The notes: generated by a model from the sequence alone, not told the origin. A DNA stretch of 64,000 nt from Candidatus Gottesmanbacteria bacterium (GCA_023245335.1 JAHFKK010000001.1:17918-81917), one strand, 5' to 3'; shown: positions 1-64,000, counted from the first letter of the stretch. Translations and numbers: made by a program.

Positions 1-656
1 AAAAGGTACGGCGCATCCCCCACGCTTTTGAAAAAGTCATGCAAACGATCGATATACTCAAAAAAGCAGGTGTAGCCGATATCGGACTCACGTATACCCT
101 TATGGGTATAAACCGACAGGACATGCGGAAGGTGTATGAATACTGCAGAAAACAAGGCCTCTCGTTTTCGTTAAACGTCGTTCATGATTCCCCTATCTAT
201 TTCGGCACCGGTAAAACACAATTACAACCGAAACCTACCAGTGTCAAAAAGGACTTTGAGTATCTCTTCAAACGGCAAATGAAAAGCGTAAACCCGAAAG
301 ACTGGGGGAAAGCGTGGTTTAACCGCTATTCATACGAGTATATGGTGCATCATCGACGCCCCCTCCCCTGCGGGGCCGGAGAAAACTTTTTTTATATGGA
401 TCCGTTTGCAAACGTTTTTATGTGCCAGATCAAAAACTGGCCTATCGGAAACTTACGTAATCAATCTTTTGAGGATATTTGGTACTCAAAAGCAAAACAA
501 CAATTCCTACCTAAAGCAAGCGTCTGTAATGATTGTTGGATTATCTGCACAGCGAAAGATGCCATCAAACAAAACAAAATCAAAGTGATGGGAGACATCG
601 CCTCCTTAATCACGACCGGCCGACCCCTTTATGCGCCCAAATCAATCCGCGTCTAA
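1..656 (+). CDS. Radical SAM/SPASM-domain protein, C-terminal part (5' end outside window)
   Basis: The frame is open back to position 3. The C-terminal region has a SPASM/twitch-like Cys pattern (PCGAGENFFYMDPFANVFMC...GNL...IWYS...CNDCWIIC). Confidence 0.55.
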   Translation, partial: KVRRIPHAFEKVMQTIDILKKAGVADIGLTYTLMGINRQDMRKVYEYCRKQGLSFSLNVVHDSPIYFGTGKTQLQPKPTSVKKDFEYLFKRQMKSVNPKDWGKAWFNRYSYEYMVHHRRPLPCGAGENFFYMDPFANVFMCQIKNWPIGNLRNQSFEDIWYSKAKQQFLPKASVCNDCWIICTAKDAIKQNKIKVMGDIASLITTGRPLYAPKSIRV

Positions 657-1548
657 GCCACTGTCAATAAGTGTCGTGGTCTTGACCGCCGACAGACCCG
701 AACTCCTCAACCGTTGCCTGGCAACAATTGCCGCACAAACAGTCAAACCGAAAGACGTAATGATTATTGACGGCTCCACAAAGCCCCATGCAACACGCGT
801 CATCACAAAACGGTGGCTCGGCAAACTCCCCCTCGCCTACCGAAAAGACGCCAGGCACTCCATAGCCGCGGCGCGCAATCTCGGAGCCGCCATGAGTCAT
901 GGAGATCTCGTTATCTATCTCGATGATGACCTCGCCGCGGATAGGAATTATCTTCTCCGCATGCGGAAACACTTTGTTAGAGACACCCACCTTGCTGCGG
1001 TCATGGGACGCATCACAAATGCGCTTCCCGAAAATGTGTGTGCTTCTACACAATACGCGTACTACGAACGCGGATTACGACAGCACTTCCCATCATTCAA
1101 AAAAAAACAAAAAATAACATCAGGCCGCATCCTTGATTGTGAAGTTATGGGTATCCGGAGGAGTATAGTGACACGCATCGGATTTCTTGGAGGCCGGCCT
1201 TTTCACTTCCGTCACGACGACGTCGAACTGGGATTACGGCTGATGGCGACAAAAGCGTCCGTCACATATGATCCTGCAATTGTCGCTTCCGCTTACCCCA
1301 GGAGTACGCTCTGGTCCCTTTGGACCGCCGCATTCTGGAACGGATACAGCGATGCATATATAGAAAAACTGTATGTCATAGATCTGCGTGCTTCCCCCCA
1401 TCCGTCAAAATTCCTCCCATGGTTTTGGCGACAGATACTATCCAAATCCCATTTCCGAGTATGGGAAAAAATTTTCTACGGACTTCTCCTCCTCTCGTTT
1501 CCCGCAGTATCGAGAATCGGTAAACTGTGGTGCCGGCTACACATATGA
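631..1548 (+). CDS. Family 2 glycosyltransferase
   Basis: GT2 N-terminal fold motifs: SISVVVLTADRPELL...MIIDGS...AARNLG...YLDDDL. A C-terminal hydrophobic segment is present. Confidence 0.7.
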   Translation: MRPNQSASKPLSISVVVLTADRPELLNRCLATIAAQTVKPKDVMIIDGSTKPHATRVITKRWLGKLPLAYRKDARHSIAAARNLGAAMSHGDLVIYLDDDLAADRNYLLRMRKHFVRDTHLAAVMGRITNALPENVCASTQYAYYERGLRQHFPSFKKKQKITSGRILDCEVMGIRRSIVTRIGFLGGRPFHFRHDDVELGLRLMATKASVTYDPAIVASAYPRSTLWSLWTAAFWNGYSDAYIEKLYVIDLRASPHPSKFLPWFWRQILSKSHFRVWEKIFYGLLLLSFPAVSRIGKLWCRLHI

Positions 1549-2630
1549 AAGTCGCCATTGTTCATGATAGCTTTGCGGAATTCGGCGGTGCCGAACGGGT
1601 TGTGAATGTTCTCCTGGAACTTTTTCCGGATGCGGATTTGTATACAGCGTTTAACAAAAAGGAATACCGGGTTCCCCGCATCCGACGGGAAAAATTCCAT
1701 ATGTCGTGGATTCAGCCGTTTCCGGTTGAGGGTCATACGTCGTTTGTCCAGGCCATAGCACCCCTCATCTGGCGCAGCTTCCGTTTCGACGCGTACGATC
1801 TCGTTATTTCTCACGGAAATCATCTCATGAGTAATCTCATCCACGTTCCGCATGCCGTTCATATAACCTTCATTGAAACACCTCCGAAAAACATCATCGG
1901 CATGACGCCGCTGACCCCGCTCCAACGATTCACGCATTACGAACGCATTATCGCACCGATCTATCGCCGGGCCCTTCGAGATACGCCGTACGTCGTCGTC
2001 AATTCTCAGCATATGCGTCGTGTCATACGACAGCGAACCGGCGTGGATACGGCTGTCATATATCCGCCGGTCATTGTCCCGCCTCGCATCCCGAAAAAGC
2101 GAATGGGGAAATTTTACCTTTGCGTATCCCGCCTCGCCCGGGAAAAAAATCTGGAACTCGCGATTCTTGCGGCGACCAAACTCCGCGTGCCCTTAAAAAT
2201 CGCCGGTATATCAAATAATCCCTCCTACGACCGATATCTGCATGCGATTGCCGGTCCGACCGTGACGTTTTTGGGGTTCCGTTTTGATGATATGGAAGAG
2301 TTGTATGCAGAGGCTATCGCATTTCTGTTTCCCTCACTAAGTGAAGACTTCGGTATTGCGCCCTTGGAAGCGACCGCACACGGTGTCCCGGTCATCGCCT
2401 ATTACGGAGGCGGGACCAAGGAAACGGTTATCGAGGGTAAGACCGGAACGTTTTTTCACGCCCACACGGCGGCCTCGCTTATCCAGGCAATCGGACGCAT
2501 CAAAGCCATGCGCTTCGATCCCAACATACTCTACGCGCACGCCAAACGATTCGGTGTTCCGAGATTCAAACGGGAATTCATGGACTATGTGAAGAAAGCA
2601 GTGGCAAACACGCCGTCATTCCCCTCCTGA
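1527..2630 (+). CDS. GT4 (group 1) glycosyltransferase
   Basis: N-terminus MKVAIVHDSFAEFGGAERVV. EX7E motif SEDFGIAPLEATAHGVPVIAY...KTGTFF. Confidence 0.8.
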   Translation: MVPATHMKVAIVHDSFAEFGGAERVVNVLLELFPDADLYTAFNKKEYRVPRIRREKFHMSWIQPFPVEGHTSFVQAIAPLIWRSFRFDAYDLVISHGNHLMSNLIHVPHAVHITFIETPPKNIIGMTPLTPLQRFTHYERIIAPIYRRALRDTPYVVVNSQHMRRVIRQRTGVDTAVIYPPVIVPPRIPKKRMGKFYLCVSRLAREKNLELAILAATKLRVPLKIAGISNNPSYDRYLHAIAGPTVTFLGFRFDDMEELYAEAIAFLFPSLSEDFGIAPLEATAHGVPVIAYYGGGTKETVIEGKTGTFFHAHTAASLIQAIGRIKAMRFDPNILYAHAKRFGVPRFKREFMDYVKKAVANTPSFPS

Positions 2631-3458
2631 TACTATCTCCGTGACACGTGGCTCAATCACTATTTGCGCAAATATGAGCGGTAATCTGCTGTTTACTTTG
2701 ACCGGAACACTGCCTAAAAACATCGGGCCGCCGCTCGTTCCCGTCACAGTAAGCTCAAGCGTCAGTCCGATAACAGGCCCCGAATTGCCGACGCCGGCAA
2801 TATTCGTTTTCCCGACTACTTTGGCAAGGACGGCCCCCTGGTCGCTTTTCACCTCATCACCTACATGAATCCGATCCGCGATAAATGACTCCACTCCGCC
2901 GGACTGTTGAAACGAACGATCACCGTCTAACTGGGACGACTCAAGAAGTGCATTCACGGTCATTGTCTCCATCGTTTTTTGCCGATATCGGCCGTTTATG
3001 TCCGATACAATTCCGGCAACCGCGACCGGACCGACTTCAAAACGGATCCAGTCACCCAAAAAAATCGGCACGCCCTGATAGGTATACCGGCCATCCTTGG
3101 CGTTATATACGGCAGGTACTTTCACTGTCACATACACCGTTTTATGTGCGTCAAAAGATGCTGATGGCGGACGGTCAAACGATTCTACCGAGATTATTTG
3201 GGAATCCGACTGCCCCAGTGCGCCCTTCCCGGATAAACCCCGGATAAAATATTGTGCATCATGTACGGACGGAGCGCCGTCATCGATGCCGAGCATATCC
3301 CTATTCGTTATCCGTACTTCTACGGTAACCATTGCGGTTTTAGATGAAGTCAGGGAAACGACAAAACCTGTGGCAAGGAGTATCAACACCAGAACCGTAT
3401 ACTCGAAAAACCCCCACTGTTTTGTGAAATCCCGGATGATCGCTCTCAACGTACTCAT
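2616..3458 (-). CDS. Hypothetical membrane-anchored protein
   Basis: 280-aa ORF with an N-terminal transmembrane helix (YTVLVLILLATGFVVSL). It overlaps the upstream gene by 4 nt, which suggests an operon. Confidence 0.5.
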   Translation of the reverse strand: MSTLRAIIRDFTKQWGFFEYTVLVLILLATGFVVSLTSSKTAMVTVEVRITNRDMLGIDDGAPSVHDAQYFIRGLSGKGALGQSDSQIISVESFDRPPSASFDAHKTVYVTVKVPAVYNAKDGRYTYQGVPIFLGDWIRFEVGPVAVAGIVSDINGRYRQKTMETMTVNALLESSQLDGDRSFQQSGGVESFIADRIHVGDEVKSDQGAVLAKVVGKTNIAGVGNSGPVIGLTLELTVTGTSGGPMFLGSVPVKVNSRLPLIFAQIVIEPRVTEIVSGGE

Positions 3459-4933
3459 ACGTATGATGCCTTTCGTGCCGCACTGAAGCTCGCGTATATC
3501 ATAACGAGTAACGTGAGCTCCTGCAAATCAGGCAGCAAGGGCTGAAGTTGACTGTTTACAAGGACCGCTATAACGCCGGCGGCGGCACCGCTTAGGTATA
3601 TAAGCCGGACGCCCCGGGATTTTTTCATCTCGCGCCACACTATCCATCCCAACCCAAAAAGAACCAAAACATACGGCCCGAAACCTACGATACCGGTCTC
3701 GACGAAAAGCTCCGCAAATCCATTGTGGACCGGTTCCGGGATAAAAACCGCATAGGGAACATGACGGACCACAGACCCAAGATACGACGCATAGACATCC
3801 ATTGAGAGCCCGACGCCAAAAAGGGGGTGCATACGGGCGCTTCGTATCGCATCTGTCAGTAATCCAAGGCGGGTTCCGCCGCTCCCGTACGGCGTAAATG
3901 TATACGCGGTACCCGCGAGCCTTGGAAATACGAGGTACCAGACCACCGCTAATATAATCGGGAGGGACATATAAAGTATCGGGCGAACGTCAACGGGAAT
4001 TGCCGGACGGTGACCGCGGACTTTTTCGATATAAAAGAAAAAAAATAATAGGGCAAAAACACCCGCTATCCAGGCGGAACGGCTCTGGGTCAACGTAAGC
4101 GCCATGAGCCCCAGCGTCACGGCAAACGCTCCGAACCTGCGTACGTACGCATGCCTGTCAAACAACACGGGAATAACGAGAAAGAGTGAAAATATGAGAT
4201 AGTGGGCTAATATATTTGCATGCGTAAATGTCCCACCGAAACGGTATGCAAACGTCGCGTCCGGATTCGTATCTACCGGGATAAATCCCGGAAAACCCTC
4301 TATAAGTAACCCCAGCGGTGCACCACGGACATATTGCGCTCCGGCGACGACACTTTCGAATCCTAACCCTGCGATAAGTACACTCATGACAAGCTGCAAA
4401 TCCAAACGGGGTAAGACGCGGGTGACATAGGTATACACAATAAACGGTTCGATAAACACCAGCGCTTGAACAAACGAAATATCCGGTATGACCGATCCGA
4501 GAAACGCGGACAGTGCCATTCCTACGGGTAGAACCAAGAGTATCCATCCGACCGCATCGCGCGGCCAAAAGAGCATCCGTTGTCGTATACTTTGCCGAAC
4601 ACTCAATACCCCCATAAGAACCACCGCTACATCACGCATGGTAACCGTGCTATGTGCGGTAATGCCCAAAAATCTATACGGGATGTTGAGCTGAATAGGA
4701 CTCACGAGGACGACCGGAAAAAATTTACCCAAACCTACGGGGATAAACGCCAGGTACGAAATAACAAGCGCCTGTGCCACATCCTGTAAGACCCACGCCA
4801 CTACCCCGACATAACACATCATCACGCCTATCGCTATTTTTTTGTCGGGAACGACCCAAAGAAGTGCATACAAGACGATCGTGATAACACAAATCCGTAC
4901 GGGGAGAAGTTTCATTTTGCCAAATTCTATCAT
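3455..4933 (-). CDS. O-antigen ligase/polymerase-like (Wzy_C-like) polytopic membrane protein
   Basis: At least 10 predicted TM helices and a LTLTQSRSAWIAG motif typical of the Wzy_C family. The start is chosen at MIEFGKMKLLP; the longer ORF reaching 5050 would overlap the divergent gene. Confidence 0.55.
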   Translation of the reverse strand: MIEFGKMKLLPVRICVITIVLYALLWVVPDKKIAIGVMMCYVGVVAWVLQDVAQALVISYLAFIPVGLGKFFPVVLVSPIQLNIPYRFLGITAHSTVTMRDVAVVLMGVLSVRQSIRQRMLFWPRDAVGWILLVLPVGMALSAFLGSVIPDISFVQALVFIEPFIVYTYVTRVLPRLDLQLVMSVLIAGLGFESVVAGAQYVRGAPLGLLIEGFPGFIPVDTNPDATFAYRFGGTFTHANILAHYLIFSLFLVIPVLFDRHAYVRRFGAFAVTLGLMALTLTQSRSAWIAGVFALLFFFFYIEKVRGHRPAIPVDVRPILYMSLPIILAVVWYLVFPRLAGTAYTFTPYGSGGTRLGLLTDAIRSARMHPLFGVGLSMDVYASYLGSVVRHVPYAVFIPEPVHNGFAELFVETGIVGFGPYVLVLFGLGWIVWREMKKSRGVRLIYLSGAAAGVIAVLVNSQLQPLLPDLQELTLLVMIYASFSAARKASYV

Positions 4934-4955
4934 ACAATGATCCACACTATTACGT

Positions 4956-5912
4956 ATGCGCCTCACGAACCGTCCGATTATCGCTATAGTGGGCTTAGGA
5001 GAATGGGGAGAAAAATTAGTTCGTATCGCCACGCACCTGAATGTGCCCATTCACGGCTTTGACATCGAGTCTTCAAAAACACGACGCATCAAACGCCTAT
5101 ATCCCATGTTAGAGACCCACACATCAGCCGCATCTCTTTTGAATGACGCTCGTATATCTGCTGTGATGATCGCCACCCCGCCACTGACCCATTACATGCT
5201 TTCCCGTCGGGCGCTCATTGCAGGCAAACACGTTCTTATCGAAAAACCCATGACCCAATCGGTCTCCCAAGCACAAGCGTTAACAACGCTTGCAACTGCT
5301 TCGGACCGCATTATCATGGTGGACCACACCTATATATTTTCACCGGCCCTTACGCGAGTACGACGGCTGGTGCACTCTGACTTCATCGGACGGCTCATAC
5401 GTATTGAAAGCGTACGAAACGGCGGCCATCCGCGCAAAGACAGTTCGGTACTCTGGGATTTTGCCCCGCATGACATCACTATCGCCCAATTTCTTATGGG
5501 CGCCCTCCCCACTGGCGTTCAAACACTGGCGTTGCCATACAAAAAAAATACACTCTTGGACGACGCCACAATCCAACTTGTCTTCACCGACTCGGACGTC
5601 CGGTATCTGGCGCACGTGAGCTGGAATGATTCGACCAAGACCCGGTCACTTATATGTGTCGGGGAAAAGGCCTCGCTCACGCTTTCCTGGGACGGCACCA
5701 GAGAAACACTCACACACGATGTCTCCGGCACGCGGCGCCTCATTCACACCGCCCAAAAAGAACCGTTAGAAGAAATGTTCCTGCATTTCATTTCTTCTAT
5801 ACGTAGCGGAAAACAGCCCGTCTCAAACGGGGAAATGGGATACCAAGTGGTCCGCATCATTGCAGCGCTCCACGAATCGTGGAAAAATGACGGTGCGAAG
5901 ATAATCCTATGA
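4956..5912 (+). CDS. Gfo/Idh/MocA-family NAD(P)-dependent sugar oxidoreductase (WbpB-like)
   Basis: N-terminal Rossmann motif IAIVGLGEWGEKLV with overall Gfo/Idh/MocA layout. Its end is coupled (4-nt overlap) to the following aminotransferase. Confidence 0.8.
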   Translation: MRLTNRPIIAIVGLGEWGEKLVRIATHLNVPIHGFDIESSKTRRIKRLYPMLETHTSAASLLNDARISAVMIATPPLTHYMLSRRALIAGKHVLIEKPMTQSVSQAQALTTLATASDRIIMVDHTYIFSPALTRVRRLVHSDFIGRLIRIESVRNGGHPRKDSSVLWDFAPHDITIAQFLMGALPTGVQTLALPYKKNTLLDDATIQLVFTDSDVRYLAHVSWNDSTKTRSLICVGEKASLTLSWDGTRETLTHDVSGTRRLIHTAQKEPLEEMFLHFISSIRSGKQPVSNGEMGYQVVRIIAALHESWKNDGAKIIL

Positions 5913-7063
5913 CGATACCTCTTGTTGATCTTGTTGCCCGCCATCTGCCGCTCCGTGGACGATACCTCGATGCGATAGATACCGTCCTAAAACACGGCAT
6001 GTTTGCACAGGGAAAAGAAGTAGAGATCTTTGAGCATACGTTTGCAAAATTTTGCGGGCGCCGCTATGCGGTCGGCGTCGGTTCGGGTACCGACGCGCTC
6101 AAGCTGACCCTACAGGCGCTCCATATAGGACCGGGAGATGAAGTCATTATCCCGGCTTTCACCTTCGTGAGTACGGCGTTTGCCGTGATAGCAGTCGGTG
6201 CCAAACCGGTATTTGTGGATATCGATCCCTTCTCTCTGACACTCGACCCCAAAAAACTCTTCCGCGCCGCCACAAAACACTCGCGCGTCATTATTCCCGT
6301 TCATCTCTATGGGAGACCCGCCGCGATGAAGGAAATCATGGCATTTGCAGACCGTCACCATCTCTTTGTCGTTGAAGACGCGGCACAAGCGCACGGCAGC
6401 AGCTATGACGGAAAACGCGCCGGGAGCTACGGTATCGCCGGATGCTTTTCGTTTTACCCCTCCAAAAACCTCGGCTCTTTCGGAGATGCCGGCGCCGTAG
6501 TAACAAATGATGCTTCTGTCGCTTATTCCGTCCGGGCATTAGGGAATAACGGACAGCGTACAAAATACGTTCACACAGAAATCGGAACAACAAGCAGACT
6601 CGATACCATTCAGGCCGCTGTCCTTTCGCTCGCCTTGCGCCATCTGGATCGTGATAATGCCCGAAGGCGACTGCACGCGGCCCTCTATCAAGCTCTGCTT
6701 CACGATCTTCCTATAACCTTACCGACCGAAAACGCGTCTCATTGCATCACCAATTATCATCTCTATGTGATCCGGACGAGAAAACGGGATGCGCTGCGTC
6801 GGTATCTCAAAACCCGCGGTATCGAGACCGGCATTCATTACCCGTCCCCTATGCACCTCACCCCCGCACTCAAGTATCTCGGGTACCCTGAAGGCTCCTT
6901 CCCCGAGAGTGAACAGGCAGCGAAAGAAGTCCTAAGCCTTCCGATGTATCCGGAGTTAAAAGAGGAACAAATCCGCACCGTCGCACATGCAATCCGATCT
7001 TTTTTTACCGAAAAGCATGCGTCTGCAAAGAAAAGAACGGCGCTACGAAAACAGAACATCTAA
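5909..7063 (+). CDS. DegT/DnrJ/EryC1/StrS-family PLP-dependent sugar aminotransferase
   Basis: Motifs GSGTDALKLTLQAL, IIPAFTFVSTA and PLP-lysine region FSFYPSKNLGSFGDAGAVVTND. Confidence 0.85.
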   Translation: MTIPLVDLVARHLPLRGRYLDAIDTVLKHGMFAQGKEVEIFEHTFAKFCGRRYAVGVGSGTDALKLTLQALHIGPGDEVIIPAFTFVSTAFAVIAVGAKPVFVDIDPFSLTLDPKKLFRAATKHSRVIIPVHLYGRPAAMKEIMAFADRHHLFVVEDAAQAHGSSYDGKRAGSYGIAGCFSFYPSKNLGSFGDAGAVVTNDASVAYSVRALGNNGQRTKYVHTEIGTTSRLDTIQAAVLSLALRHLDRDNARRRLHAALYQALLHDLPITLPTENASHCITNYHLYVIRTRKRDALRRYLKTRGIETGIHYPSPMHLTPALKYLGYPEGSFPESEQAAKEVLSLPMYPELKEEQIRTVAHAIRSFFTEKHASAKKRTALRKQNI

Positions 7064-7636
7064 CACATACTGTAGCGGCGAGGAGAAAAAGAGATATAAC
7101 GAATTTTTCACTCTCACGGACCTTCTTCCGTACGACATCCTGAAATGCTTACTGTACAACTTGCCGGAAAAATTCAAAACCGGCGTATCCTTCGATTCAT
7201 CAAATTCGTAATCTCCGGTATCGGCAAAAAGCCGGACCAACAAACTATAACTCGACTTTGCCGTTGTCCAATCGTACACCTCCCAAACGTTCGGCAAAAT
7301 CGGTGTATATTCAAAAGGAAAAATAATATCACGGTAATACCCCGGAGGGAGATATGGAGAGTGTCCGACGATCCGCGTTCCGCCTTCGTCCAGATATAAT
7401 GCGACAAACCCGCCTTTTTTCAGCCGGACGGAGGTCAGATGGACGACCGTACTGGTCGGCTGGTCAAACACCACAACACGATTGTATGGGGCCCATATAA
7501 GGATACACGCAACGATAACACCGACAAGCATGCCGATCGTGAGGACGGTAACAAAAAAAGGGAATATCCGACCATCCCGATGGCGCAATATATTTGAAGC
7601 GCCCGGTGCGCTTGCATTTCCGGAAGGAACATCCAT
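7043..7636 (-). CDS. Hypothetical membrane-anchored protein
   Basis: 197-aa ORF with one TM helix (FFVTVLTIGMLVGVIVACILIW). No recognisable domain. Confidence 0.4.
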   Translation of the reverse strand: MDVPSGNASAPGASNILRHRDGRIFPFFVTVLTIGMLVGVIVACILIWAPYNRVVVFDQPTSTVVHLTSVRLKKGGFVALYLDEGGTRIVGHSPYLPPGYYRDIIFPFEYTPILPNVWEVYDWTTAKSSYSLLVRLFADTGDYEFDESKDTPVLNFSGKLYSKHFRMSYGRRSVRVKNSLYLFFSSPLQYVLDVLFS

Positions 7637-7645
7637 ACAATAAAA

Positions 7646-8467
7646 TTGTATCTCATCTTGCCCATGGCAACAATTGCACCAAATCCAACGATCACTCCCG
7701 GCGCCCCGGCACCTTTGCAGGCGACGAACTTCCCCATTCCCGCCAAACGTACATACCCAATTTCACTATCCCCCCCGTCTAAATACACGATGCTGCGTAT
7801 CCTCTCTATATCGATTGGGCTTATCGTCGCATATAGCGTATTCCGGTTTGGGAGTATCGACGGCTTCATGGTTCCGAAATTATTTCAGGTCGAACACATG
7901 CGGGTAGATAATGCGGTCTTCTCACCAACGACTGCGTTTATCCGGATGGAAGAAAACAAGGATACCGTAACCTCTATTACGATAGACAACCGTGATTTCG
8001 TGCGGACCTTACCGGATAATATCGGAGCGCTTTATGCACTAAAAACCCTGACCATCATAAACCAGCCGCTGCAATCGCTCCCTGAATCTATCGGATCACT
8101 GCATAATCTCGAAAGCCTGACCGTCTATAACACACCTCTCAATTTCTTACCCGCGACAATCGGTAACCTCACGCATCTTAAAAAACTCGTAGTGGTCGGC
8201 ACACACATCACCTCTCTACCCTTTAGCGTAAGCAATCTTTCAAACCTCACCGACGTCAATATTTCGTATGATCGCCTCAGCACTATCCCGGCATCCGTGT
8301 ATAAGTTACCCAAATTGTACACTCTTGATATGACCCATAATCATCTGGCGTCGCTTGAACCGAAGTTTCAGGGAGATGTCAATTCAATCTTCCTGGGAGG
8401 AAACGGTATATCACAGAACATACTGGACAAAATTGATCATTTGGCCCTATACGACCTGTATTATTAA
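7646..8467 (+). CDS. Leucine-rich-repeat protein (start uncertain; possible TTG at 7646 or ATG at 7790)
   Basis: Tandem ~23-aa LRRs (LxxLxxLxLxxNxLxxLPxxIGx: LKTLTIINQPLQSLPESIGSLHNLESLTVYNTPLNFLPATIGNLTHLKKL...). A hydrophobic N-terminal anchor begins at MLRILSISIGLIV. Confidence 0.65.
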   Translation: MYLILPMATIAPNPTITPGAPAPLQATNFPIPAKRTYPISLSPPSKYTMLRILSISIGLIVAYSVFRFGSIDGFMVPKLFQVEHMRVDNAVFSPTTAFIRMEENKDTVTSITIDNRDFVRTLPDNIGALYALKTLTIINQPLQSLPESIGSLHNLESLTVYNTPLNFLPATIGNLTHLKKLVVVGTHITSLPFSVSNLSNLTDVNISYDRLSTIPASVYKLPKLYTLDMTHNHLASLEPKFQGDVNSIFLGGNGISQNILDKIDHLALYDLYY

Positions 8468-8477
8468 AACCCTGCGT

Positions 8478-8510
8478 TCTTCTTCATGGCTTTTTAGCCA
8501 CGAGAAGAAG
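8478..8510. terminator. Imperfect hairpin between convergent LRR and methyltransferase genes (possible bidirectional terminator)
   Basis: CTTCTTC(A)TGGC - TTTTTA loop - GCCA(CGA)GAAGAAG. It lies in the 16-nt gap between stop codons at 8465..8467 (+) and 8484..8486 (-). Confidence 0.3.
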
Positions 8511-9251
8511 CGATGACCCCCACGGATAAGAAATGGTGGAGAGAAGTGAAGCCTCTACCCCGCATACGGAAGATAAAAAAGCATTCCATGAGTTTCTCAA
8601 CGGAGCGACGTCGGAACGCTCGGGCATGCCCTGTATGAAAACCCGACCCCAAGCTATTTTGAGCACAAATAACGGAAAAAGAAAAAAATACGTATACGTT
8701 TGTTTCGTTATATCAAATCCAGATTCCCGAACCTCTGTCACTAAATCCGATAAGATATAACGCTTTCGCGCACTCACCGCCTGATCGTGTGGTCCGACTA
8801 ACCAGGGAATGGCACAGACGGTTATGACGAGGAGTCCCCCATGACGGAGTACCCGGTATGCTTCCGCAAACACCCTGTCATCATGAATTCCTTTATGGTA
8901 TAAAACATCAAGCGAACATACCATATCCAAACTATTCGTCTTGAGTCCCGTCGCTTCCGCTTTCCCGAAAAAAATCGGCATATGTCGTTTTCTGGCGTAC
9001 ATTCTTCCCAAGGGATGAGGCTCTATACCGACAACACGGCCGTACTGGGACAAAAATGCGTACATCCCTCCGGTTCCAGCGCCGATATCCGCTATCCGAA
9101 GGCTCCCGCCTGTTTTGACGCCTAATGCCCGAAATACAACAGCAAGAAACGCGCGGCGGCTGATAAACCACCAGTGTGTAAGTTCCACCTCATACATGAT
9201 GTGGTATTCACGGGCTCGCATGAAGAATTCTGCCGGAAATGGCGCCGGCAA
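8484..9251 (-). CDS. Class I SAM-dependent methyltransferase
   Basis: Motif I IADIGAGTGGM and motif II/III region VLRHGGLLVITV. The N-terminal YEVELTHWWF is typical of this MTase subgroup. The start may be the internal Met at 9221. Confidence 0.75.
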   Translation of the reverse strand: MPAPFPAEFFMRAREYHIMYEVELTHWWFISRRAFLAVVFRALGVKTGGSLRIADIGAGTGGMYAFLSQYGRVVGIEPHPLGRMYARKRHMPIFFGKAEATGLKTNSLDMVCSLDVLYHKGIHDDRVFAEAYRVLRHGGLLVITVCAIPWLVGPHDQAVSARKRYILSDLVTEVRESGFDITKQTYTYFFLFPLFVLKIAWGRVFIQGMPERSDVAPLRNSWNAFLSSVCGVEASLLSTISYPWGSSLLLVAKKP

Positions 9252-10239
9252 AAATAAAACAGTACAGGATTAGCCCCACAAAAAACCCTTTGACCGCAAA
9301 CCCTATCCCCTTTTCTTCATAGACGAAGATCAAAAACTTGCGGATTAGAAAAATATGGATAACAAGTGCGCCCGCACATAACAATAATAGAATTTTGAGT
9401 CCAACAGTCATGACCCCGAGCGTCGCAACTGCACCAATGACACTTGCGACCGCTAACACGATGCTTCCGACCCCGGAAATTGCCGTTATCGCCTCAGTCA
9501 TAGTGGTTGCTACCGGATCGAATCGTTTACGACGCTGGTAGAGCTTCGTCCAATAATACGCGCGGAGAAAATATTTTTTGGCTATGGGCCAAAATCCTTC
9601 AAATTCATGCCGGACGCGGACGTGCGGCGCGAATATTATGGCGTACCGCCGGGCTATCCGATATGTCAGCTCAATATCCTCGACCAGTGGCGCCGGGTAC
9701 GTCTCATCGAAACCCCCGAGACGCTGAAATACGGTCTTTTTGATGGAAGCGATGCGGGTTGAGAACAAGAAGTAGTACCCGCTTTTATCCCGCTCGTTTA
9801 TCCAATAGCTCCAGTCACGCAGCGCTTTAAAATTGGGGAAAAAATCATGACTTCTTTGCTCTTTGACCCAGACTCCCGTGAGAGCTACGACATCAGGATC
9901 GTCCCCGTAAATCTTTGCGATTTCCGAAAGCGTGTCGGGAAACACTTCGACGTCTCCGTCCAGAAACACAACAAATTTCCCTTTCGCACTTCCTACCCCC
10001 CTGTTTCGCGCGATCGCCGGACCTTTATTCGCTTTGAGGGTCACGACCCGTATAAGAAGCGTTCTAAATTTTTTTCTATATTCGGGGCCTGACGCCCGAT
10101 ACTCACGTTTACTGCCGTCATCGACGATGATTACTTCAAACTCGGGGGCTTTTTTGCTTCTGCCGAGCGACACCAGTAACCGTTCAATTTTTTCGGGTGC
10201 GTTGTAATACGGGATGATGACAGATAAATACGGTCTCAT
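9208..10239 (-). CDS. GT2 polyprenyl-phosphate sugar synthase-like glycosyltransferase with C-terminal TM helices (GtrB/ArnC-like)
   Basis: LSVIIPYYNAPEKI...EVIIVDDGS...ARNRGV...FLDGDV, followed by two C-terminal TM helices. Confidence 0.75.
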   Translation of the reverse strand: MRPYLSVIIPYYNAPEKIERLLVSLGRSKKAPEFEVIIVDDGSKREYRASGPEYRKKFRTLLIRVVTLKANKGPAIARNRGVGSAKGKFVVFLDGDVEVFPDTLSEIAKIYGDDPDVVALTGVWVKEQRSHDFFPNFKALRDWSYWINERDKSGYYFLFSTRIASIKKTVFQRLGGFDETYPAPLVEDIELTYRIARRYAIIFAPHVRVRHEFEGFWPIAKKYFLRAYYWTKLYQRRKRFDPVATTMTEAITAISGVGSIVLAVASVIGAVATLGVMTVGLKILLLLCAGALVIHIFLIRKFLIFVYEEKGIGFAVKGFFVGLILYCFIFAGAISGRILHASP

Positions 10240-10247
10240 CTTAACTC

Positions 10248-11384
10248 TTACAGTGCCTGAAGCACTTTTTGGGCAGTGGATATGACATACGTCAGTTCAT
10301 TGGCCTTCATACCCGCATACATGGGCATACGAATGAGTGTAGAAGCGACATTGTCGGTCACCGGCAATGCCCGTTTCGCTCCCCCAAGCGTTTTTCCCAT
10401 CGGCGCCGTATGAAGCGGTACATAATGAGTCGATACTTCTATATGATGTTCCCGCATTTTTGATACAAATTTTTTACGTGCTTCCAAAGAGCGAAACTTC
10501 AGCGCATATATGTGCCAATTAGGGTTCGTCATGCCTCGGGGGACAACCGGTAACTGCACGTTCGATGAAAATCGCTTCCATGCGTTAGTATACTCTGTAG
10601 CAATATGTAGTCTATCTTTATTGATTATATCAATTTGATCTAATTGTACATTGAGTAAAGCCGCAAATATATCAGAAAGATAGTAACTACTTCCTTCCCC
10701 TACCCACTGATATATGGACACCTTTCCCTGCAAGAAGGCCTGCCGATCTGTCCCTATCGCACGAAAAATTTCCAGCTTGTCCGCCAAACGACGGTCGTTA
10801 GTCACGATAGCACCGCCTTCGCCGCATGCAACATTTTTGGTACCGTGAAAGCTGAATGCCCCGGCCGAACCAAATGTTCCCAGCGCCTTTCCTTTATATG
10901 TTGCGCCTATACAATGAGCCGCGTCCTCTACCAGCCACAATTTATGATCTTTAGCAAGCCTACGAAGAGCGTCAAACGCTGGTCCTGCCATGCCCGCATA
11001 ATGGACCGTCATTATCCCGACCGTACGTTTCGTTATGACCCGCTCGACATCTTTCGGATCCAGGCAGTACGTCACCGGATCTATGTCCGCGAATACCGGT
11101 TTTGCGCCCCGAAGCATAACCCCTGTCGCAGTTGAAGCAAGCGTGAAACTCGGTACGATTACCTCATCGCCGGTTTTAGTTCCCAGTGTCGCCACAGCCA
11201 TATCCATCGCGTGTGTACATGAAGTTACCGGCAAGGCAAACTTCGCTCCGGTCATTTTTTTCAGCTTTTCCCTGAAAATTTGACTATTTGGTCCGTCTGC
11301 CGTGCCGGAACCCGTCCGCATAGCGTGAATGACGGCATCTTCCGCCTCCTTACCCCAATATGGTTTGTGAAGAGGGATATTCAT
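10248..11384 (-). CDS. DegT/DnrJ/EryC1/StrS-family PLP-dependent sugar aminotransferase
   Basis: MNIPLHKPYW..., VIVPSFTLASTA, FSFHGTKNVACGEGGAIVTND. Confidence 0.85.
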   Translation of the reverse strand: MNIPLHKPYWGKEAEDAVIHAMRTGSGTADGPNSQIFREKLKKMTGAKFALPVTSCTHAMDMAVATLGTKTGDEVIVPSFTLASTATGVMLRGAKPVFADIDPVTYCLDPKDVERVITKRTVGIMTVHYAGMAGPAFDALRRLAKDHKLWLVEDAAHCIGATYKGKALGTFGSAGAFSFHGTKNVACGEGGAIVTNDRRLADKLEIFRAIGTDRQAFLQGKVSIYQWVGEGSSYYLSDIFAALLNVQLDQIDIINKDRLHIATEYTNAWKRFSSNVQLPVVPRGMTNPNWHIYALKFRSLEARKKFVSKMREHHIEVSTHYVPLHTAPMGKTLGGAKRALPVTDNVASTLIRMPMYAGMKANELTYVISTAQKVLQAL

Positions 11385-11920
11385 ATATGAAGTTTCTTTA
11401 TTTCTCTCGCCGGGACGCCAACGACGACGACGTGATCCGGCACATTTTTCGTTACGACGGCCCCTGCACCAATCACGCTTTCTCGCCCGATCGTCACACC
11501 GGGCAAAATAATGGCACCCGTACCTATATAGGAGCCTCGTTTCATGACAACCGGTGATTCTTTCGTGGGATATGCCTTCTGAAGCGGATGGTCCGCATAG
11601 CCGACGTTTATATGGGTGACCGTGGTCGTCCTGTTTGACAACGTCACATCATCCTCAATGGTAACCCCACCGCGCACATCCAGCATAACGTCATCTCCTA
11701 CAAAGCATCTGCTGCCAATGGTCAATTTTCTAAAACCATAGTGATAGAGATTCTCAAAACGAACGTCAAATATAACGGTATCTCTACCGATCTTCGCCCC
11801 GGCCAAACGCAGGAGCCATACCCGGACAGGCGGCAAAGAAACGTGGATGAGCCACATATACCACCCATACCACAGGAACCGCAATGCTTTACCCATACCG
11901 ATACTCTCGAGAGCTCTCAT
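11381..11920 (-). CDS. Hexapeptide-repeat (LbH) sugar N/O-acetyltransferase (WbpD/PglD-like)
   Basis: Left-handed beta-helix hexapeptide repeats (GAIILPGVTIGRESVIGAGAVVTKNVPDHVVVVGVPA). 4-nt overlaps with both neighbours. Confidence 0.8.
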   Translation of the reverse strand: MRALESIGMGKALRFLWYGWYMWLIHVSLPPVRVWLLRLAGAKIGRDTVIFDVRFENLYHYGFRKLTIGSRCFVGDDVMLDVRGGVTIEDDVTLSNRTTTVTHINVGYADHPLQKAYPTKESPVVMKRGSYIGTGAIILPGVTIGRESVIGAGAVVTKNVPDHVVVVGVPAREIKKLHI

Positions 11921-11921
11921 A

Positions 11922-12707
11922 TCACGTCCGCCTTCCTAACTGACTCCGGAGCTTCCATAAGTTTACCAGATAATCCGTCGTATCCCGAATGATATTAACG
12001 GATGAATGCTTATCAAACCGCCGCAAAAACAAGACCGGCTCTTCTTTAATCCTCAGTCCCGCGCGCCTCGCATATACCATGATCTCCGTATCCCAAAACC
12101 ATCCCGGGTTTCTGGCTTTCGACAACACCGGAAGGATCTTTTTCCGGGAAAAAAATTTGTACCCAGTTTCAGTGTCTAAGCCCCCCGTGCCGATCATTTT
12201 ATCCGACAACCACTGATAACCGCGGCTTAAAATCTCCCGCAGCGCCGCGCGCGGACTGGTACGGTAGTACCGTTTACCTATGACGACATCCGCTTCTCCC
12301 GAAAGAACAAGCGAAACCAGCTTCGGCATATAGATAGGGTCTACTTCACAATCGATATCCATATATCCCACTATTTTCCCCTTTGCGGCCCGTATACCAT
12401 CCGATACGGTCCGTCCCCGACCGCGATTGACCGCATGGAAAACGGCCCGGTAACGGAAAATCCCGGTAGTTTTACACGTGTCCTTAATAAATTTTTGTGT
12501 TCCGTCGGAACTCGCATCATCGACAAATATCACCTCATGGGAAAGCTTCGAGGCCTCAAGGACAGATTGAATACGGGCTACACTACTCGTAAATAGTCCC
12601 GCTTCGTTATAACACGGTAAAATGAGGGATAAATCCAATCCGCGTTTCATCCTGGGGTATAGTACGATAGTTAGTGACCGTTGACAAGAATATTCATTAC
12701 CGCTCAT
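11922..12707 (-). CDS. GT2 glycosyltransferase, DPM1-like (polyprenyl-phosphate sugar synthase)
   Basis: LSLILPCYNEAGLF...VIFVDDASSDGT...DGIRAAKGKIVGYMDIDCE. Confidence 0.8.
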   Translation of the reverse strand: MSGNEYSCQRSLTIVLYPRMKRGLDLSLILPCYNEAGLFTSSVARIQSVLEASKLSHEVIFVDDASSDGTQKFIKDTCKTTGIFRYRAVFHAVNRGRGRTVSDGIRAAKGKIVGYMDIDCEVDPIYMPKLVSLVLSGEADVVIGKRYYRTSPRAALREILSRGYQWLSDKMIGTGGLDTETGYKFFSRKKILPVLSKARNPGWFWDTEIMVYARRAGLRIKEEPVLFLRRFDKHSSVNIIRDTTDYLVNLWKLRSQLGRRT

Positions 12708-14211
12708 ACATACCGGGTATCACCGGAACGGAATGAAAATGAGCCGTGATATAGGAAACGTCAGCGGCAGGAAGACCCTGCAGTCGACCCAATTTCCCTT
12801 CATACATATAGTGGGTTTGCGTCACTTCCAGAGCTTTGGAAAGGGACGGTAGCGAGCGGCTAAGGAACGGTATCCATTGTCCGAACGGCACACCCGACAC
12901 ATAGTACGGATCCTTGTAATAAATGGTAGAGCCCACAAGATCAAAAACATACGAATCCTTCGGAACCGCCGTTATGACGTCGTGAAGAATCGTATAATCA
13001 CTTCTATTCGTAAGTGCCAGTTTGGGCTCATTTACCCGAATGTTTACCTCAAAGAGAACAAAAAGCAGTGTGATACACGTAACGGCAAAAAGTATCGATC
13101 CCGCGACAGTACGCATGAGGCGCAGTCGAAGTACGTGTATAAAATCCGCAGCATAAAACGCGGCAAACACGGAAACGGGAATGAGGTATTGTTCATTTCG
13201 CATCGGATAGCCATGAGTAAATGTCAGGACATAGGCAAGCATCGATCCCCCGATTAGGACCTCTGCCCACGCGCCCTTCTTCCCGTTGGGCAAAAACGGC
13301 GTCACGAGACGAACTGATCCCATGATAAGTCCTGTGAGCCAAATTGCATGATTCGCGATAAGACCGCTTCCTACTCCATCCCCTCCGTATAGGAGGCCGT
13401 TGGGATAAAAAAACTGATACGGCATAATCGGAAATATCTCGCCCAAACGGTTGACTTCGAGCGGCAACTTTGTCAAAGAGTAGACGACCGTATTAAATTG
13501 TCCGAGATTCCTTGCTACTGCCGCTATCCAAATGCCGAATACGACAATCGGCATCCCCAACCCGAAAATGAAATACCACATACTCCTCCCCCGACTCCTC
13601 CGCTCACCGCAAAAAAACCACACTGCTGTTATCGCAAGTGCGACAGCCACCTGGGGTAATGTTTTCGGCAATATAAGAAGTGAAGCCGAGTACGACAGGC
13701 CGCTCAATAACCACGATCGATATTTCTTATCGTCTGAGAATGCATGAATATGGAATATCATGCCGAGAATTACAAGGAGCATAGAGAGGCTATCCGGCCT
13801 GATCTCCAAAAATTTATCTGCCGGGATCGGCATGAACGCGAGAAAGACTCCCGCAAGAAGTGCCACCCAGGTTTTTCGAACCTGCCAAAATAGAATAACT
13901 GTGGACGTCACGATCCCGGTAAATACGACTCCCGCAAATACCCTTCCGGCAAGTAATATGGACGTGCCTCTTGCAAGCCAAAATAGTGGAGCGAGGGTAT
14001 ACAAAAATCCCGGCGGGACATACGAAAGGAAATCGACAAACGGAAGCCGTCCTACGAACACGTTGTGCGCCCAATGGAGGTAGGCCATTTCATCGGCGTC
14101 AAAATACCGAATCATACCGACCCGCCACCGCCACCACAAAAAAATGATACATAACAAGGCAGTCAGGAAAATAGGTATACTTCGGACAATGCCGCGCATT
14201 TGTTTTGTCAT
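12697..14211 (-). CDS. GT-C membrane glycosyltransferase, GT39/ArnT/PMT-like
   Basis: About 12 TM helices. First periplasmic loop carries the DE motif (RYFDADEMAYLHWAHN) characteristic of ArnT/PMT GT-C enzymes. Confidence 0.7.
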   Translation of the reverse strand: MTKQMRGIVRSIPIFLTALLCIIFLWWRWRVGMIRYFDADEMAYLHWAHNVFVGRLPFVDFLSYVPPGFLYTLAPLFWLARGTSILLAGRVFAGVVFTGIVTSTVILFWQVRKTWVALLAGVFLAFMPIPADKFLEIRPDSLSMLLVILGMIFHIHAFSDDKKYRSWLLSGLSYSASLLILPKTLPQVAVALAITAVWFFCGERRSRGRSMWYFIFGLGMPIVVFGIWIAAVARNLGQFNTVVYSLTKLPLEVNRLGEIFPIMPYQFFYPNGLLYGGDGVGSGLIANHAIWLTGLIMGSVRLVTPFLPNGKKGAWAEVLIGGSMLAYVLTFTHGYPMRNEQYLIPVSVFAAFYAADFIHVLRLRLMRTVAGSILFAVTCITLLFVLFEVNIRVNEPKLALTNRSDYTILHDVITAVPKDSYVFDLVGSTIYYKDPYYVSGVPFGQWIPFLSRSLPSLSKALEVTQTHYMYEGKLGRLQGLPAADVSYITAHFHSVPVIPGMYER

Positions 14212-14218
14212 AGAAACG

Positions 14219-14227
14219 AATATAACA
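14219..14227 (-). promoter_or_regulatory. Extended -10 (TGtTATATT) for the divergent minus-strand GT39 operon; leaderless geometry
   Basis: The reverse complement of 14219..14227 reads TGTTATATT, ending 7 nt upstream of start codon 14209..14211. Confidence 0.3.
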
Positions 14228-14229
14228 AT

Positions 14230-14257
14230 TTAACAATATACGTATTTCGCCTACAAT
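14230..14257 (+). promoter_or_regulatory. Sigma70-like promoter (TTAACA-16-TACAAT) for the 14264 GT-C operon; leaderless geometry
   Basis: TACAAT at 14252..14257 ends 6 nt before ATG 14264. Confidence 0.4.
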
Positions 14258-14263
14258 ACGAGT

Positions 14264-15943
14264 ATGCGTAAAGGCCTCACGGAAAAATTCGCGGTTATTC
14301 TCATAGGCATTGCTATCGTCATCATCGATCTTTGGCACGTCATCACCCAGTGGATAGCAAACCCACCCGACCGGTATTTCACCGGAATCGCTCACTATTA
14401 TGCGGACTATTTTCTCTACATATCCCAAATTGCCCAAGGAATTTCCGGAAATTGGATCATGGCCAATCACATGTATACGAACGAAAAATTACCGCCGGCA
14501 TGGATATACTGGCCGAATGTCCTTGCGGGCCGGATCGGGAGCGTCTTCACTCATTCTCCATTTCTCATCTATACCATCGGTTTAATACTCGCAGTCATCC
14601 TCCTCCTTATACTCATGTGGAGACTCGTGACGGAAATATTTCCGAAACGCCCAACCACACAAATCGTCGCATTTTTTCTTGCCTGTACAGCATCAAATTT
14701 TGCCGATATGCGGGCGTTATTTTCCCAAAATTCTTTCCGCATCGTCGGCGATACATGGTTTTCCCCGACACCGGCCCTCAACCGATTTGGGGGCGTCCCC
14801 CACCAAACACTCCAAACGATTCTCCTCCTTTTAACCGTCTTCCTTTATACCCGAATACCTCATAAACCATCCCTGAAATCGACGGCGCACCTGTGGCGCA
14901 TCGCGGGATTTATCGCTGTAAGCTTCCTCTCGGCGACACTATCTCCAATTCAGATGCTATTAGTGTGTGCGTCCTTGTCCATAACAACACTCATCTCCGA
15001 ACGATTCAAATTCACTCACCGTCTCTATTACCTTGCTATCGCTTCCGGCCTCGCGTCTGCTTTCCTCGGCGCATTTCTTGTCAATCACGCCTTTGATACG
15101 ACTCCTATTTTTGCCGCGGCCAAATCATTTGAACTTTCTCAACGCGTTTCCATGGCCTTGGTGCCGTTTCTCATCGCTATGGGACCGATAATCCTTCTTA
15201 TTCCTTTCGGGGTATACGCCTATCTTCGGAAACCAACTCCTCTCAAAATCGCTCTCCTTATATACGGCGTCGCATCGCTTGTCGCCTTTTTCTCGCCCTT
15301 GCCGCTTTTTTTGGGTACCGCCAACGTGCGTTGGCTGCATCCTGCTTCATACATTATTTTCCCACTTCTTGCGGCTGAAGCTATTATGACGGTATCTACA
15401 TGGTTGAGTTCCCGATTCCTTCACACCCAAAGAAAAATATTCTTCACGCTTTTTTATACGTTGATAATCAGCGCATACCTCTGTACGACAATTCCTTCGC
15501 TCATCGCCCAAGTCGTCGCCCGTAGTAGCCGGGAAACCGCCCCGGTTTTATTTAGCGATCTTAACCACGTCCCCAAAGATGCGGTAGCCGCATTTGCGGC
15601 ACTCAAAACATACCCGCAGAGCGGAATTGTGCTCACCGATCCCGGCCTACCGTATGACCTCCTTGTACCCATATTTACCGGTAAACCGTCTTTTACCGGT
15701 CATCCCATCCATACGCTCTACCCCTCGACGAAAGAAACGTTGCGCCAAACATTTTTTGGCGGGAAGATGACTGAAAGAGAGGCAAAACAATTCCTTAATG
15801 ATCACCGAATCGCGTATCTACTCGTCGCAACGGCAAATAAATCTGCCGTGTTACGATATTCCTTCGTCTCTCAACGATTTGACAATGGCTCACTGACGAT
15901 CTGCGCCATAGATACTGCCCACATAAACGTGCGGACGCAGTAA
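14264..15943 (+). CDS. Polytopic membrane protein, putative GT-C glycosyltransferase (paralog family member 1)
   Basis: About 12 TM helices. N-terminal loop motif DYFLYISQIAQG and FGGVPHQ. Paralogous to 21812..23497 and 25531..27090. Confidence 0.55.
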   Translation: MRKGLTEKFAVILIGIAIVIIDLWHVITQWIANPPDRYFTGIAHYYADYFLYISQIAQGISGNWIMANHMYTNEKLPPAWIYWPNVLAGRIGSVFTHSPFLIYTIGLILAVILLLILMWRLVTEIFPKRPTTQIVAFFLACTASNFADMRALFSQNSFRIVGDTWFSPTPALNRFGGVPHQTLQTILLLLTVFLYTRIPHKPSLKSTAHLWRIAGFIAVSFLSATLSPIQMLLVCASLSITTLISERFKFTHRLYYLAIASGLASAFLGAFLVNHAFDTTPIFAAAKSFELSQRVSMALVPFLIAMGPIILLIPFGVYAYLRKPTPLKIALLIYGVASLVAFFSPLPLFLGTANVRWLHPASYIIFPLLAAEAIMTVSTWLSSRFLHTQRKIFFTLFYTLIISAYLCTTIPSLIAQVVARSSRETAPVLFSDLNHVPKDAVAAFAALKTYPQSGIVLTDPGLPYDLLVPIFTGKPSFTGHPIHTLYPSTKETLRQTFFGGKMTEREAKQFLNDHRIAYLLVATANKSAVLRYSFVSQRFDNGSLTICAIDTAHINVRTQ

Positions 15944-15944
15944 T

Positions 15945-17600
15945 ATGCTTGTGATGAAAAAAATACTTCATTGGATGACTATCAATCCCGGCTTCGTGTT
16001 GGTTTTCGTTTTTTTGGTGGTAGAGCTTGCCGTCATGAATGATTACGGCCTGACGTGGGATTTTCATTTCCATTTCTTCGGCGGAGGAAAACTCTTGGGC
16101 TACAGCTGGCAACAACTCGAATCCCGCCCGCTCCCTTATGTAGAGCCGGATCCAAGAAACGCTTGGACATTGCCGTACGGTCCCCTCATGAGCATACCCC
16201 CGGTCGCATCATTCCTCCTTTTGCATAATGCGTGGCACGTTTTAGCCTTCGACAATGCATACAATCTCCCGATTATTCTCTGGGGTGCAATTGGCGTCGC
16301 CATACTCTATCTCTTTCTTGATGAAGCATTTGGGAAACGGGTCGCATTACTCGGCGCGTTGTTTTTAGCATTGACCCCCCGATACGTAGGAGACTTGCAC
16401 AACAACATGAAGGATGTGCCATCCGCAGTGTCGTTTGCACTCAATATATGGCTTCTCTGGCGCCTCGCGAAATTCCGTAAGCCAATCGACCTCCTGTGGG
16501 CCATCCTTGCCTTTGCACTAGCTTTCAATGTCAAAATCAACAGTGTCTTCATACCGGTCGTCTTTGGTATATGGCTGCTTCTTACCCATGCGACAATTCC
16601 CAAAATAAAAACGCTTCTCAACCTGAAAAAACCGTTTATTTGGTTTTTTGTCCTCGCGCCGCTTGCTGCGTTCTGGGTATGGGCTATCTTTTGGCAGCAT
16701 CCGATTGCCCAAATTATCCAGGCATACTCAACCTTCGGCATCGGGACCAATAATATCGAAGTCTTACTGAACGGTTCGTGGTACTGCTCCGGCTCTACCG
16801 TCCCGTGGTATTACCCGTATTGGTATATGGCCATTACGACGCCTCTCCCCATCCTCCTCCTTTTTCTCACGAGTATCGCCGTGACCATTGCCGGCCGTAC
16901 ATCAAAGCTTGCACCGACACTCTTTCTTTTTCTGCTGTGGTTCTTTATCCCACTCACCCGGTATTTCCTCCCGACAATCGGAGTCATAGATGGCGTACGG
17001 CACTTCGAAGAAGTTCTCTTCCCCATTGCAGCACTTGCTGCAGTTACACTCGACATCCTGCTTACACTCATGGGGCGCGTTAGAAAACGAGGCATGGGAA
17101 TAGCTCTTTTGATAGGAATCATGGCGTGGTTAGGATGGAATATTGTTTCGTACCATCCGTATGAAATTACGTACTTTAACGAATTAGTGGGGGGTGTCCA
17201 TGGAGCATTCAGTAAATACGACCTGGACTACTGGGGCACGAGTCAGAAGGCGGCAATAAAATGGGTAAATTCTCACGCGCCGCAGAATGCAAAAGTGCAT
17301 ATCGTCATGGCCGCAGATGTCGCGGGGATGTATCTTCGGTCGGATTTACTTCCCAACCTCAATAAATTCGGGTACGACGAGTCAGACTTTGTTGTATTTC
17401 TTAACCGCCAATCATTCTTTTATCGGTTTTTCTACGCATACGAATACTTATTGCGGCATACACCGACGTACACAGTAAGCGTCCACAACACACCGCTAAC
17501 TTGGGTATTTGATAACCGGACCCATAACACGACACCGCGTCAGACCCCGTGGTGGCAGGCAGAAGATCCGTGCATCTTGCCATACTGGCACGCGAGATAA
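15945..17600 (+). CDS. Polytopic membrane protein, GT-C/PMT_2-like glycosyltransferase
   Basis: 551 aa with many TM helices and ArnT/PMT-like topology. Starts 2 nt after the upstream gene. Confidence 0.55.
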   Translation: MLVMKKILHWMTINPGFVLVFVFLVVELAVMNDYGLTWDFHFHFFGGGKLLGYSWQQLESRPLPYVEPDPRNAWTLPYGPLMSIPPVASFLLLHNAWHVLAFDNAYNLPIILWGAIGVAILYLFLDEAFGKRVALLGALFLALTPRYVGDLHNNMKDVPSAVSFALNIWLLWRLAKFRKPIDLLWAILAFALAFNVKINSVFIPVVFGIWLLLTHATIPKIKTLLNLKKPFIWFFVLAPLAAFWVWAIFWQHPIAQIIQAYSTFGIGTNNIEVLLNGSWYCSGSTVPWYYPYWYMAITTPLPILLLFLTSIAVTIAGRTSKLAPTLFLFLLWFFIPLTRYFLPTIGVIDGVRHFEEVLFPIAALAAVTLDILLTLMGRVRKRGMGIALLIGIMAWLGWNIVSYHPYEITYFNELVGGVHGAFSKYDLDYWGTSQKAAIKWVNSHAPQNAKVHIVMAADVAGMYLRSDLLPNLNKFGYDESDFVVFLNRQSFFYRFFYAYEYLLRHTPTYTVSVHNTPLTWVFDNRTHNTTPRQTPWWQAEDPCILPYWHAR

Positions 17601-17611
17601 CATACGCACAT

Positions 17612-19027
17612 ATGCAGATCACACCACATACATCCCGGATTTCCTTCCGGACTCTCATCTCTGCGATAAGTTTGTATGCCCTGATCCATTTCTTTTTTTT
17701 GTGGATGTATACCAACATCGATGGATATTTTTACTGGGCAATAGGTCAATACCTCAAAACCGGTGTATATCCATTTGTCTCTCCGTTTATATACGCAATG
17801 CCAATCACCATATCGCCGCCTTTGTACGGAATATTCATTGCGTTTATCGGCTCGATACCGGCAGGAGATATCATCCTGCATGGAATACAGATTCTTCTCA
17901 TGACGACCACAACACTTCTACTGTACCGTCTACTTCTCACGTCAATCAAACCATATGCAGCGACCATTATAAGCATCCTCTTTCTTTTGTTTCCGGTTAA
18001 CGTCATCTACACCGGCTCCATGATGACCGAATTGGCGGCCCAAACCACGATGACAATATATCTTTTCCTTGTCTATCGGTTTACCAAAACAAAGAATATT
18101 TCTTTTCTGGCTTCCGCGATACTTCTTACCGGATGCATGACGCTCCTCAAATATCAATTTGTAATCCTTTTTATCTTTACAATAAGCTATCTGGTAGTTT
18201 CTTTCCCTAAAAAACAGTCACTCTCTCATTTCAATGGACTAAAGGTTTTCTTTGCGGTCGTTGTCATCACCACCTGGATTATCACCAACCACTCGATGAC
18301 CGGCGTCTGGGGGCTATCCGATACCAAAAAAATGCCATTTTATACGAACTTCGTATGGGATGGGAGGCACTTTCCCAAAAAAACAGATCCGTCAGTTATC
18401 GCTTTACGTCAATATGTTCCCCCTACAGCTGACCGCTACGCTGAATATTGGGATTTGCAGGGATATATCCTTCCCTATGCGCATAATGACTGGCGGGTCG
18501 TGGATGAACTTCTGGGGAATGTCGGGATTGCGGCAATCAAAACATATCCGATCGAATACATGCTGAACGGTATACGGGTATTTGTGCAAACGCTCGCCAG
18601 TCATAGCCCCTGGTGGTACAACCTACAGACCTTCGGATCCATTGACCCCGTACAACCGGTCAATTGCACCCGATTAGGAACCATTCAGTTCTGCCGGCCC
18701 ATCATCATGACCCCCTGGTCATACCCTATCTGGAACCGATATGTTGCCATATCAGCGAAGATATATAACATACTCGTTCCTTTATTACTCCTCTTTCTAT
18801 TCTTACCTTCACTGGTGATTACGTTACTGGATAAACGGATACGTATATACAGTATCATCTATCTTGTAAGTCTCGTTCCCATCTCCTATCTTGCCATGGT
18901 GGAATCACGCTACCTTATCCCGTATTATCCGCTCATAATTATCATTTGCGTCCAGGGAGTGAAAAATGCACGCGCCATACTGTCGCGCCTTGCGAACCGA
19001 ATGCAAACCAAAAAAGCAAAAGAATAG
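17612..19027 (+). CDS. Polytopic membrane protein, putative GT-C glycosyltransferase
   Basis: Multi-TM protein with loop motif TNIDGYFYWAIGQYL. Start chosen at the Met after the upstream stop; the longer ORF from 17549 overlaps the upstream gene. Confidence 0.5.
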   Translation: MQITPHTSRISFRTLISAISLYALIHFFFLWMYTNIDGYFYWAIGQYLKTGVYPFVSPFIYAMPITISPPLYGIFIAFIGSIPAGDIILHGIQILLMTTTTLLLYRLLLTSIKPYAATIISILFLLFPVNVIYTGSMMTELAAQTTMTIYLFLVYRFTKTKNISFLASAILLTGCMTLLKYQFVILFIFTISYLVVSFPKKQSLSHFNGLKVFFAVVVITTWIITNHSMTGVWGLSDTKKMPFYTNFVWDGRHFPKKTDPSVIALRQYVPPTADRYAEYWDLQGYILPYAHNDWRVVDELLGNVGIAAIKTYPIEYMLNGIRVFVQTLASHSPWWYNLQTFGSIDPVQPVNCTRLGTIQFCRPIIMTPWSYPIWNRYVAISAKIYNILVPLLLLFLFLPSLVITLLDKRIRIYSIIYLVSLVPISYLAMVESRYLIPYYPLIIIICVQGVKNARAILSRLANRMQTKKAKE

Positions 19028-21071
19028 AAATAACGCTGATCCCTCCCCCGATAAGAAAAATTTTCGGGCGGTATTCATAAATGATCACATGATTTCCCGG
19101 TAATACATAAAGTGTTCGGAACGTACCATTTAGCTTGTTAATAGGTACTTCTTTCCCATCTACGGTCGCGTGCCAGCCCGGATACCATACCTCTGAACTG
19201 TTGAGTTCGCTATTGCAGGAAGAGGTGAGACTGATCCGTACCGTATTGGGTGTGTATGAAGTGACTAACGGCGTTCCGCAGGCAGGATTTGCCAGAAAAA
19301 ATCTGGGTTGGACCGTCTGATTTTGGTACACATGAAAACGCGCGGCTGTATTCACCATTACGGGGAGGTATCGTGAATTACCAGCAAAGGGATCGTACTC
19401 CATGGGCACGATAATGTATTTAATATTGAGAAAATCCAAAGCTTCTGGGCTTTGGGGAGTCAGATATGGCACTTGTACGTCCTGCAAAAGAATCGCTTTG
19501 TCACTCGCCATCATGGCAGAACGGGACATGAAGTCGTAGTAGCGACGAAGTATGGACGGGTCATAACCGGTCGCAGAAAATATTTCGTAACTCATCACCC
19601 CATCAAAATCCAGAGCGTCCCGCTGGGGCAACCAAACCCCAAAATCCTGCAAGACCCGATATGGCTGCGTATCTTTTTTCAGTAAGGCAATAAGCGCCTG
19701 ATCATGTCGCGCTTCCGGTACCGGTTTCAACTCGATAAATCCTCGACCGAACCACATCAACTCTCCGACAACACACACTGCCAATATTATCTGGATCACT
19801 TTCGGCCGCACCGCCGACAAACCTATACCAGCGAGCCCCGCAAGCCCAAACACTACCAAAATAAGATGTCTCGTGGGAATCCGCAGGTACTTATACATAG
19901 GAAGGAATTTCCAGAGGAAGTACTGCAAATCCAATGGCGCATTCGGTCCGAGACTCATCCAGATACCAAAAATAACAATGAAAATAAATACCATTCCCGC
20001 GAACATATCCGGATTTTTCTCTTTTATAACCCGGTGACCTCCAAATAATCTCCGCACGATACGTACTCCCCCAATGATTGCGAGTAACAAACCACCGATC
20101 CCCACAAATACGCTGTGTTCTATAAAGTTCGGCGGCGGGCCTATATACGTATGCTGATTACCGAAAAAAAACGGATTCAAAAACTGCATCAGGCTCTGCC
20201 AGGTCCAAGATCCGTATGAAATCCACGAATAGGGAAACGAATATGTGCGTATGCTGGATCGAAAAAATTCTTGTTCCGGCAAGATTTGGAGAGCGGCAAG
20301 ACCCAAGCCCAGCACCCCGGCTGCCATCGCACAGATAACCGGTATAAAACTGCGGCGGATCACACTAACGACCACAGTCATCAGTCCGACAATATAAACC
20401 GTAAAAAACGCCATCGTCTGATACCCGGCAAACAGTTGCATGGCAAACACAAACGAGGCAAGTGCCAGACGCCTCGACGCACCGGGAGAAAAGAATTTTT
20501 CGCGGGATGTAATTAACCGGTAAAACGCCCACGCTACCCACGGCATCCAGCTCGCCGCAGCGATGACATCCACATGCCCGGCCCACGTACGAGCCATGAA
20601 GAATCCGGACAACCCGAAGACCAAGCCGCTCACCCAAGCAGCCAAATTAAATTCATTCCTTCTTTTTGTTAACGGTAAACTGTTACCTGTTACCTGTTTA
20701 CTAAGTACATACATCCCCGTCATAGCCCAAAGCACATGAAATGCGACGTGCCATGAATACGCGGTGTTGATGGGTAAAAGGACAAACAACCAATTAGGCG
20801 GATACCATATATTGACGATGGGATCTGCAATAAACGGCTGTCCCCCAAATAGATATGGATTCCACCACGGGAATATGCCCAAACGTAACCAGTAGTTAAA
20901 AAATTCTCTGAAATAATAGTACTGATGATGAATGTCATCACCAAAAAGAAGCATCCCCTTCCCTGGGATTAAGGCTCCCCCAAAAACAAGAGATATGACG
21001 ATGCCGTAGGAAACGATCGGTATTCCCCAACGAACGAGTGAGCGCTTCATGCGATGCCCCAAGCGTATCAT
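18942..21071 (-). CDS. YfhO-family membrane protein (putative glycosyltransferase for cell-surface glycopolymer/protein glycosylation)
   Basis: N-terminal YfhO signature GDDIHHQYYYFREFFNYW...PWWNPYLFGGQPF and C-terminal WYPGWHATVDGKEVP motif. 709 aa, polytopic. Confidence 0.7.
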   Translation of the reverse strand: MIRLGHRMKRSLVRWGIPIVSYGIVISLVFGGALIPGKGMLLFGDDIHHQYYYFREFFNYWLRLGIFPWWNPYLFGGQPFIADPIVNIWYPPNWLFVLLPINTAYSWHVAFHVLWAMTGMYVLSKQVTGNSLPLTKRRNEFNLAAWVSGLVFGLSGFFMARTWAGHVDVIAAASWMPWVAWAFYRLITSREKFFSPGASRRLALASFVFAMQLFAGYQTMAFFTVYIVGLMTVVVSVIRRSFIPVICAMAAGVLGLGLAALQILPEQEFFRSSIRTYSFPYSWISYGSWTWQSLMQFLNPFFFGNQHTYIGPPPNFIEHSVFVGIGGLLLAIIGGVRIVRRLFGGHRVIKEKNPDMFAGMVFIFIVIFGIWMSLGPNAPLDLQYFLWKFLPMYKYLRIPTRHLILVVFGLAGLAGIGLSAVRPKVIQIILAVCVVGELMWFGRGFIELKPVPEARHDQALIALLKKDTQPYRVLQDFGVWLPQRDALDFDGVMSYEIFSATGYDPSILRRYYDFMSRSAMMASDKAILLQDVQVPYLTPQSPEALDFLNIKYIIVPMEYDPFAGNSRYLPVMVNTAARFHVYQNQTVQPRFFLANPACGTPLVTSYTPNTVRISLTSSCNSELNSSEVWYPGWHATVDGKEVPINKLNGTFRTLYVLPGNHVIIYEYRPKIFLIGGGISVISILLLFWFAFGSQGATVWRVHFSLPGRK

Positions 21072-21808
21072 ACTTTTTCTGCGACGACGACGAGGCTGGC
21101 GCCAAAAGGCAGATGACCCCGGAAAATAATAGTGTCTGCACGCAATATGGTCAGTAATATCCTATTGAAAAGCGGGTTTGGCATCGTAAGGTACTGCATG
21201 ATAAGATCCTCCCTCCCCTTGCCCGCCATCAAACGCCACATGATGTATGCGGGTAATAATATCGAATTCCAATACCCCATATGCCTCACCCGCAAACCGG
21301 ATTCCGCAAAAAGCTCCCGGAGTCCGTCTTTGGTGTATCGGCGTTTATGACCGGACAGCACATCGACTGATGACCATAAATACTTTTCTGCTGGGACAGT
21401 CAAAAAAAGTAGTCCTCCCGATATCAGTAAATTTTTGCACTGCCGTAAAAACGCCGCGTCATCACCGATGTGTTCCATGACGTCAAATGCGCCTAACGCG
21501 GCAAATGGACGTTTGGGGTGATACTGGAATATCGTGGAACGTACGAGCGTGCTGTCTGTTCTCCGTTTCGCATAGGAGAGTGCACGCGCGTTTATGTCGA
21601 GCCCAGTAGCCACAAATTTCAGCTGTTCCAGGTATTCCAGCGTTACCCCTGTCCCGCATCCGATATCCAAAAATGTTTTTCCCTGAGGGTTCTGCACATA
21701 TCGACCGATAAGTCCTCTGATCATTTCATCCCTGCCGACAAACCAAAAGTGTTCGGCTTCAACCTCATGAATATGCTGATAGTGTGACGCGCGGTAGAAT
21801 CGGGACAT
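21068..21808 (-). CDS. Class I SAM-dependent methyltransferase
   Basis: Motif I FLDIGCGTGVTLEYL and post-I acidic residue, then LLISGGLLFLTV. Its start overlaps the stop of the downstream gene by 4 nt. Confidence 0.75.
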   Translation of the reverse strand: MSRFYRASHYQHIHEVEAEHFWFVGRDEMIRGLIGRYVQNPQGKTFLDIGCGTGVTLEYLEQLKFVATGLDINARALSYAKRRTDSTLVRSTIFQYHPKRPFAALGAFDVMEHIGDDAAFLRQCKNLLISGGLLFLTVPAEKYLWSSVDVLSGHKRRYTKDGLRELFAESGLRVRHMGYWNSILLPAYIMWRLMAGKGREDLIMQYLTMPNPLFNRILLTILRADTIIFRGHLPFGASLVVVAEKV

Positions 21809-21811
21809 AGT

Positions 21812-23497
21812 TCAACGGGAAGTATACACGGTGACCGTCGGATTTGTGTACGCCTCGGTCAGAAACGGATAGCACTCTGTAAGCACTTTGCCCCCGGCTT
21901 CTTCCCGTTCCTGTGGGCCAAAGAATATCACATGCGTCGGTATCGTACTCAGCCAGGCCTTCGCTTCTTCGGCACTCATCGCGCCCGAATAGAATTTCGA
22001 GACGAGAACTTTCTTCACTTCTGCATTCACAGTGTTGTCATGACCCACGTAGACCGTATTGCCGCTGTAGACCGGCATGTAATTCCCGGCCGTCGTTTCC
22101 GACAGAATGACGTCGGTCCTTTTTGTCTGATCTTCAAGATAGAGCATCGCGGTATAAAAGTCCTTCAATGGATACATAACATAACTGCCGGTAGGGACCA
22201 GTGGCGTCGTTGCCCGGATTTTGTGATCCACGAAGTCCTTTTGCCACAGAAACGACGAATACATTTGTCCTATTCCCAAAATAATAAGTGCTGTCGGGAG
22301 GAGTACGGCGAGAAACCGGACCGCGGAACGCGTTTTTTCATACATTACCGAGACTGCATACGCCGTGAGTATCCCCAGGGGTACATGAGGAATCATTTCC
22401 GAAAACCGTAACGGACTTTGCTGCGGGACAAATTGAAATACTCCCAAAAGGATGAGCCACGCCAAAACCCAGGCGACCGCGGGGTACATAGCGGTTTCAC
22501 CGCTCACGAGGGCGACGATAACGCCAATAACTCCAAGCGGCAGCATCGGCCCTAAAGCTTTGCCGTATTCCCCATACTGAAACGGTAATGGGTGCAGGAC
22601 ATCCAACTCCGTCAGACGTTTCCACGGATAAACGCTCGTTATGAGGGCAAGATATATAAGCGCGATACTGCTCATGACGGCTATCGCAGCATACGGCGTG
22701 AGCCACGCACGCATTTTGGCAAATCGAAGGAGGCCATATACCCCAAGGACGGCGAATAAAAATATAAGTCCGGGAGGAAATATGACACCAAGGACACATG
22801 CCAAAACTCCCAAAAATAAAACATTGCCGGACTTACGTATGACGGAGAAATCAGTGAGCGCCATAACCAAAAAGATGATGAGACTCTGTCCTGCCAATAA
22901 ATGCGGGATAAAGGTAATCCGTTGAAGACTGTCCATGACGGACCACCAAGGCATGTAACCTCCGAATCTTGGAGATCCATCGACAGAGGTGAGAATTGGC
23001 CAGGAGCTTGCGGTGACCGCCAGAAGAAATCCAATGATCGCAATACTTTTGCGGCGGCCCGCAGTAAATATGCTCTGACTAAATGCGGCAATAAGGGCAA
23101 GGATAGTAAATCCCAATATCACACGAGCCGCATGATAAACATCCCCACTTCTCCCCTGCGGCACGCCTATCCAACGGCCCATATCTCCCATGAGGACATA
23201 CATTTCCTGAATGACTGATCCGTTATGCGGTTCCGAAGTGTACTTTTCTACGACCGTCCAGCGCCCTTCCAAACCTTCACGGATGCGGGACAAATAGAAG
23301 TTGTAGTCCGTATAGAAATTGTGGACTAATTCGAAGTGACGATCCGGCTGAAGGTCCCCCGCATGGTTCAGCTCATAAAATGTCGAGATCAAAGAAAATA
23401 CGACAAATGCTGTGATAAGTATCTGCCACGTCCACCTCATGCGTTTCGCGTTTCCCTCGGCTGTTTTCTCGATGCCTTCCCTGCTCATACGTACCAT
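21812..23497 (-). CDS. Polytopic membrane protein, putative GT-C glycosyltransferase (paralog family member 2)
   Basis: Shares DYNFYLSRIREG and FGGYMPWW motifs and a C-terminal soluble domain with 14264..15943 and 25531..27090. Confidence 0.55.
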   Translation of the reverse strand: MVRMSREGIEKTAEGNAKRMRWTWQILITAFVVFSLISTFYELNHAGDLQPDRHFELVHNFYTDYNFYLSRIREGLEGRWTVVEKYTSEPHNGSVIQEMYVLMGDMGRWIGVPQGRSGDVYHAARVILGFTILALIAAFSQSIFTAGRRKSIAIIGFLLAVTASSWPILTSVDGSPRFGGYMPWWSVMDSLQRITFIPHLLAGQSLIIFLVMALTDFSVIRKSGNVLFLGVLACVLGVIFPPGLIFLFAVLGVYGLLRFAKMRAWLTPYAAIAVMSSIALIYLALITSVYPWKRLTELDVLHPLPFQYGEYGKALGPMLPLGVIGVIVALVSGETAMYPAVAWVLAWLILLGVFQFVPQQSPLRFSEMIPHVPLGILTAYAVSVMYEKTRSAVRFLAVLLPTALIILGIGQMYSSFLWQKDFVDHKIRATTPLVPTGSYVMYPLKDFYTAMLYLEDQTKRTDVILSETTAGNYMPVYSGNTVYVGHDNTVNAEVKKVLVSKFYSGAMSAEEAKAWLSTIPTHVIFFGPQEREEAGGKVLTECYPFLTEAYTNPTVTVYTSR

Positions 23498-23513
23498 TCT
23501 AGCCGAACTCGTG

Positions 23514-23542
23514 TTGACTTTACACCTGCCTACTTAGATAAT
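23514..23542 (+). promoter_or_regulatory. Sigma70-like promoter (TTGACT-17-GATAAT) directly abutting the ATG of the RmlC-like gene; leaderless or very short leader
   Basis: TTGACT at 23514..23519, a 17-nt spacer, GATAAT at 23537..23542, ATG at 23550. AAGGAG at 23544..23549 lies too close to the ATG to act as a spaced SD. Confidence 0.45.
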
Positions 23543-23549
23543 TAAGGAG

Positions 23550-24104
23550 ATGAGCGCCCCACTTACGGATGAATCCATTGATAATAAAGTCAGAAATACC
23601 GTCTATGTCCAAGACTACAGCGCGAAACCCAAAATTGACGGTGTGGTCATCCTGACCATCAAAAATTTTGTCGGGGAAAACGGTGATTTTTCCGAACTCC
23701 TGCGTTTAAATGATGAGGGTGAATCAGAGCAGATTCCGGGATTCCGGCCCCGCCAGATAAACAGAAGCAAACAATATAACAAAGCAATCAAAGCGTGGCA
23801 TCTTCATTATCGCCAAGATGAAATCTGGTACGTCCCCCCGGACGAACATCTCCTTTTGGGCTTATGGGATGTGCGGGAGGGTTCTGCTACCAAAGATACG
23901 ACACAAAAAATTCCTCTGGGCGGCGGCAACTCCATCGCTGTCTACATCCCCCGGGGTGTCGCCCATGGGGCGGTAAATTTTTCAGGCAAAAAAACGAACG
24001 TCTACTACTTCGTAAATAATCAGTTTGACCCCGCCAATCCTGACGAACAACGTTTACCATGGGACGCCCGTGGTGCTGATTTTTGGCTTGCCCAGCGTGA
24101 CTAA
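23550..24104 (+). CDS. RmlC-like cupin (dTDP-4-dehydrorhamnose 3,5-epimerase / sugar 3,4-ketoisomerase family)
   Basis: Alignable to RmlC: WHLHYRQDEIWYV...IPRGVAHGAVNFSGKKTNVYYFVNNQFDPANPDEQRLPWD, compared with E. coli RmlC ...[38 protein letters not shown]. Confidence 0.75.
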   Translation: MSAPLTDESIDNKVRNTVYVQDYSAKPKIDGVVILTIKNFVGENGDFSELLRLNDEGESEQIPGFRPRQINRSKQYNKAIKAWHLHYRQDEIWYVPPDEHLLLGLWDVREGSATKDTTQKIPLGGGNSIAVYIPRGVAHGAVNFSGKKTNVYYFVNNQFDPANPDEQRLPWDARGADFWLAQRD

Positions 24105-24802
24105 TGCGGCAAATTACAAGTCTCTCCATCTTTTTCCCAAGCCTCAACGACGCCCAATCACTCCCCTACATGGTTACCCGCGCATACGAAGCCGCCCGGT
24201 CTATCACTCATAATTTTGAAATCATCATCATAGACGACGGCTCGACGGACGACACCCTACGGGTCGTCTCGGAATTACGGCGACACTATCGTCACCTCCG
24301 GCTTGTCACGCATCCCAAAAACCGCGGATATGGCGGTGCGTTGATATCGGGATTTACGGCGGCAAAAAAAGAATGGGTATTTTATACCGACGGAGACGGC
24401 CAATATGACCCATCGGAACTCACACTCCTTATCAACAAGGCCTCTTCACGTACGGACGTCGTGAACGGATATAAGGAAAAAAGACACGATCCGCTCATGA
24501 GAATCATCGCCGGATCTATCTATAACTGGTTCATCCGGATTATTTATCACCCGCCGATACGTGATATTGATTGTGATTTCCGTCTCATTCGACGCTCACT
24601 GTTGAAACGGTTGGACCTCACATCACAATCAGGAGCAATTTGTCTGGAACTCGTGACCAAACTCCATCACCGGGGTGCACGATTCCGAGAGGTCGCCGTG
24701 CATCACTATCCCCGGCTATTCGGACGATCTCAATTTTTCTCACTCCGGCGGATTGCCAAAACTATCGAACAACTTCCTCCGGTAACGCATCATATGTATT
24801 AA
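24104..24802 (+). CDS. GT2 glycosyltransferase (DPM1/GtrB-like)
   Basis: SIFFPSLNDAQ...EIIIIDDGSTDDT...GGALISGF...YTDGDGQYDP. Start overlaps the upstream stop (ATGA-type junction). Confidence 0.75.
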   Translation: MRQITSLSIFFPSLNDAQSLPYMVTRAYEAARSITHNFEIIIIDDGSTDDTLRVVSELRRHYRHLRLVTHPKNRGYGGALISGFTAAKKEWVFYTDGDGQYDPSELTLLINKASSRTDVVNGYKEKRHDPLMRIIAGSIYNWFIRIIYHPPIRDIDCDFRLIRRSLLKRLDLTSQSGAICLELVTKLHHRGARFREVAVHHYPRLFGRSQFFSLRRIAKTIEQLPPVTHHMY

Positions 24803-24820
24803 AAAAGAATATGCCCGTCA

Positions 24821-24850
24821 TTGAAATACCCGTAACATATTCTTTATACT
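24821..24850 (+). promoter_or_regulatory. Sigma70-like promoter (TTGAAA-18-TATACT) 7 nt upstream of ATG 24858
   Basis: TTGAAA at 24821..24826 and TATACT at 24845..24850, with no SD between the -10 and the ATG. Confidence 0.35.
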
Positions 24851-24857
24851 GCAGACA

Positions 24858-25526
24858 ATGGAAACCGAACCCGATGCACCTTCCAATATTCTCTTTCCCG
24901 CGCTTCTCATAAGTATCGTGTTACTCGGGATAGTTTATATCGCCTTCCAGGCGGCGAAAGCCCGTCCCGACAGGATAATTTTGCCCGGCGGTATTACGTA
25001 TCTCGGTCCTTCCGTGACACCGACGCCTGCTGCAAACTCCTCGACAGGCAACCTTGATGCCATTCTCATTCCTTCAAATCCCACATGGGCAACGTATAAA
25101 GGAAAACTTTTCCCCTACACATTCACCTACCCATCGACACTTTCTTTAGGCTGGTTTCCGAACGATCCGTATGACGCAGTCACCGTGTTTTACGGAAAAA
25201 CCGATGCAAACAAAAATGTATTCTTCCGCGTCGATGACCTCACCAAGCTTCATAAAACCGCATATACCGGGAACGTAAAAGGATATGCCCAAAGCTGGTG
25301 GAAAGACTATTCGTGGAAGGGAATTTCTTCCATCACACCATTTACAAATGGTAAAGGGCTGAAAGGATATCGCGCAACATATATCGACCAGTCGGACAAA
25401 ACGCCGTACGATCACGTATTTTTCGAGACTCCCCAAAGACGCGACCTCATTATATGGATAAGCGGCAAAATCTTTCCGCGGGAAATGTTCGATAAGATAG
25501 TTGATAGTGTCCAGTGGAGCGACTAA
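24858..25526 (+). CDS. Hypothetical membrane-anchored (signal-anchor) exported protein
   Basis: N-terminal TM helix (ILFPALLISIVLLGIVYIAF) followed by an aromatic-rich soluble domain. No recognised family. Confidence 0.45.
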   Translation: METEPDAPSNILFPALLISIVLLGIVYIAFQAAKARPDRIILPGGITYLGPSVTPTPAANSSTGNLDAILIPSNPTWATYKGKLFPYTFTYPSTLSLGWFPNDPYDAVTVFYGKTDANKNVFFRVDDLTKLHKTAYTGNVKGYAQSWWKDYSWKGISSITPFTNGKGLKGYRATYIDQSDKTPYDHVFFETPQRRDLIIWISGKIFPREMFDKIVDSVQWSD

Positions 25527-25530
25527 ATTC

Positions 25531-27090
25531 ATGCAACTTACTCTTGCGTTCATCATTATCCTTCTTGCTACCCTAGAAAACGTCTGGCCGATAATCGCGG
25601 GGTTCCAAGCGGCACCCAAGGGTGTGGTGTTTTTGGGCACCATACACCATTCCGGCGACTACTTCTATTATTTATCGCAGTTTGCCCAAGGGGCGACGCA
25701 CTGGCTTATGGGGCGGGATCTCTATACGTCTGAATCCGTTCCCCCAGTCCTCGTCGGATGGTCTAATATATTTTTCGGGCACATCTTCCATCTCGTCGGT
25801 TTCTCGCAGATCAGCGCGTATCACACCAGTGTCATTATCCTAACGATACTCCTTATGGCTTGCGGCTATAGACTGGCATTCTCCGTATTCGGATCCCGAC
25901 GTCCGTCGATCCTCACCCTCTACCTTTTTGTCCTCTATCATGCATTCCCGATACGGGATCACGGAACACTTACCTACAGCGATTATTGGAATAACTACGC
26001 AATCCCGAACGTCCGTTTGGGCGGCGTGCCACACCAGCTCTTCACAGCAATTATCTCAATAATCGCTCTTTTTGGAATAATCGACTGGTTGAAAGCCTCC
26101 CAAAAACGACAATGGGGGCATATATCCATCCTCACGGTATCCGGATTAATGCTTGCTTCACTACAGCCGGTCTTGTGGGCATTGCTTGTGATAAGTTCCG
26201 GTGCGACTTTACTTATATATGGACTATCACAAAAGTATAAACTAAAACAATTGAGTACTTTGTGTATACCTGTTATATGTATAGGAATCGGCGGAATTTT
26301 TCCGGCTTTATACCTGACTAAATTATTTTCCCAACTCCCGTTTTTGCAACTCAAGCTCTGGGAATCTGTCCAACAGAATCAATTGTCGTTTTCGCATTTC
26401 ATTCTTGCGACCGGACCGATATTCCTTATCGCCATAATTGCAGTGCCTTCTTTTCTGAAGGCAAAAACTCCGGAAAAGCTCATCCTTGCGATATTTGCCG
26501 GCAGCTCACTGCTTCTTTCAATCTCCCCGATCCCCGCACTCATAGGCATCACCCAAGTCCGCTTCATGTCGACCCTCACTATTCTCGCCTTTTCTATAAT
26601 CGCCGCGTACGGCTTATGGAAATGCTTCCACGGGAAGCCACTTATCATCATTCTTGCGCTTCTTACTGCCATCCTCCTTCCGAGTCATCTCAAAACGATC
26701 AGTCTCACTAGCGCATTTGATCCGGGGAACGCGTACCAGTACCTATCCGCTTCTGACTACACATTTTTACAAACCGCAGCGAAAGTAAGTAAGGATGATG
26801 AGGATGTCTTCCTTATTATATGGCCGTACGACGTCATTTTCCCCGGGCTCACCGGCAGGCGCAGCTTCAACGGACACACACTCCTCACAATTCATTCGGC
26901 CCAAAAAGACAGCATGTCCCAACTTTTTTTTGACGGATCTATGTCGGAGGTTGAAATGCGTAATCTTCTGATCACAAACCATGTCGGCTATGTATTAGGC
27001 TACACCTGGAGTCCCAAACTTGAACTTCTCCCGTTCCTTACGCGCGTAACTTCTTCACCGAATCTGGTTTTATACCGGGTCGATAAATAA
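25531..27090 (+). CDS. Polytopic membrane protein, putative GT-C glycosyltransferase (paralog family member 3)
   Basis: Shares DYFYYLSQFAQG, LGGVPHQ and a C-terminal FDGSMSEVEMRNLL region with the other two paralogs. Start taken at MQLTLAFIIILL just after the upstream stop. Confidence 0.55.
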   Translation: MQLTLAFIIILLATLENVWPIIAGFQAAPKGVVFLGTIHHSGDYFYYLSQFAQGATHWLMGRDLYTSESVPPVLVGWSNIFFGHIFHLVGFSQISAYHTSVIILTILLMACGYRLAFSVFGSRRPSILTLYLFVLYHAFPIRDHGTLTYSDYWNNYAIPNVRLGGVPHQLFTAIISIIALFGIIDWLKASQKRQWGHISILTVSGLMLASLQPVLWALLVISSGATLLIYGLSQKYKLKQLSTLCIPVICIGIGGIFPALYLTKLFSQLPFLQLKLWESVQQNQLSFSHFILATGPIFLIAIIAVPSFLKAKTPEKLILAIFAGSSLLLSISPIPALIGITQVRFMSTLTILAFSIIAAYGLWKCFHGKPLIIILALLTAILLPSHLKTISLTSAFDPGNAYQYLSASDYTFLQTAAKVSKDDEDVFLIIWPYDVIFPGLTGRRSFNGHTLLTIHSAQKDSMSQLFFDGSMSEVEMRNLLITNHVGYVLGYTWSPKLELLPFLTRVTSSPNLVLYRVDK

Positions 27091-27204
27091 TTACTATAGG
27101 TATCAATCTGAAAATAACTGAGGTACGCGTATTCTATCAATTTCAGGCAAACGAAGTATCTAAAAGGCAACCTGACGGCGAGGAGGCACATCTCGTTTCT
27201 CCTC

Positions 27205-27233
27205 TTGCTATAAGCCATAATATAGGCTATACT
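27205..27233 (+). promoter_or_regulatory. Sigma70-like promoter (TTGCTA-17-TATACT) 12 nt upstream of ATG 27246
   Basis: TTGCTA at 27205..27210 and TATACT at 27228..27233. The predicted TSS near 27240 leaves a ~6-nt leader with no SD. Confidence 0.45.
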
Positions 27234-27245
27234 ACTACGCTTGAA

Positions 27246-28058
27246 ATGGGCACACCCGACAACCTACCAGGCAGAGAAGTATTTAACCGCGGGGCTCCAG
27301 GCTACAGCGAGCTCCATTATCATGTCCGTATAGACGCCATGACCCCTGAAGAAAAACTTGACTGGCTTTCGAGTCACATCCTGAAAGAAGAACATCGATT
27401 GTTACGGGAACCATATAACCTCCCGCAGGTGCGGAGAGAAGGAAAGGTTATGTTCCTCACGGGCGGGCCGAAAAGCGATGTCACCGAAGCCAGAGACTTT
27501 GAAGGCAACCTTATTCATACACGCCATCTGGATCATCCTCGGCCGATGTTCGCAGAGATTCCTGAAGCCCTCAATTCCATATCCCATTGGTTTGACCTCA
27601 ACACACAGAGCCAGGAACAAAACACACCCCCGCCATCTGTGGTCGCACCGCTTTCGGAAATATCGGATGTCGTCTATAACGTTTCGCATCTCCTCACCCT
27701 GGATCCCAGCTTCGGGGAGAATTATACCGAATATCTCAACCGCATCTCTGGGTCGCTGGGTTATTCCCTGGACCAACTGCTGACGCTTGCTGTTTACAAA
27801 TACAACTTTCGCCTGGGTCAGGGCAAATCCCAAAAAAATATTGCCGTCGAAAACAATATCCTTGAAAAGGTCATCTCCCAAAAAGGGGTTGACGGCAAAC
27901 TCCTCTATTCTCCGCCGACGGAGACACAGCTCCAAAAGACCTACCATACCCTCGCAGAAGTTCAGGGTCTTCTCAATACCCGACTTGAACAAATGCGTCA
28001 GGATTACGAATGGAACATAGAAAAAACCGCGAGAATCCCCTCGTCCCTCACCCCATAA
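27246..28058 (+). CDS. Hypothetical soluble protein
   Basis: 270-aa ORF filling the gap between membrane-protein genes. A strong sigma70-like promoter lies immediately upstream. No recognisable domain. Confidence 0.45.
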   Translation: MGTPDNLPGREVFNRGAPGYSELHYHVRIDAMTPEEKLDWLSSHILKEEHRLLREPYNLPQVRREGKVMFLTGGPKSDVTEARDFEGNLIHTRHLDHPRPMFAEIPEALNSISHWFDLNTQSQEQNTPPPSVVAPLSEISDVVYNVSHLLTLDPSFGENYTEYLNRISGSLGYSLDQLLTLAVYKYNFRLGQGKSQKNIAVENNILEKVISQKGVDGKLLYSPPTETQLQKTYHTLAEVQGLLNTRLEQMRQDYEWNIEKTARIPSSLTP

Positions 28059-28100
28059 CGTCCTCTCGATTCATCCCGCCATTTTCCGTATGATAGAGGC

Positions 28101-29963
28101 ATGCGACTTCATGCTACGGTAAAGCGTCACATTTTACAGCTAGCCATCCTGTTTGCTCTTTTCTTGCGCATCTCACTTATATTCAACCCCGGATTTGAAG
28201 CGGATGTTTCATTCTGGAAATCATGGGGGCTTGCCACATACGATAAAGGCATTGTTGAAGGGATGAAAATCACCAACAATAACTACCCTACCCCATTTGC
28301 GTATGTCCTGGGCGGCATGGTGTGGATCTACAGCCGTTTTGCCGACCCGCATAGCTTCAACACGTTTTGGAATAGTACGAATGTCCTTTTTCTTGCGGTC
28401 AGTAAAGCATTCCCGATACTCGCTGACTTTGGTATTGCCGCTCTCATTTTATACATCGGTAAAAATACAAAGAAGTTAGGATTTCCAGATATACCGTTTT
28501 CCGTATTTGGTTTGCCTTTCTATGAGCTATTAACTATTTGCTATTTACTGAGTCCATTAAGTCTTATAGACGGGGCGTGGTGGGGCCAGGTTGACTCACT
28601 CGGCGTCTTCGTATTTTTTTGCTCGCTCATCTTCGCTCTCAAGCGTCGGCCGTTCTTTGCCGGACTCTTTTTTGTAGTGGCCATGATGACCAAACTTCAG
28701 AATATGATCTACGGACCGATATTTTTTTTGTTCATCTGGCAGATGGAGGGATACAACGGACTCATTCAGGCGCTTGGGGGGGCGGTCATAGGATTTTTTG
28801 GACTCAACATAGAATTTTTCCTCACCCGCAATATGGATCGGGTGCTTGCAAACCTCACGGAAAATTTTGATTACTTTCCCTGGATGAGCCTCAACGCTTT
28901 CAACCTCTGGTGGATAGTGAGCGGCGGCCACGGCATGCAGGTATCGGATAAGCTTCTTGCTCTTGGGATAGTGAACGCAAAAACAGTGGGATTAATACTA
29001 TTTTCGGGTTTTTATCTTTTCGCCATGATCCAACAGTTTTTTACCGGAAGTACCTCCGTAACCCGTCGGACAACGGTGCAGGGATTTCTTACGAGTCTCA
29101 TACTCGTCAATGCCGCATTTTTTCTATTCCAGACCCAGTCACACGACCGGTATGCATTCCCCCTCTCGGTTTTTCTCCTTCTCTGGGCGCCGTTTTATAT
29201 ATCACAATTCTCGTCACCCGCTACTCAGAACTCGCGCCTCAAACTATTTACTATTTACTATTTACTCTTTACTCTCTTCTATTTTTATAACCTCCACACA
29301 GCGCTCGTCGTCAACTATCCGCTCAATGGTTTACCCATTCTCTCCTCCTTCACCCAACCGGCGTTTACGATGACGACCGCGGTCATACTCCTTGTGCTTT
29401 TTGGGGTATTTATCATGACGGTAATCCGTTCTTCCCGGCGCTCAATGAACTATGCACTGCTCTCGACGGGTGTCGTCGTCGTGGCTCTCATATTTCTCAA
29501 TAAACCGCTTCTGACTAAACAACCGGTCTCCCTGACAAAATTCGTGCCGTATATAAGCGAACAAGCCTATGGAACGCGCCAAACCAATAGGTCTGTCCAA
29601 AGTTCGTTCGGCGGGCCCACCAGCTGGACCAGACTTTCAGACCAGTACGTATTTTATCGCCTCGGCATAGGAACACACGCTAACTCCCGTCATGTCTTTG
29701 ACCTCAATGGACTGTTTAAACGATTTACGACAGATTTCGGTATCGACACGGAGGCCGGCACGAAATCGAGCGCTGTGTTTGAAGTCTATGGCGACGGCAA
29801 GCTCCTGTTCCGATCAGGAGAGGCCATGGGCCGCTTCGACCTACCAAAACACGCCGACGTGAACGTTATCGGCGTCAAATCGCTCACCCTCATCACGACC
29901 GACGCGGGAGACGGCAACTATGACGATCACACCGACTGGTTCAATCCGCAGCTTTGGCCATAA
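28101..29963 (+). CDS. Polytopic membrane protein (GT-C-like) with C-terminal NPCBM carbohydrate-binding module
   Basis: Roughly 400 aa of TM helices, then a ~120-aa NPCBM/NEW2-like domain (GIGTHANSRHVFDLNG...FGIDTEAG...FEVYGDGKLLFRSG...GVKSLTLITTDAGDGNYDDHTDWFNPQL). Confidence 0.6.
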   Translation: MRLHATVKRHILQLAILFALFLRISLIFNPGFEADVSFWKSWGLATYDKGIVEGMKITNNNYPTPFAYVLGGMVWIYSRFADPHSFNTFWNSTNVLFLAVSKAFPILADFGIAALILYIGKNTKKLGFPDIPFSVFGLPFYELLTICYLLSPLSLIDGAWWGQVDSLGVFVFFCSLIFALKRRPFFAGLFFVVAMMTKLQNMIYGPIFFLFIWQMEGYNGLIQALGGAVIGFFGLNIEFFLTRNMDRVLANLTENFDYFPWMSLNAFNLWWIVSGGHGMQVSDKLLALGIVNAKTVGLILFSGFYLFAMIQQFFTGSTSVTRRTTVQGFLTSLILVNAAFFLFQTQSHDRYAFPLSVFLLLWAPFYISQFSSPATQNSRLKLFTIYYLLFTLFYFYNLHTALVVNYPLNGLPILSSFTQPAFTMTTAVILLVLFGVFIMTVIRSSRRSMNYALLSTGVVVVALIFLNKPLLTKQPVSLTKFVPYISEQAYGTRQTNRSVQSSFGGPTSWTRLSDQYVFYRLGIGTHANSRHVFDLNGLFKRFTTDFGIDTEAGTKSSAVFEVYGDGKLLFRSGEAMGRFDLPKHADVNVIGVKSLTLITTDAGDGNYDDHTDWFNPQLWP

Positions 29964-29966
29964 TCT

Positions 29967-32501
29967 ATGAAACAATTGGAGAAATACGCCGGGATATTGA
30001 TGCTTATCTTTGCCGTCGGATGTAATCTCTGGGTCTATCGGGTGGAACCCACAGTCCAGACGGACCCTAATGACAATACGTTTCAGTACGCCCTTGTGGA
30101 CCGTACAAACCAGATATGGGACTACGCAAATACCAATTGTTCAGGCCTTATGAAGCCGTTTTGCATGCTCTCGCTCCTTACCGATCATTGGGTCCCGAAC
30201 TGGGCAGAAGGATATAACCTCCCATATTACTACTCGCATATTCCTCAAGTCGTCATTGTCTCCTCGTACCGTTTGTTTTCTCTCTTGAGTCCTCACGCTT
30301 CTCTCTTTCTTTATTATCACTGGATTACCTATCTCCTGTTGTCTTTTTTCCCGTTGGCTTTGTTTGCGGCATTTACGGTCATAGGCGTATCACCCATTAC
30401 CGCCGGATTTGGGGCCATTGTCGCGACCCAAATTTCGACCGACGGGTTATACGGATTGGATCCTTCATCATTTCTGTGGCGGGGATACGGATTAACCAGT
30501 CAGTTATATGCGATGGTATTTTTTCCCCTGGCTCTCGCCTACATCTCAAAATTATTCCAATCCGAATCGAACGATCGGGAGTACATCATATGGCACTCAC
30601 GCTTCATACTCCCTGACATAAAAACCTTCATACTCGCGACTCTGTTTTTGGCGGCGACGACCGCCGGCCATTTAGGCATCGGCATCATCGCATTTTTAAG
30701 CGCCGGAGTTATAGCAATGAGCCCGACGGTACAATCCGTACTACAAAATACATGGGATAGGGAGGCATGGCGCAGATTCCAATCCGACGTTCTCAAATTA
30801 TGTATATTATTTACCGGCGTCGGACTCCTCCTCGGATACTGGATTCTCCCCATCCTCAAAGACGGCAACTACCATAACACCTCGGTGTGGGATCCCATTT
30901 GGAAATTTGATTCTTATGGATACCGTGAGATACTCAAAAACTTTTTTAACGGTGATTTATTTGATTTCCACCGATTCCCCACGTTAACTATTTTTGTCAT
31001 CATTGGCCTCTTTACCGGCTTCTTGAGCGCGGGGAGGCAAGCATTTTTGAGAACCGTCACGCAGCGTAGCAACAATAAAAAACTTAATGACGGCATGCCT
31101 GACGGAGACGCAAAAAATGTCTTGCCGACCTCAGCGCAATATTTTCCCTTCGCACTTCTTTTTGTCTTCTGGCTCCTTCTCTACTTCGGCACCACGACGT
31201 GGGGCTCTATCCTCTACCTCATTCCCGGCATGCGAGACTTCCATATATCGCGCTTCATCGTCGGGGTCCACATGGCGGGACTCTTCCTCATCCCCATCGG
31301 ATTTCAATGGATTATTACAGCAATGTGGCGAGTCGGAACAAAATTACTGCAGCTCCTTACGCGCCGGCTGACGGGGCTTCCCGAAAAAGTAACGGAGCAA
31401 GAAAATTTTGCTTACGCCGTCGGCCAAGTACTCCTTACGATTATCATCGTCTTTTCCATATATCCCCAAACCATCTCCTATGCCACATATAATGACTTCC
31501 TTATTAAACGCGGGAATACAAATTACCTGAAAGTACAATCTGATACCGAACTGCTTCTCACTACGCTCCGAAAATACGAGGCTCAAAAACCCGGCCGGGT
31601 TTTTGCAGGCCGGGGAGGCTCATGGGGCAAAGACTTCCGGGTTGCAGAAACGCCCTATTTTATGTATCTTTCGACCTATGGCATCCCCACAGTCCTGTGG
31701 CTCCCGGAAACTTGGTCTCCCAACTCTGATATAGAACAGTATTTCAGCGAAAATAAGGCCGCAGACTACAGCCTCTACAACATCCGCTACGTGGTGACCC
31801 CCGCTAACATGTCTCTCGATCTGATCCAACCCTTCTGGAAGCCTCTCACCGCCTCAAAAACGTGGAAACTATACGAGGTGACGACGGAGGGATATATAAC
31901 GACGGGAATCCGGCCGGCAATCGTCTCCACGGCCAAAGATAACTACATAAATGTGGTCCGGTTATGGATCCAGTCCGACTTTCCCAAAAACAGACTCTAT
32001 CCGGAGTTGACCTTTGACAAAAACTATCCCGTGAGCTCCGGCCTTCCCAATTTCCGCATGACCGATGAAGTCACGTACAAAGTGCCGGGCGGCTCACTAC
32101 ACGACCTTTTCGCGGAAAACCCAACGTATATCGCACCAACAGGAGAAAAATTTGTTTCCCCGAGCGTATCCGATCAATCTGACGATCATGACATGCGCTT
32201 TACCGCAACATTCACGGTTCCTCCGAACTGCGTGGAATGTCTTGTCGTCCTGGGCCAAAGCTTCCATCCGTCGTGGCGCGCCGCAGTAGACGGGAAAGCA
32301 ACCGACACATTTGCCGTATTTCCGTTTTTTACGGCAATAGAGGTGACAGAACCGGGAACGCATACTGTCGTGTTTTCATACCAAGCTTCCCCGCTAAAAA
32401 TAGTGCTTCTCGCGGTTTCGATTCTAAGCTTGGGTGGAATTGTGTGGTGGATGCGACCAAAAAAAATGCACAATGATCCGCACAAAAGGCAACATGAATG
32501 A
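29967..32501 (+). CDS. YfhO-family large polytopic membrane protein (second paralog)
   Basis: N-terminal PNDNTFQYALVDRTNQIW and C-terminal HPSWRAAVDGKATD...PGTHTVVFSYQASPLKIVLLAVSILSL align with the YfhO-like protein at 18942..21071. 844 aa. Confidence 0.55.
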   Translation: MKQLEKYAGILMLIFAVGCNLWVYRVEPTVQTDPNDNTFQYALVDRTNQIWDYANTNCSGLMKPFCMLSLLTDHWVPNWAEGYNLPYYYSHIPQVVIVSSYRLFSLLSPHASLFLYYHWITYLLLSFFPLALFAAFTVIGVSPITAGFGAIVATQISTDGLYGLDPSSFLWRGYGLTSQLYAMVFFPLALAYISKLFQSESNDREYIIWHSRFILPDIKTFILATLFLAATTAGHLGIGIIAFLSAGVIAMSPTVQSVLQNTWDREAWRRFQSDVLKLCILFTGVGLLLGYWILPILKDGNYHNTSVWDPIWKFDSYGYREILKNFFNGDLFDFHRFPTLTIFVIIGLFTGFLSAGRQAFLRTVTQRSNNKKLNDGMPDGDAKNVLPTSAQYFPFALLFVFWLLLYFGTTTWGSILYLIPGMRDFHISRFIVGVHMAGLFLIPIGFQWIITAMWRVGTKLLQLLTRRLTGLPEKVTEQENFAYAVGQVLLTIIIVFSIYPQTISYATYNDFLIKRGNTNYLKVQSDTELLLTTLRKYEAQKPGRVFAGRGGSWGKDFRVAETPYFMYLSTYGIPTVLWLPETWSPNSDIEQYFSENKAADYSLYNIRYVVTPANMSLDLIQPFWKPLTASKTWKLYEVTTEGYITTGIRPAIVSTAKDNYINVVRLWIQSDFPKNRLYPELTFDKNYPVSSGLPNFRMTDEVTYKVPGGSLHDLFAENPTYIAPTGEKFVSPSVSDQSDDHDMRFTATFTVPPNCVECLVVLGQSFHPSWRAAVDGKATDTFAVFPFFTAIEVTEPGTHTVVFSYQASPLKIVLLAVSILSLGGIVWWMRPKKMHNDPHKRQHE

Positions 32502-33417
32502 CCGACGGCTTATACTTATCGTTTTCCTGGGCATCGGCATAGGAAGCTTGGTACTCGCGGCCGTCGGACTCAAACCCTACCCGTCCCGGGCGGACGTGGT
32601 TATTTTTTCCCCGCATCCGGATGATTCTGTCTTATGCTGCGCTGGGGTTATAGAGCGGTCTCTAGCGGAGCATAAACGCGTATTGGTCGTCAACATAACA
32701 AACGGAGATGCGTATCCGCTTGCCGCTTCGCGGTTATTTGCAAAGCCGGAAAAACAGCTCACGCCCAAAGATATGATACGGTTGGCTATCGTACGTCAAA
32801 AAGAAGATATAAACGCTCTAAATACTCTTGGTTTAGACACTCAAAACATCATCTATTTAGCCTATCCGGATGGTGGGCTACCCGTTCTTTACCAGAGAGA
32901 TACGAAACCATATGTGAATCTATACACGCAAAAGTATGCAACGTATCGCGCAGCAATACGTGATTATCACTCCTCCATAAGTCCCATTCCCGCTGTATAT
33001 ACGAAGCCGTACGCCGTCGCCGACATATCCGAAATTATTCGACGGGCCAAACCCACGGAAATCTACACGACCGGAGACCACGACACCGCACCCGATCACG
33101 CCGTCGTCTACTTGCTGGTACGCGATGCAATAGCCCAAGTCGGATATACCGGAAAACTATTTACCACGGTCATCCACGCACCGAGTTGGCCGTCTCCGGA
33201 TGCTATCACACCCCGACAAGCCTTCCTGCCGATTGACATAGCCTATGGCTTATGGCAATCTACCGGCCTCCCCTGGCCACCGCCGGTACGCATCCCGATG
33301 ACAACCCAACAAGCGGAGAAAAAACGTATCGCGCTTTCGAAGTACCGCACGCAACTCATCCCCGGAGAACTTCCCCTCTCCTCTTTTGTGAAAAACGAAG
33401 AAATTTTTTGGCCTTAA
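32494..33417 (+). CDS. PIG-L/LmbE-family N-acetylglucosaminyl deacetylase with N-terminal membrane anchor
   Basis: VVIFSPHPDDSVLCCAGVI...VVNITNGD motif of the LmbE/PIG-L family. The ATGAATGA junction with the upstream gene suggests the start at 32494; the longer ORF begins at 32434. Confidence 0.75.
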   Translation: MNDRRLILIVFLGIGIGSLVLAAVGLKPYPSRADVVIFSPHPDDSVLCCAGVIERSLAEHKRVLVVNITNGDAYPLAASRLFAKPEKQLTPKDMIRLAIVRQKEDINALNTLGLDTQNIIYLAYPDGGLPVLYQRDTKPYVNLYTQKYATYRAAIRDYHSSISPIPAVYTKPYAVADISEIIRRAKPTEIYTTGDHDTAPDHAVVYLLVRDAIAQVGYTGKLFTTVIHAPSWPSPDAITPRQAFLPIDIAYGLWQSTGLPWPPPVRIPMTTQQAEKKRIALSKYRTQLIPGELPLSSFVKNEEIFWP

Positions 33418-33453
33418 CAGTTCATCATTCCCGTATCTTCTGAAAAAAACGAG

Positions 33454-36400
33454 TCATTTCTTTATCAACCAACCGCGGGCTTCGGCGAAACGATAGATCG
33501 GGAGTGCAATATAAGGAACAACCATGCCGATAGCGAACGCGGTGAAATCCTTAAAATCAAAAATATTTGTAGGTCTTAAGCGATAAAAAACGTATAGTTT
33601 TGCAGCAATAAACGCTGCAGTCGTAAATGGAATAAGGGCTAGTAGCTGTATAAGGCGCCTTTTGTTCAAATTAGGGTATAAGGCATCGACAGAAAGCTGG
33701 AAGAAGCCACCAAGCGCTATACCAGTCCCCAACCATCCAAGATTTTGCCTTAAAAAGGAAAAATTAAGATGTGCTAACACGGGAGCAAGATTCGCAATCT
33801 GTTGTGTAACGTTCTTATATATAGCGCTGGGTATACTCTCTATTGTTTCCCCGAGTTTATAGAACGCATCTCCCACAATAAGTGAGCTAACCGAAAGATC
33901 TGCTATGTCTTTTATCAACGATTTTGGTTTTGTATTTGAATTATTCTTAAGAAGTTCGTTAATGCGGGCTGTCAGCATGGGGCGGAGCTGGTCGGCGGTC
34001 ATGTTCGGGCTGTTTTCGAGGAGCGCCTGGTAGGCTTGGGTCTTTTCTACCGCTGCCACGAGCTGATCGACAGTAACCGGCTTCCCCTCTTGCTTTGCCG
34101 CAATCTGCTGTAGAGTTTGGATCGTATCTGCGGTCACAATGGCTTGGATTTGGGAATTAAGCTGCCCGTTCTGACCAGTAATTGACTGACTGTTATTCTC
34201 TCCAGGCCGCGTTAAAAACGCTACCCACTCCTGTGCGGTACCATGGGCTAGTAACGTTTGGTAACGTGGATCTGTACGCGGGGTTTTATACAGTCTATCT
34301 AAATCTAACTTATTCAATACGTTCCGTATCGCCTGCAATCCTACCTGCAAGTTTTCTCCCGATGGTGTATCCGCTGCGTTATGATAAATGAGTAAAAATA
34401 TCGTCGCGCCCTCCGAGTAATGATTCTGTTTGTCTATAAACAAACCGAATCGTTCAAAACGGATATTTTGAAACTCGTGAATATCTTCATCATTTAAGCC
34501 AAGTATCTGCGGCTGTCTTTGTGCCACTTCTGCGAAAAGCTGTTCCATCAGAACCGAAAACCCTTCACTAATCGCATCACTAACCTGTGATCCCACACCG
34601 CTTCCTCGCACACCTTTATCTGGACTTACAATCTGTTCAAAAATCGCGTGACCCAACTCGTGAATCATTGTTTCTACATCAAACACCTTCCTCTTTACCT
34701 TTTGGTGAGTCGAGGATTCCGTATATTCGTTCAGCGCAGCTAACCCGACATGTTCAAACGGCGTCGCTGAAATAATATCAATTTCGTGATTCGCATAGGA
34801 AGCATTCGGATCCTGGATTCCCCCTTCGTGAGGTATTTCCAATAAATCTCCGGGCTCATACTCATTAATCTTGATCACTTTCGGATCTATATATACTTCA
34901 GGAAAGAACCGCTGGTATGCAGTATTAGCAATTTTATACATTCCCACGACATACTGTGCCTTTGCATAGCGCCGAGCCGCATTCCAAACCGTCGTGAGGA
35001 TATAAGTCGGATCATTAAGTGGGTTACTGAGAGCCCATGTCGATTTCCCGAAGAAGACGCGGAATGTAATCCGCGCGAGATTGTTATAGACGTAAAAAAA
35101 TTGATCATATCGATCCAGGGAGGTATTCGTCATTCCAGTATCAAAAAAATTTCTCAAATACGCCGTTAAAGCTGCAATCTGCCCCGCGTCAAGCGTTCCT
35201 TTTGCAGCTGTTATCGCATGGTCGATAAATTCCGGAATCTCTGGCGGCATTTTCGCCTGATGCTGAATCCTCCACTCAAGAGGCTGACGCAAAAAATCTA
35301 TTATTTGGTCATTCATCATGAGCACAAATAATTCTGATCTCAGGGCCGATGATGAATATAATAAATGAACTACTGTATCTCTCGAGAGAGTGTTGGAAAA
35401 ATCAAATTGTCCCATTTCGAAGGCGATGGGTAATAATTCCGGATCCACGGAATGGTCCATAATGGACCACAACCGCTGCAAATCCTCTTGTGATACCTTG
35501 GGGAACATTTGGCGGAAAGCATTTTCATCAAGCAGATTTTCATTTGTATATTGCGCAATATGTAGTAAGCCCCCGTCTGAATATATTTGTGTGAAGATCT
35601 GTTTCATACGCGTGACTGAGGATATTAGATTATTCGGTAATGGCGTTGTAATTTGATTTTGCATTGAGTTATCACGATTATCGGCATTTACTGACTTAAT
35701 ATCGGATTGTAATGTCTCATCATTATTCACAATATTTCCGATTACGTGTCCACTCAAGCCCAGTTGAATTGTTTCATCTCGAGTTATATGCGGTATTATG
35801 GTTATTTGTGGACCGCTTCCCCGCTCACTCGGACCGCCGAAGTGGATAGCATTCCGGATCCTCTGCATCATCTCTCCCTCCCCCTGCCACAAATTCCTCC
35901 CCCGCCCGATCACCAAGCTGCTTGCCTTTTGCGTATAATGCCAAACCCACACGACTGAGCCGACACCGGTGGACATCAGGGACTTGAGAAACGTGCGGCC
36001 GACAAACGAACAGCCGCCGCCCAAATTTGCACCGTTTGAGGCAGCATATACGCGAGAGACTAATAGGTTGTATGTATAGCACTGATCATTATTTAACGTC
36101 TCTTTCATCGCCTCATACGCTGCTTTAAGGTCCTTCCCGGTTCGAATAGCGGAAGGAATAGCCTTCTCCAAAAATTTTGCCTGTGCGGCTACCTGTGCTT
36201 GGGCTTCCGGCTGTGCCGAAAGGATGGCGGCCTGACGGATTTTCTGATATCGTATTTCCGCGTTCATTGCGGCAAAAAGAGGGAGAAGAATGGCGTTTTG
36301 CGCCTCCGTAGACCGACGCAGGTAATTGGTGTTTGTGAATAATATTCCGAATTCACGGCTTGATAAAACCGCGTCAAATATTTCATCATTTGTATGTATC

Positions 36401-39400
36401 CGAATATCTTTTGTACTAGGTGAAATTGTTATACCCTCAACCGCCTTGGATATCACCGGCTCGAGTCGGTTATAGGCATCCCAAAGTACATAGTAACCCG
36501 AAAGATTCTTATTCTTGGAAAACGACGATTTTTGAGCATCAATACTATACTTACCCGACTCGACTGACGGACTCGTGGCAAATTGATTTTTCCGAAGCCT
36601 GCGCACCGTCCTTTTCCCATCTGCCAGCGTCACGTCATACAGAATAAGGGAGCCCTCGTTATATGGCTCGATCGCAGTCACGATCCCCGGCACCATTGTC
36701 CCATTCCCTTGCCCGACAAGGACAACGTCTTCAATTGCAATGCCCTCCGGCGTCGGAAGGTTTCGTTTCGTTATTGACCAAAGCCCGCGAATCGGTGCCG
36801 TTATGACTCCAATAAATCCCTTATTCGATTTATTGAGAATAGAATCGACACCCACCACTGCCTGACCAGTAAGGTAATCTTTCATCCATTTCCAATTCCA
36901 CTCCCACGCAATCGGTTTTTTCCACGTCCATGGCTTCCAACCGCCGGCAGTAAAGCGCTGCCAGTCTGTTTCGTAGAGAGGAAGCGTAACGCGGGCAATC
37001 TGTCGGGGGAATAGAAGCGGTGTCAATAACCTGGAACCAATCCATCCATATACGTTATGTATCGGTGTTGCGTTACGGATAAAATCCGGTAAACTGCGAT
37101 ACGTAAAATCCGCAGCGTCTAATACGTCAAATACCATCTGACCCACCTTCGCCTCATCCATCTTCCAGAAGGGAGATACCAGCTCGCCGCCTGACCGGAT
37201 GATGGAAACTACACCGTTTGCCACAAGTTCTCGGAACGATGTCGTCAATTGATCACTGAAAGTCTGAATGCTTGTATTTATATCGTCTCTGCGAGCGGCA
37301 ACCCACTGTGGAATTAGTCTCCACCAAACAGTATTCGTGGCTGGTACACTGGGACGGACAAACAATCGCAAATTTTCCTCCGCAGTTATGCTATATGTAT
37401 TCGTATCCGGCCTAGTAGACGCGTTCATCTGCTGGAATAGAGCTTGTGTCGGCAGCGGCTGAGGCCGAAGCTCCTCTTTCATTACACTAGGTTGATTAGA
37501 GTTTAGAATTCCTAAACGGGTTAACATATTTCTCACTGCGTTCCCTAGTCTTTGCCATAGTTGAGTAAGTAATGTCGAATTAGTTGTAGGCGAAGCCCTT
37601 ACGGACTGTTCTACTGGAAACACATATACTTTGGCAGCAGAATTGTACTGTCTGACGGTATCTGTTGCTTCGATATTCGGGCCATACACTAACCGTGCGC
37701 CATTTTGTAAAGTCGTCTGGATAAAGTTAGATCCGTGCAGATATCCCCAAAGTTGCGCGGAAAACGATGCCGAAAATTTCTTGAGTTGTGGGGCGTTGGT
37801 TGGTGATATTTTGGCATAGACACGCGGCGCTTCCAAAAGAAATCTCCTGGATGCCATCACGAACGCACGCGCTGTCTCCTGATCCGGTTGTCCTGATTGC
37901 GGGAGCGTCGCTATAACCCGAAGCAGTTCTAACCCGGCATCGGTATAGAGCTGCTTATATTCTTCATCGGTAGTTAAGCTTGACCGCAATGACGCAAATA
38001 TTCCCTGAAAATTTCGTATCGAAAGATCTAGCTGTAATATTTGCAGCCTGAGCGCTTTCCATAACTCATCATTCGTCGCGTGTTGTGTAACTGTTCCCCT
38101 CTGTTCTTTCTCAAATTCGATAGCCGGAATCCCCTCTGAGGCAAGCTGAAAAAATGGAAACAGGAAGTTCACCTGCTGGAGCGTTTCATAATGACTCGCT
38201 ACATTCGAATTTTTGGCGAATATATTCCAAAGCAGTCGTATTTTTTGTTGATCGGGAGGGATGCTTAAAAAATCCATATACATGGCTTTTGATACGAGAA
38301 CGGCTTCCACATCCTGATCACTAAACAATTCAGAGTGCCCGCCATATGTTTTTGTTTTATATTCATCATTGGCAAACATATCCGTAATCTCCGCATAAAG
38401 CTTTTGTGCCGTATCGCTCAGCTTCAGATTGGCCCGAAGGGGGTGAACACTATCAACGATGAGGAAAATATCGGTGTCATTTGGTATGGGTCCGGTCACC
38501 GTGCTGCCGTATACCACTTCTCTGGGGTTGGTAATAGCACCTGCTATCTCTAACTCCCGTACTGCGCCATGAAGCGAAGCTAACTTTTGCTGAAGTACTC
38601 GTGGTTGATTTGCAAATAGCCTGATGTCTGTCGTTCCCTGCCGTAAATTTCCCGCCCTGCCCGTAACTACCTGCACCGCCTCCCCAGCCTGCTGCCATAG
38701 ATTCAGGACCAATCCCACAGGTTTCTGCCCATAGTGCCATACCCAAACTATCGAACCAATGCCGGTAGACATAATGGATTTAAGGAACGCGCGGCCGGCA
38801 AACGAACATCCACCATCTGGGTTTACCCCGCTTCCAGCTGCGTAAACGTGCGGCACCAATGAGTTATAGGCATAACACTGATCATTTGCTATAACAGTGA
38901 GAAGTAAATCAGGGAGATTTTGCTTCGGCGTGACCGCCGCGCGATCAGCTTGAATCGTATTGATGGTAAGTCTGGAAGAGCTTGCCGGGTTAAACGGAGG
39001 ACGGGATTTGAGTATCAACGCCTCCGGACCGTTTGTTTTGAGATACGTAGCCAAATCGGTAAGATACGTATTCCCACCTTGTGTTAGCGCGATTGAGGTA
39101 TCGTCTTTTATAATCCAATTAGACGTGGGATCATCCGACTTGGCTTGCTCTCGTGAAAATCCGTTCACTGCAATCCAATCCCCCGCCTGCTTCAGTGTAG
39201 GTGCGCCCTGCCCCGTTGATTTATATAGCAAGATTCTATTCCCTGTTGGAAGTTCTAATTCCAAAAAATCTCTATCTGACACTAGCTGTCTATCTAATAC
39301 TGCAACGTTCGCGGGATAAAACGGTACCCCGTTCAACCCGTTATTTCCGGTCACTTTTTGTTGAAGATTCGCGAGTACCTCTGTGGCAACCTGATCCGAC

Positions 39401-42400
39401 GGTACATTGATTCTCCACCGTGCCACTATCGTCCCCTTGTATGGTGCGACCGGTTCTGTCACACCGGTATAGAAGTTACTTGGGTTATACCCTTCTCCCT
39501 TTATTAAAATGGTAAAACTGGGATCTTCGGCGGCTAACGATATGTTTGAATACCCGAATAATCGTGCTTGTTCCGTGATTGCCAGTGGTGCATTTTTCAG
39601 TATAAGAAATCCGTTCAGTTCGAGAGTCCTTTGCGCCTCCGCCAAAATATCTGGAAGTGTCGCTATTGTTACATCCGAAGCGATCACTGCACCGACACTA
39701 TTATCGGGAAATGGTAAGTTTGTCCCGCTATCTACGAAATTCAATGGATGCGTGGCGCCAACAAAATCACCTAAAGCGGTTCCAGCATACGGACTTGATT
39801 TGGCGGGGACCATCTGGGAACTTGATACTGTCTTACTGAATCCTACGCCATCAACCGCTTGTCCGGTAATATCTATATACAGACCACGGGGCGGATGCAT
39901 GTTTGCTGCGAATTCCACAATATCCACTACATTCTGCGGTATCGTGAGTAGCGGTTGAATGAGAGTCTTCTCGACGGACATCGACGACACATTCAATACG
40001 CCTGTCGGCTGCGGCTTGGGCGGATTTTCTGTCACCAATACACCCTCCTCACGCGATGTATTGGTAAGATACCGCTGCATGGCGGCCATGAATATCGCTT
40101 TCACCCGAGCCTCATTTTCCGCATGCACTAATGGAGCACCGGGCGGCTCGTTGGCGGGATTCGCATACAGTACCGTAATCTCCAGATCTTCCGGATTGGT
40201 CATATCCAGCTTCCATGATCGGATGGTACCGCGAGTCGAGAAAGGATCCAAGAAGCTAAATACGCCGTCTCCGGACAGATTGTCTGCCACCATGCCCTGT
40301 ATAGTTTCCCGCCAGTCCGCCTGAGCTAAATCATTTTCCGCCGCGCCAAACGCCTCAGTGAACTGCGTCTGACCTATGAGACGGCCGTCTGAAACAATGC
40401 CGAGATCCTTTCCGACCACCGTCGCACGTACATCGTACGAGATCCCATCGCGCACTTGATATATTCCGGCAAGCGATCTCGAAATTTGATTGATCAGCGC
40501 CTGCGCTTCTTGCGGGCTACCGACAATCGTTAGCTCGAAATCTCCGCCTTTTCTGAGGATGTCATACCAGGCAGCCGACCCCGTCTCTCCCATGTGGTTA
40601 GCCACAGAAAGCCTATGAAACATCTCTTTGATAAACGCGTTCCCTGCCGCATCGCCATAGGTATCATTGATAAGCTTCAATATTCCCGGCACACTGACGT
40701 GGAGTAGATATACTGACTTCCCGTTTGACGAAGCCTTCGTGAGTCGGTCAGTTAACGTACGGAACGCATGATCGAGGTAGTCCTGACGGTAGAGAAACGA
40801 CTCCATGTTCTCCTGTGCGGCTTCGGTAAAAAGTACCGGATCAAGGAGTGCCTCCTCGATAAACAGCTCGTATTTCGTCCTCACTGCCCACGGTATTTTA
40901 TCCAGGGCGGCAAAAAAATCAGCAAGTTCCGGGTGTATGGCGATGACTCTACTCCGCTGTAGACCCGCAGGTAACGGCTCGCTACGGTCCAGTAGTTCGG
41001 CCCATTCGTCAGCGGCTCCCGGGAGCGCCCGTACACGGGCCTGGTCATAGGCTACCGTTCCGCCTTTGACACCATATAGGGCAAATACTCCGCGTAGTTT
41101 AGCGTTCAGCTCGCTCACAATATCCCCCAGTGGCGTACGCGAAACAATCGCTAACGTATCCCCGTTTACCCGTATATCCCAAGTCGTGAGATTGTGCGAT
41201 TTTTGCAAATCGATAATCGTTTGAGCAATGTCATGTATGAGGACATCTCCGGTGACGCCGTATGGCTTCGCCCCGGTTTGATTTGCGCTGTACACGTCTT
41301 TGATGTCGACGGTTGCCACATAGAAGTTTGCACGGACCAGGCGGGGGAAAACGAATGAGGAAAGTATAGAAATCGCATTTCTGACAGTGCCGAAATGCGA
41401 TAAGATGGTTTGTGTCCGGTCCGGAGTCGCTACGTTGCCGTTTTCCGTAATCCTTGGAGTCTTCGGAAATGTTGCACCGGCGATGTCACGATTCAATCCT
41501 GGATCCAAAAGCCGGTTGTTGGCAAATAGATTAAAAAAGTTTATTTGAGATACCGGCATACCCGCCAAATCTGTCTCAGGGTTGAGATAATAGAGTGTCT
41601 TGATGACATCTTTGACCGTCGGATCTAGGGGTGCTATTGGACCTCTCGCAGCCGGTGCGCCCGTGGGAAGCGGAATGTTTTCGGGCGCTTCCTGAACCGG
41701 TTGGACTCTGGGTTCAATACCAAATAGTGGATTAGTATATACTTTGAACCATTCTGTAGCCTTTTGTATCACTGTGTTAATCGCTACCGTTACGAATTGG
41801 GAGTTCGATAACGATTCAGGAGTGATGTCTTCCGCCGGACTCGTGTTTCCGTACCTTTCGTTCGGTAATATGACGATCGGCTCATTGAGATTAGGTATAT
41901 CTAATACATAGGTCTGGTCGTATATCGTAAACTCTGCCACGTATCGCCTCGTAAGACCTACGGCAACGGTCCGTAGCGTCGGCGCAAAGGTTGCCAGATA
42001 GGGATCCCGTTTCATCGCCGCCACAAGTGCAACCACACCGGCATCCCGCTGAGAAATAGTCCGGCTAACATCCGGTATCGCCCGAATCGCTCCACGAACA
42101 GCAGATTCGTTTGCTGCCAACTGACTAATCACTGCATCCCGCAGGCTATCCTGGTAATACGGTCCGATTTTCTGCTTCCAGACAGCTGCGGTCGGATAGT
42201 GACCGATCACGGAGTCTATAACCGGTATACCGTGCTCGTCCGCAAACGCATGCGTAGGAATTTGGTTTACGATATGATCCTGCCCGTTTTGGGTCGCGAA
42301 GATGCGCACCCGCTTCTGGGCAACCAAAGTGACCAGGGTGGTATCCCATTGGATGACCGGCTTATGTTGGAGGATGTCATACCACCGAAGCGTATACGGT

Positions 42401-45400
42401 ATATTCTGCTGATTCTGCCGGTGCACAAAATCCGCATCGGATACCGCCGGATCACGGGTAAGTCCGCTTAACCGGGTATCAACGATCAATTTATCTACCC
42501 CCAACAATTTTGCGAAAAATAAAAGCGGAACCCGTACTAATTCCGGAGTCTTAGAGTCATTGACGGTCCGATATGCCGTGCCTAACCAGGGTACGCGAGA
42601 CCACTTATCATCAAATGCCGTGATCGTATCCGGTCCCAGGAGATACGGCGATAACAAACTGAAGTCCGAATTCATGTCTTCTACTAGATTAGGGTTCGCC
42701 TTTGCGTACTCGAGGACTATTTGCGCGCCAGTCGAATGCCCCAGGAAACGAACCCGTGTTTTTCCGTTTCCGAATGCAAATGTCGCCTGATCAGCGCTAG
42801 TTGCGGTCAATGCTTTCATGAAGTCGTTAAATTGCCCAAGCATACGTTCGTATTGGTATGTACTCGATGTCCCGGCAAAACTTCCCTCTCCGCCGCCCAT
42901 GGTTGGTGCCACGGCTATCTGGCGAATTCCATCCGTCCCGTACGGCACAAGATCCTCGCTCATGGGTTCGGCAAATACCCTGCGGTCCGCCTGAAATCCA
43001 TGCTGGGCAACGATGACTTCCGTCGCCCGTTCTATGCGTGTCTGTGCTTCGTCACGAAGTTGGTCGGGAGATACGTCCGCAAGTCTCGATCGATCGCCCG
43101 GAGTCAGCTTCGCCATCCACAAAACCGGTGTGTATTTGGCGCCGTAAAATGATGGATTCTTCACGGGCTGATACCCGGAAACATACAACATATCGCCTTC
43201 TACCCGCGCTACCCCTACGAACTGATGTTTGGCATCACTCGGACCGGCTTTCACCGCCTGTGCTAGATCCTGTCCCAAGCGATCCGGCAAGTTGTACTGC
43301 CGTGCCGTCCACCACGTCCCGACATAAGTTGTAATCTGCTGTATGAGGGGGGTTACGCTGTTTAATGCTGCGGCAATCGACCCAAGCCACCCAGGTAACA
43401 CGTGAATAAAAGATGACGGTAACAAGCTCAGTGGTCCTTGATTTGATAAGTGAGAGGCCTTAAGCGGTGGATTAACTTCTGCAGGTTTTTCATCAACGCC
43501 GTTTAGATAGTTTAGATATTCAAGTTTTGGATACATGTGCTTACTTACGAAGTAATAGTTATCCTTATACGGCGCGTTATATAGAGCCGCCAAATTGATA
43601 TCGTTCGGAAAAACACTTTCCTGAGTAAACCGCAAAAGCCCCTGAACATCACCCGGTAATGTCTGCACTGGAGACGACAATAATTTGCCGTTCGCATCGC
43701 GGATGTTTATCCGCAGGCCATATGTGATAAAGGCTTGTGTGCGCAAAATACCAAAATTCACACTAACATCTGTTATTTCCGCAATGGGATATGCTCCATC
43801 CTGAAAGGTTGCACCACTCTTACTTTTATAACTTAGCCACGACCCGACACCCTCCGTATACTCTTTTACATTCCCATCTGGAGTAAGAGACAATACATTT
43901 TCAATGCCGGAGCTAATGGTGCGCACATCTGGTCGTGATTGGGCGTATGTCAATACTGCTCCCTGCAACAATTTCCCCAACCCGGCGTTGCGGGTGTCCG
44001 GAGAAACGTAAATAAATTGTGTATAAAGATCCGATTTTTCTTTGTTGTACTCTCCTCCAACAAATCCAAGGGCTTTTCCACTCAAATCAGATATAACTAA
44101 TGTAAAAAATCCTGGTTTCGCTTGGTCAACCCATTGTCTGACTTCTGTTAACTGAGCAAAGGCTTCCGGAACCTTTGCAGAAACGGTGACTCTGTATTGC
44201 CCGGAGGAGTCAGCCATAAACGTATTATTCAAAGGTACGGTCGGATTTATTACTGAAACCGCCTGCGGCGGCGGTTGGGATTGAGGCTCGATATTTTCCG
44301 TTACTGACAGTTGCGGCGTCTTTAGGTATTGCCGTATCGGCGAAAGCGCCTGTAGATTATCCTTGTGCTGGATGACATCTTCAAACCCCACGACATGACT
44401 ATTTAACCACTCGCGCACGGTCACCCCGTCCGGATAGCGTCCCCTATCTTCAAGTCCAAATCCACCAAGATGATTCCAGGCATCGGAAAGAATCCATTGC
44501 TTAAATAGCTCCGCATCTTTGCGTGTACCAACGATATAGAGCAGGTAATCCGGTGGAATAAAGGTCTGATTCAACTTTTCATCAGTCACTTGGATATCCG
44601 ACTCTGATACTCCCTCAGGCAAAACCGTGACAACGGCATATCCGTTGAAAAAATCTCCTGCTGAGGCACCGATTGTGGACTTGCCAAAACCACCTAGCCA
44701 TAGCGGCTCATGTTCATTGGTACGGAGCCCAAAATCTAAAATATTGCGCAGTCCCTGGGCAAATTCGCCTATATTAGTCGCATTTATCGTAACGGAATGA
44801 CCGTTAATTTCGGCGTTTTCCAATATTTGACGCACTTCTTCGCTCAAAGAGCGAAACGTACTATCTCTGATATTAGCCGTCATCGTTTTTTCTAAGGCCC
44901 GGTACCCTGCCGAGTCTATCCAATACGACTCGCCCTTTCCGTTCGATAAGGTTAGCGGATGCGCACGAAGTCCCGTGGTAAATCCGAGTTGACCATAGGT
45001 TGCTGACTGGGCTATCATCGGACTCAAATGGGTATATTGCAGCCCGCCAACCGTCATTTCTTGAGGATTGATAGAAGGATTGACATGCAGAAGTAATTTG
45101 CCAATCGTCGGTTGCTCTGTTGGACTCAGCGCCTGGACAATCGTCACTACTGGTGGATCTACCAACATTGCCGCAAACTTCCCCGTCGCAACAATTACGT
45201 CCCCGACTGCACAATCATTTAATCCTGCAACATTGTTTCCCTGTGCATAGACGGGAGGAATAAGCCTCATCGCACTCTCACCACAGGCTTTTTCCCGTAA
45301 TGCTTCCGCTTGCGTTGTGATTGTCTTCTTCGCAGGATCCGTGATCGGTGCATATACTGCTTTTAATGATTTATCCGTCTGGACAAGTGGTACGACAATC

Positions 45401-48400
45401 GCGCCGTTTCCGCGAACGAGTCCGAAATAGCGGTGCAACTCATTATTAATAACTCCGTTCGCCTGCCACCAGAATTTAGCCGTAACCACAATCCAATCCC
45501 AAATACTTGGCGCATTCGCTGGTATACTGCCTATCCCCCGCTGCAAATCAGGCGCTTGCTGGACTAAACGGGTGAGGTATTGAAGGTATCGCACCTGCTG
45601 CTGCCACAGCTTCCAGATGCGCGAGAACGTGTCAGATACACCATACGCAGCAAGATCTGCTATCGCATTTTGGTTTGCCTGTATGTGTTGCGTATTGGTG
45701 GCTTTAACCACCGCGTGCTTCAAGAGATTACCTGCGACCTGTGTGCGAAAAATAGCTTGCGGAAGGATATCCGGTTGCACTTTGACCGCTGCCCCACCAG
45801 TAAGTACCCCTGTGTCTGGCGCGATTACACTCGCGTAGGAAACATTACTTGCGACTGCGGGCGGATCAGCTTTATTCCGTAAAAATAGCGTCGTCCGAAT
45901 GGGCGCCACGACGGACTCAAAATTCGCCGCTGCCACAAGATACGTATGAGGTAGACCATCCGCATTCCTATTCGCCTCGGAAACTAGAAAGTATTTACCA
46001 GCCGGTAGGTTATATACGTTACTCTGCTCAAGATCGAGTACGTGTAAGACGGTAAACGTATGATTTAAATCTGCCATCCATCCCACATCGCCATCACGAA
46101 TATCATCAACAGAACCAAGCCGGTATGCATCGTTCGCACGCTGAGCCCCACTGAAAAGAATTTTTCCTGCCGTGCGCTTAAGGTAATTTATAACAATATC
46201 AATTTTGTTATCACCCTTCTTCGCTTGAGGGAATATTCCCTGTGCCTTATTTGCGTCATATATTGCAGCAAACATCCCCTTCGCATCAGGTCGCAACGGG
46301 TAATCGGTAATATTGCCGGCCATGTAGACCCCAGGAATAGTATTAAGAAGCTTGTCCCAATCGACACACTGAACTAATTGCGACACCGGTTGCTTATTGA
46401 CCGTCACAATTGTGTAATCGCTTTCAAGATCAAGCAATTTTGCCGTAAAGTCTGGATATTTCGCCTGATCCAAAAGATACGCCAATGGAGATCTGCTTAT
46501 CCGTGCCTGGAAGTAAAGCCGGAACGTCGTCCCATTATCCTTAGTCGTTATATCAGCACCGGATTGATACGCGTGAATTGTCTGCTGTATTTCGGGAAGT
46601 GATTTCTGACTGTAGTCCGTAACAAAAGATTCCAATGTAGTTATCGTCTTAACATCATCCGTACGGGCCGTCTGTGACGTAATAGTTATCATCTCAGACT
46701 GAGCGTCAGCTTTTGGATTCGTCCCTACGGGAACGGTATTTGGTGCGATTACAGACTGCGGGCTCGTTGTGTTCGCCACAGTTTGTTGCGGTGATCCAGG
46801 TGGAGTTGTAGCAATCGTAAAGGCATCTGCAGAAATTTTCTGCATTACCGGCACAATATCATTTACTTGCTCCTGCGAGCTAAATTTACTTAAAAACACC
46901 ATGATATATGCCCCGCCTTTCGGCAACCTCACGATAGCGATATCGTTTGCAGTATTGAGTCCTCCTTGTTCAAAGACGTACCCAATTTTATGCAACATTT
47001 GTGCTCGGACGCTTGCCGGCAGCGGCTCGCCGATCCACCATTTATCATCAGCGGTAGGCGTAGTTAACAACGTCGTGATATATCTGGTACTACTGTCCGA
47101 TATTCCGAGTGACTTATCGTAAAATTTCTCCAGCAATGTACCCACATCATCTGCAGTCATATATCGTGTTTGGATATCAATATGGGTTAGATTCCATTGC
47201 TGGAAAATTTTCTCCTGGGAAAATCCCGGCTGGAGCAATAAATACTGCAGTAACACCTGAGCAGCGGTGTCATCTGACCGAACTAAGGCGCGTTTCATGA
47301 GGTCAGCTGTCGTGCTGTTATTCCAGGACGGGTTATCAAACCACAATTTGTTATGTTCTGCTAAAAACTTTACCGGCCGTTGACTCAGGATCTGCTGATT
47401 CGTGAGACCCTGCTGCTCAAAAAACGAAAAGTACGCAATGACAAGAGGCCATTTAATGGTTGATGCACCATGAAAAGTTACATCGGAATTTATACGAACG
47501 GTATCCGCATCTGTTCCCCCTATCTTATGTATATAAACTCCGATATCACCCGGTAACGATGAGAGTTTGTTCAGAATAACTACCTGCTCTTTCCCATAGG
47601 AAAGCGGCATGGCGTCCAGACCTACCGTGACAGCCTGCTCATTATCGACAGGAACAGGAACATAAAATGCTTTAGCCCTGCTATCAGTTACAGATGTTTG
47701 TTCAGAATTTAACGTATCCGCTAATTTTCCAAAGGCTTTTGTCTGCAACTTGGTAACCAAATCTGTCACCTCTGCTGATTTCGGCAATACGGTAAATTGT
47801 CCCGTTAAGACCTGGTCAGTTGGTGCGTTGTGTGTAGGATCCGAAGAATACGCAAAATATTTGACCGGTGCTGTGTATTCATTTGGTGTATATAGGCCCG
47901 CAAACACGTTAGGAGCAAACATGTTTAGGATCGTCCCGTCGGAACGGAGTTGAAGTGCGTGCGCGTTCATATGCTCCCATGGCATAACATATCGCCATGC
48001 AACCTCCACCCCGGAATCATTTATAAATGGTATAACATTACCGGTAAACGTTCCGTTCTGCACTGCAAGTAAAGTCTCCTGTGACACATATAACTGTTCG
48101 TATGTACCATCGCCCGAAATTTGCAGGTCCGTCCAAGGCACAGAGTACGCAACCGTATAGTCAGCAGAAATTCCCGTTTCGGATACCGCCGGAAACAATA
48201 ATAGACTCGTCTGATTCGCAAGCGGAGCTCCTGAAGAATCTAGCCCCAATAATAACGGATGAAGCGTCCCCTGACGAAGAAACTCATGAGTAGAAATCCA
48301 CACCTCACGCATTGATGGTTTATAGATGCTTACCGGGAATATATCGTCTGTACCATCAGCGATATTGGGTAGATTGATGATTAACCGTATGTACGAAGGA

Positions 48401-51400
48401 AGGTTTAATGTTTCATTATTGACAGCTAACTTTTCCTGACCCAATCCGACCAGTTCCATTTTGCCGTCCCGAATTATGACAAACTTGCCTATCGAGACGT
48501 CTTTCCCGTTCTGATAATCAAATAGTTCATACACCGAACTCACGAATCCGGGCACGTCCTGATTAAATTGGTGCCAAGGGACACCGCTATTAGTTATGTC
48601 GTCTCGCCGCCGCATGAGAAGATTTCCATTCTGATCAACATACTCAAGCGGTTCGTAAAGCAGGATGGATTTATCCCATGTCGAAACATCCGCCTTATTT
48701 TGGGTAAGTCGCGTTCCCAAATCATCGATGGATGTGATTGTGGACACGTCAATATCTGCTGCTAGAGCCGGGTGATCGACGGTAGTGACTGTATTATTCT
48801 GACTGTCAAAACCGATAATTTTCCCGTCTCCATTAACGTACAGTGTAAATCCTTGATGATATACAGCGTAGAGAGTCTGATTAAGCCAGCTAAAGTTCGT
48901 CCGGTATGCATATAGGGATCCGGTCCGATCGAAACCAAATTTAGCCGCAATCGGATGGCGCTCGCTATTGTAGTAACCTAATTTTCCATCGATATCCATA
49001 AGCACTCCGGTTTGTAATTGACCTCCAGTGGCTTCTCGGAGCACGAACGGGGCAGAAGAACCAATGATTCGCTGCGATTTCCCATCCAGACCGTTAACGT
49101 CCTCATAAAATCCGGCGGATTCAGGGTAAAACATGGTACCCTGCAACTTTCCCTGTTGTGTTACTGCAAGTAATGATCCGTCCGCCTGGTTACGTTCGGC
49201 CGTTATATGATCAGTCTGTCCGTAGTCAAAATTATACGAACCGGTTTTGGCGTCATAGGAATAGGCCTTTCTCGCACCCACGATAGGCGATTTGCGTTCC
49301 GGTAGAGTTTGCACCATTGCAGGTCGAACTGAAAGACTCGGCGGCGGCTGATAATGCGTTCCCATTATCAAAAGAGCACTACCGACAACGAAAGACATCA
49401 CCATCATGCTTCCGACATACGAGATGAGACCAAAGCCGGTTACAATCATGAGCGTGAAATAGAAATTCCGGAGTGTTCGGTTTTGCAAAAACCATCCGTC
49501 CAGAAACTGATAGGCATGGAGCGCCTGCTGCCCGAATGTCGGACGCTGAGCGTTTACCGCATCATACGTCTGACGGAGCGTGCTATCGGAAAGCACAGCA
49601 TACGCCTCATCAAACACCCGCTGGTGATTCCGTACGCGGAAAAGTATGGTACGCACTAATCTGCTTATTGGTACTTGCCACTTGAATAGGTATACATCTT
49701 CAAATGCAAACGGTCGGTTCAAATTTTCCGACTGGTCTCGATAGGCGGTTTCGATTTCCGCGGTTGTTGCGTTAGGCCGCACACCTAGTTCACGATAATA
49801 ATCTCTAGACCGCGCTGAAATATGCGCTTCAAGCGTTACCCGATCGGGAATTTGTATGACTGCAACAGGTGTCGTGTCTGCACCGATACGGTACTCCAGA
49901 CGGTACCCTTCGTTACTATTGCCTCCAATATGTACCGCTATGGCTTTTTCGGCCGGACGCATCTGAAGTAATGCGACCGCTGGACTGATTTCTGCTGTCT
50001 GCCAAAAGTTTGCCCGGAACATTGTTGGAACCGGAAGCGATATCGCTTTTCTGTCAACCGTATTCACTGTCATTGCATTACCGACTTGTTTCGTTACCGG
50101 AGCGGACGTAATACCGTTTAATAAGAATGTTGCTAATACAGTCGCACGTTTTATTTCCGGAGTGAGGTCATCAGGCGTACGGACGCTTATAAGCAACCGG
50201 GTTAATACATTCGCTTCTTCTTCGGGGCTTCTGCCATCAATCACCCATTCGTCATATCTCGAACCCGAGAAGTCTCGGTTCCGCAACGCATCGACAACAT
50301 CATGGATCTGTGCCACCAAATCAGTATCTACGGAAATGTTTACGACATTCTGTACCTGATTGGTAATGATATCTGTAACTGATTCCTGAAATGCCGTGTC
50401 GGCAAAGACACTGGGCAACTGATGCAACCAGATATCCATGCGTTCATGGATAAGAGTCAGGGCGGCGTCTGTCTGATCGGTTCTTAATAGTTCAAATATT
50501 CTACTTCCTAACGGGTCGGACGGGTCGGTAAAGGCTATCCGCAGATTCCGAAACTCTCGTATAGACACGAGTGCGTCTGTCGAACTCATAGACCTCCACG
50601 CGGTTAGAAGCGTACTCTGTGCAGATCGAGGTAACCGATCCAAAGCCCATGCAAGTTCAGTTACCTGATCGGTTAAGGTCGCCTGAGCCGCATTTAATTG
50701 TGTTGTGTATGCTGACGGAGTCATTCTGGGAGCATACGAGAGAGCATTTTTTCCGCCGACATCGGTTACTCCCAGCTTCTGCCTGATCATGAGACTTAAT
50801 GCATTCGTCACGTGTAAAAGAGACTTACTCGACCCTTCACGCTCCTCCCAAATGCGCTTTTGTGCAAGACCAATCAGATCCGAATCAAGTCTCAACTGTT
50901 CTGTGACAATCGGGAAAAACCGTGATAATTCATTTGCTGTGGTTAGCTGATCCATCTGTATAGTGAGTGCACCGCTTCGATATTGATTAAAAAGCCACAC
51001 CGTATGTTCTGCGGCGACCAAGTTTGCTTCACCGGCCGGAATACCGGGGTGTGTGGTTTGGAGTCGAGCTTCAAAAAAGTTCACTATTGCATCTTGCGCA
51101 TTAGTAGAAAATAACTGCAGTATGTGTTCAAGTTCGGTATCGGAAATATTTCGGAGTTCCTGACGGTACGCGTAAAATCTTGTTGCTGCCTGCTCTATAC
51201 GGTTGAAGTGCTTCTTTGCACGGAGATTTATATTCGAAGCGGAAAATATACCTACAGAGATAAACGCGTCAGCGGGCAGCCGCTGCTTGATCTGGGCATA
51301 TTGCACCCGGTCATCAGAAGAAATAATTCCGAGGACGACCGCCTGTTCAATGCGGGGCGTAACGTTGGTATCCCATACGATCAGTTGTGTCATCGCCTGT

Positions 51401-54400
51401 GCCGCCATCGTACGCGCTGTTGTAGAAACCACATCACTGGCGCCCGACTGCCGCAGGCGGGAATCAGAACGCAGGATATTGGTTATTCCATCTTCTATGC
51501 CTCGTTCCAAAATTTGTTGATCAACATTCTTATTCAATAATGACTGAATAAGCTGATTTAGCTGTGTTGTGTGACTATTTAATATACCTGTTATGATACT
51601 GCTCACTGCAGGCGGCTCTCCTATAGACTGTGGTAGTTGATGTCCATTTACTAATTCATTCGCCAATTGATCAATGGCTATCCTTTTCTGTTGCGCTTGT
51701 TGTGCTTGTTGACGCGCAAGCGTTTCTGCTTCTTGTATCCGGGATTGTTCGGTAATATTGCGAAGACGCGCGACTAACGGATCAGTAACCGCGCGAGTCA
51801 CTGAGTATTGCTTGCCCATCGCAGTTAACCCTTCGGTTACCGCTTCTTCGAGATCAATAAATAAACTATTTGAAGTTTTTGGAACTGGTTGTGGACTTCT
51901 CATTCCTCCACCGCCGGGCCCTGCTCCGCCGCCTCCCTCCGCCCCTGGGCTACCATCATCATGATGTATTACTTCGATATCCTTTCGATCAGACGGGGTA
52001 GGTCCGTTATTGGTAAATACCACCACCTCGCCCGTAAGTAGTTTTTGTGGTTTTGTTATATCAATTGGTGCGCTGCCAAGGTCGTCAAATGCATAATATT
52101 TTTCGGTAAACAACCCGTCATACACGACAACCCGGCCATCCTGAAGCTCAAAAAGTTTGTACCGCAGTGGCATTAATTGCGGCGAGGCAACAAACGGTGA
52201 TCCTGCAGGACTTTCCATGAGCGCCGTGTGTGCACTCTGCACATCTTGCTTACGCATCTCCCGCGCCTGTTCTCCATTTATGAGCCACACGGATCCACCA
52301 GCGAAGTAGGAATCACTGTTGAGAATTTCTATTTTTTTCGGTTTTGTATAGACTGCACCACTTGCCCCCACCACCGCGTATATACTTCTTCCCTGTGCTA
52401 ATACCATCCCGGACGTGAGATAACGTGTGGTTCCAGAAGTTAAATCAAACAAGAATGAATATCCCACATCGTCCACAGTGGTTGTGTACACATCAAAACC
52501 AACGTCCCAAAGAGGAATAAGAGACCTATTTGGTAACGCCCGGTGAAACTGTTTATCTACGGAACTGTATACATATATAACGGGCCTTTTAATAATTGTG
52601 TTTGAAAAAATAATCTGGTGCGGTTCATCCGGCTGAATCACAATAGGTCCATTAACCTCAACCCCATCAACCATAACTTTACTTCCTATAAGAAAACCGA
52701 GATGAATTCCACCTGGCTGTATCGTTTCGTATATGGCGGTTTCCGGAAGAAATACTGCATTCTGAGGAACGGAGGATACATCGGAAATACGGTTTTGAAT
52801 TATGGTCAATACCTGCTTACCAACCGCATCAGTGTCCAAGACACTTAATTGTCCATTGTCTCTTCCGATGTTAGAGTCGCTACCACCCAGACCGGCATCT
52901 TGGATATATCCGCGCATTCGGCCGTACCGATCTACGTCCTCTATCGAAAAATTATCCGATGGCAAACCCACATCCCTATCGGGTTCTTGCACGTCAGTGC
53001 TTATGGCTTTAAACACAATAAACAGGGTGTCGGGATGTCCATTCCAATCAGCGTGTCCAAAACCGTAAATAGGAGTCTGTAAATCTCTGAACTCCGATAA
53101 ATATTGGTAGATTAATAATTCGACATCATTACCGCCGGTGCCCGTAATTGTGTGGGTTATCTCTCTAAACTTAATAATATAATCGGTATTTTCTACACGA
53201 TATACATACGGACGCGAAGACAGAGGTATTAACCTATGCCCCGCGTAAGTTATTGTGTCTGTCGCCGTATCAGTTACCAGCGATGTACTTACGTCCGGAA
53301 TTGTTGGAATCCAGGGAGTCGTTGCTGTTTTTCGGTCAGCGTTCGTTCCTCCCTCTCCGCCTGCCCCCGTTCCTCCACCGTCCGGTTTTGCCCCACCACC
53401 TTCCCCGCCCTGTTTCGGCAAGCCAAAAAGATACTCCCCGATTGTATGGGTAAGGGCAGCAAGTTCTGTATCGGAAATACCCAGATGATCCGGGGCTTGC
53501 TCATTGGTTTCCAGCTGTTGTTTGAGCGTCTGGTAGAGAAATGCTTGGACTGTGGGAGTAACGGTGTTATCAACTTTGGCGTCAGAGAGGGGCGCGTCGA
53601 GGAATCTCTGTAATGTGTCGGCTTGTATGTCTCTCAATGACGTATTTTTTTCTAGTGCCTCTATCGCCTTTTGTGTCGCGGAAAGAGTCTTGGGGACATC
53701 GGTGATGTTGGCAGAACCGATGATCCGGATATAGACAGGTATACGCGTGAGAAACTGCTGTACGGCGACATCCGCGGGCGTTCCCTTCACGCGGACATAT
53801 ATCGAGGAAATGGTATCCCGGATTGCTTTTCCGGCATCCTGACTGCCGAGTCGCATGACGAGTGCGACCGGCGGAATGGTGCTGACGCCTGCCTCAGACA
53901 TCGCTTTCAGCGTCGTATTCACGACTTGTCTAATTTGGGATTGTTGTTCGTCGGTCTTTAGACCCGTCGTGTTTACGATAAGGGTAGTGATTTGACTGGA
54001 AACTGTGTTGGGGCGTTCAAAAAAATTGGCAGGTTTTGCGGGCGTCCGGAGCCATAGATAGTGAGAGATCTCCTGAACTAACGGCTGAAATTCATCAGAG
54101 AAGATGCCGTACCGCTCTTGCAGTGCCGCGAGTGTCTCGGGATTTGATACCTGTAAATTCGTCTCGGTCGGGAATATCTGTCGGAGAAGCTCCGTGGTGA
54201 TTGCGGCTTCGTGTGCCGCGAGAAAATCCGCCTCTTCTTGACTTGCCGGCCGCACCCATCCGTCGTTTGCCTTTTCCAACGCCTCTAGAGCCAATAATTC
54301 CTGCCGCACAAAAGTCGGCACCTGGTCCGTGTGATCAACTCCTACAAGGAGTATTGTCCTGGTATAAAAAGCGAGTAACGCCTGCTGTGCCGGAAGGTTA

Positions 54401-57400
54401 TTTGCCAGTTGAGTTCTCTGTGCCGTCATGCGCTGCAATGGATTTACATCGTTTTGCGGGATCAGATATCCGTTCATCTCGTCCACCGTCATGTCGCGGT
54501 GTATACCTAACTCATCGGCCAGAATCTGCGCATTCCATTGGAAATCATCCAGGGTTTGTAACTGCTCGGGAGATGCGTTTGGAATGGGTTTCGGTGTTTC
54601 CTTCCCTATCCGGATCGGTGTGAGGGCGAGTTGGTTTGTGGAAGTTATGTTTACTCGGGCGACAACATCGCGTCCCAAAAGAATCTGCGTTCCGTCTCGT
54701 AGTATTCTTCCTTCCACGGGGACAACTATCAAAGGAAAATCCTCCATGCCGGGATATACTATCTGCGTGCTCGTTCCCGGACTGAGTTCCGCGTCATCTA
54801 CCATCCATGTCTTCGATTCGAGGTTAAAGTATATTACCGCGTGTTTTCCCAATACCGTTGGGATGGTTGCAGGATCAAACTGTATCGCATTATCTACATC
54901 CGTACCCAAACTAATCCAACTGCTCTTAGTAAAATGTTCAGTCGGATAAAACACCCGAACAGTTCCCACATTTACTGCAGCCGCGGTTTTCCCCTTCCCC
55001 GTCCGGCGCCAGACCCGGAATGCATTATCAGGTTCTTCCTTCACAAATCCCGCTGCTTGGTAAAATGCATTGAGCCGGGCCGATAAATCGACGAGGTTGT
55101 CGCCTGCTTTATATCCCGCCGGAGACGGTATGACGCGTACTCCCACACTCCCGGTATTGAGATTTTTGGCGGCTTCCAATAGGCGGGTACCGATATTTAC
55201 CCCCTGATAACTAGGATCCACAAACAGTACGCTTATCTCATCCAAATCGCCCGTAGGAGAAGTCTGTACCGCGACAAATCCGGCAACCGCACCGTTATAT
55301 TCGTCTCTTGCGATAAGGATCGCAGCGTTATTGAGTGATGCCGCCAACGGGAGATTCGTGATACCAGGATTTTCTTTTTGAACGCGCGCAAGCATCCCGA
55401 CGACGTCATCCGCTGTCCCTTGTTGTACCGTCACATCGACCGCAGTAAACAAGTTACGAAGTGGCGTGACCATGTCCAAATATTGTTGATCAGTGATGCT
55501 CTCGTCTCTCTGTAAATTATCGACTTCACGACCCAATTGGTTCACCCGGATTTGTCTCGCTGCAGCGCGCTCGGTGGCCGCACTCTTCGTATTGCCTACG
55601 CCGGTATATGCTTCCGCGAGCATTTGGTGGATATACATCTGGGCCGCAGAAAAGATGAGCGGGTTACTGTCCGTACGCTTGCCGTATTCCGCATTTACTG
55701 CCGTGAGCGTCGTCGTCAGATCCTGTATTGCCTGATCAAATTCTCCGTTGGCAAGCCGTGCGTCAATTGCCGAAAATTGTCGGATGAGGCTTGCGACATA
55801 CTTTCCGCAGTCGTCACAATTTTGGTAATATTCGTCCGGTTGACCATCCGAAGTTTTGGGAAGTATGGCTGCCCGTTGCAGCATCGCAACGATGACTGCG
55901 GTCAAAAATGACGGCTGCGACGGGGACTCCGGGATGCTCGCCGGGAGGTAGATAACCGGGCTATCCTCCTCCGGCATCATTTGAGCTACCTCACGGATAA
56001 TGTTCGCTTCACGCTGGGCGGCTGGATTTTTCCTGAGTATTGCCTCAAGCGTTTTGAGGTCCTGGAGGCCTCGTTGATAGTTCGCGGTACCGGGCTTCAT
56101 TAACGCTGACTCAAGTGACGTAAGGAATTCATGCATATTCTCGGTAGGCCCGACGGGAATACCGACTTGCGCAAGTGCAGTTGTCGCCTCTTTGATTGCC
56201 GCTCTCGTCTCTTGAGTATTCTCGAAAGGTGCCTCCACAGTCTCTACCGCGTTCACGATCACGCGGCGTACGCTCTGCACAAAATCCGGGGATTCTATGT
56301 GCTTGTTTTCCGACGCCAACGTATCCCGCACCAACTCCAATGCGCCTAAAAGTTTCGTGGCTGCCTGCGTATCGGTTATGGCATCCACCTGGCCTGTTAC
56401 CTCAGGACGCGTGAGGGCAAGAAACACCGAGAACACAGTAGGGTTAGTTTCCGGTATCGTGACGCCGGCATTGGTAAACGCCCGGACGACCTGACCCGTG
56501 AGCGTCCGTAGGTCTGCTTCACTCATATCCCCGCGTACAATATGGCCATTTATTATCGCCATTTCCCGTACCACTTCGAGCATCACGCTTTTTATCTGAT
56601 TAATTGCCGCAAGCAGCTCAAGCGTCACTGCAGCCGTCGTTTGAGGAGTAACGATGATAGGGGCTGGGCTTTCTTCTTCCGCAGCAAATTCACTTATTGT
56701 TGTCGTATTGTCTACGCTTACCGGGACTAAATGCAGCTGCTTTTCCAGATTATCTATCTCGACAGTTAGACTTTGTAACACGGCAGTGATACGACCAAGG
56801 GTAAATACGCTCTGTGCATCCGATTTATCCGCAAGACTGAGTTGATAATCGGATAGTATCGACGCTAATTCCTGAGTGACCTCCAACTCACTTATTGGCT
56901 CCAAACCTTGTGTCAGCTGCCGTACTACCGGATCTATGTCGGCGGCTATCGCGGGGTCAAAAGTGGCGCTTCCCATATCCGCCACCAACTGTGCTGCTAT
57001 GGATAGCAACTGTTGAACGGGTCGTTGCGGCAATGGATTCACTTCATTTTGGATAAACGATCCCACTATGTTTGCCTCATACTCGGAAGAGGCAACTACT
57101 TCAACCGATGCAACATGAGACAACATCGGTGCCACTTCTGCTATTGCGCGATACGTTGCTGCTAGACTGTCCGAAATATCGACTCCGCCTTTTCCGGATC
57201 CCATAATCGGCAATGCTATCGTCTGAACCCCTGCAGCATCCGCCTCCAAAAGGGCATTCTTTATGCTCTGATAAATCGTATCGGTAGTCATAGGTATACG
57301 GCCCGCATAGGTTGTATCTGGAATGTAGCCTGTCGCTATAGCCTGAATAATGTATTTAATTTTTGTCTGAGAAAAACCCCGAGCTATCTGCACTACTGCA

Positions 57401-60400
57401 GAACCTATATCAAACGGCCCGTGATTTTCCACAAGCGCAACCGCGTCTACTTGAGCCAAACTGACTGAATTCGCTGGAACAAGCCGGAGATTTGCGTATG
57501 CCGGGTGATTTTGCCAATATGAGTCCGCTGACGAAACGACTCCGGATGCACGGCTTATTCTTCCTGCAGTGCCCGATACCATTGCTAAAAAGTTATTTGC
57601 AGAATTAACGACAGCGTCAACGTCAGCTTTACCTATATTTCCTACCGCTACACCGATCTCAATAGGCGTCCCGTTCTGACGGGACAGTGAATGACTCAAG
57701 CGAACGACAGGAATCTTTTCATCAACCAGTATTTCCCATGCAGTCCGAAGCGCATTTTCTTTATCTTTAAGGGTAACCCCAGCTGGCAGCCGTCCTTCAA
57801 TTCGGCTTGCTACCTCTGCATCAACAGCAACCTGGGGCGCGTTCTTCCAACTGTCTTCCGAAATAACCGCTTTATATGTTTCATATACATCGCGAATAAT
57901 TGGATTTGTTAACTTATTTTGTATCGCATTAGCTGTTACAGGACCCGTTGGGATTTCTGTATCAAGCGTCAAGAGCATAGGATCCTGTAAATACGTTTCT
58001 ATATCGTGGCGTTCGGTCAGCAAACTCTGTAACTGCGTTTCAATTTCCCGAATGACAAATTTCGCTTGCTCTATCTTTGAAGTTAAACTTTGATCAATAC
58101 TCTTTATTTGATTTCGTAGCGCAATGACACGGGCGTCAGCCTGATCAACACTCCCTTGTATGTCGGCAAGTTGCTCTTCGGCTCTCCGCAAATCAGCTTC
58201 TGCTTTTGCCTGTTGTTGTACGAGATCAGTTTCATTACTTTGAACCGCCGCCACGACCTGCGTTCCTTGCTTATCAATACGTAGAAGGCTCATATCCCGC
58301 TCTCTCCTAGCGAGGTAACTGAAATACGTTATTTGTTCTTGCTCAAACGCATTCCTTCCTGCAAAATTCATCCAACTTCCATGATCCTGTGAGCCACGAT
58401 TCAATCCCATCTCCTGATTCAGCCGGATGACCTCTTCTGCTACTTGATTATCATCCATTCGATCCAATCTGACCGTCGGTAGACTATCCAACACGTGTGC
58501 CCCCGTCAAATATTTACGCAAATACACATGGAAATCATCTTTCTTCTCACCCGAATTTTGCGGCCCGTTATATACTATCTTTCTCCCGTATTTTGATGAC
58601 AGTTCTTCGGCGATAATCGTACCTATGCCGACAAACCGCCTGGAAGCGCGGAGTGCATTGCTTTTGTCATGGAGAAAATATGCGGCAGACTCACCCATGT
58701 ATTCAAGTGCAGTTTTCCCAGTCGAAGCTACTAAAATCTGTATATTATTCTGATGAGCTAATGATTGAATTTGTGCAAATTCTGCTCGTTGCGCTACAAA
58801 CTCTGGCACGATCATTGCGGAAATCGCCTCGGTAGGAACAATGGCAGAGGTTTCTCGTACGGTCAGATCTGCATTCAGACCCCGTAATTTCGCCATTGCT
58901 CTTATGCGGTCTTCGTACGTCTTAAGCTCATCAGGACGAACGCCGATATTAAGCTGGGCCCCTTTGTTTGGATCTATCTGCGCTTTACCGAGCCAGTCCA
59001 ACGATCGCTGGCGGGTAGCTTCGACGAGCGCCTTTGTCCCACGACTCAGGACGTCATTGAACCCGCCCCAAAGAGCTTCCGCTTTGGATCTGCCATTCAC
59101 ACCGGAAAGATCCAATACGTTCCATGGATGTTTTATCCCGGGCTTCCACTTATCTGACGTACCCGGCATGGTTACCTGATCATCAAAAACCGTCGCATCC
59201 AAACCTTTGCCAATAAGCGTGATGAACCCATAATCAGATCCGATGCCACCGACTTTAAAATTCACTCCCCGTTTGTAGTCATATGAATAAATAATTTTGC
59301 TTGTAAGAATTCCAAGCAAAGACTGTAAGTCAGTTCTGTGTGTCGGTAACACCAATGAAAAAATATTTGTTTCTTTGTCGTTTCTGAAGCTCTCTTCACG
59401 ATAGACTCTGGCCATTTCACGATTATATGTATCAAGAGTTTGATACAAACTCCGTTCTCGCGAACTTTTTGTTTGATCACGAAGATCCACATAATATTCC
59501 CGTAAGGCTTCGTGACGCGCAGCTAACAAATCACTACTTGTAGAAGACGTGAGTAACGCGTTATTTTTCTTCACACCGGCTATATCCGCTCTGTTTAAGG
59601 CATATAAAGCATTTATGTCGTCTTCTGAAGTAATGGATTTAGCAAAATCCTGGACATATCTTCTCCATGCCGCATCTACTGATTCTCCCGGTTTGGCGCC
59701 AAACACCTCCCGAGCTTTTTGTTCATCGGAATAATTTTTATAGACAGCGATATTCCCTAACACTTCATGATACTGAACGAGGAAAAGAATACGTTGTTGC
59801 CGATCCGAAGATACACTAAGCTCATCAAGAATCGTTTTTGTGAGTCTGGTTGATTCTACTACGTGATTCGGCTCCCTCCCTCGTTTTTGCGGATCAAGTC
59901 CTAATCTATTGGCCTCCTGTGCTCCTACTTTACCGATATCATGAAGTTGAGCAGCCAGTATGAGATCTTCTGCGTTGTATCCCTCGGGGATAATTAAATT
60001 CCTTACGACCGCATCCGTGTGGCCTCCGATCGTAAAGTCGTGAAAACTATGTTGCGCCTCATCTTTAATTTGGGCCCAACGACGTGCGTACGTCGGGGAA
60101 GTATTCAAAGCCGCTTGAGCGGCTGCCACATCAGTATCGGTAACTGGTCGCGTTGTGGGGATATCAGACCGCGCTCTCAATCCGCACGATACACAATCAA
60201 TCCGCTCCTTTAGTTGGGATAACTGGCTCGTAAATGCGCTTACGAGTTGTGACAATCTTGATTTATCCTTCTCAAGGAGGGCCTTTTGATCCTGTAGAGC
60301 TTTTTGCTGATTCACTTCGCTCAAAAGATCTCGCTCTAATTGTTGTTTCTGATTTGAACGTATCACTTGAGCTTCAAAATCACTCTGCTGTGTCTTCAAC

Positions 60401-63400
60401 CGTTGTAGTTCCTGCTGAGCCCATGTTTGTTTTCCTTTCACGGTTCCGAGGTTATTTTGCTCTTGGACAAGTAATAATTGCCGTATATCTATGACCATCT
60501 CATTGACCTGACGTACATATCCGGCTACCACGACAACTGGCTGGCTCTCTAAAAGTTTTGCTGCAGAAAATGCTTCACGCAGATTCTCCTGCTGTTTCTG
60601 TCGGATTTCCTGCATGAGACCCTGAACGACTATTTGGGCATTTTGGACATTAACTCCGACGCTTCGGGTATCAGGCGTTATTCTTAACGGCTGGCTTGAT
60701 GTAACTGCGGGCTGTGATGGATTAGTACGGCTAACAGGTCCTACTGGCTGTACAACGGGCTGTGGTTGTTGAGGTTGAGCCAATCTCGGAGCAAGTGAGG
60801 TATTTAATTCGTCTATCACCGCCAATGTTGCGCCCACATTGGACAGATTGGCAATCGATGAGCGAATGAGGGTCAAAGCTTCTGTAATGCGTCGTGCCTG
60901 ATCAGAAGTCATTTGATCAATAGGCGTCTCTTGTAGCTCGACAAGCGCGACTTCTACATCACTCCGTTCCTTCTCTGTCACATTCACCTGCGGTTGTTCA
61001 AACGCCAACCGTATCTGCTGAACTTTTTGATTGAGATCCGGCAGTGACGCAGTCTGTTGCGGCTGAGCAGTATTTACCCGTAGCACGTTTCCAATTTGTG
61101 ACTGAAGTTGTTGGGATTGACCGTTGCGGAAATACAATCCTGCCCGGACGCCGTCATTTATTGCCGTTGCGATCCAGTTTACCCAAGCGGGCATCACAAA
61201 CAGGACGCGCTGGGTGACATATCTCCCCCACGCCGCGCCGTCTTGTCCCGCAGGGATCTGGAAAAAGTCAACGATTCCCTGCAGGGCCGGAACCGCCGCG
61301 ATAGCTTTGGCTGTCTCCAGGTAGGAAGCAGGATTGTTTCTATACCATACCGCCTGAACAAGATCGAATCCGAATACAACGGGCAAACGGATAAACCACG
61401 GAATCAGCGTACCCAGATTAAGTACGATACGACTCGTCGCATACCGGGTGGCTCCCCGTGCCCCACGGCCGAGCGGTCCCCGTGATATGTCGGCGAGCCC
61501 CGCTCCGAATGACTGCGACGGCGCTACTGCCGGCGCAGCGGTTACGGCCGGTGGTGAAACCGGTCGGGCGCCGGGGGGCACGGGCGTTACGCCGAGCACG
61601 ACATCTCCCTGCTTCACCCAACCGACTTTTTGCCCGTCGGCACGAACTACATACCACTGCGAGTTTGCAGGGTTACTGTCCGGAGACCATAACTGCAGTG
61701 TCGCGTCATCGGCCTGTGCCACCCCGTGTTCATCCGTATAGATGACCCGGACGACGGAATTGTTTTTCATTTCCTGCCCTGCGTAGAGCGTTACCGTGTT
61801 GACCCCCAATTGATTGGCCGACAGTGCTTGCGGCGTTGTTGTCGATTGCGTCCGTGGCTGTCCGTAGAAATTCACTTTTCGGAATACCTGATTCTTGACC
61901 ACCTGGCGATAAATATTGAAGACCTCGATGGCTCCGACCACGATCGGACGGACAAAAATACCGCCGGGGATAAATGATGCCGCATACATCGGCAGCCGTG
62001 CCGCGGCAAATCGTCCAAGGGTACCGGGAACATTTGCTTCGGTATTCAAGAATACCGTATCCCCCACGCCCTTCAAGAAGTCCGACACGCCGCGCAGGAA
62101 GTTCGTAAACGCGTCATGTCTAGTGGAATCAATAATTCTCGGCAAAGAAATCGGAGAAGATCCCGACGCGCGAAATGCGTACATAACACCCTCGACCACC
62201 GCATGTCCCCCGTCAAAGATCAACGAGATTATAGATCCTCCGAACATCCGCAGCGCCGTCCGGCCGACATATCGCCCCACCCCGCGCCAGCCCTGACCCC
62301 AGAAAAACGCGTCCCACGTGTCATGAAATCCTTGCGAGAACGTCGTCGTCTGCGGGTTTATCGGACCAGCCGGTTGAGCGGAAGGAATCGTCGCGGCAAT
62401 CGGTGTCGCCGGTTTATACGTCCACTTCCATTTCCATGGCGTATAGGTTGACAGTGAAAATATCGCTTTGTATCCGCCGCCATTCGTGAAACGGGTTACG
62501 TCGTTATGAATCATCGGCCCACCGACGATGCTTCCGATTATGGACGCGGTAACCGCCGCGGGACCTATGCCGAGCCCTATCAACCGCAGAACCCATGAAC
62601 CGGTTCCCAAAAGCGCAATCGGCGCGAGAAATACATGAAGCGCCGGTATGAGACCCACTATGACTCCTGCTATCGTAATGAGTGCCGGGATGACGATGAC
62701 GGCAAACGTGACAAGCGTGGGAACGATATAGAGTCCCACTGCAACAGCCCGCGATATGAGGAATCCAACGGTGTTATTTTTGAGTGTGGCATTTACAAGC
62801 GCATTCGGGATAAATCCAAACGTTCTTCCTTCCATACTCCAGTAGTCCGGCAACTCGTACCCATGGGTGTGAAGCGGCGACGCCCTGCCGGATACGTGCT
62901 CTACGTAGTGCTGCCATACACGGAATCCGTCCCAGTAAAGTAACGTGTGATTCCCGATCCGGCTAAAGACATAGGAAACGGTACTAAAAAACGCCGATAT
63001 GGGATTCCATTGCGGATCTCCTATCCCTAAAAATCTCGCGTTCGCGATGTCTTCCACAAATCCTTTATCACTGCCCGCCAAAATATTTTTGAGTGTTTGT
63101 ACCGGTTGTCCGGAGGTATCTTTCGTCAAAAAGTCCGTATACTTGGTCGCGATAAAGCGCACCAACGGTAGGAAAAGCTTCTGAACGGGATGCGTGGCGC
63201 TATTTCTGGCCATACTGTCTGCGACCGTCTGAAAATCAAGTAACATGAGGTTTTGGAACCATACGGCTCGTGCCAATCTATACGGGATGGCTTCGGCGAC
63301 AATCCGGACCAAATCAATGCCGGCTATGGTAAGCGTCACGGGAAGTCCCGCGCCGGGAATAGCAAGCGGCGCTGCATACCGAAGAACCGCACTGACAATA

Positions 63401-64000
63401 TACCCCCCCTTCGTGAGGATGGGTTTGGGAACGTTGGGATTTATGATATCAAAGTAATCCGGAAACAGGAGGACATTCCAGAGATAACTAAATCCCCGGA
63501 CAAACCAATTGGACCCGGGCGGCGTTTTGACATAGAGCGGATTGGGTCCGGCCGATTGGCCGGTGACGTTTTGTACGGACGGATGAACCAGCGCATAGGC
63601 GGAAATCGCGGCAGGCTGCGTCACAATCCCAAATACGGATGCGGGAGTGACGGTGCGTCCTTGGGACGATGCAAATGAGGTCATCGCCGCAAGTGCCGCT
63701 TGCCGCGCAGAATCGACGGCAGTATTGACATTGACGTCCTCTGTAAACGTCGTCACGGTATTGGTTGTCGTCGTGGACGGACTCCACCCCGCGGCCACCT
63801 GCATGAACGTCGATTCATAAGTAAACACTTTGGAAACTATATCGCTATCCGAACTGACGGTTAAGCCCAGGGCTGCTCCGGCACGCTTAGCTATATCCCC
63901 ACGCATCGCAGCAGTGAGTTTGGTGTTATCTGCCGTCTTGTTGTTTGCCCGTGCCGCTGCGATTGCCGTATACGCGTCGGCATATTTACTTTGGGCAATA
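33454..64000 (-). CDS. Giant multi-domain membrane protein (>10,180 aa; N-terminus lies beyond the window)
   Basis: A single uninterrupted reading frame of 30,450 nt runs from the stop at 33454..33456 to the ATG at 63904..63906, and the same frame stays open to position 63999. Contains TM segments, coiled coils and numerous enzymatic domains (see individual domain features and findings). Confidence 0.9.
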   Translation of the reverse strand, partial: IAQSKYADAYTAIAAARANNKTADNTKLTAAMRGDIAKRAGAALGLTVSSDSDIVSKVFTYESTFMQVAAGWSPSTTTTNTVTTFTEDVNVNTAVDSARQAALAAMTSFASSQGRTVTPASVFGIVTQPAAISAYALVHPSVQNVTGQSAGPNPLYVKTPPGSNWFVRGFSYLWNVLLFPDYFDIINPNVPKPILTKGGYIVSAVLRYAAPLAIPGAGLPVTLTIAGIDLVRIVAEAIPYRLARAVWFQNLMLLDFQTVADSMARNSATHPVQKLFLPLVRFIATKYTDFLTKDTSGQPVQTLKNILAGSDKGFVEDIANARFLGIGDPQWNPISAFFSTVSYVFSRIGNHTLLYWDGFRVWQHYVEHVSGRASPLHTHGYELPDYWSMEGRTFGFIPNALVNATLKNNTVGFLISRAVAVGLYIVPTLVTFAVIVIPALITIAGVIVGLIPALHVFLAPIALLGTGSWVLRLIGLGIGPAAVTASIIGSIVGGPMIHNDVTRFTNGGGYKAIFSLSTYTPWKWKWTYKPATPIAATIPSAQPAGPINPQTTTFSQGFHDTWDAFFWGQGWRGVGRYVGRTALRMFGGSIISLIFDGGHAVVEGVMYAFRASGSSPISLPRIIDSTRHDAFTNFLRGVSDFLKGVGDTVFLNTEANVPGTLGRFAAARLPMYAASFIPGGIFVRPIVVGAIEVFNIYRQVVKNQVFRKVNFYGQPRTQSTTTPQALSANQLGVNTVTLYAGQEMKNNSVVRVIYTDEHGVAQADDATLQLWSPDSNPANSQWYVVRADGQKVGWVKQGDVVLGVTPVPPGARPVSPPAVTAAPAVAPSQSFGAGLADISRGPLGRGARGATRYATSRIVLNLGTLIPWFIRLPVVFGFDLVQAVWYRNNPASYLETAKAIAAVPALQGIVDFFQIPAGQDGAAWGRYVTQRVLFVMPAWVNWIATAINDGVRAGLYFRNGQSQQLQSQIGNVLRVNTAQPQQTASLPDLNQKVQQIRLAFEQPQVNVTEKERSDVEVALVELQETPIDQMTSDQARRITEALTLIRSSIANLSNVGATLAVIDELNTSLAPRLAQPQQPQPVVQPVGPVSRTNPSQPAVTSSQPLRITPDTRSVGVNVQNAQIVVQGLMQEIRQKQQENLREAFSAAKLLESQPVVVVAGYVRQVNEMVIDIRQLLLVQEQNNLGTVKGKQTWAQQELQRLKTQQSDFEAQVIRSNQKQQLERDLLSEVNQQKALQDQKALLEKDKSRLSQLVSAFTSQLSQLKERIDCVSCGLRARSDIPTTRPVTDTDVAAAQAALNTSPTYARRWAQIKDEAQHSFHDFTIGGHTDAVVRNLIIPEGYNAEDLILAAQLHDIGKVGAQEANRLGLDPQKRGREPNHVVESTRLTKTILDELSVSSDRQQRILFLVQYHEVLGNIAVYKNYSDEQKAREVFGAKPGESVDAAWRRYVQDFAKSITSEDDINALYALNRADIAGVKKNNALLTSSTSSDLLAARHEALREYYVDLRDQTKSSRERSLYQTLDTYNREMARVYREESFRNDKETNIFSLVLPTHRTDLQSLLGILTSKIIYSYDYKRGVNFKVGGIGSDYGFITLIGKGLDATVFDDQVTMPGTSDKWKPGIKHPWNVLDLSGVNGRSKAEALWGGFNDVLSRGTKALVEATRQRSLDWLGKAQIDPNKGAQLNIGVRPDELKTYEDRIRAMAKLRGLNADLTVRETSAIVPTEAISAMIVPEFVAQRAEFAQIQSLAHQNNIQILVASTGKTALEYMGESAAYFLHDKSNALRASRRFVGIGTIIAEELSSKYGRKIVYNGPQNSGEKKDDFHVYLRKYLTGAHVLDSLPTVRLDRMDDNQVAEEVIRLNQEMGLNRGSQDHGSWMNFAGRNAFEQEQITYFSYLARRERDMSLLRIDKQGTQVVAAVQSNETDLVQQQAKAEADLRRAEEQLADIQGSVDQADARVIALRNQIKSIDQSLTSKIEQAKFVIREIETQLQSLLTERHDIETYLQDPMLLTLDTEIPTGPVTANAIQNKLTNPIIRDVYETYKAVISEDSWKNAPQVAVDAEVASRIEGRLPAGVTLKDKENALRTAWEILVDEKIPVVRLSHSLSRQNGTPIEIGVAVGNIGKADVDAVVNSANNFLAMVSGTAGRISRASGVVSSADSYWQNHPAYANLRLVPANSVSLAQVDAVALVENHGPFDIGSAVVQIARGFSQTKIKYIIQAIATGYIPDTTYAGRIPMTTDTIYQSIKNALLEADAAGVQTIALPIMGSGKGGVDISDSLAATYRAIAEVAPMLSHVASVEVVASSEYEANIVGSFIQNEVNPLPQRPVQQLLSIAAQLVADMGSATFDPAIAADIDPVVRQLTQGLEPISELEVTQELASILSDYQLSLADKSDAQSVFTLGRITAVLQSLTVEIDNLEKQLHLVPVSVDNTTTISEFAAEEESPAPIIVTPQTTAAVTLELLAAINQIKSVMLEVVREMAIINGHIVRGDMSEADLRTLTGQVVRAFTNAGVTIPETNPTVFSVFLALTRPEVTGQVDAITDTQAATKLLGALELVRDTLASENKHIESPDFVQSVRRVIVNAVETVEAPFENTQETRAAIKEATTALAQVGIPVGPTENMHEFLTSLESALMKPGTANYQRGLQDLKTLEAILRKNPAAQREANIIREVAQMMPEEDSPVIYLPASIPESPSQPSFLTAVIVAMLQRAAILPKTSDGQPDEYYQNCDDCGKYVASLIRQFSAIDARLANGEFDQAIQDLTTTLTAVNAEYGKRTDSNPLIFSAAQMYIHQMLAEAYTGVGNTKSAATERAAARQIRVNQLGREVDNLQRDESITDQQYLDMVTPLRNLFTAVDVTVQQGTADDVVGMLARVQKENPGITNLPLAASLNNAAILIARDEYNGAVAGFVAVQTSPTGDLDEISVLFVDPSYQGVNIGTRLLEAAKNLNTGSVGVRVIPSPAGYKAGDNLVDLSARLNAFYQAAGFVKEEPDNAFRVWRRTGKGKTAAAVNVGTVRVFYPTEHFTKSSWISLGTDVDNAIQFDPATIPTVLGKHAVIYFNLESKTWMVDDAELSPGTSTQIVYPGMEDFPLIVVPVEGRILRDGTQILLGRDVVARVNITSTNQLALTPIRIGKETPKPIPNASPEQLQTLDDFQWNAQILADELGIHRDMTVDEMNGYLIPQNDVNPLQRMTAQRTQLANNLPAQQALLAFYTRTILLVGVDHTDQVPTFVRQELLALEALEKANDGWVRPASQEEADFLAAHEAAITTELLRQIFPTETNLQVSNPETLAALQERYGIFSDEFQPLVQEISHYLWLRTPAKPANFFERPNTVSSQITTLIVNTTGLKTDEQQSQIRQVVNTTLKAMSEAGVSTIPPVALVMRLGSQDAGKAIRDTISSIYVRVKGTPADVAVQQFLTRIPVYIRIIGSANITDVPKTLSATQKAIEALEKNTSLRDIQADTLQRFLDAPLSDAKVDNTVTPTVQAFLYQTLKQQLETNEQAPDHLGISDTELAALTHTIGEYLFGLPKQGGEGGGAKPDGGGTGAGGEGGTNADRKTATTPWIPTIPDVSTSLVTDTATDTITYAGHRLIPLSSRPYVYRVENTDYIIKFREITHTITGTGGNDVELLIYQYLSEFRDLQTPIYGFGHADWNGHPDTLFIVFKAISTDVQEPDRDVGLPSDNFSIEDVDRYGRMRGYIQDAGLGGSDSNIGRDNGQLSVLDTDAVGKQVLTIIQNRISDVSSVPQNAVFLPETAIYETIQPGGIHLGFLIGSKVMVDGVEVNGPIVIQPDEPHQIIFSNTIIKRPVIYVYSSVDKQFHRALPNRSLIPLWDVGFDVYTTTVDDVGYSFLFDLTSGTTRYLTSGMVLAQGRSIYAVVGASGAVYTKPKKIEILNSDSYFAGGSVWLINGEQAREMRKQDVQSAHTALMESPAGSPFVASPQLMPLRYKLFELQDGRVVVYDGLFTEKYYAFDDLGSAPIDITKPQKLLTGEVVVFTNNGPTPSDRKDIEVIHHDDGSPGAEGGGGAGPGGGGMRSPQPVPKTSNSLFIDLEEAVTEGLTAMGKQYSVTRAVTDPLVARLRNITEQSRIQEAETLARQQAQQAQQKRIAIDQLANELVNGHQLPQSIGEPPAVSSIITGILNSHTTQLNQLIQSLLNKNVDQQILERGIEDGITNILRSDSRLRQSGASDVVSTTARTMAAQAMTQLIVWDTNVTPRIEQAVVLGIISSDDRVQYAQIKQRLPADAFISVGIFSASNINLRAKKHFNRIEQAATRFYAYRQELRNISDTELEHILQLFSTNAQDAIVNFFEARLQTTHPGIPAGEANLVAAEHTVWLFNQYRSGALTIQMDQLTTANELSRFFPIVTEQLRLDSDLIGLAQKRIWEEREGSSKSLLHVTNALSLMIRQKLGVTDVGGKNALSYAPRMTPSAYTTQLNAAQATLTDQVTELAWALDRLPRSAQSTLLTAWRSMSSTDALVSIREFRNLRIAFTDPSDPLGSRIFELLRTDQTDAALTLIHERMDIWLHQLPSVFADTAFQESVTDIITNQVQNVVNISVDTDLVAQIHDVVDALRNRDFSGSRYDEWVIDGRSPEEEANVLTRLLISVRTPDDLTPEIKRATVLATFLLNGITSAPVTKQVGNAMTVNTVDRKAISLPVPTMFRANFWQTAEISPAVALLQMRPAEKAIAVHIGGNSNEGYRLEYRIGADTTPVAVIQIPDRVTLEAHISARSRDYYRELGVRPNATTAEIETAYRDQSENLNRPFAFEDVYLFKWQVPISRLVRTILFRVRNHQRVFDEAYAVLSDSTLRQTYDAVNAQRPTFGQQALHAYQFLDGWFLQNRTLRNFYFTLMIVTGFGLISYVGSMMVMSFVVGSALLIMGTHYQPPPSLSVRPAMVQTLPERKSPIVGARKAYSYDAKTGSYNFDYGQTDHITAERNQADGSLLAVTQQGKLQGTMFYPESAGFYEDVNGLDGKSQRIIGSSAPFVLREATGGQLQTGVLMDIDGKLGYYNSERHPIAAKFGFDRTGSLYAYRTNFSWLNQTLYAVYHQGFTLYVNGDGKIIGFDSQNNTVTTVDHPALAADIDVSTITSIDDLGTRLTQNKADVSTWDKSILLYEPLEYVDQNGNLLMRRRDDITNSGVPWHQFNQDVPGFVSSVYELFDYQNGKDVSIGKFVIIRDGKMELVGLGQEKLAVNNETLNLPSYIRLIINLPNIADGTDDIFPVSIYKPSMREVWISTHEFLRQGTLHPLLLGLDSSGAPLANQTSLLLFPAVSETGISADYTVAYSVPWTDLQISGDGTYEQLYVSQETLLAVQNGTFTGNVIPFINDSGVEVAWRYVMPWEHMNAHALQLRSDGTILNMFAPNVFAGLYTPNEYTAPVKYFAYSSDPTHNAPTDQVLTGQFTVLPKSAEVTDLVTKLQTKAFGKLADTLNSEQTSVTDSRAKAFYVPVPVDNEQAVTVGLDAMPLSYGKEQVVILNKLSSLPGDIGVYIHKIGGTDADTVRINSDVTFHGASTIKWPLVIAYFSFFEQQGLTNQQILSQRPVKFLAEHNKLWFDNPSWNNSTTADLMKRALVRSDDTAAQVLLQYLLLQPGFSQEKIFQQWNLTHIDIQTRYMTADDVGTLLEKFYDKSLGISDSSTRYITTLLTTPTADDKWWIGEPLPASVRAQMLHKIGYVFEQGGLNTANDIAIVRLPKGGAYIMVFLSKFSSQEQVNDIVPVMQKISADAFTIATTPPGSPQQTVANTTSPQSVIAPNTVPVGTNPKADAQSEMITITSQTARTDDVKTITTLESFVTDYSQKSLPEIQQTIHAYQSGADITTKDNGTTFRLYFQARISRSPLAYLLDQAKYPDFTAKLLDLESDYTIVTVNKQPVSQLVQCVDWDKLLNTIPGVYMAGNITDYPLRPDAKGMFAAIYDANKAQGIFPQAKKGDNKIDIVINYLKRTAGKILFSGAQRANDAYRLGSVDDIRDGDVGWMADLNHTFTVLHVLDLEQSNVYNLPAGKYFLVSEANRNADGLPHTYLVAAANFESVVAPIRTTLFLRNKADPPAVASNVSYASVIAPDTGVLTGGAAVKVQPDILPQAIFRTQVAGNLLKHAVVKATNTQHIQANQNAIADLAAYGVSDTFSRIWKLWQQQVRYLQYLTRLVQQAPDLQRGIGSIPANAPSIWDWIVVTAKFWWQANGVINNELHRYFGLVRGNGAIVVPLVQTDKSLKAVYAPITDPAKKTITTQAEALREKACGESAMRLIPPVYAQGNNVAGLNDCAVGDVIVATGKFAAMLVDPPVVTIVQALSPTEQPTIGKLLLHVNPSINPQEMTVGGLQYTHLSPMIAQSATYGQLGFTTGLRAHPLTLSNGKGESYWIDSAGYRALEKTMTANIRDSTFRSLSEEVRQILENAEINGHSVTINATNIGEFAQGLRNILDFGLRTNEHEPLWLGGFGKSTIGASAGDFFNGYAVVTVLPEGVSESDIQVTDEKLNQTFIPPDYLLYIVGTRKDAELFKQWILSDAWNHLGGFGLEDRGRYPDGVTVREWLNSHVVGFEDVIQHKDNLQALSPIRQYLKTPQLSVTENIEPQSQPPPQAVSVINPTVPLNNTFMADSSGQYRVTVSAKVPEAFAQLTEVRQWVDQAKPGFFTLVISDLSGKALGFVGGEYNKEKSDLYTQFIYVSPDTRNAGLGKLLQGAVLTYAQSRPDVRTISSGIENVLSLTPDGNVKEYTEGVGSWLSYKSKSGATFQDGAYPIAEITDVSVNFGILRTQAFITYGLRINIRDANGKLLSSPVQTLPGDVQGLLRFTQESVFPNDINLAALYNAPYKDNYYFVSKHMYPKLEYLNYLNGVDEKPAEVNPPLKASHLSNQGPLSLLPSSFIHVLPGWLGSIAAALNSVTPLIQQITTYVGTWWTARQYNLPDRLGQDLAQAVKAGPSDAKHQFVGVARVEGDMLYVSGYQPVKNPSFYGAKYTPVLWMAKLTPGDRSRLADVSPDQLRDEAQTRIERATEVIVAQHGFQADRRVFAEPMSEDLVPYGTDGIRQIAVAPTMGGGEGSFAGTSSTYQYERMLGQFNDFMKALTATSADQATFAFGNGKTRVRFLGHSTGAQIVLEYAKANPNLVEDMNSDFSLLSPYLLGPDTITAFDDKWSRVPWLGTAYRTVNDSKTPELVRVPLLFFAKLLGVDKLIVDTRLSGLTRDPAVSDADFVHRQNQQNIPYTLRWYDILQHKPVIQWDTTLVTLVAQKRVRIFATQNGQDHIVNQIPTHAFADEHGIPVIDSVIGHYPTAAVWKQKIGPYYQDSLRDAVISQLAANESAVRGAIRAIPDVSRTISQRDAGVVALVAAMKRDPYLATFAPTLRTVAVGLTRRYVAEFTIYDQTYVLDIPNLNEPIVILPNERYGNTSPAEDITPESLSNSQFVTVAINTVIQKATEWFKVYTNPLFGIEPRVQPVQEAPENIPLPTGAPAARGPIAPLDPTVKDVIKTLYYLNPETDLAGMPVSQINFFNLFANNRLLDPGLNRDIAGATFPKTPRITENGNVATPDRTQTILSHFGTVRNAISILSSFVFPRLVRANFYVATVDIKDVYSANQTGAKPYGVTGDVLIHDIAQTIIDLQKSHNLTTWDIRVNGDTLAIVSRTPLGDIVSELNAKLRGVFALYGVKGGTVAYDQARVRALPGAADEWAELLDRSEPLPAGLQRSRVIAIHPELADFFAALDKIPWAVRTKYELFIEEALLDPVLFTEAAQENMESFLYRQDYLDHAFRTLTDRLTKASSNGKSVYLLHVSVPGILKLINDTYGDAAGNAFIKEMFHRLSVANHMGETGSAAWYDILRKGGDFELTIVGSPQEAQALINQISRSLAGIYQVRDGISYDVRATVVGKDLGIVSDGRLIGQTQFTEAFGAAENDLAQADWRETIQGMVADNLSGDGVFSFLDPFSTRGTIRSWKLDMTNPEDLEITVLYANPANEPPGAPLVHAENEARVKAIFMAAMQRYLTNTSREEGVLVTENPPKPQPTGVLNVSSMSVEKTLIQPLLTIPQNVVDIVEFAANMHPPRGLYIDITGQAVDGVGFSKTVSSSQMVPAKSSPYAGTALGDFVGATHPLNFVDSGTNLPFPDNSVGAVIASDVTIATLPDILAEAQRTLELNGFLILKNAPLAITEQARLFGYSNISLAAEDPSFTILIKGEGYNPSNFYTGVTEPVAPYKGTIVARWRINVPSDQVATEVLANLQQKVTGNNGLNGVPFYPANVAVLDRQLVSDRDFLELELPTGNRILLYKSTGQGAPTLKQAGDWIAVNGFSREQAKSDDPTSNWIIKDDTSIALTQGGNTYLTDLATYLKTNGPEALILKSRPPFNPASSSRLTINTIQADRAAVTPKQNLPDLLLTVIANDQCYAYNSLVPHVYAAGSGVNPDGGCSFAGRAFLKSIMSTGIGSIVWVWHYGQKPVGLVLNLWQQAGEAVQVVTGRAGNLRQGTTDIRLFANQPRVLQQKLASLHGAVRELEIAGAITNPREVVYGSTVTGPIPNDTDIFLIVDSVHPLRANLKLSDTAQKLYAEITDMFANDEYKTKTYGGHSELFSDQDVEAVLVSKAMYMDFLSIPPDQQKIRLLWNIFAKNSNVASHYETLQQVNFLFPFFQLASEGIPAIEFEKEQRGTVTQHATNDELWKALRLQILQLDLSIRNFQGIFASLRSSLTTDEEYKQLYTDAGLELLRVIATLPQSGQPDQETARAFVMASRRFLLEAPRVYAKISPTNAPQLKKFSASFSAQLWGYLHGSNFIQTTLQNGARLVYGPNIEATDTVRQYNSAAKVYVFPVEQSVRASPTTNSTLLTQLWQRLGNAVRNMLTRLGILNSNQPSVMKEELRPQPLPTQALFQQMNASTRPDTNTYSITAEENLRLFVRPSVPATNTVWWRLIPQWVAARRDDINTSIQTFSDQLTTSFRELVANGVVSIIRSGGELVSPFWKMDEAKVGQMVFDVLDAADFTYRSLPDFIRNATPIHNVYGWIGSRLLTPLLFPRQIARVTLPLYETDWQRFTAGGWKPWTWKKPIAWEWNWKWMKDYLTGQAVVGVDSILNKSNKGFIGVITAPIRGLWSITKRNLPTPEGIAIEDVVLVGQGNGTMVPGIVTAIEPYNEGSLILYDVTLADGKRTVRRLRKNQFATSPSVESGKYSIDAQKSSFSKNKNLSGYYVLWDAYNRLEPVISKAVEGITISPSTKDIRIHTNDEIFDAVLSSREFGILFTNTNYLRRSTEAQNAILLPLFAAMNAEIRYQKIRQAAILSAQPEAQAQVAAQAKFLEKAIPSAIRTGKDLKAAYEAMKETLNNDQCYTYNLLVSRVYAASNGANLGGGCSFVGRTFLKSLMSTGVGSVVWVWHYTQKASSLVIGRGRNLWQGEGEMMQRIRNAIHFGGPSERGSGPQITIIPHITRDETIQLGLSGHVIGNIVNNDETLQSDIKSVNADNRDNSMQNQITTPLPNNLISSVTRMKQIFTQIYSDGGLLHIAQYTNENLLDENAFRQMFPKVSQEDLQRLWSIMDHSVDPELLPIAFEMGQFDFSNTLSRDTVVHLLYSSSALRSELFVLMMNDQIIDFLRQPLEWRIQHQAKMPPEIPEFIDHAITAAKGTLDAGQIAALTAYLRNFFDTGMTNTSLDRYDQFFYVYNNLARITFRVFFGKSTWALSNPLNDPTYILTTVWNAARRYAKAQYVVGMYKIANTAYQRFFPEVYIDPKVIKINEYEPGDLLEIPHEGGIQDPNASYANHEIDIISATPFEHVGLAALNEYTESSTHQKVKRKVFDVETMIHELGHAIFEQIVSPDKGVRGSGVGSQVSDAISEGFSVLMEQLFAEVAQRQPQILGLNDEDIHEFQNIRFERFGLFIDKQNHYSEGATIFLLIYHNAADTPSGENLQVGLQAIRNVLNKLDLDRLYKTPRTDPRYQTLLAHGTAQEWVAFLTRPGENNSQSITGQNGQLNSQIQAIVTADTIQTLQQIAAKQEGKPVTVDQLVAAVEKTQAYQALLENSPNMTADQLRPMLTARINELLKNNSNTKPKSLIKDIADLSVSSLIVGDAFYKLGETIESIPSAIYKNVTQQIANLAPVLAHLNFSFLRQNLGWLGTGIALGGFFQLSVDALYPNLNKRRLIQLLALIPFTTAAFIAAKLYVFYRLRPTNIFDFKDFTAFAIGMVVPYIALPIYRFAEARGWLIKK
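33487..33741 (-). other. C-terminal cluster of three TM helices of giant protein
   Basis: Hydrophobic stretches LGWLGTGIALGGFFQL, LIQLLALIPFTTAAFIAAKLYVFY and FTAFAIGMVVPYIALPIY in the last ~95 residues. Confidence 0.5.
34400..34900 (-). other. HExxH zinc-metallopeptidase-like region near C-terminus of giant protein
   Basis: FDVETMIHELGHAIFEQ with downstream SEGFSVLMEQ (possible third ligand E). HELGH codons verified at 34648..34662. Confidence 0.45.
35827..36129 (-). other. Cys/His (CHAP/papain-like) putative peptidase/amidase domain, copy 2 (aa ~9260-9360)
   Basis: NDQCYTYNLLV...GGCSFVGRTFLKSLMSTGVGSVVWVWHY. A clear internal duplicate of copy 1. Confidence 0.35.
38617..38919 (-). other. 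Cys/His (CHAP/papain-like) putative peptidase/amidase domain, copy 1 (aa ~8330-8430)
   Basis: NDQCYAYNSLV...GGCSFAGRAFLKSIMSTGIGSIVWVWHY. A Q-C pair, then a conserved His, in the order seen in CHAP/NlpC-P60-type cysteine hydrolases. Confidence 0.35.
40327..40809 (-). other. Degenerate GGDEF-like (diguanylate-cyclase fold) domain within giant protein (aa ~7700-7860)
   Basis: KLINDTYGDAAGNAFIKEMFHRL aligns with the GGDEF-domain KRINDTYGHAAGDEVLRQVAQRL region. The signature reads RKGGDFELTIVG (GGDFE rather than GG[DE]EF). Confidence 0.45.
42187..42939 (-). other. Alpha/beta-hydrolase (lipase/esterase-like) domain within giant protein (aa ~6990-7240)
   Basis: Nucleophile elbow VRFLGHSTGAQIVLEY (GxSxG). 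GHSTG codons verified at 42727..42741. Confidence 0.5.
43807..44229 (-). other. GNAT N-acetyltransferase domain 2 within giant protein (aa ~6560-6700)
   Basis: YTQFIYVSPDTRNAGLGKLLQGAVLTYA is a GNAT motif A. Confidence 0.5.
46807..47589 (-). other. Class-A beta-lactamase-like serine hydrolase domain within giant protein (aa ~5440-5700)
   Basis: Three motifs in canonical order and spacing: SxxK (FHGASTIKWP; STIK codons verified at 47452..47463), SDN-like (RSDDTAAQVLL, compare SDNTAANLLL) and K[ST]G-like (HKIGYVF). Confidence 0.5.
54997..55359 (-). other. GNAT N-acetyltransferase domain 1 within giant protein (aa ~2850-2970)
   Basis: ISVLFVDPSYQGVNIGTRLLEAA is the GNAT motif A (Q/RxxGxG/A acetyl-CoA pyrophosphate-binding loop). 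Confidence 0.55.
57067..57669 (-). other. Macro (ADP-ribose-binding/processing) domain within giant protein (aa ~2080-2280)
   Basis: AVVNSANNFLAMVSGTAGRI...IALPIMGSGKGGVD matches macro-domain motifs (VVNAAN..L..GGGV..AI and the G-rich phosphate loop). Confidence 0.6.
59737..60054 (-). other. HD phosphohydrolase domain within giant protein (aa ~1285-1390)
   Basis: HSFHDFTIGGHTDAVVRN...LILAAQLHDIGK metal-binding H...HD...K signature. The LHDIGK codons were verified at 59929..59946. Confidence 0.55.

Follow-up and report, generated by a model that had tools for sequence, protein, structure and literature searches.

What does a bacterial protein do with an HD phosphohydrolase domain and a macro domain lodged in its N-terminal third, and do the two act together? 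The question arises from the window, a 64,000-nucleotide stretch of Candidatus Gottesmanbacteria DNA, for which an earlier note had paired the two domains and suggested that the protein processes ADP-ribosyl or nucleotide signals as an anti-defence or host-manipulation effector. In this study, the HD and macro domains were found at the two ends of a cassette of ~1,100 residues (Table 1), ordered as a CxxC lead-in, HD, a domain here called X, a coiled coil and macro. The cassette is a new architecture that combines known domains with one that matches no known family. The reading preferred here, held tentatively and at a little under even likelihood, is that HD, X and macro form one functional cassette and that its target, a nucleotide compound of the ADP-ribose type, is both bound and cleaved by it.

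Table 1. Location of the cassette parts, their motifs and the reading frame that encodes them, in window coordinates.
Feature	Window	Strand	Residues	Description
Giant ORF	33454..63906	minus	10,150 aa	contains every cassette part
Helical lead-in	60088..60360	minus	1183-1273	CxxC pair C1238/C1241; conserved with giant orthologs L084, L087
HD domain	59407..60087	minus	1274-1500	all-alpha (predicted); GlnD/CCA-enzyme type closest
HD motif HTDAVVRN			1296-1303	
HD motif LHDIGK	59929..59946	minus	1321-1326	
Domain X	58279..59373	minus	1512-1876	~365 aa; alpha/beta then helices (predicted); always fused to HD
Linker	57664..58278	minus	1877-2081	coiled-coil-like; Pfam matches solely coiled-coil families
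Macro domain	57037..57663	minus	2082-2290	insertion between loop 1 and core sheet
Macro motif VVNSANNFLAMVSGTAGRI	57556..57612		2099-2117	
Second macro motif IALPIMGSGKGGVD	57178..57219		2230-2243	
GNAT acetyltransferase domain	55003..55461	minus	2816-2968	

Identity of the HD and macro domains

The strings and coordinates of an HD motif followed by a macro motif in one reading frame proved exact, with the macro motif beginning 778 residues past the HD motif, and both domain identities held up in comparisons with Pfam, the PDB, hhalign and invariant residues. For the HD domain, the match to Pfam PF01966 is borderline in the window sequence, at 22.2 bits for a 311-aa fragment against a cut-off of 22 (a margin of 0.2 bits) and 18.1 bits when the domain is scored inside a 3000-aa piece; the ortholog in locus L087 reaches 32.0 bits (E 1.6e-7). 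The metal ligands are kept, with H1289, H1296, H1322, D1323, H1348, H1380 and D1441 invariant across seven relatives in an alignment that takes in a radical-SAM fusion at 31% identity. Combined, these comparisons support the HD domain as divergent yet real. Of the two outcomes that the earlier note named as refuting its proposal, absence of a significant HMM hit and loss of the metal-binding His/Asp residues, neither was obtained.

The closest relatives of this domain are GlnD and the bacterial CCA enzymes, with whose FHxxT…H, HDIxK, H, H and ADI motifs the cassette HD aligns. With the HD family profile, hhalign gives the corresponding domain of E. coli GlnD a probability of 94.6% (E 7e-8, 171 columns, GlnD residues 452-639), and the top NCBIfam matches include GlnD and, weakly, actinobacterial CCA models (TIGR02692). 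Weaker matches were obtained to HD-GYP (PDB entry 4mcw, E 1.7e-3), cGAMP phosphodiesterase and Cas3-HD domains. Identity with GlnD itself was rejected, as no Pfam or NCBIfam match extends beyond the HD region and neither a nucleotidyltransferase nor an ACT domain is present; the cassette HD is instead partnered by X and macro, and the X profile matched no part of GlnD (hhalign probability 0.16%). The HD-GYP subfamily was likewise discarded because its HHExxDGxGYP motif is absent, the window reading QYHEVLGNIAVYK and its relatives HHDWLGDL, with no GYP. A RelA/SpoT homologue, in which a synthetase domain follows HD, was set aside: compared with the hydrolase and synthetase domains of E. coli SpoT, the HD-X profile reached an hhalign probability of 1.2%.

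The macro assignment appears solid. The domain matches Pfam PF01661 at 37.3 bits (E 3.1e-9) against a gathering cut-off of 22, its orthologs score 37.5-38.6 bits, and the NCBIfam model 'ADP-ribose-binding protein' matches at 3e-13. The best matches are Thermus thermophilus TTHA0132 (PDB 2dx6; 5.9e-9 from the single sequence and 1e-16 with a 4-sequence family profile) and macroH2A1.1-type macro domains (family profile 1e-10), which share with the cassette macro the loop patterns 'NxxNN.L.xG.G.AG' and 'P.xG.G.GG'. The cassette macro differs from them in its insertion, in its giant multidomain setting and, in the giant-protein forms, in the replacement of the adenine-contacting Asp by Asn.

The catalytic residues of the macro domain, whose conservation the earlier note had proposed to check, gave a divided answer. 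The loops that bind ADP-ribose are retained: N2104 (second Asn in NAAN), S2111, G2112 and A2114 are invariant among four aligned sequences, and loop 2 is present as G2236-S-G-K-G-G2241, where GSGKGG aligns to STGVYG of E. coli YmdB. The MacroD-type enzymes (YmdB, human MacroD1/2, Af1521) belong to the same fold family, with PDB matches, an hhalign probability of 91.5% to YmdB and an invariant equivalent of its N25. However, the positions of YmdB D35 and Y126, which we take to be its catalytic residues, are occupied by A2114 and G2240 in the window, a pattern shared by the relatives (Ala in 4/4 aligned sequences, Gly in the 3/3 that reach loop 2). A MacroD-type ADP-ribosyl hydrolase was rejected on the absence of both the catalytic Asp and the aromatic residue. 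The evidence thus favours ligand binding over hydrolysis, and the macro domain may just bind its ligand or may bind a ligand other than ADP-ribose. A single-sequence AF2 model of the macro domain (pLDDT 45) was too low in confidence for use in a comparison with the three-layer alpha/beta/alpha fold.

Linkage of the cassette across related loci

When 1.84 billion representative proteins were searched exhaustively with phmmer, the cassette turned up in about six lineages, all from CPR Microgenomates-type bacteria; it is both rare and conserved. Three lineages have it fused in giant proteins (the window, L084/L088 and L087) and three have a two-gene form, HD-X followed by macro (L081, L082 and L083/L090). 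In the same search, three proteins matched HD and X together at 36-41% identity over giant residues 1274-1876, and a giant fragment matched X, the coiled coil and macro at 37% over residues 1533-2281. HD, X, coiled coil and macro run in one uninterrupted frame in L087 (40% identity over 1,210 columns). The two genes of L081 overlap at the start codon of macro and the stop codon of HD-X, which is consistent with co-translation; L082 has the same gene order, the contig ending inside its macro gene, and in L083 macro survives as a 54-aa N-terminal ORF remnant. HD and macro occur together in every related locus for which downstream sequence is available. Thus, the proposal that HD and macro act together was strengthened by their linkage in relatives, fused or adjacent, and had to be amended in that the pair is really a trio, with X between.

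The linkage can also be read as adjacency by common descent only, with HD-X and macro as independent tenants of a mosaic protein. All of the about six lineages known come from one CPR clade, a coiled coil of ~200 residues separates HD-X from macro in the giants, and the macro ORF of L083 is truncated. HD-X and macro nevertheless stay adjacent whether fused or encoded separately, and at a sequence divergence of 60-65%, a distance over which the thousands of residues on either side have lost all detectable similarity; together with the start-stop overlap in L081, this makes independence of the two parts quite improbable. Part of the HD-macro co-occurrence may still reflect the shared ancestry of these lineages, not repeated selection.

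Conservation between the giants is confined in the same manner. Between the window giant and L084 it is detectable only at residues 1187-2287 and in the GNAT domain, and a tblastn comparison of L087 with the window giant matched only residues 1183-2281, with a Pfam GNAT domain downstream of the L087 macro. GNAT is thus the sole segment besides the cassette that is conserved with both giant orthologs, always downstream of macro, and its membership in the cassette is uncertain. According to Pfam, the giant protein carries HD, macro, two GNAT and beta-lactamase-like domains, with weak matches to GGDEF and zincin. It has no internal repeats over its 10,150 residues, and TM-like hydrophobic segments lie at residues 186-846, 4817-4851 and 10084-10108. 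The gene is chromosomal and belongs to a tiny CPR bacterium with a small genome; its neighbours in the window are most similar to CPR/Patescibacteria (Woesebacteria-like) genes.

The genomic setting bears on the effector role. In that scenario, the giant would be delivered or displayed to a host cell or phage, where HD and macro would destroy immune signals derived from ADP-ribose or cyclic nucleotides, or would reverse ADP-ribosylation. In its favour, CPR bacteria spend their lives attached to other cells, and it has been proposed that their large membrane proteins mediate contact with the host (PMC8080830). The giant, a mosaic of enzyme domains free of repeats, resembles polyvalent proteins (PMC5512222); its remainder evolves too fast for alignment with its orthologs, and cGAMP and c-di-GMP phosphodiesterases are among the weak matches to the HD profile. 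The surroundings point elsewhere: in two standalone lineages the cassette adjoins nrdR, a class II RNR gene, tsaD, yidC and groEL, just downstream of nrdR and the RNR gene, and on inspection the standalone HD-X proteins begin without a hydrophobic leader. In the window, cell-envelope glycan-synthesis genes, not a mobile element, adjoin the giant. Additionally, PADLOC matches to family profiles never exceed generic HD or macro similarity, and the cassette has no relatives in INPHARED phages or IMG/VR. Lacking phage or viral relatives and contextual support, the effector role suggested in the earlier note is left unsupported, and we consider it unlikely.

Domain X and the proposed activity

Domain X has no match in Pfam, NCBIfam, PADLOC, PHROGs or PDB sequences. 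Its invariant polar residues include T1522, H1523, R1524, S1541, R1546, N1549, Y1559, K1592, H1593, N1596, K1608, Q1651, N1653, R1657, E1660, R1667 and E1693. In the AF2 model of residues 1274-1876 (pLDDT 77.7, pTM 0.82), X packs against HD so that they make up a single compact body; confidence is low in the first half of X (pLDDT 41-69). A Foldseek search returned yeast Tpt1 (7yw4) at a probability of 0.92, over 41 columns and with a non-significant E of 0.9. The KptA/Tpt1 ADP-ribosyltransferase (ART) fold was rejected for X because hhalign gave E. coli KptA a probability of 0.07% with the X profile.

These observations bear on a second explanation, in which X is a very divergent ADP-ribosyltransferase fold, macro reverses or limits its mark in the manner of DarT/DarG, and HD provides a third processing step. 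In the AF2 model, the elements of X run as strand (T-H1523-R1524-T), helix (GILxS), strand (…S1541), loop, Y1559-G and strand, with E1693 in a later hairpin, an order that fits the H-Y-E / R-S-E layout of ADP-ribosyltransferases. The Tpt1 match, though short, points in the same direction, and the operon macro gene, overlapping the HD-X stop codon, is placed as an immunity gene usually is behind its toxin gene. However, no ART family of Pfam, NCBIfam or PADLOC matches X, the KptA comparison and the fold search gave no significant match, the first half of X is modelled with low confidence, and a writer and an eraser fused in one giant would run a futile cycle. This division of labour is accordingly rated as distinctly unlikely.

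RNA-end processing offers a further parallel, that of KptA, 2H phosphoesterase and macro, in which HD would serve as a cyclic phosphodiesterase and macro as an ADP-ribose-1''-phosphate phosphatase acting on 2'-phosphate or cyclic phosphate ends. Macro domains process the ADP-ribose-1''-phosphate produced by the KptA-2H system (PMC9503650), and the cassette HD weakly matches the HD of CCA-adding enzymes (TIGR02692 and the PDB 3wfp family). Every supporting match is weak, however, and Pfam, NCBIfam, PADLOC and hhalign gave no sign of a KptA, RNA ligase, RtcB or 2H domain, which leaves a role at RNA ends very improbable.

Under the preferred reading of a single binding and cleaving cassette, the macro domain would capture a ligand or adduct containing ADP-ribose, and the compact HD-X body would cleave a phosphodiester in that ligand or in its attachment partner, with two metal ions putatively coordinated by the H…HD…H…H…D residues. 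The nearest match of the HD domain, that of GlnD, removes nucleotidyl groups; by this likeness, the cassette would strip off or break down nucleotide-type groups (ADP-ribose or NMP), probably on the cytoplasmic side. The central part of this mechanism is a guess, since X gave no significant match to a known fold or family.

The evidence on the location of the cassette points both ways. The leaderless start of the standalone proteins and their housekeeping-gene setting count for the cytoplasm, and the beta-lactamase-like domain that Pfam also finds in the giant protein counts against it. Beta-lactamase-like domains are normally extracytoplasmic.

A bolder extension, which we regard as speculative and unlikely, would make X a new catalytic domain, possibly with a very divergent ART-like fold, and HD-X-macro a self-contained, CPR-specific system for NAD+/ADP-ribose modification and demodification, which would have begun as a small operon and been incorporated repeatedly into the giant, membrane-anchored mosaic proteins that these episymbionts use where they meet their hosts.

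Comparison with known systems

Among known systems, DarT-DarG and other ART-plus-macro pairs resemble the cassette in placing the macro gene immediately downstream of, and overlapping, a larger enzyme gene, and the cassette macro has weak PADLOC similarity to DarG (E 0.004-0.006). The cassette differs in having an HD domain and, in three lineages, in the fusion of all parts into one protein. A DarTG toxin-antitoxin system was rejected because no DarT or ART match was obtained (Pfam, PADLOC and the KptA hhalign comparison) and the DarG match is weak. Thoeris ThsA was also rejected, as its macro models reach only E 0.003-0.04 and no TIR (ThsB) gene is present in any locus.

Polyvalent proteins, the products of phages and conjugative elements, comprise 2-15 domains (PMC5512222). 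The giant likewise holds several unrelated effector-type enzymatic domains in one polypeptide, overlapping with theirs in a beta-lactamase/DD-peptidase-like domain and, weakly, in GGDEF and zincin. In contrast to them, it is chromosomal, 10,150 residues long and situated beside glycan-synthesis genes, with TM-like segments, and Pfam found none of the LPD, MuF or ArdC-N hallmark domains in it. An origin as a polyvalent protein of a mobile element was rejected on the glycan and housekeeping neighbours and the lack of an INPHARED or IMG/VR relative.

The described giants of CPR bacteria and Omnitrophota carry mostly adhesion, carbohydrate-binding or repeat domains (PMC8080830; bioRxiv 10.1101/2023.11.21.568195). 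In the preprint among these (bioRxiv 10.1101/2023.11.21.568195), a term search found neither an HD nor a macro domain, the sole 'macro' in it being 'macrostructure'. Like these proteins, the window giant is very large, apparently membrane-anchored and encoded by a small-genome bacterium, and GNAT domains occur in both; it differs from them in being non-repetitive.

HD, domain X and macro within one giant protein

Both motifs named in the earlier note, an HD signature and a macro-domain signature, lie inside one minus-strand ORF (33454..63906) encoding a giant protein of 10,150 aa, and all four of the quoted stretches were recovered, LHDIGK at the very place where it had been read. The two domains belong to a cassette that runs, in order, through a CxxC lead-in, the HD domain, domain X, a coiled coil and the macro domain. 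No internal repeats were found in the giant protein at E <= 1e-3, and Cys occurs only 11 times; the top Pfam match over the whole ORF is the Beta-lactamase2 domain, and one hydrophobic segment (aa 4817-4851) lies ~100 aa after the partial J-domain match. With two Cys each, neither CxxC pair forms a zinc site alone. CPR genomes are generally ~1 Mb in size, and in an assumed genome of this length the ~30 kb giant gene would make up about 3%.

Features of the giant protein, in residue order
Feature	Window position (strand)	Residues (aa)	Remark
Hydrophobic TM-like segments		186-846, 4817-4851, 10084-10108	
CxxC pair DCVSCG	60181-60198 (-)	1237-1242	Directly upstream of HD; GCLSCA in the L084 ortholog
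HTDAVVRN		1296-1303	HD signature
LHDIGK	59929..59946	1321-1326	HD signature
Domain X		~1512-1876	
VVNSANNFLAMVSGTAGRI		2099-2117	Macro signature
IALPIMGSGKGGVD		2230-2243	Macro signature
Second CxxC NCDDCG	55804-55821	2696-2701	
GNAT acetyltransferase domain 1	55042-55329 (-)	2860-2955	Conserved downstream of macro in L084 and L087
DnaJ J-domain, first 26 positions only	49726-49803 (-)	4702-4727	25.4 bits, below cut-off
Beta-lactamase-like domain	46894-47535 (-)	5458-5671	Pfam Beta-lactamase2, 65 bits, E 8e-18
GNAT acetyltransferase domain 2	43915-44151 (-)	6586-6664	
GGDEF, weak match		7716-7770	
M32 zincin, weak match		9744-9790	

Taken alone, the HD domain of the window protein is borderline in Pfam (22.2 bits as a fragment with a cut-off of 22; 18.1 bits in a long piece), and phmmer found no PDB relatives of it. 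The ortholog on L087, a related giant-gene locus, scores 32 bits, and a seven-sequence HD profile matched the HD-GYP protein 4mcw at 1.7e-3 and the cGAMP phosphodiesterase 5z7c at 0.014. Additionally, hhalign aligned 171 columns with the HD domain of E. coli GlnD (probability 94.6%, E 7e-8). Seven residues are invariant (H1289, H1296, H1322, D1323, H1348, H1380 and D1441), and the H…HD…H…H…D pattern is that of two-metal HD phosphodiesterases. The HD assignment of the earlier note is therefore right, given the L087 score, the GlnD alignment and the invariant metal-ligand residues. The same HD subtype was also observed at the C-terminus of a 948-aa B12-binding radical-SAM protein from the Logan assemblies (P0007), which keeps all seven residues at 31% identity and gives this type of HD another partner.

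The macro assignment likewise holds, with a Pfam PF01661 match above cut-off (37.3 bits, cut-off 22, E 3.1e-9) and a best solved relative, Thermus TTHA0132 (2dx6), that was matched at 5.9e-9 by the single sequence and at 1e-16 by a four-sequence family profile, followed by macroH2A1.1, MacroD-type domains, PARP14 and Af1521. The NCBIfam 'ADP-ribose-binding protein' model matched at 3e-13. Against E. coli YmdB (hhalign probability 91.5%), N2104 pairs with N25, A2114 with D35 and G2240 with Y126, of which D35 and Y126 are taken here to be the catalytic residues of the MacroD type. Therefore, the ADP-ribose-binding Asn is kept, and the MacroD catalytic Asp and aromatic residue, whose conservation the earlier note had left to be checked, are absent. 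Both Gly-rich loops are present, and at the position where an Asp normally contacts adenine ('GDIT') the giant-protein forms have Asn and the operon forms Asp. A single-sequence AF2 model of the macro domain (pLDDT 45) was too low in confidence for use.

Giant-gene and two-gene forms of the cassette

Within the related giant genes of L084, its strain variant L088 and L087, HD, X, coiled coil and macro lie in one frame; an apparent frameshift splitting HD from X in L084 was rejected because the break is an N-run scaffold gap and not biology. Conservation between the window giant and L084 was detectable only over aa 1187-2287 and the GNAT domain (aa 2816-2968), and tblastn of L087 against the window giant matched only aa 1183-2281, with Pfam independently placing HD, macro and a downstream GNAT domain on L087. 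One frame of L087 is open throughout (1-21034; 21,034 nt, 7,011 codons) and continues past both ends of the locus. In it, a P-loop motif (LTGSGKS) and DUF7790 precede the HD domain; both are absent from the window protein, indicating that the giant proteins are mosaics around the same cassette. The HD-X-macro block with GNAT is the only part conserved across the related giants, which otherwise cannot be aligned, and so points to the likely seat of their function. On L084, the ORF after the cassette ORF (19370-29308) contains a right-handed beta-helix / NosD-like region (Pfam, E 3e-5 to 9e-5), a typically extracellular fold that has no counterpart in the window protein.

A macro domain or macro remnant follows HD-X in every related locus with downstream sequence available, including those of the two-gene form. 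On L081, a MAG placed in Woesebacteria by its GroEL and RNR clusters, HD-X is an 856-aa protein and the 298-aa macro gene starts on the HD-X stop codon; L082 has the same gene order, cut by the contig end. The sequences of L083 and L090 are identical, with HD-X followed by a 54-aa ORF matching the macro N-terminus. This ORF is shortened by a stop codon (L083 9021-9185) with no continuation in other frames up to the contig end, and may reflect gene decay or a fault of assembly. In two genomes (L081 2852-14810, L090 1471-10815), nrdR and a class II ribonucleotide reductase gene lie immediately upstream of the two-gene unit, and the two RNR proteins are 76% identical. Between RNR and HD-X, the large proteins (1322 aa vs 284 + 1067 aa) have no detectable mutual similarity, and a ~105-aa protein directly before HD-X is shared at 31% identity. 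After the L081 macro gene, a 445-aa protein (13473-14810) resembles the N-terminal helical region of HD-X (26% identity over ~150 aa, E 2.6e-5), a likeness that suggests a duplicated lead-in module.

Apart from the giant gene, the window codes for cell-envelope glycan enzymes, among them GT2 and GT4 glycosyltransferases, two DegT aminotransferases, Wzy_C, two PMT_2 proteins, YfhO, PIG-L, an NPCBM protein and an RmlC-like protein. Hundreds of relatives were found for one PMT_2 protein (15945-17600), those with names coming from Candidatus Woesebacteria (64% identity), Patescibacteria and Gottesmanbacteria, and the glycan-gene order is shared by a relative contig. No tRNA or Rfam features were found in the window. 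Combined, these observations indicate a chromosomal CPR (Microgenomates-type) region rather than a phage. The neighbouring DegT protein matched at ~50% identity across many phyla in the GTDB genome scan and is uninformative for taxonomy.

Domain X and the search for relatives

Domain X always follows HD and is conserved over ~365 aa, and it had no match in Pfam (E <= 1), NCBIfam, PADLOC, PHROGs or PDB sequences. An AF2 model of HD plus X from a seven-sequence alignment (pLDDT 77.7, pTM 0.82) gave a confident, all-helical HD part and an alpha/beta X region continuing into helices, confidence being low over model residues ~297-380; Foldseek returned weak matches only, most of them explained by the HD part. 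By hhalign probability, X was rejected as KptA/ART (0.07%) and as a GlnD nucleotidyltransferase or ACT domain (0.16%), as was HD-X as a RelA/SpoT-like hydrolase-synthetase (SpoT, 1.2%). Only two features suggest that X may be ART-like, namely how its invariant residues are ordered along the predicted strands and a 41-column fold match to Tpt1; the sequence tests of this failed.

Run exhaustively against 1.84 billion representative proteins, phmmer returned only 38 matches, mostly ordinary small macro proteins. Three relatives of ~800-860 aa span giant-protein aa 1274-1876 at 36-41% identity, and a giant fragment (P0004), whose cluster mate P0040 has 4,652 aa, spans aa 1533-2281 at 37%. Word-indexed protein searches came back empty for both a 1,071-aa segment and the HD-X alignment, even when the query alignment included that collection's own cluster representatives. 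Since the exhaustive search found relatives in the same collection, these negatives are tool misses and not absence, and are not reliable for the HD-X family. A GTDB genome scan with the segment gave no match.

Proposed activity and comparison with known systems

HD, X and macro almost certainly work together. On the likeliest reading, the macro domain would bind an ADP-ribose-type ligand or adduct, in which the HD-X body would cut a phosphodiester. This cleavage would occur on the cytoplasmic side, as the standalone proteins lack a leader peptide and are encoded among housekeeping genes. The earlier note suggested an anti-defence or host-manipulation effector, a less probable reading that may apply to the giant-protein forms but is not directly supported. 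No relatives were found in INPHARED phages or IMG/VR, on which ground a phage or mobile-element origin was also rejected. The two-gene form (856 aa + 298 aa) offers a small, soluble and expressible biochemical surrogate. Should ADP-ribose or nucleotide adducts prove to be its substrates, the cassette would be the first CPR system of this kind to be described, and X with a GlnD-type HD would join the known macro-domain associations; if it is only a housekeeping nucleotide-salvage unit, the gain in annotation is modest.

Known defence systems were rejected as a match, the PADLOC similarity being only generic (Cas3-HD, DarG, ThsA-macro). Neither the HD-X-macro cassette nor its embedding in a CPR giant protein was found in Pfam, NCBIfam, PADLOC, PHROGs, PDB sequences or the term-searched literature. 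Overall, the HD and macro superfamilies are well known, and HD-X-macro joins them to a single family-less domain in a new architecture, its HD being closest to the GlnD/CCA-enzyme type and its macro domain nearest to the TTHA0132 and macroH2A-like types.
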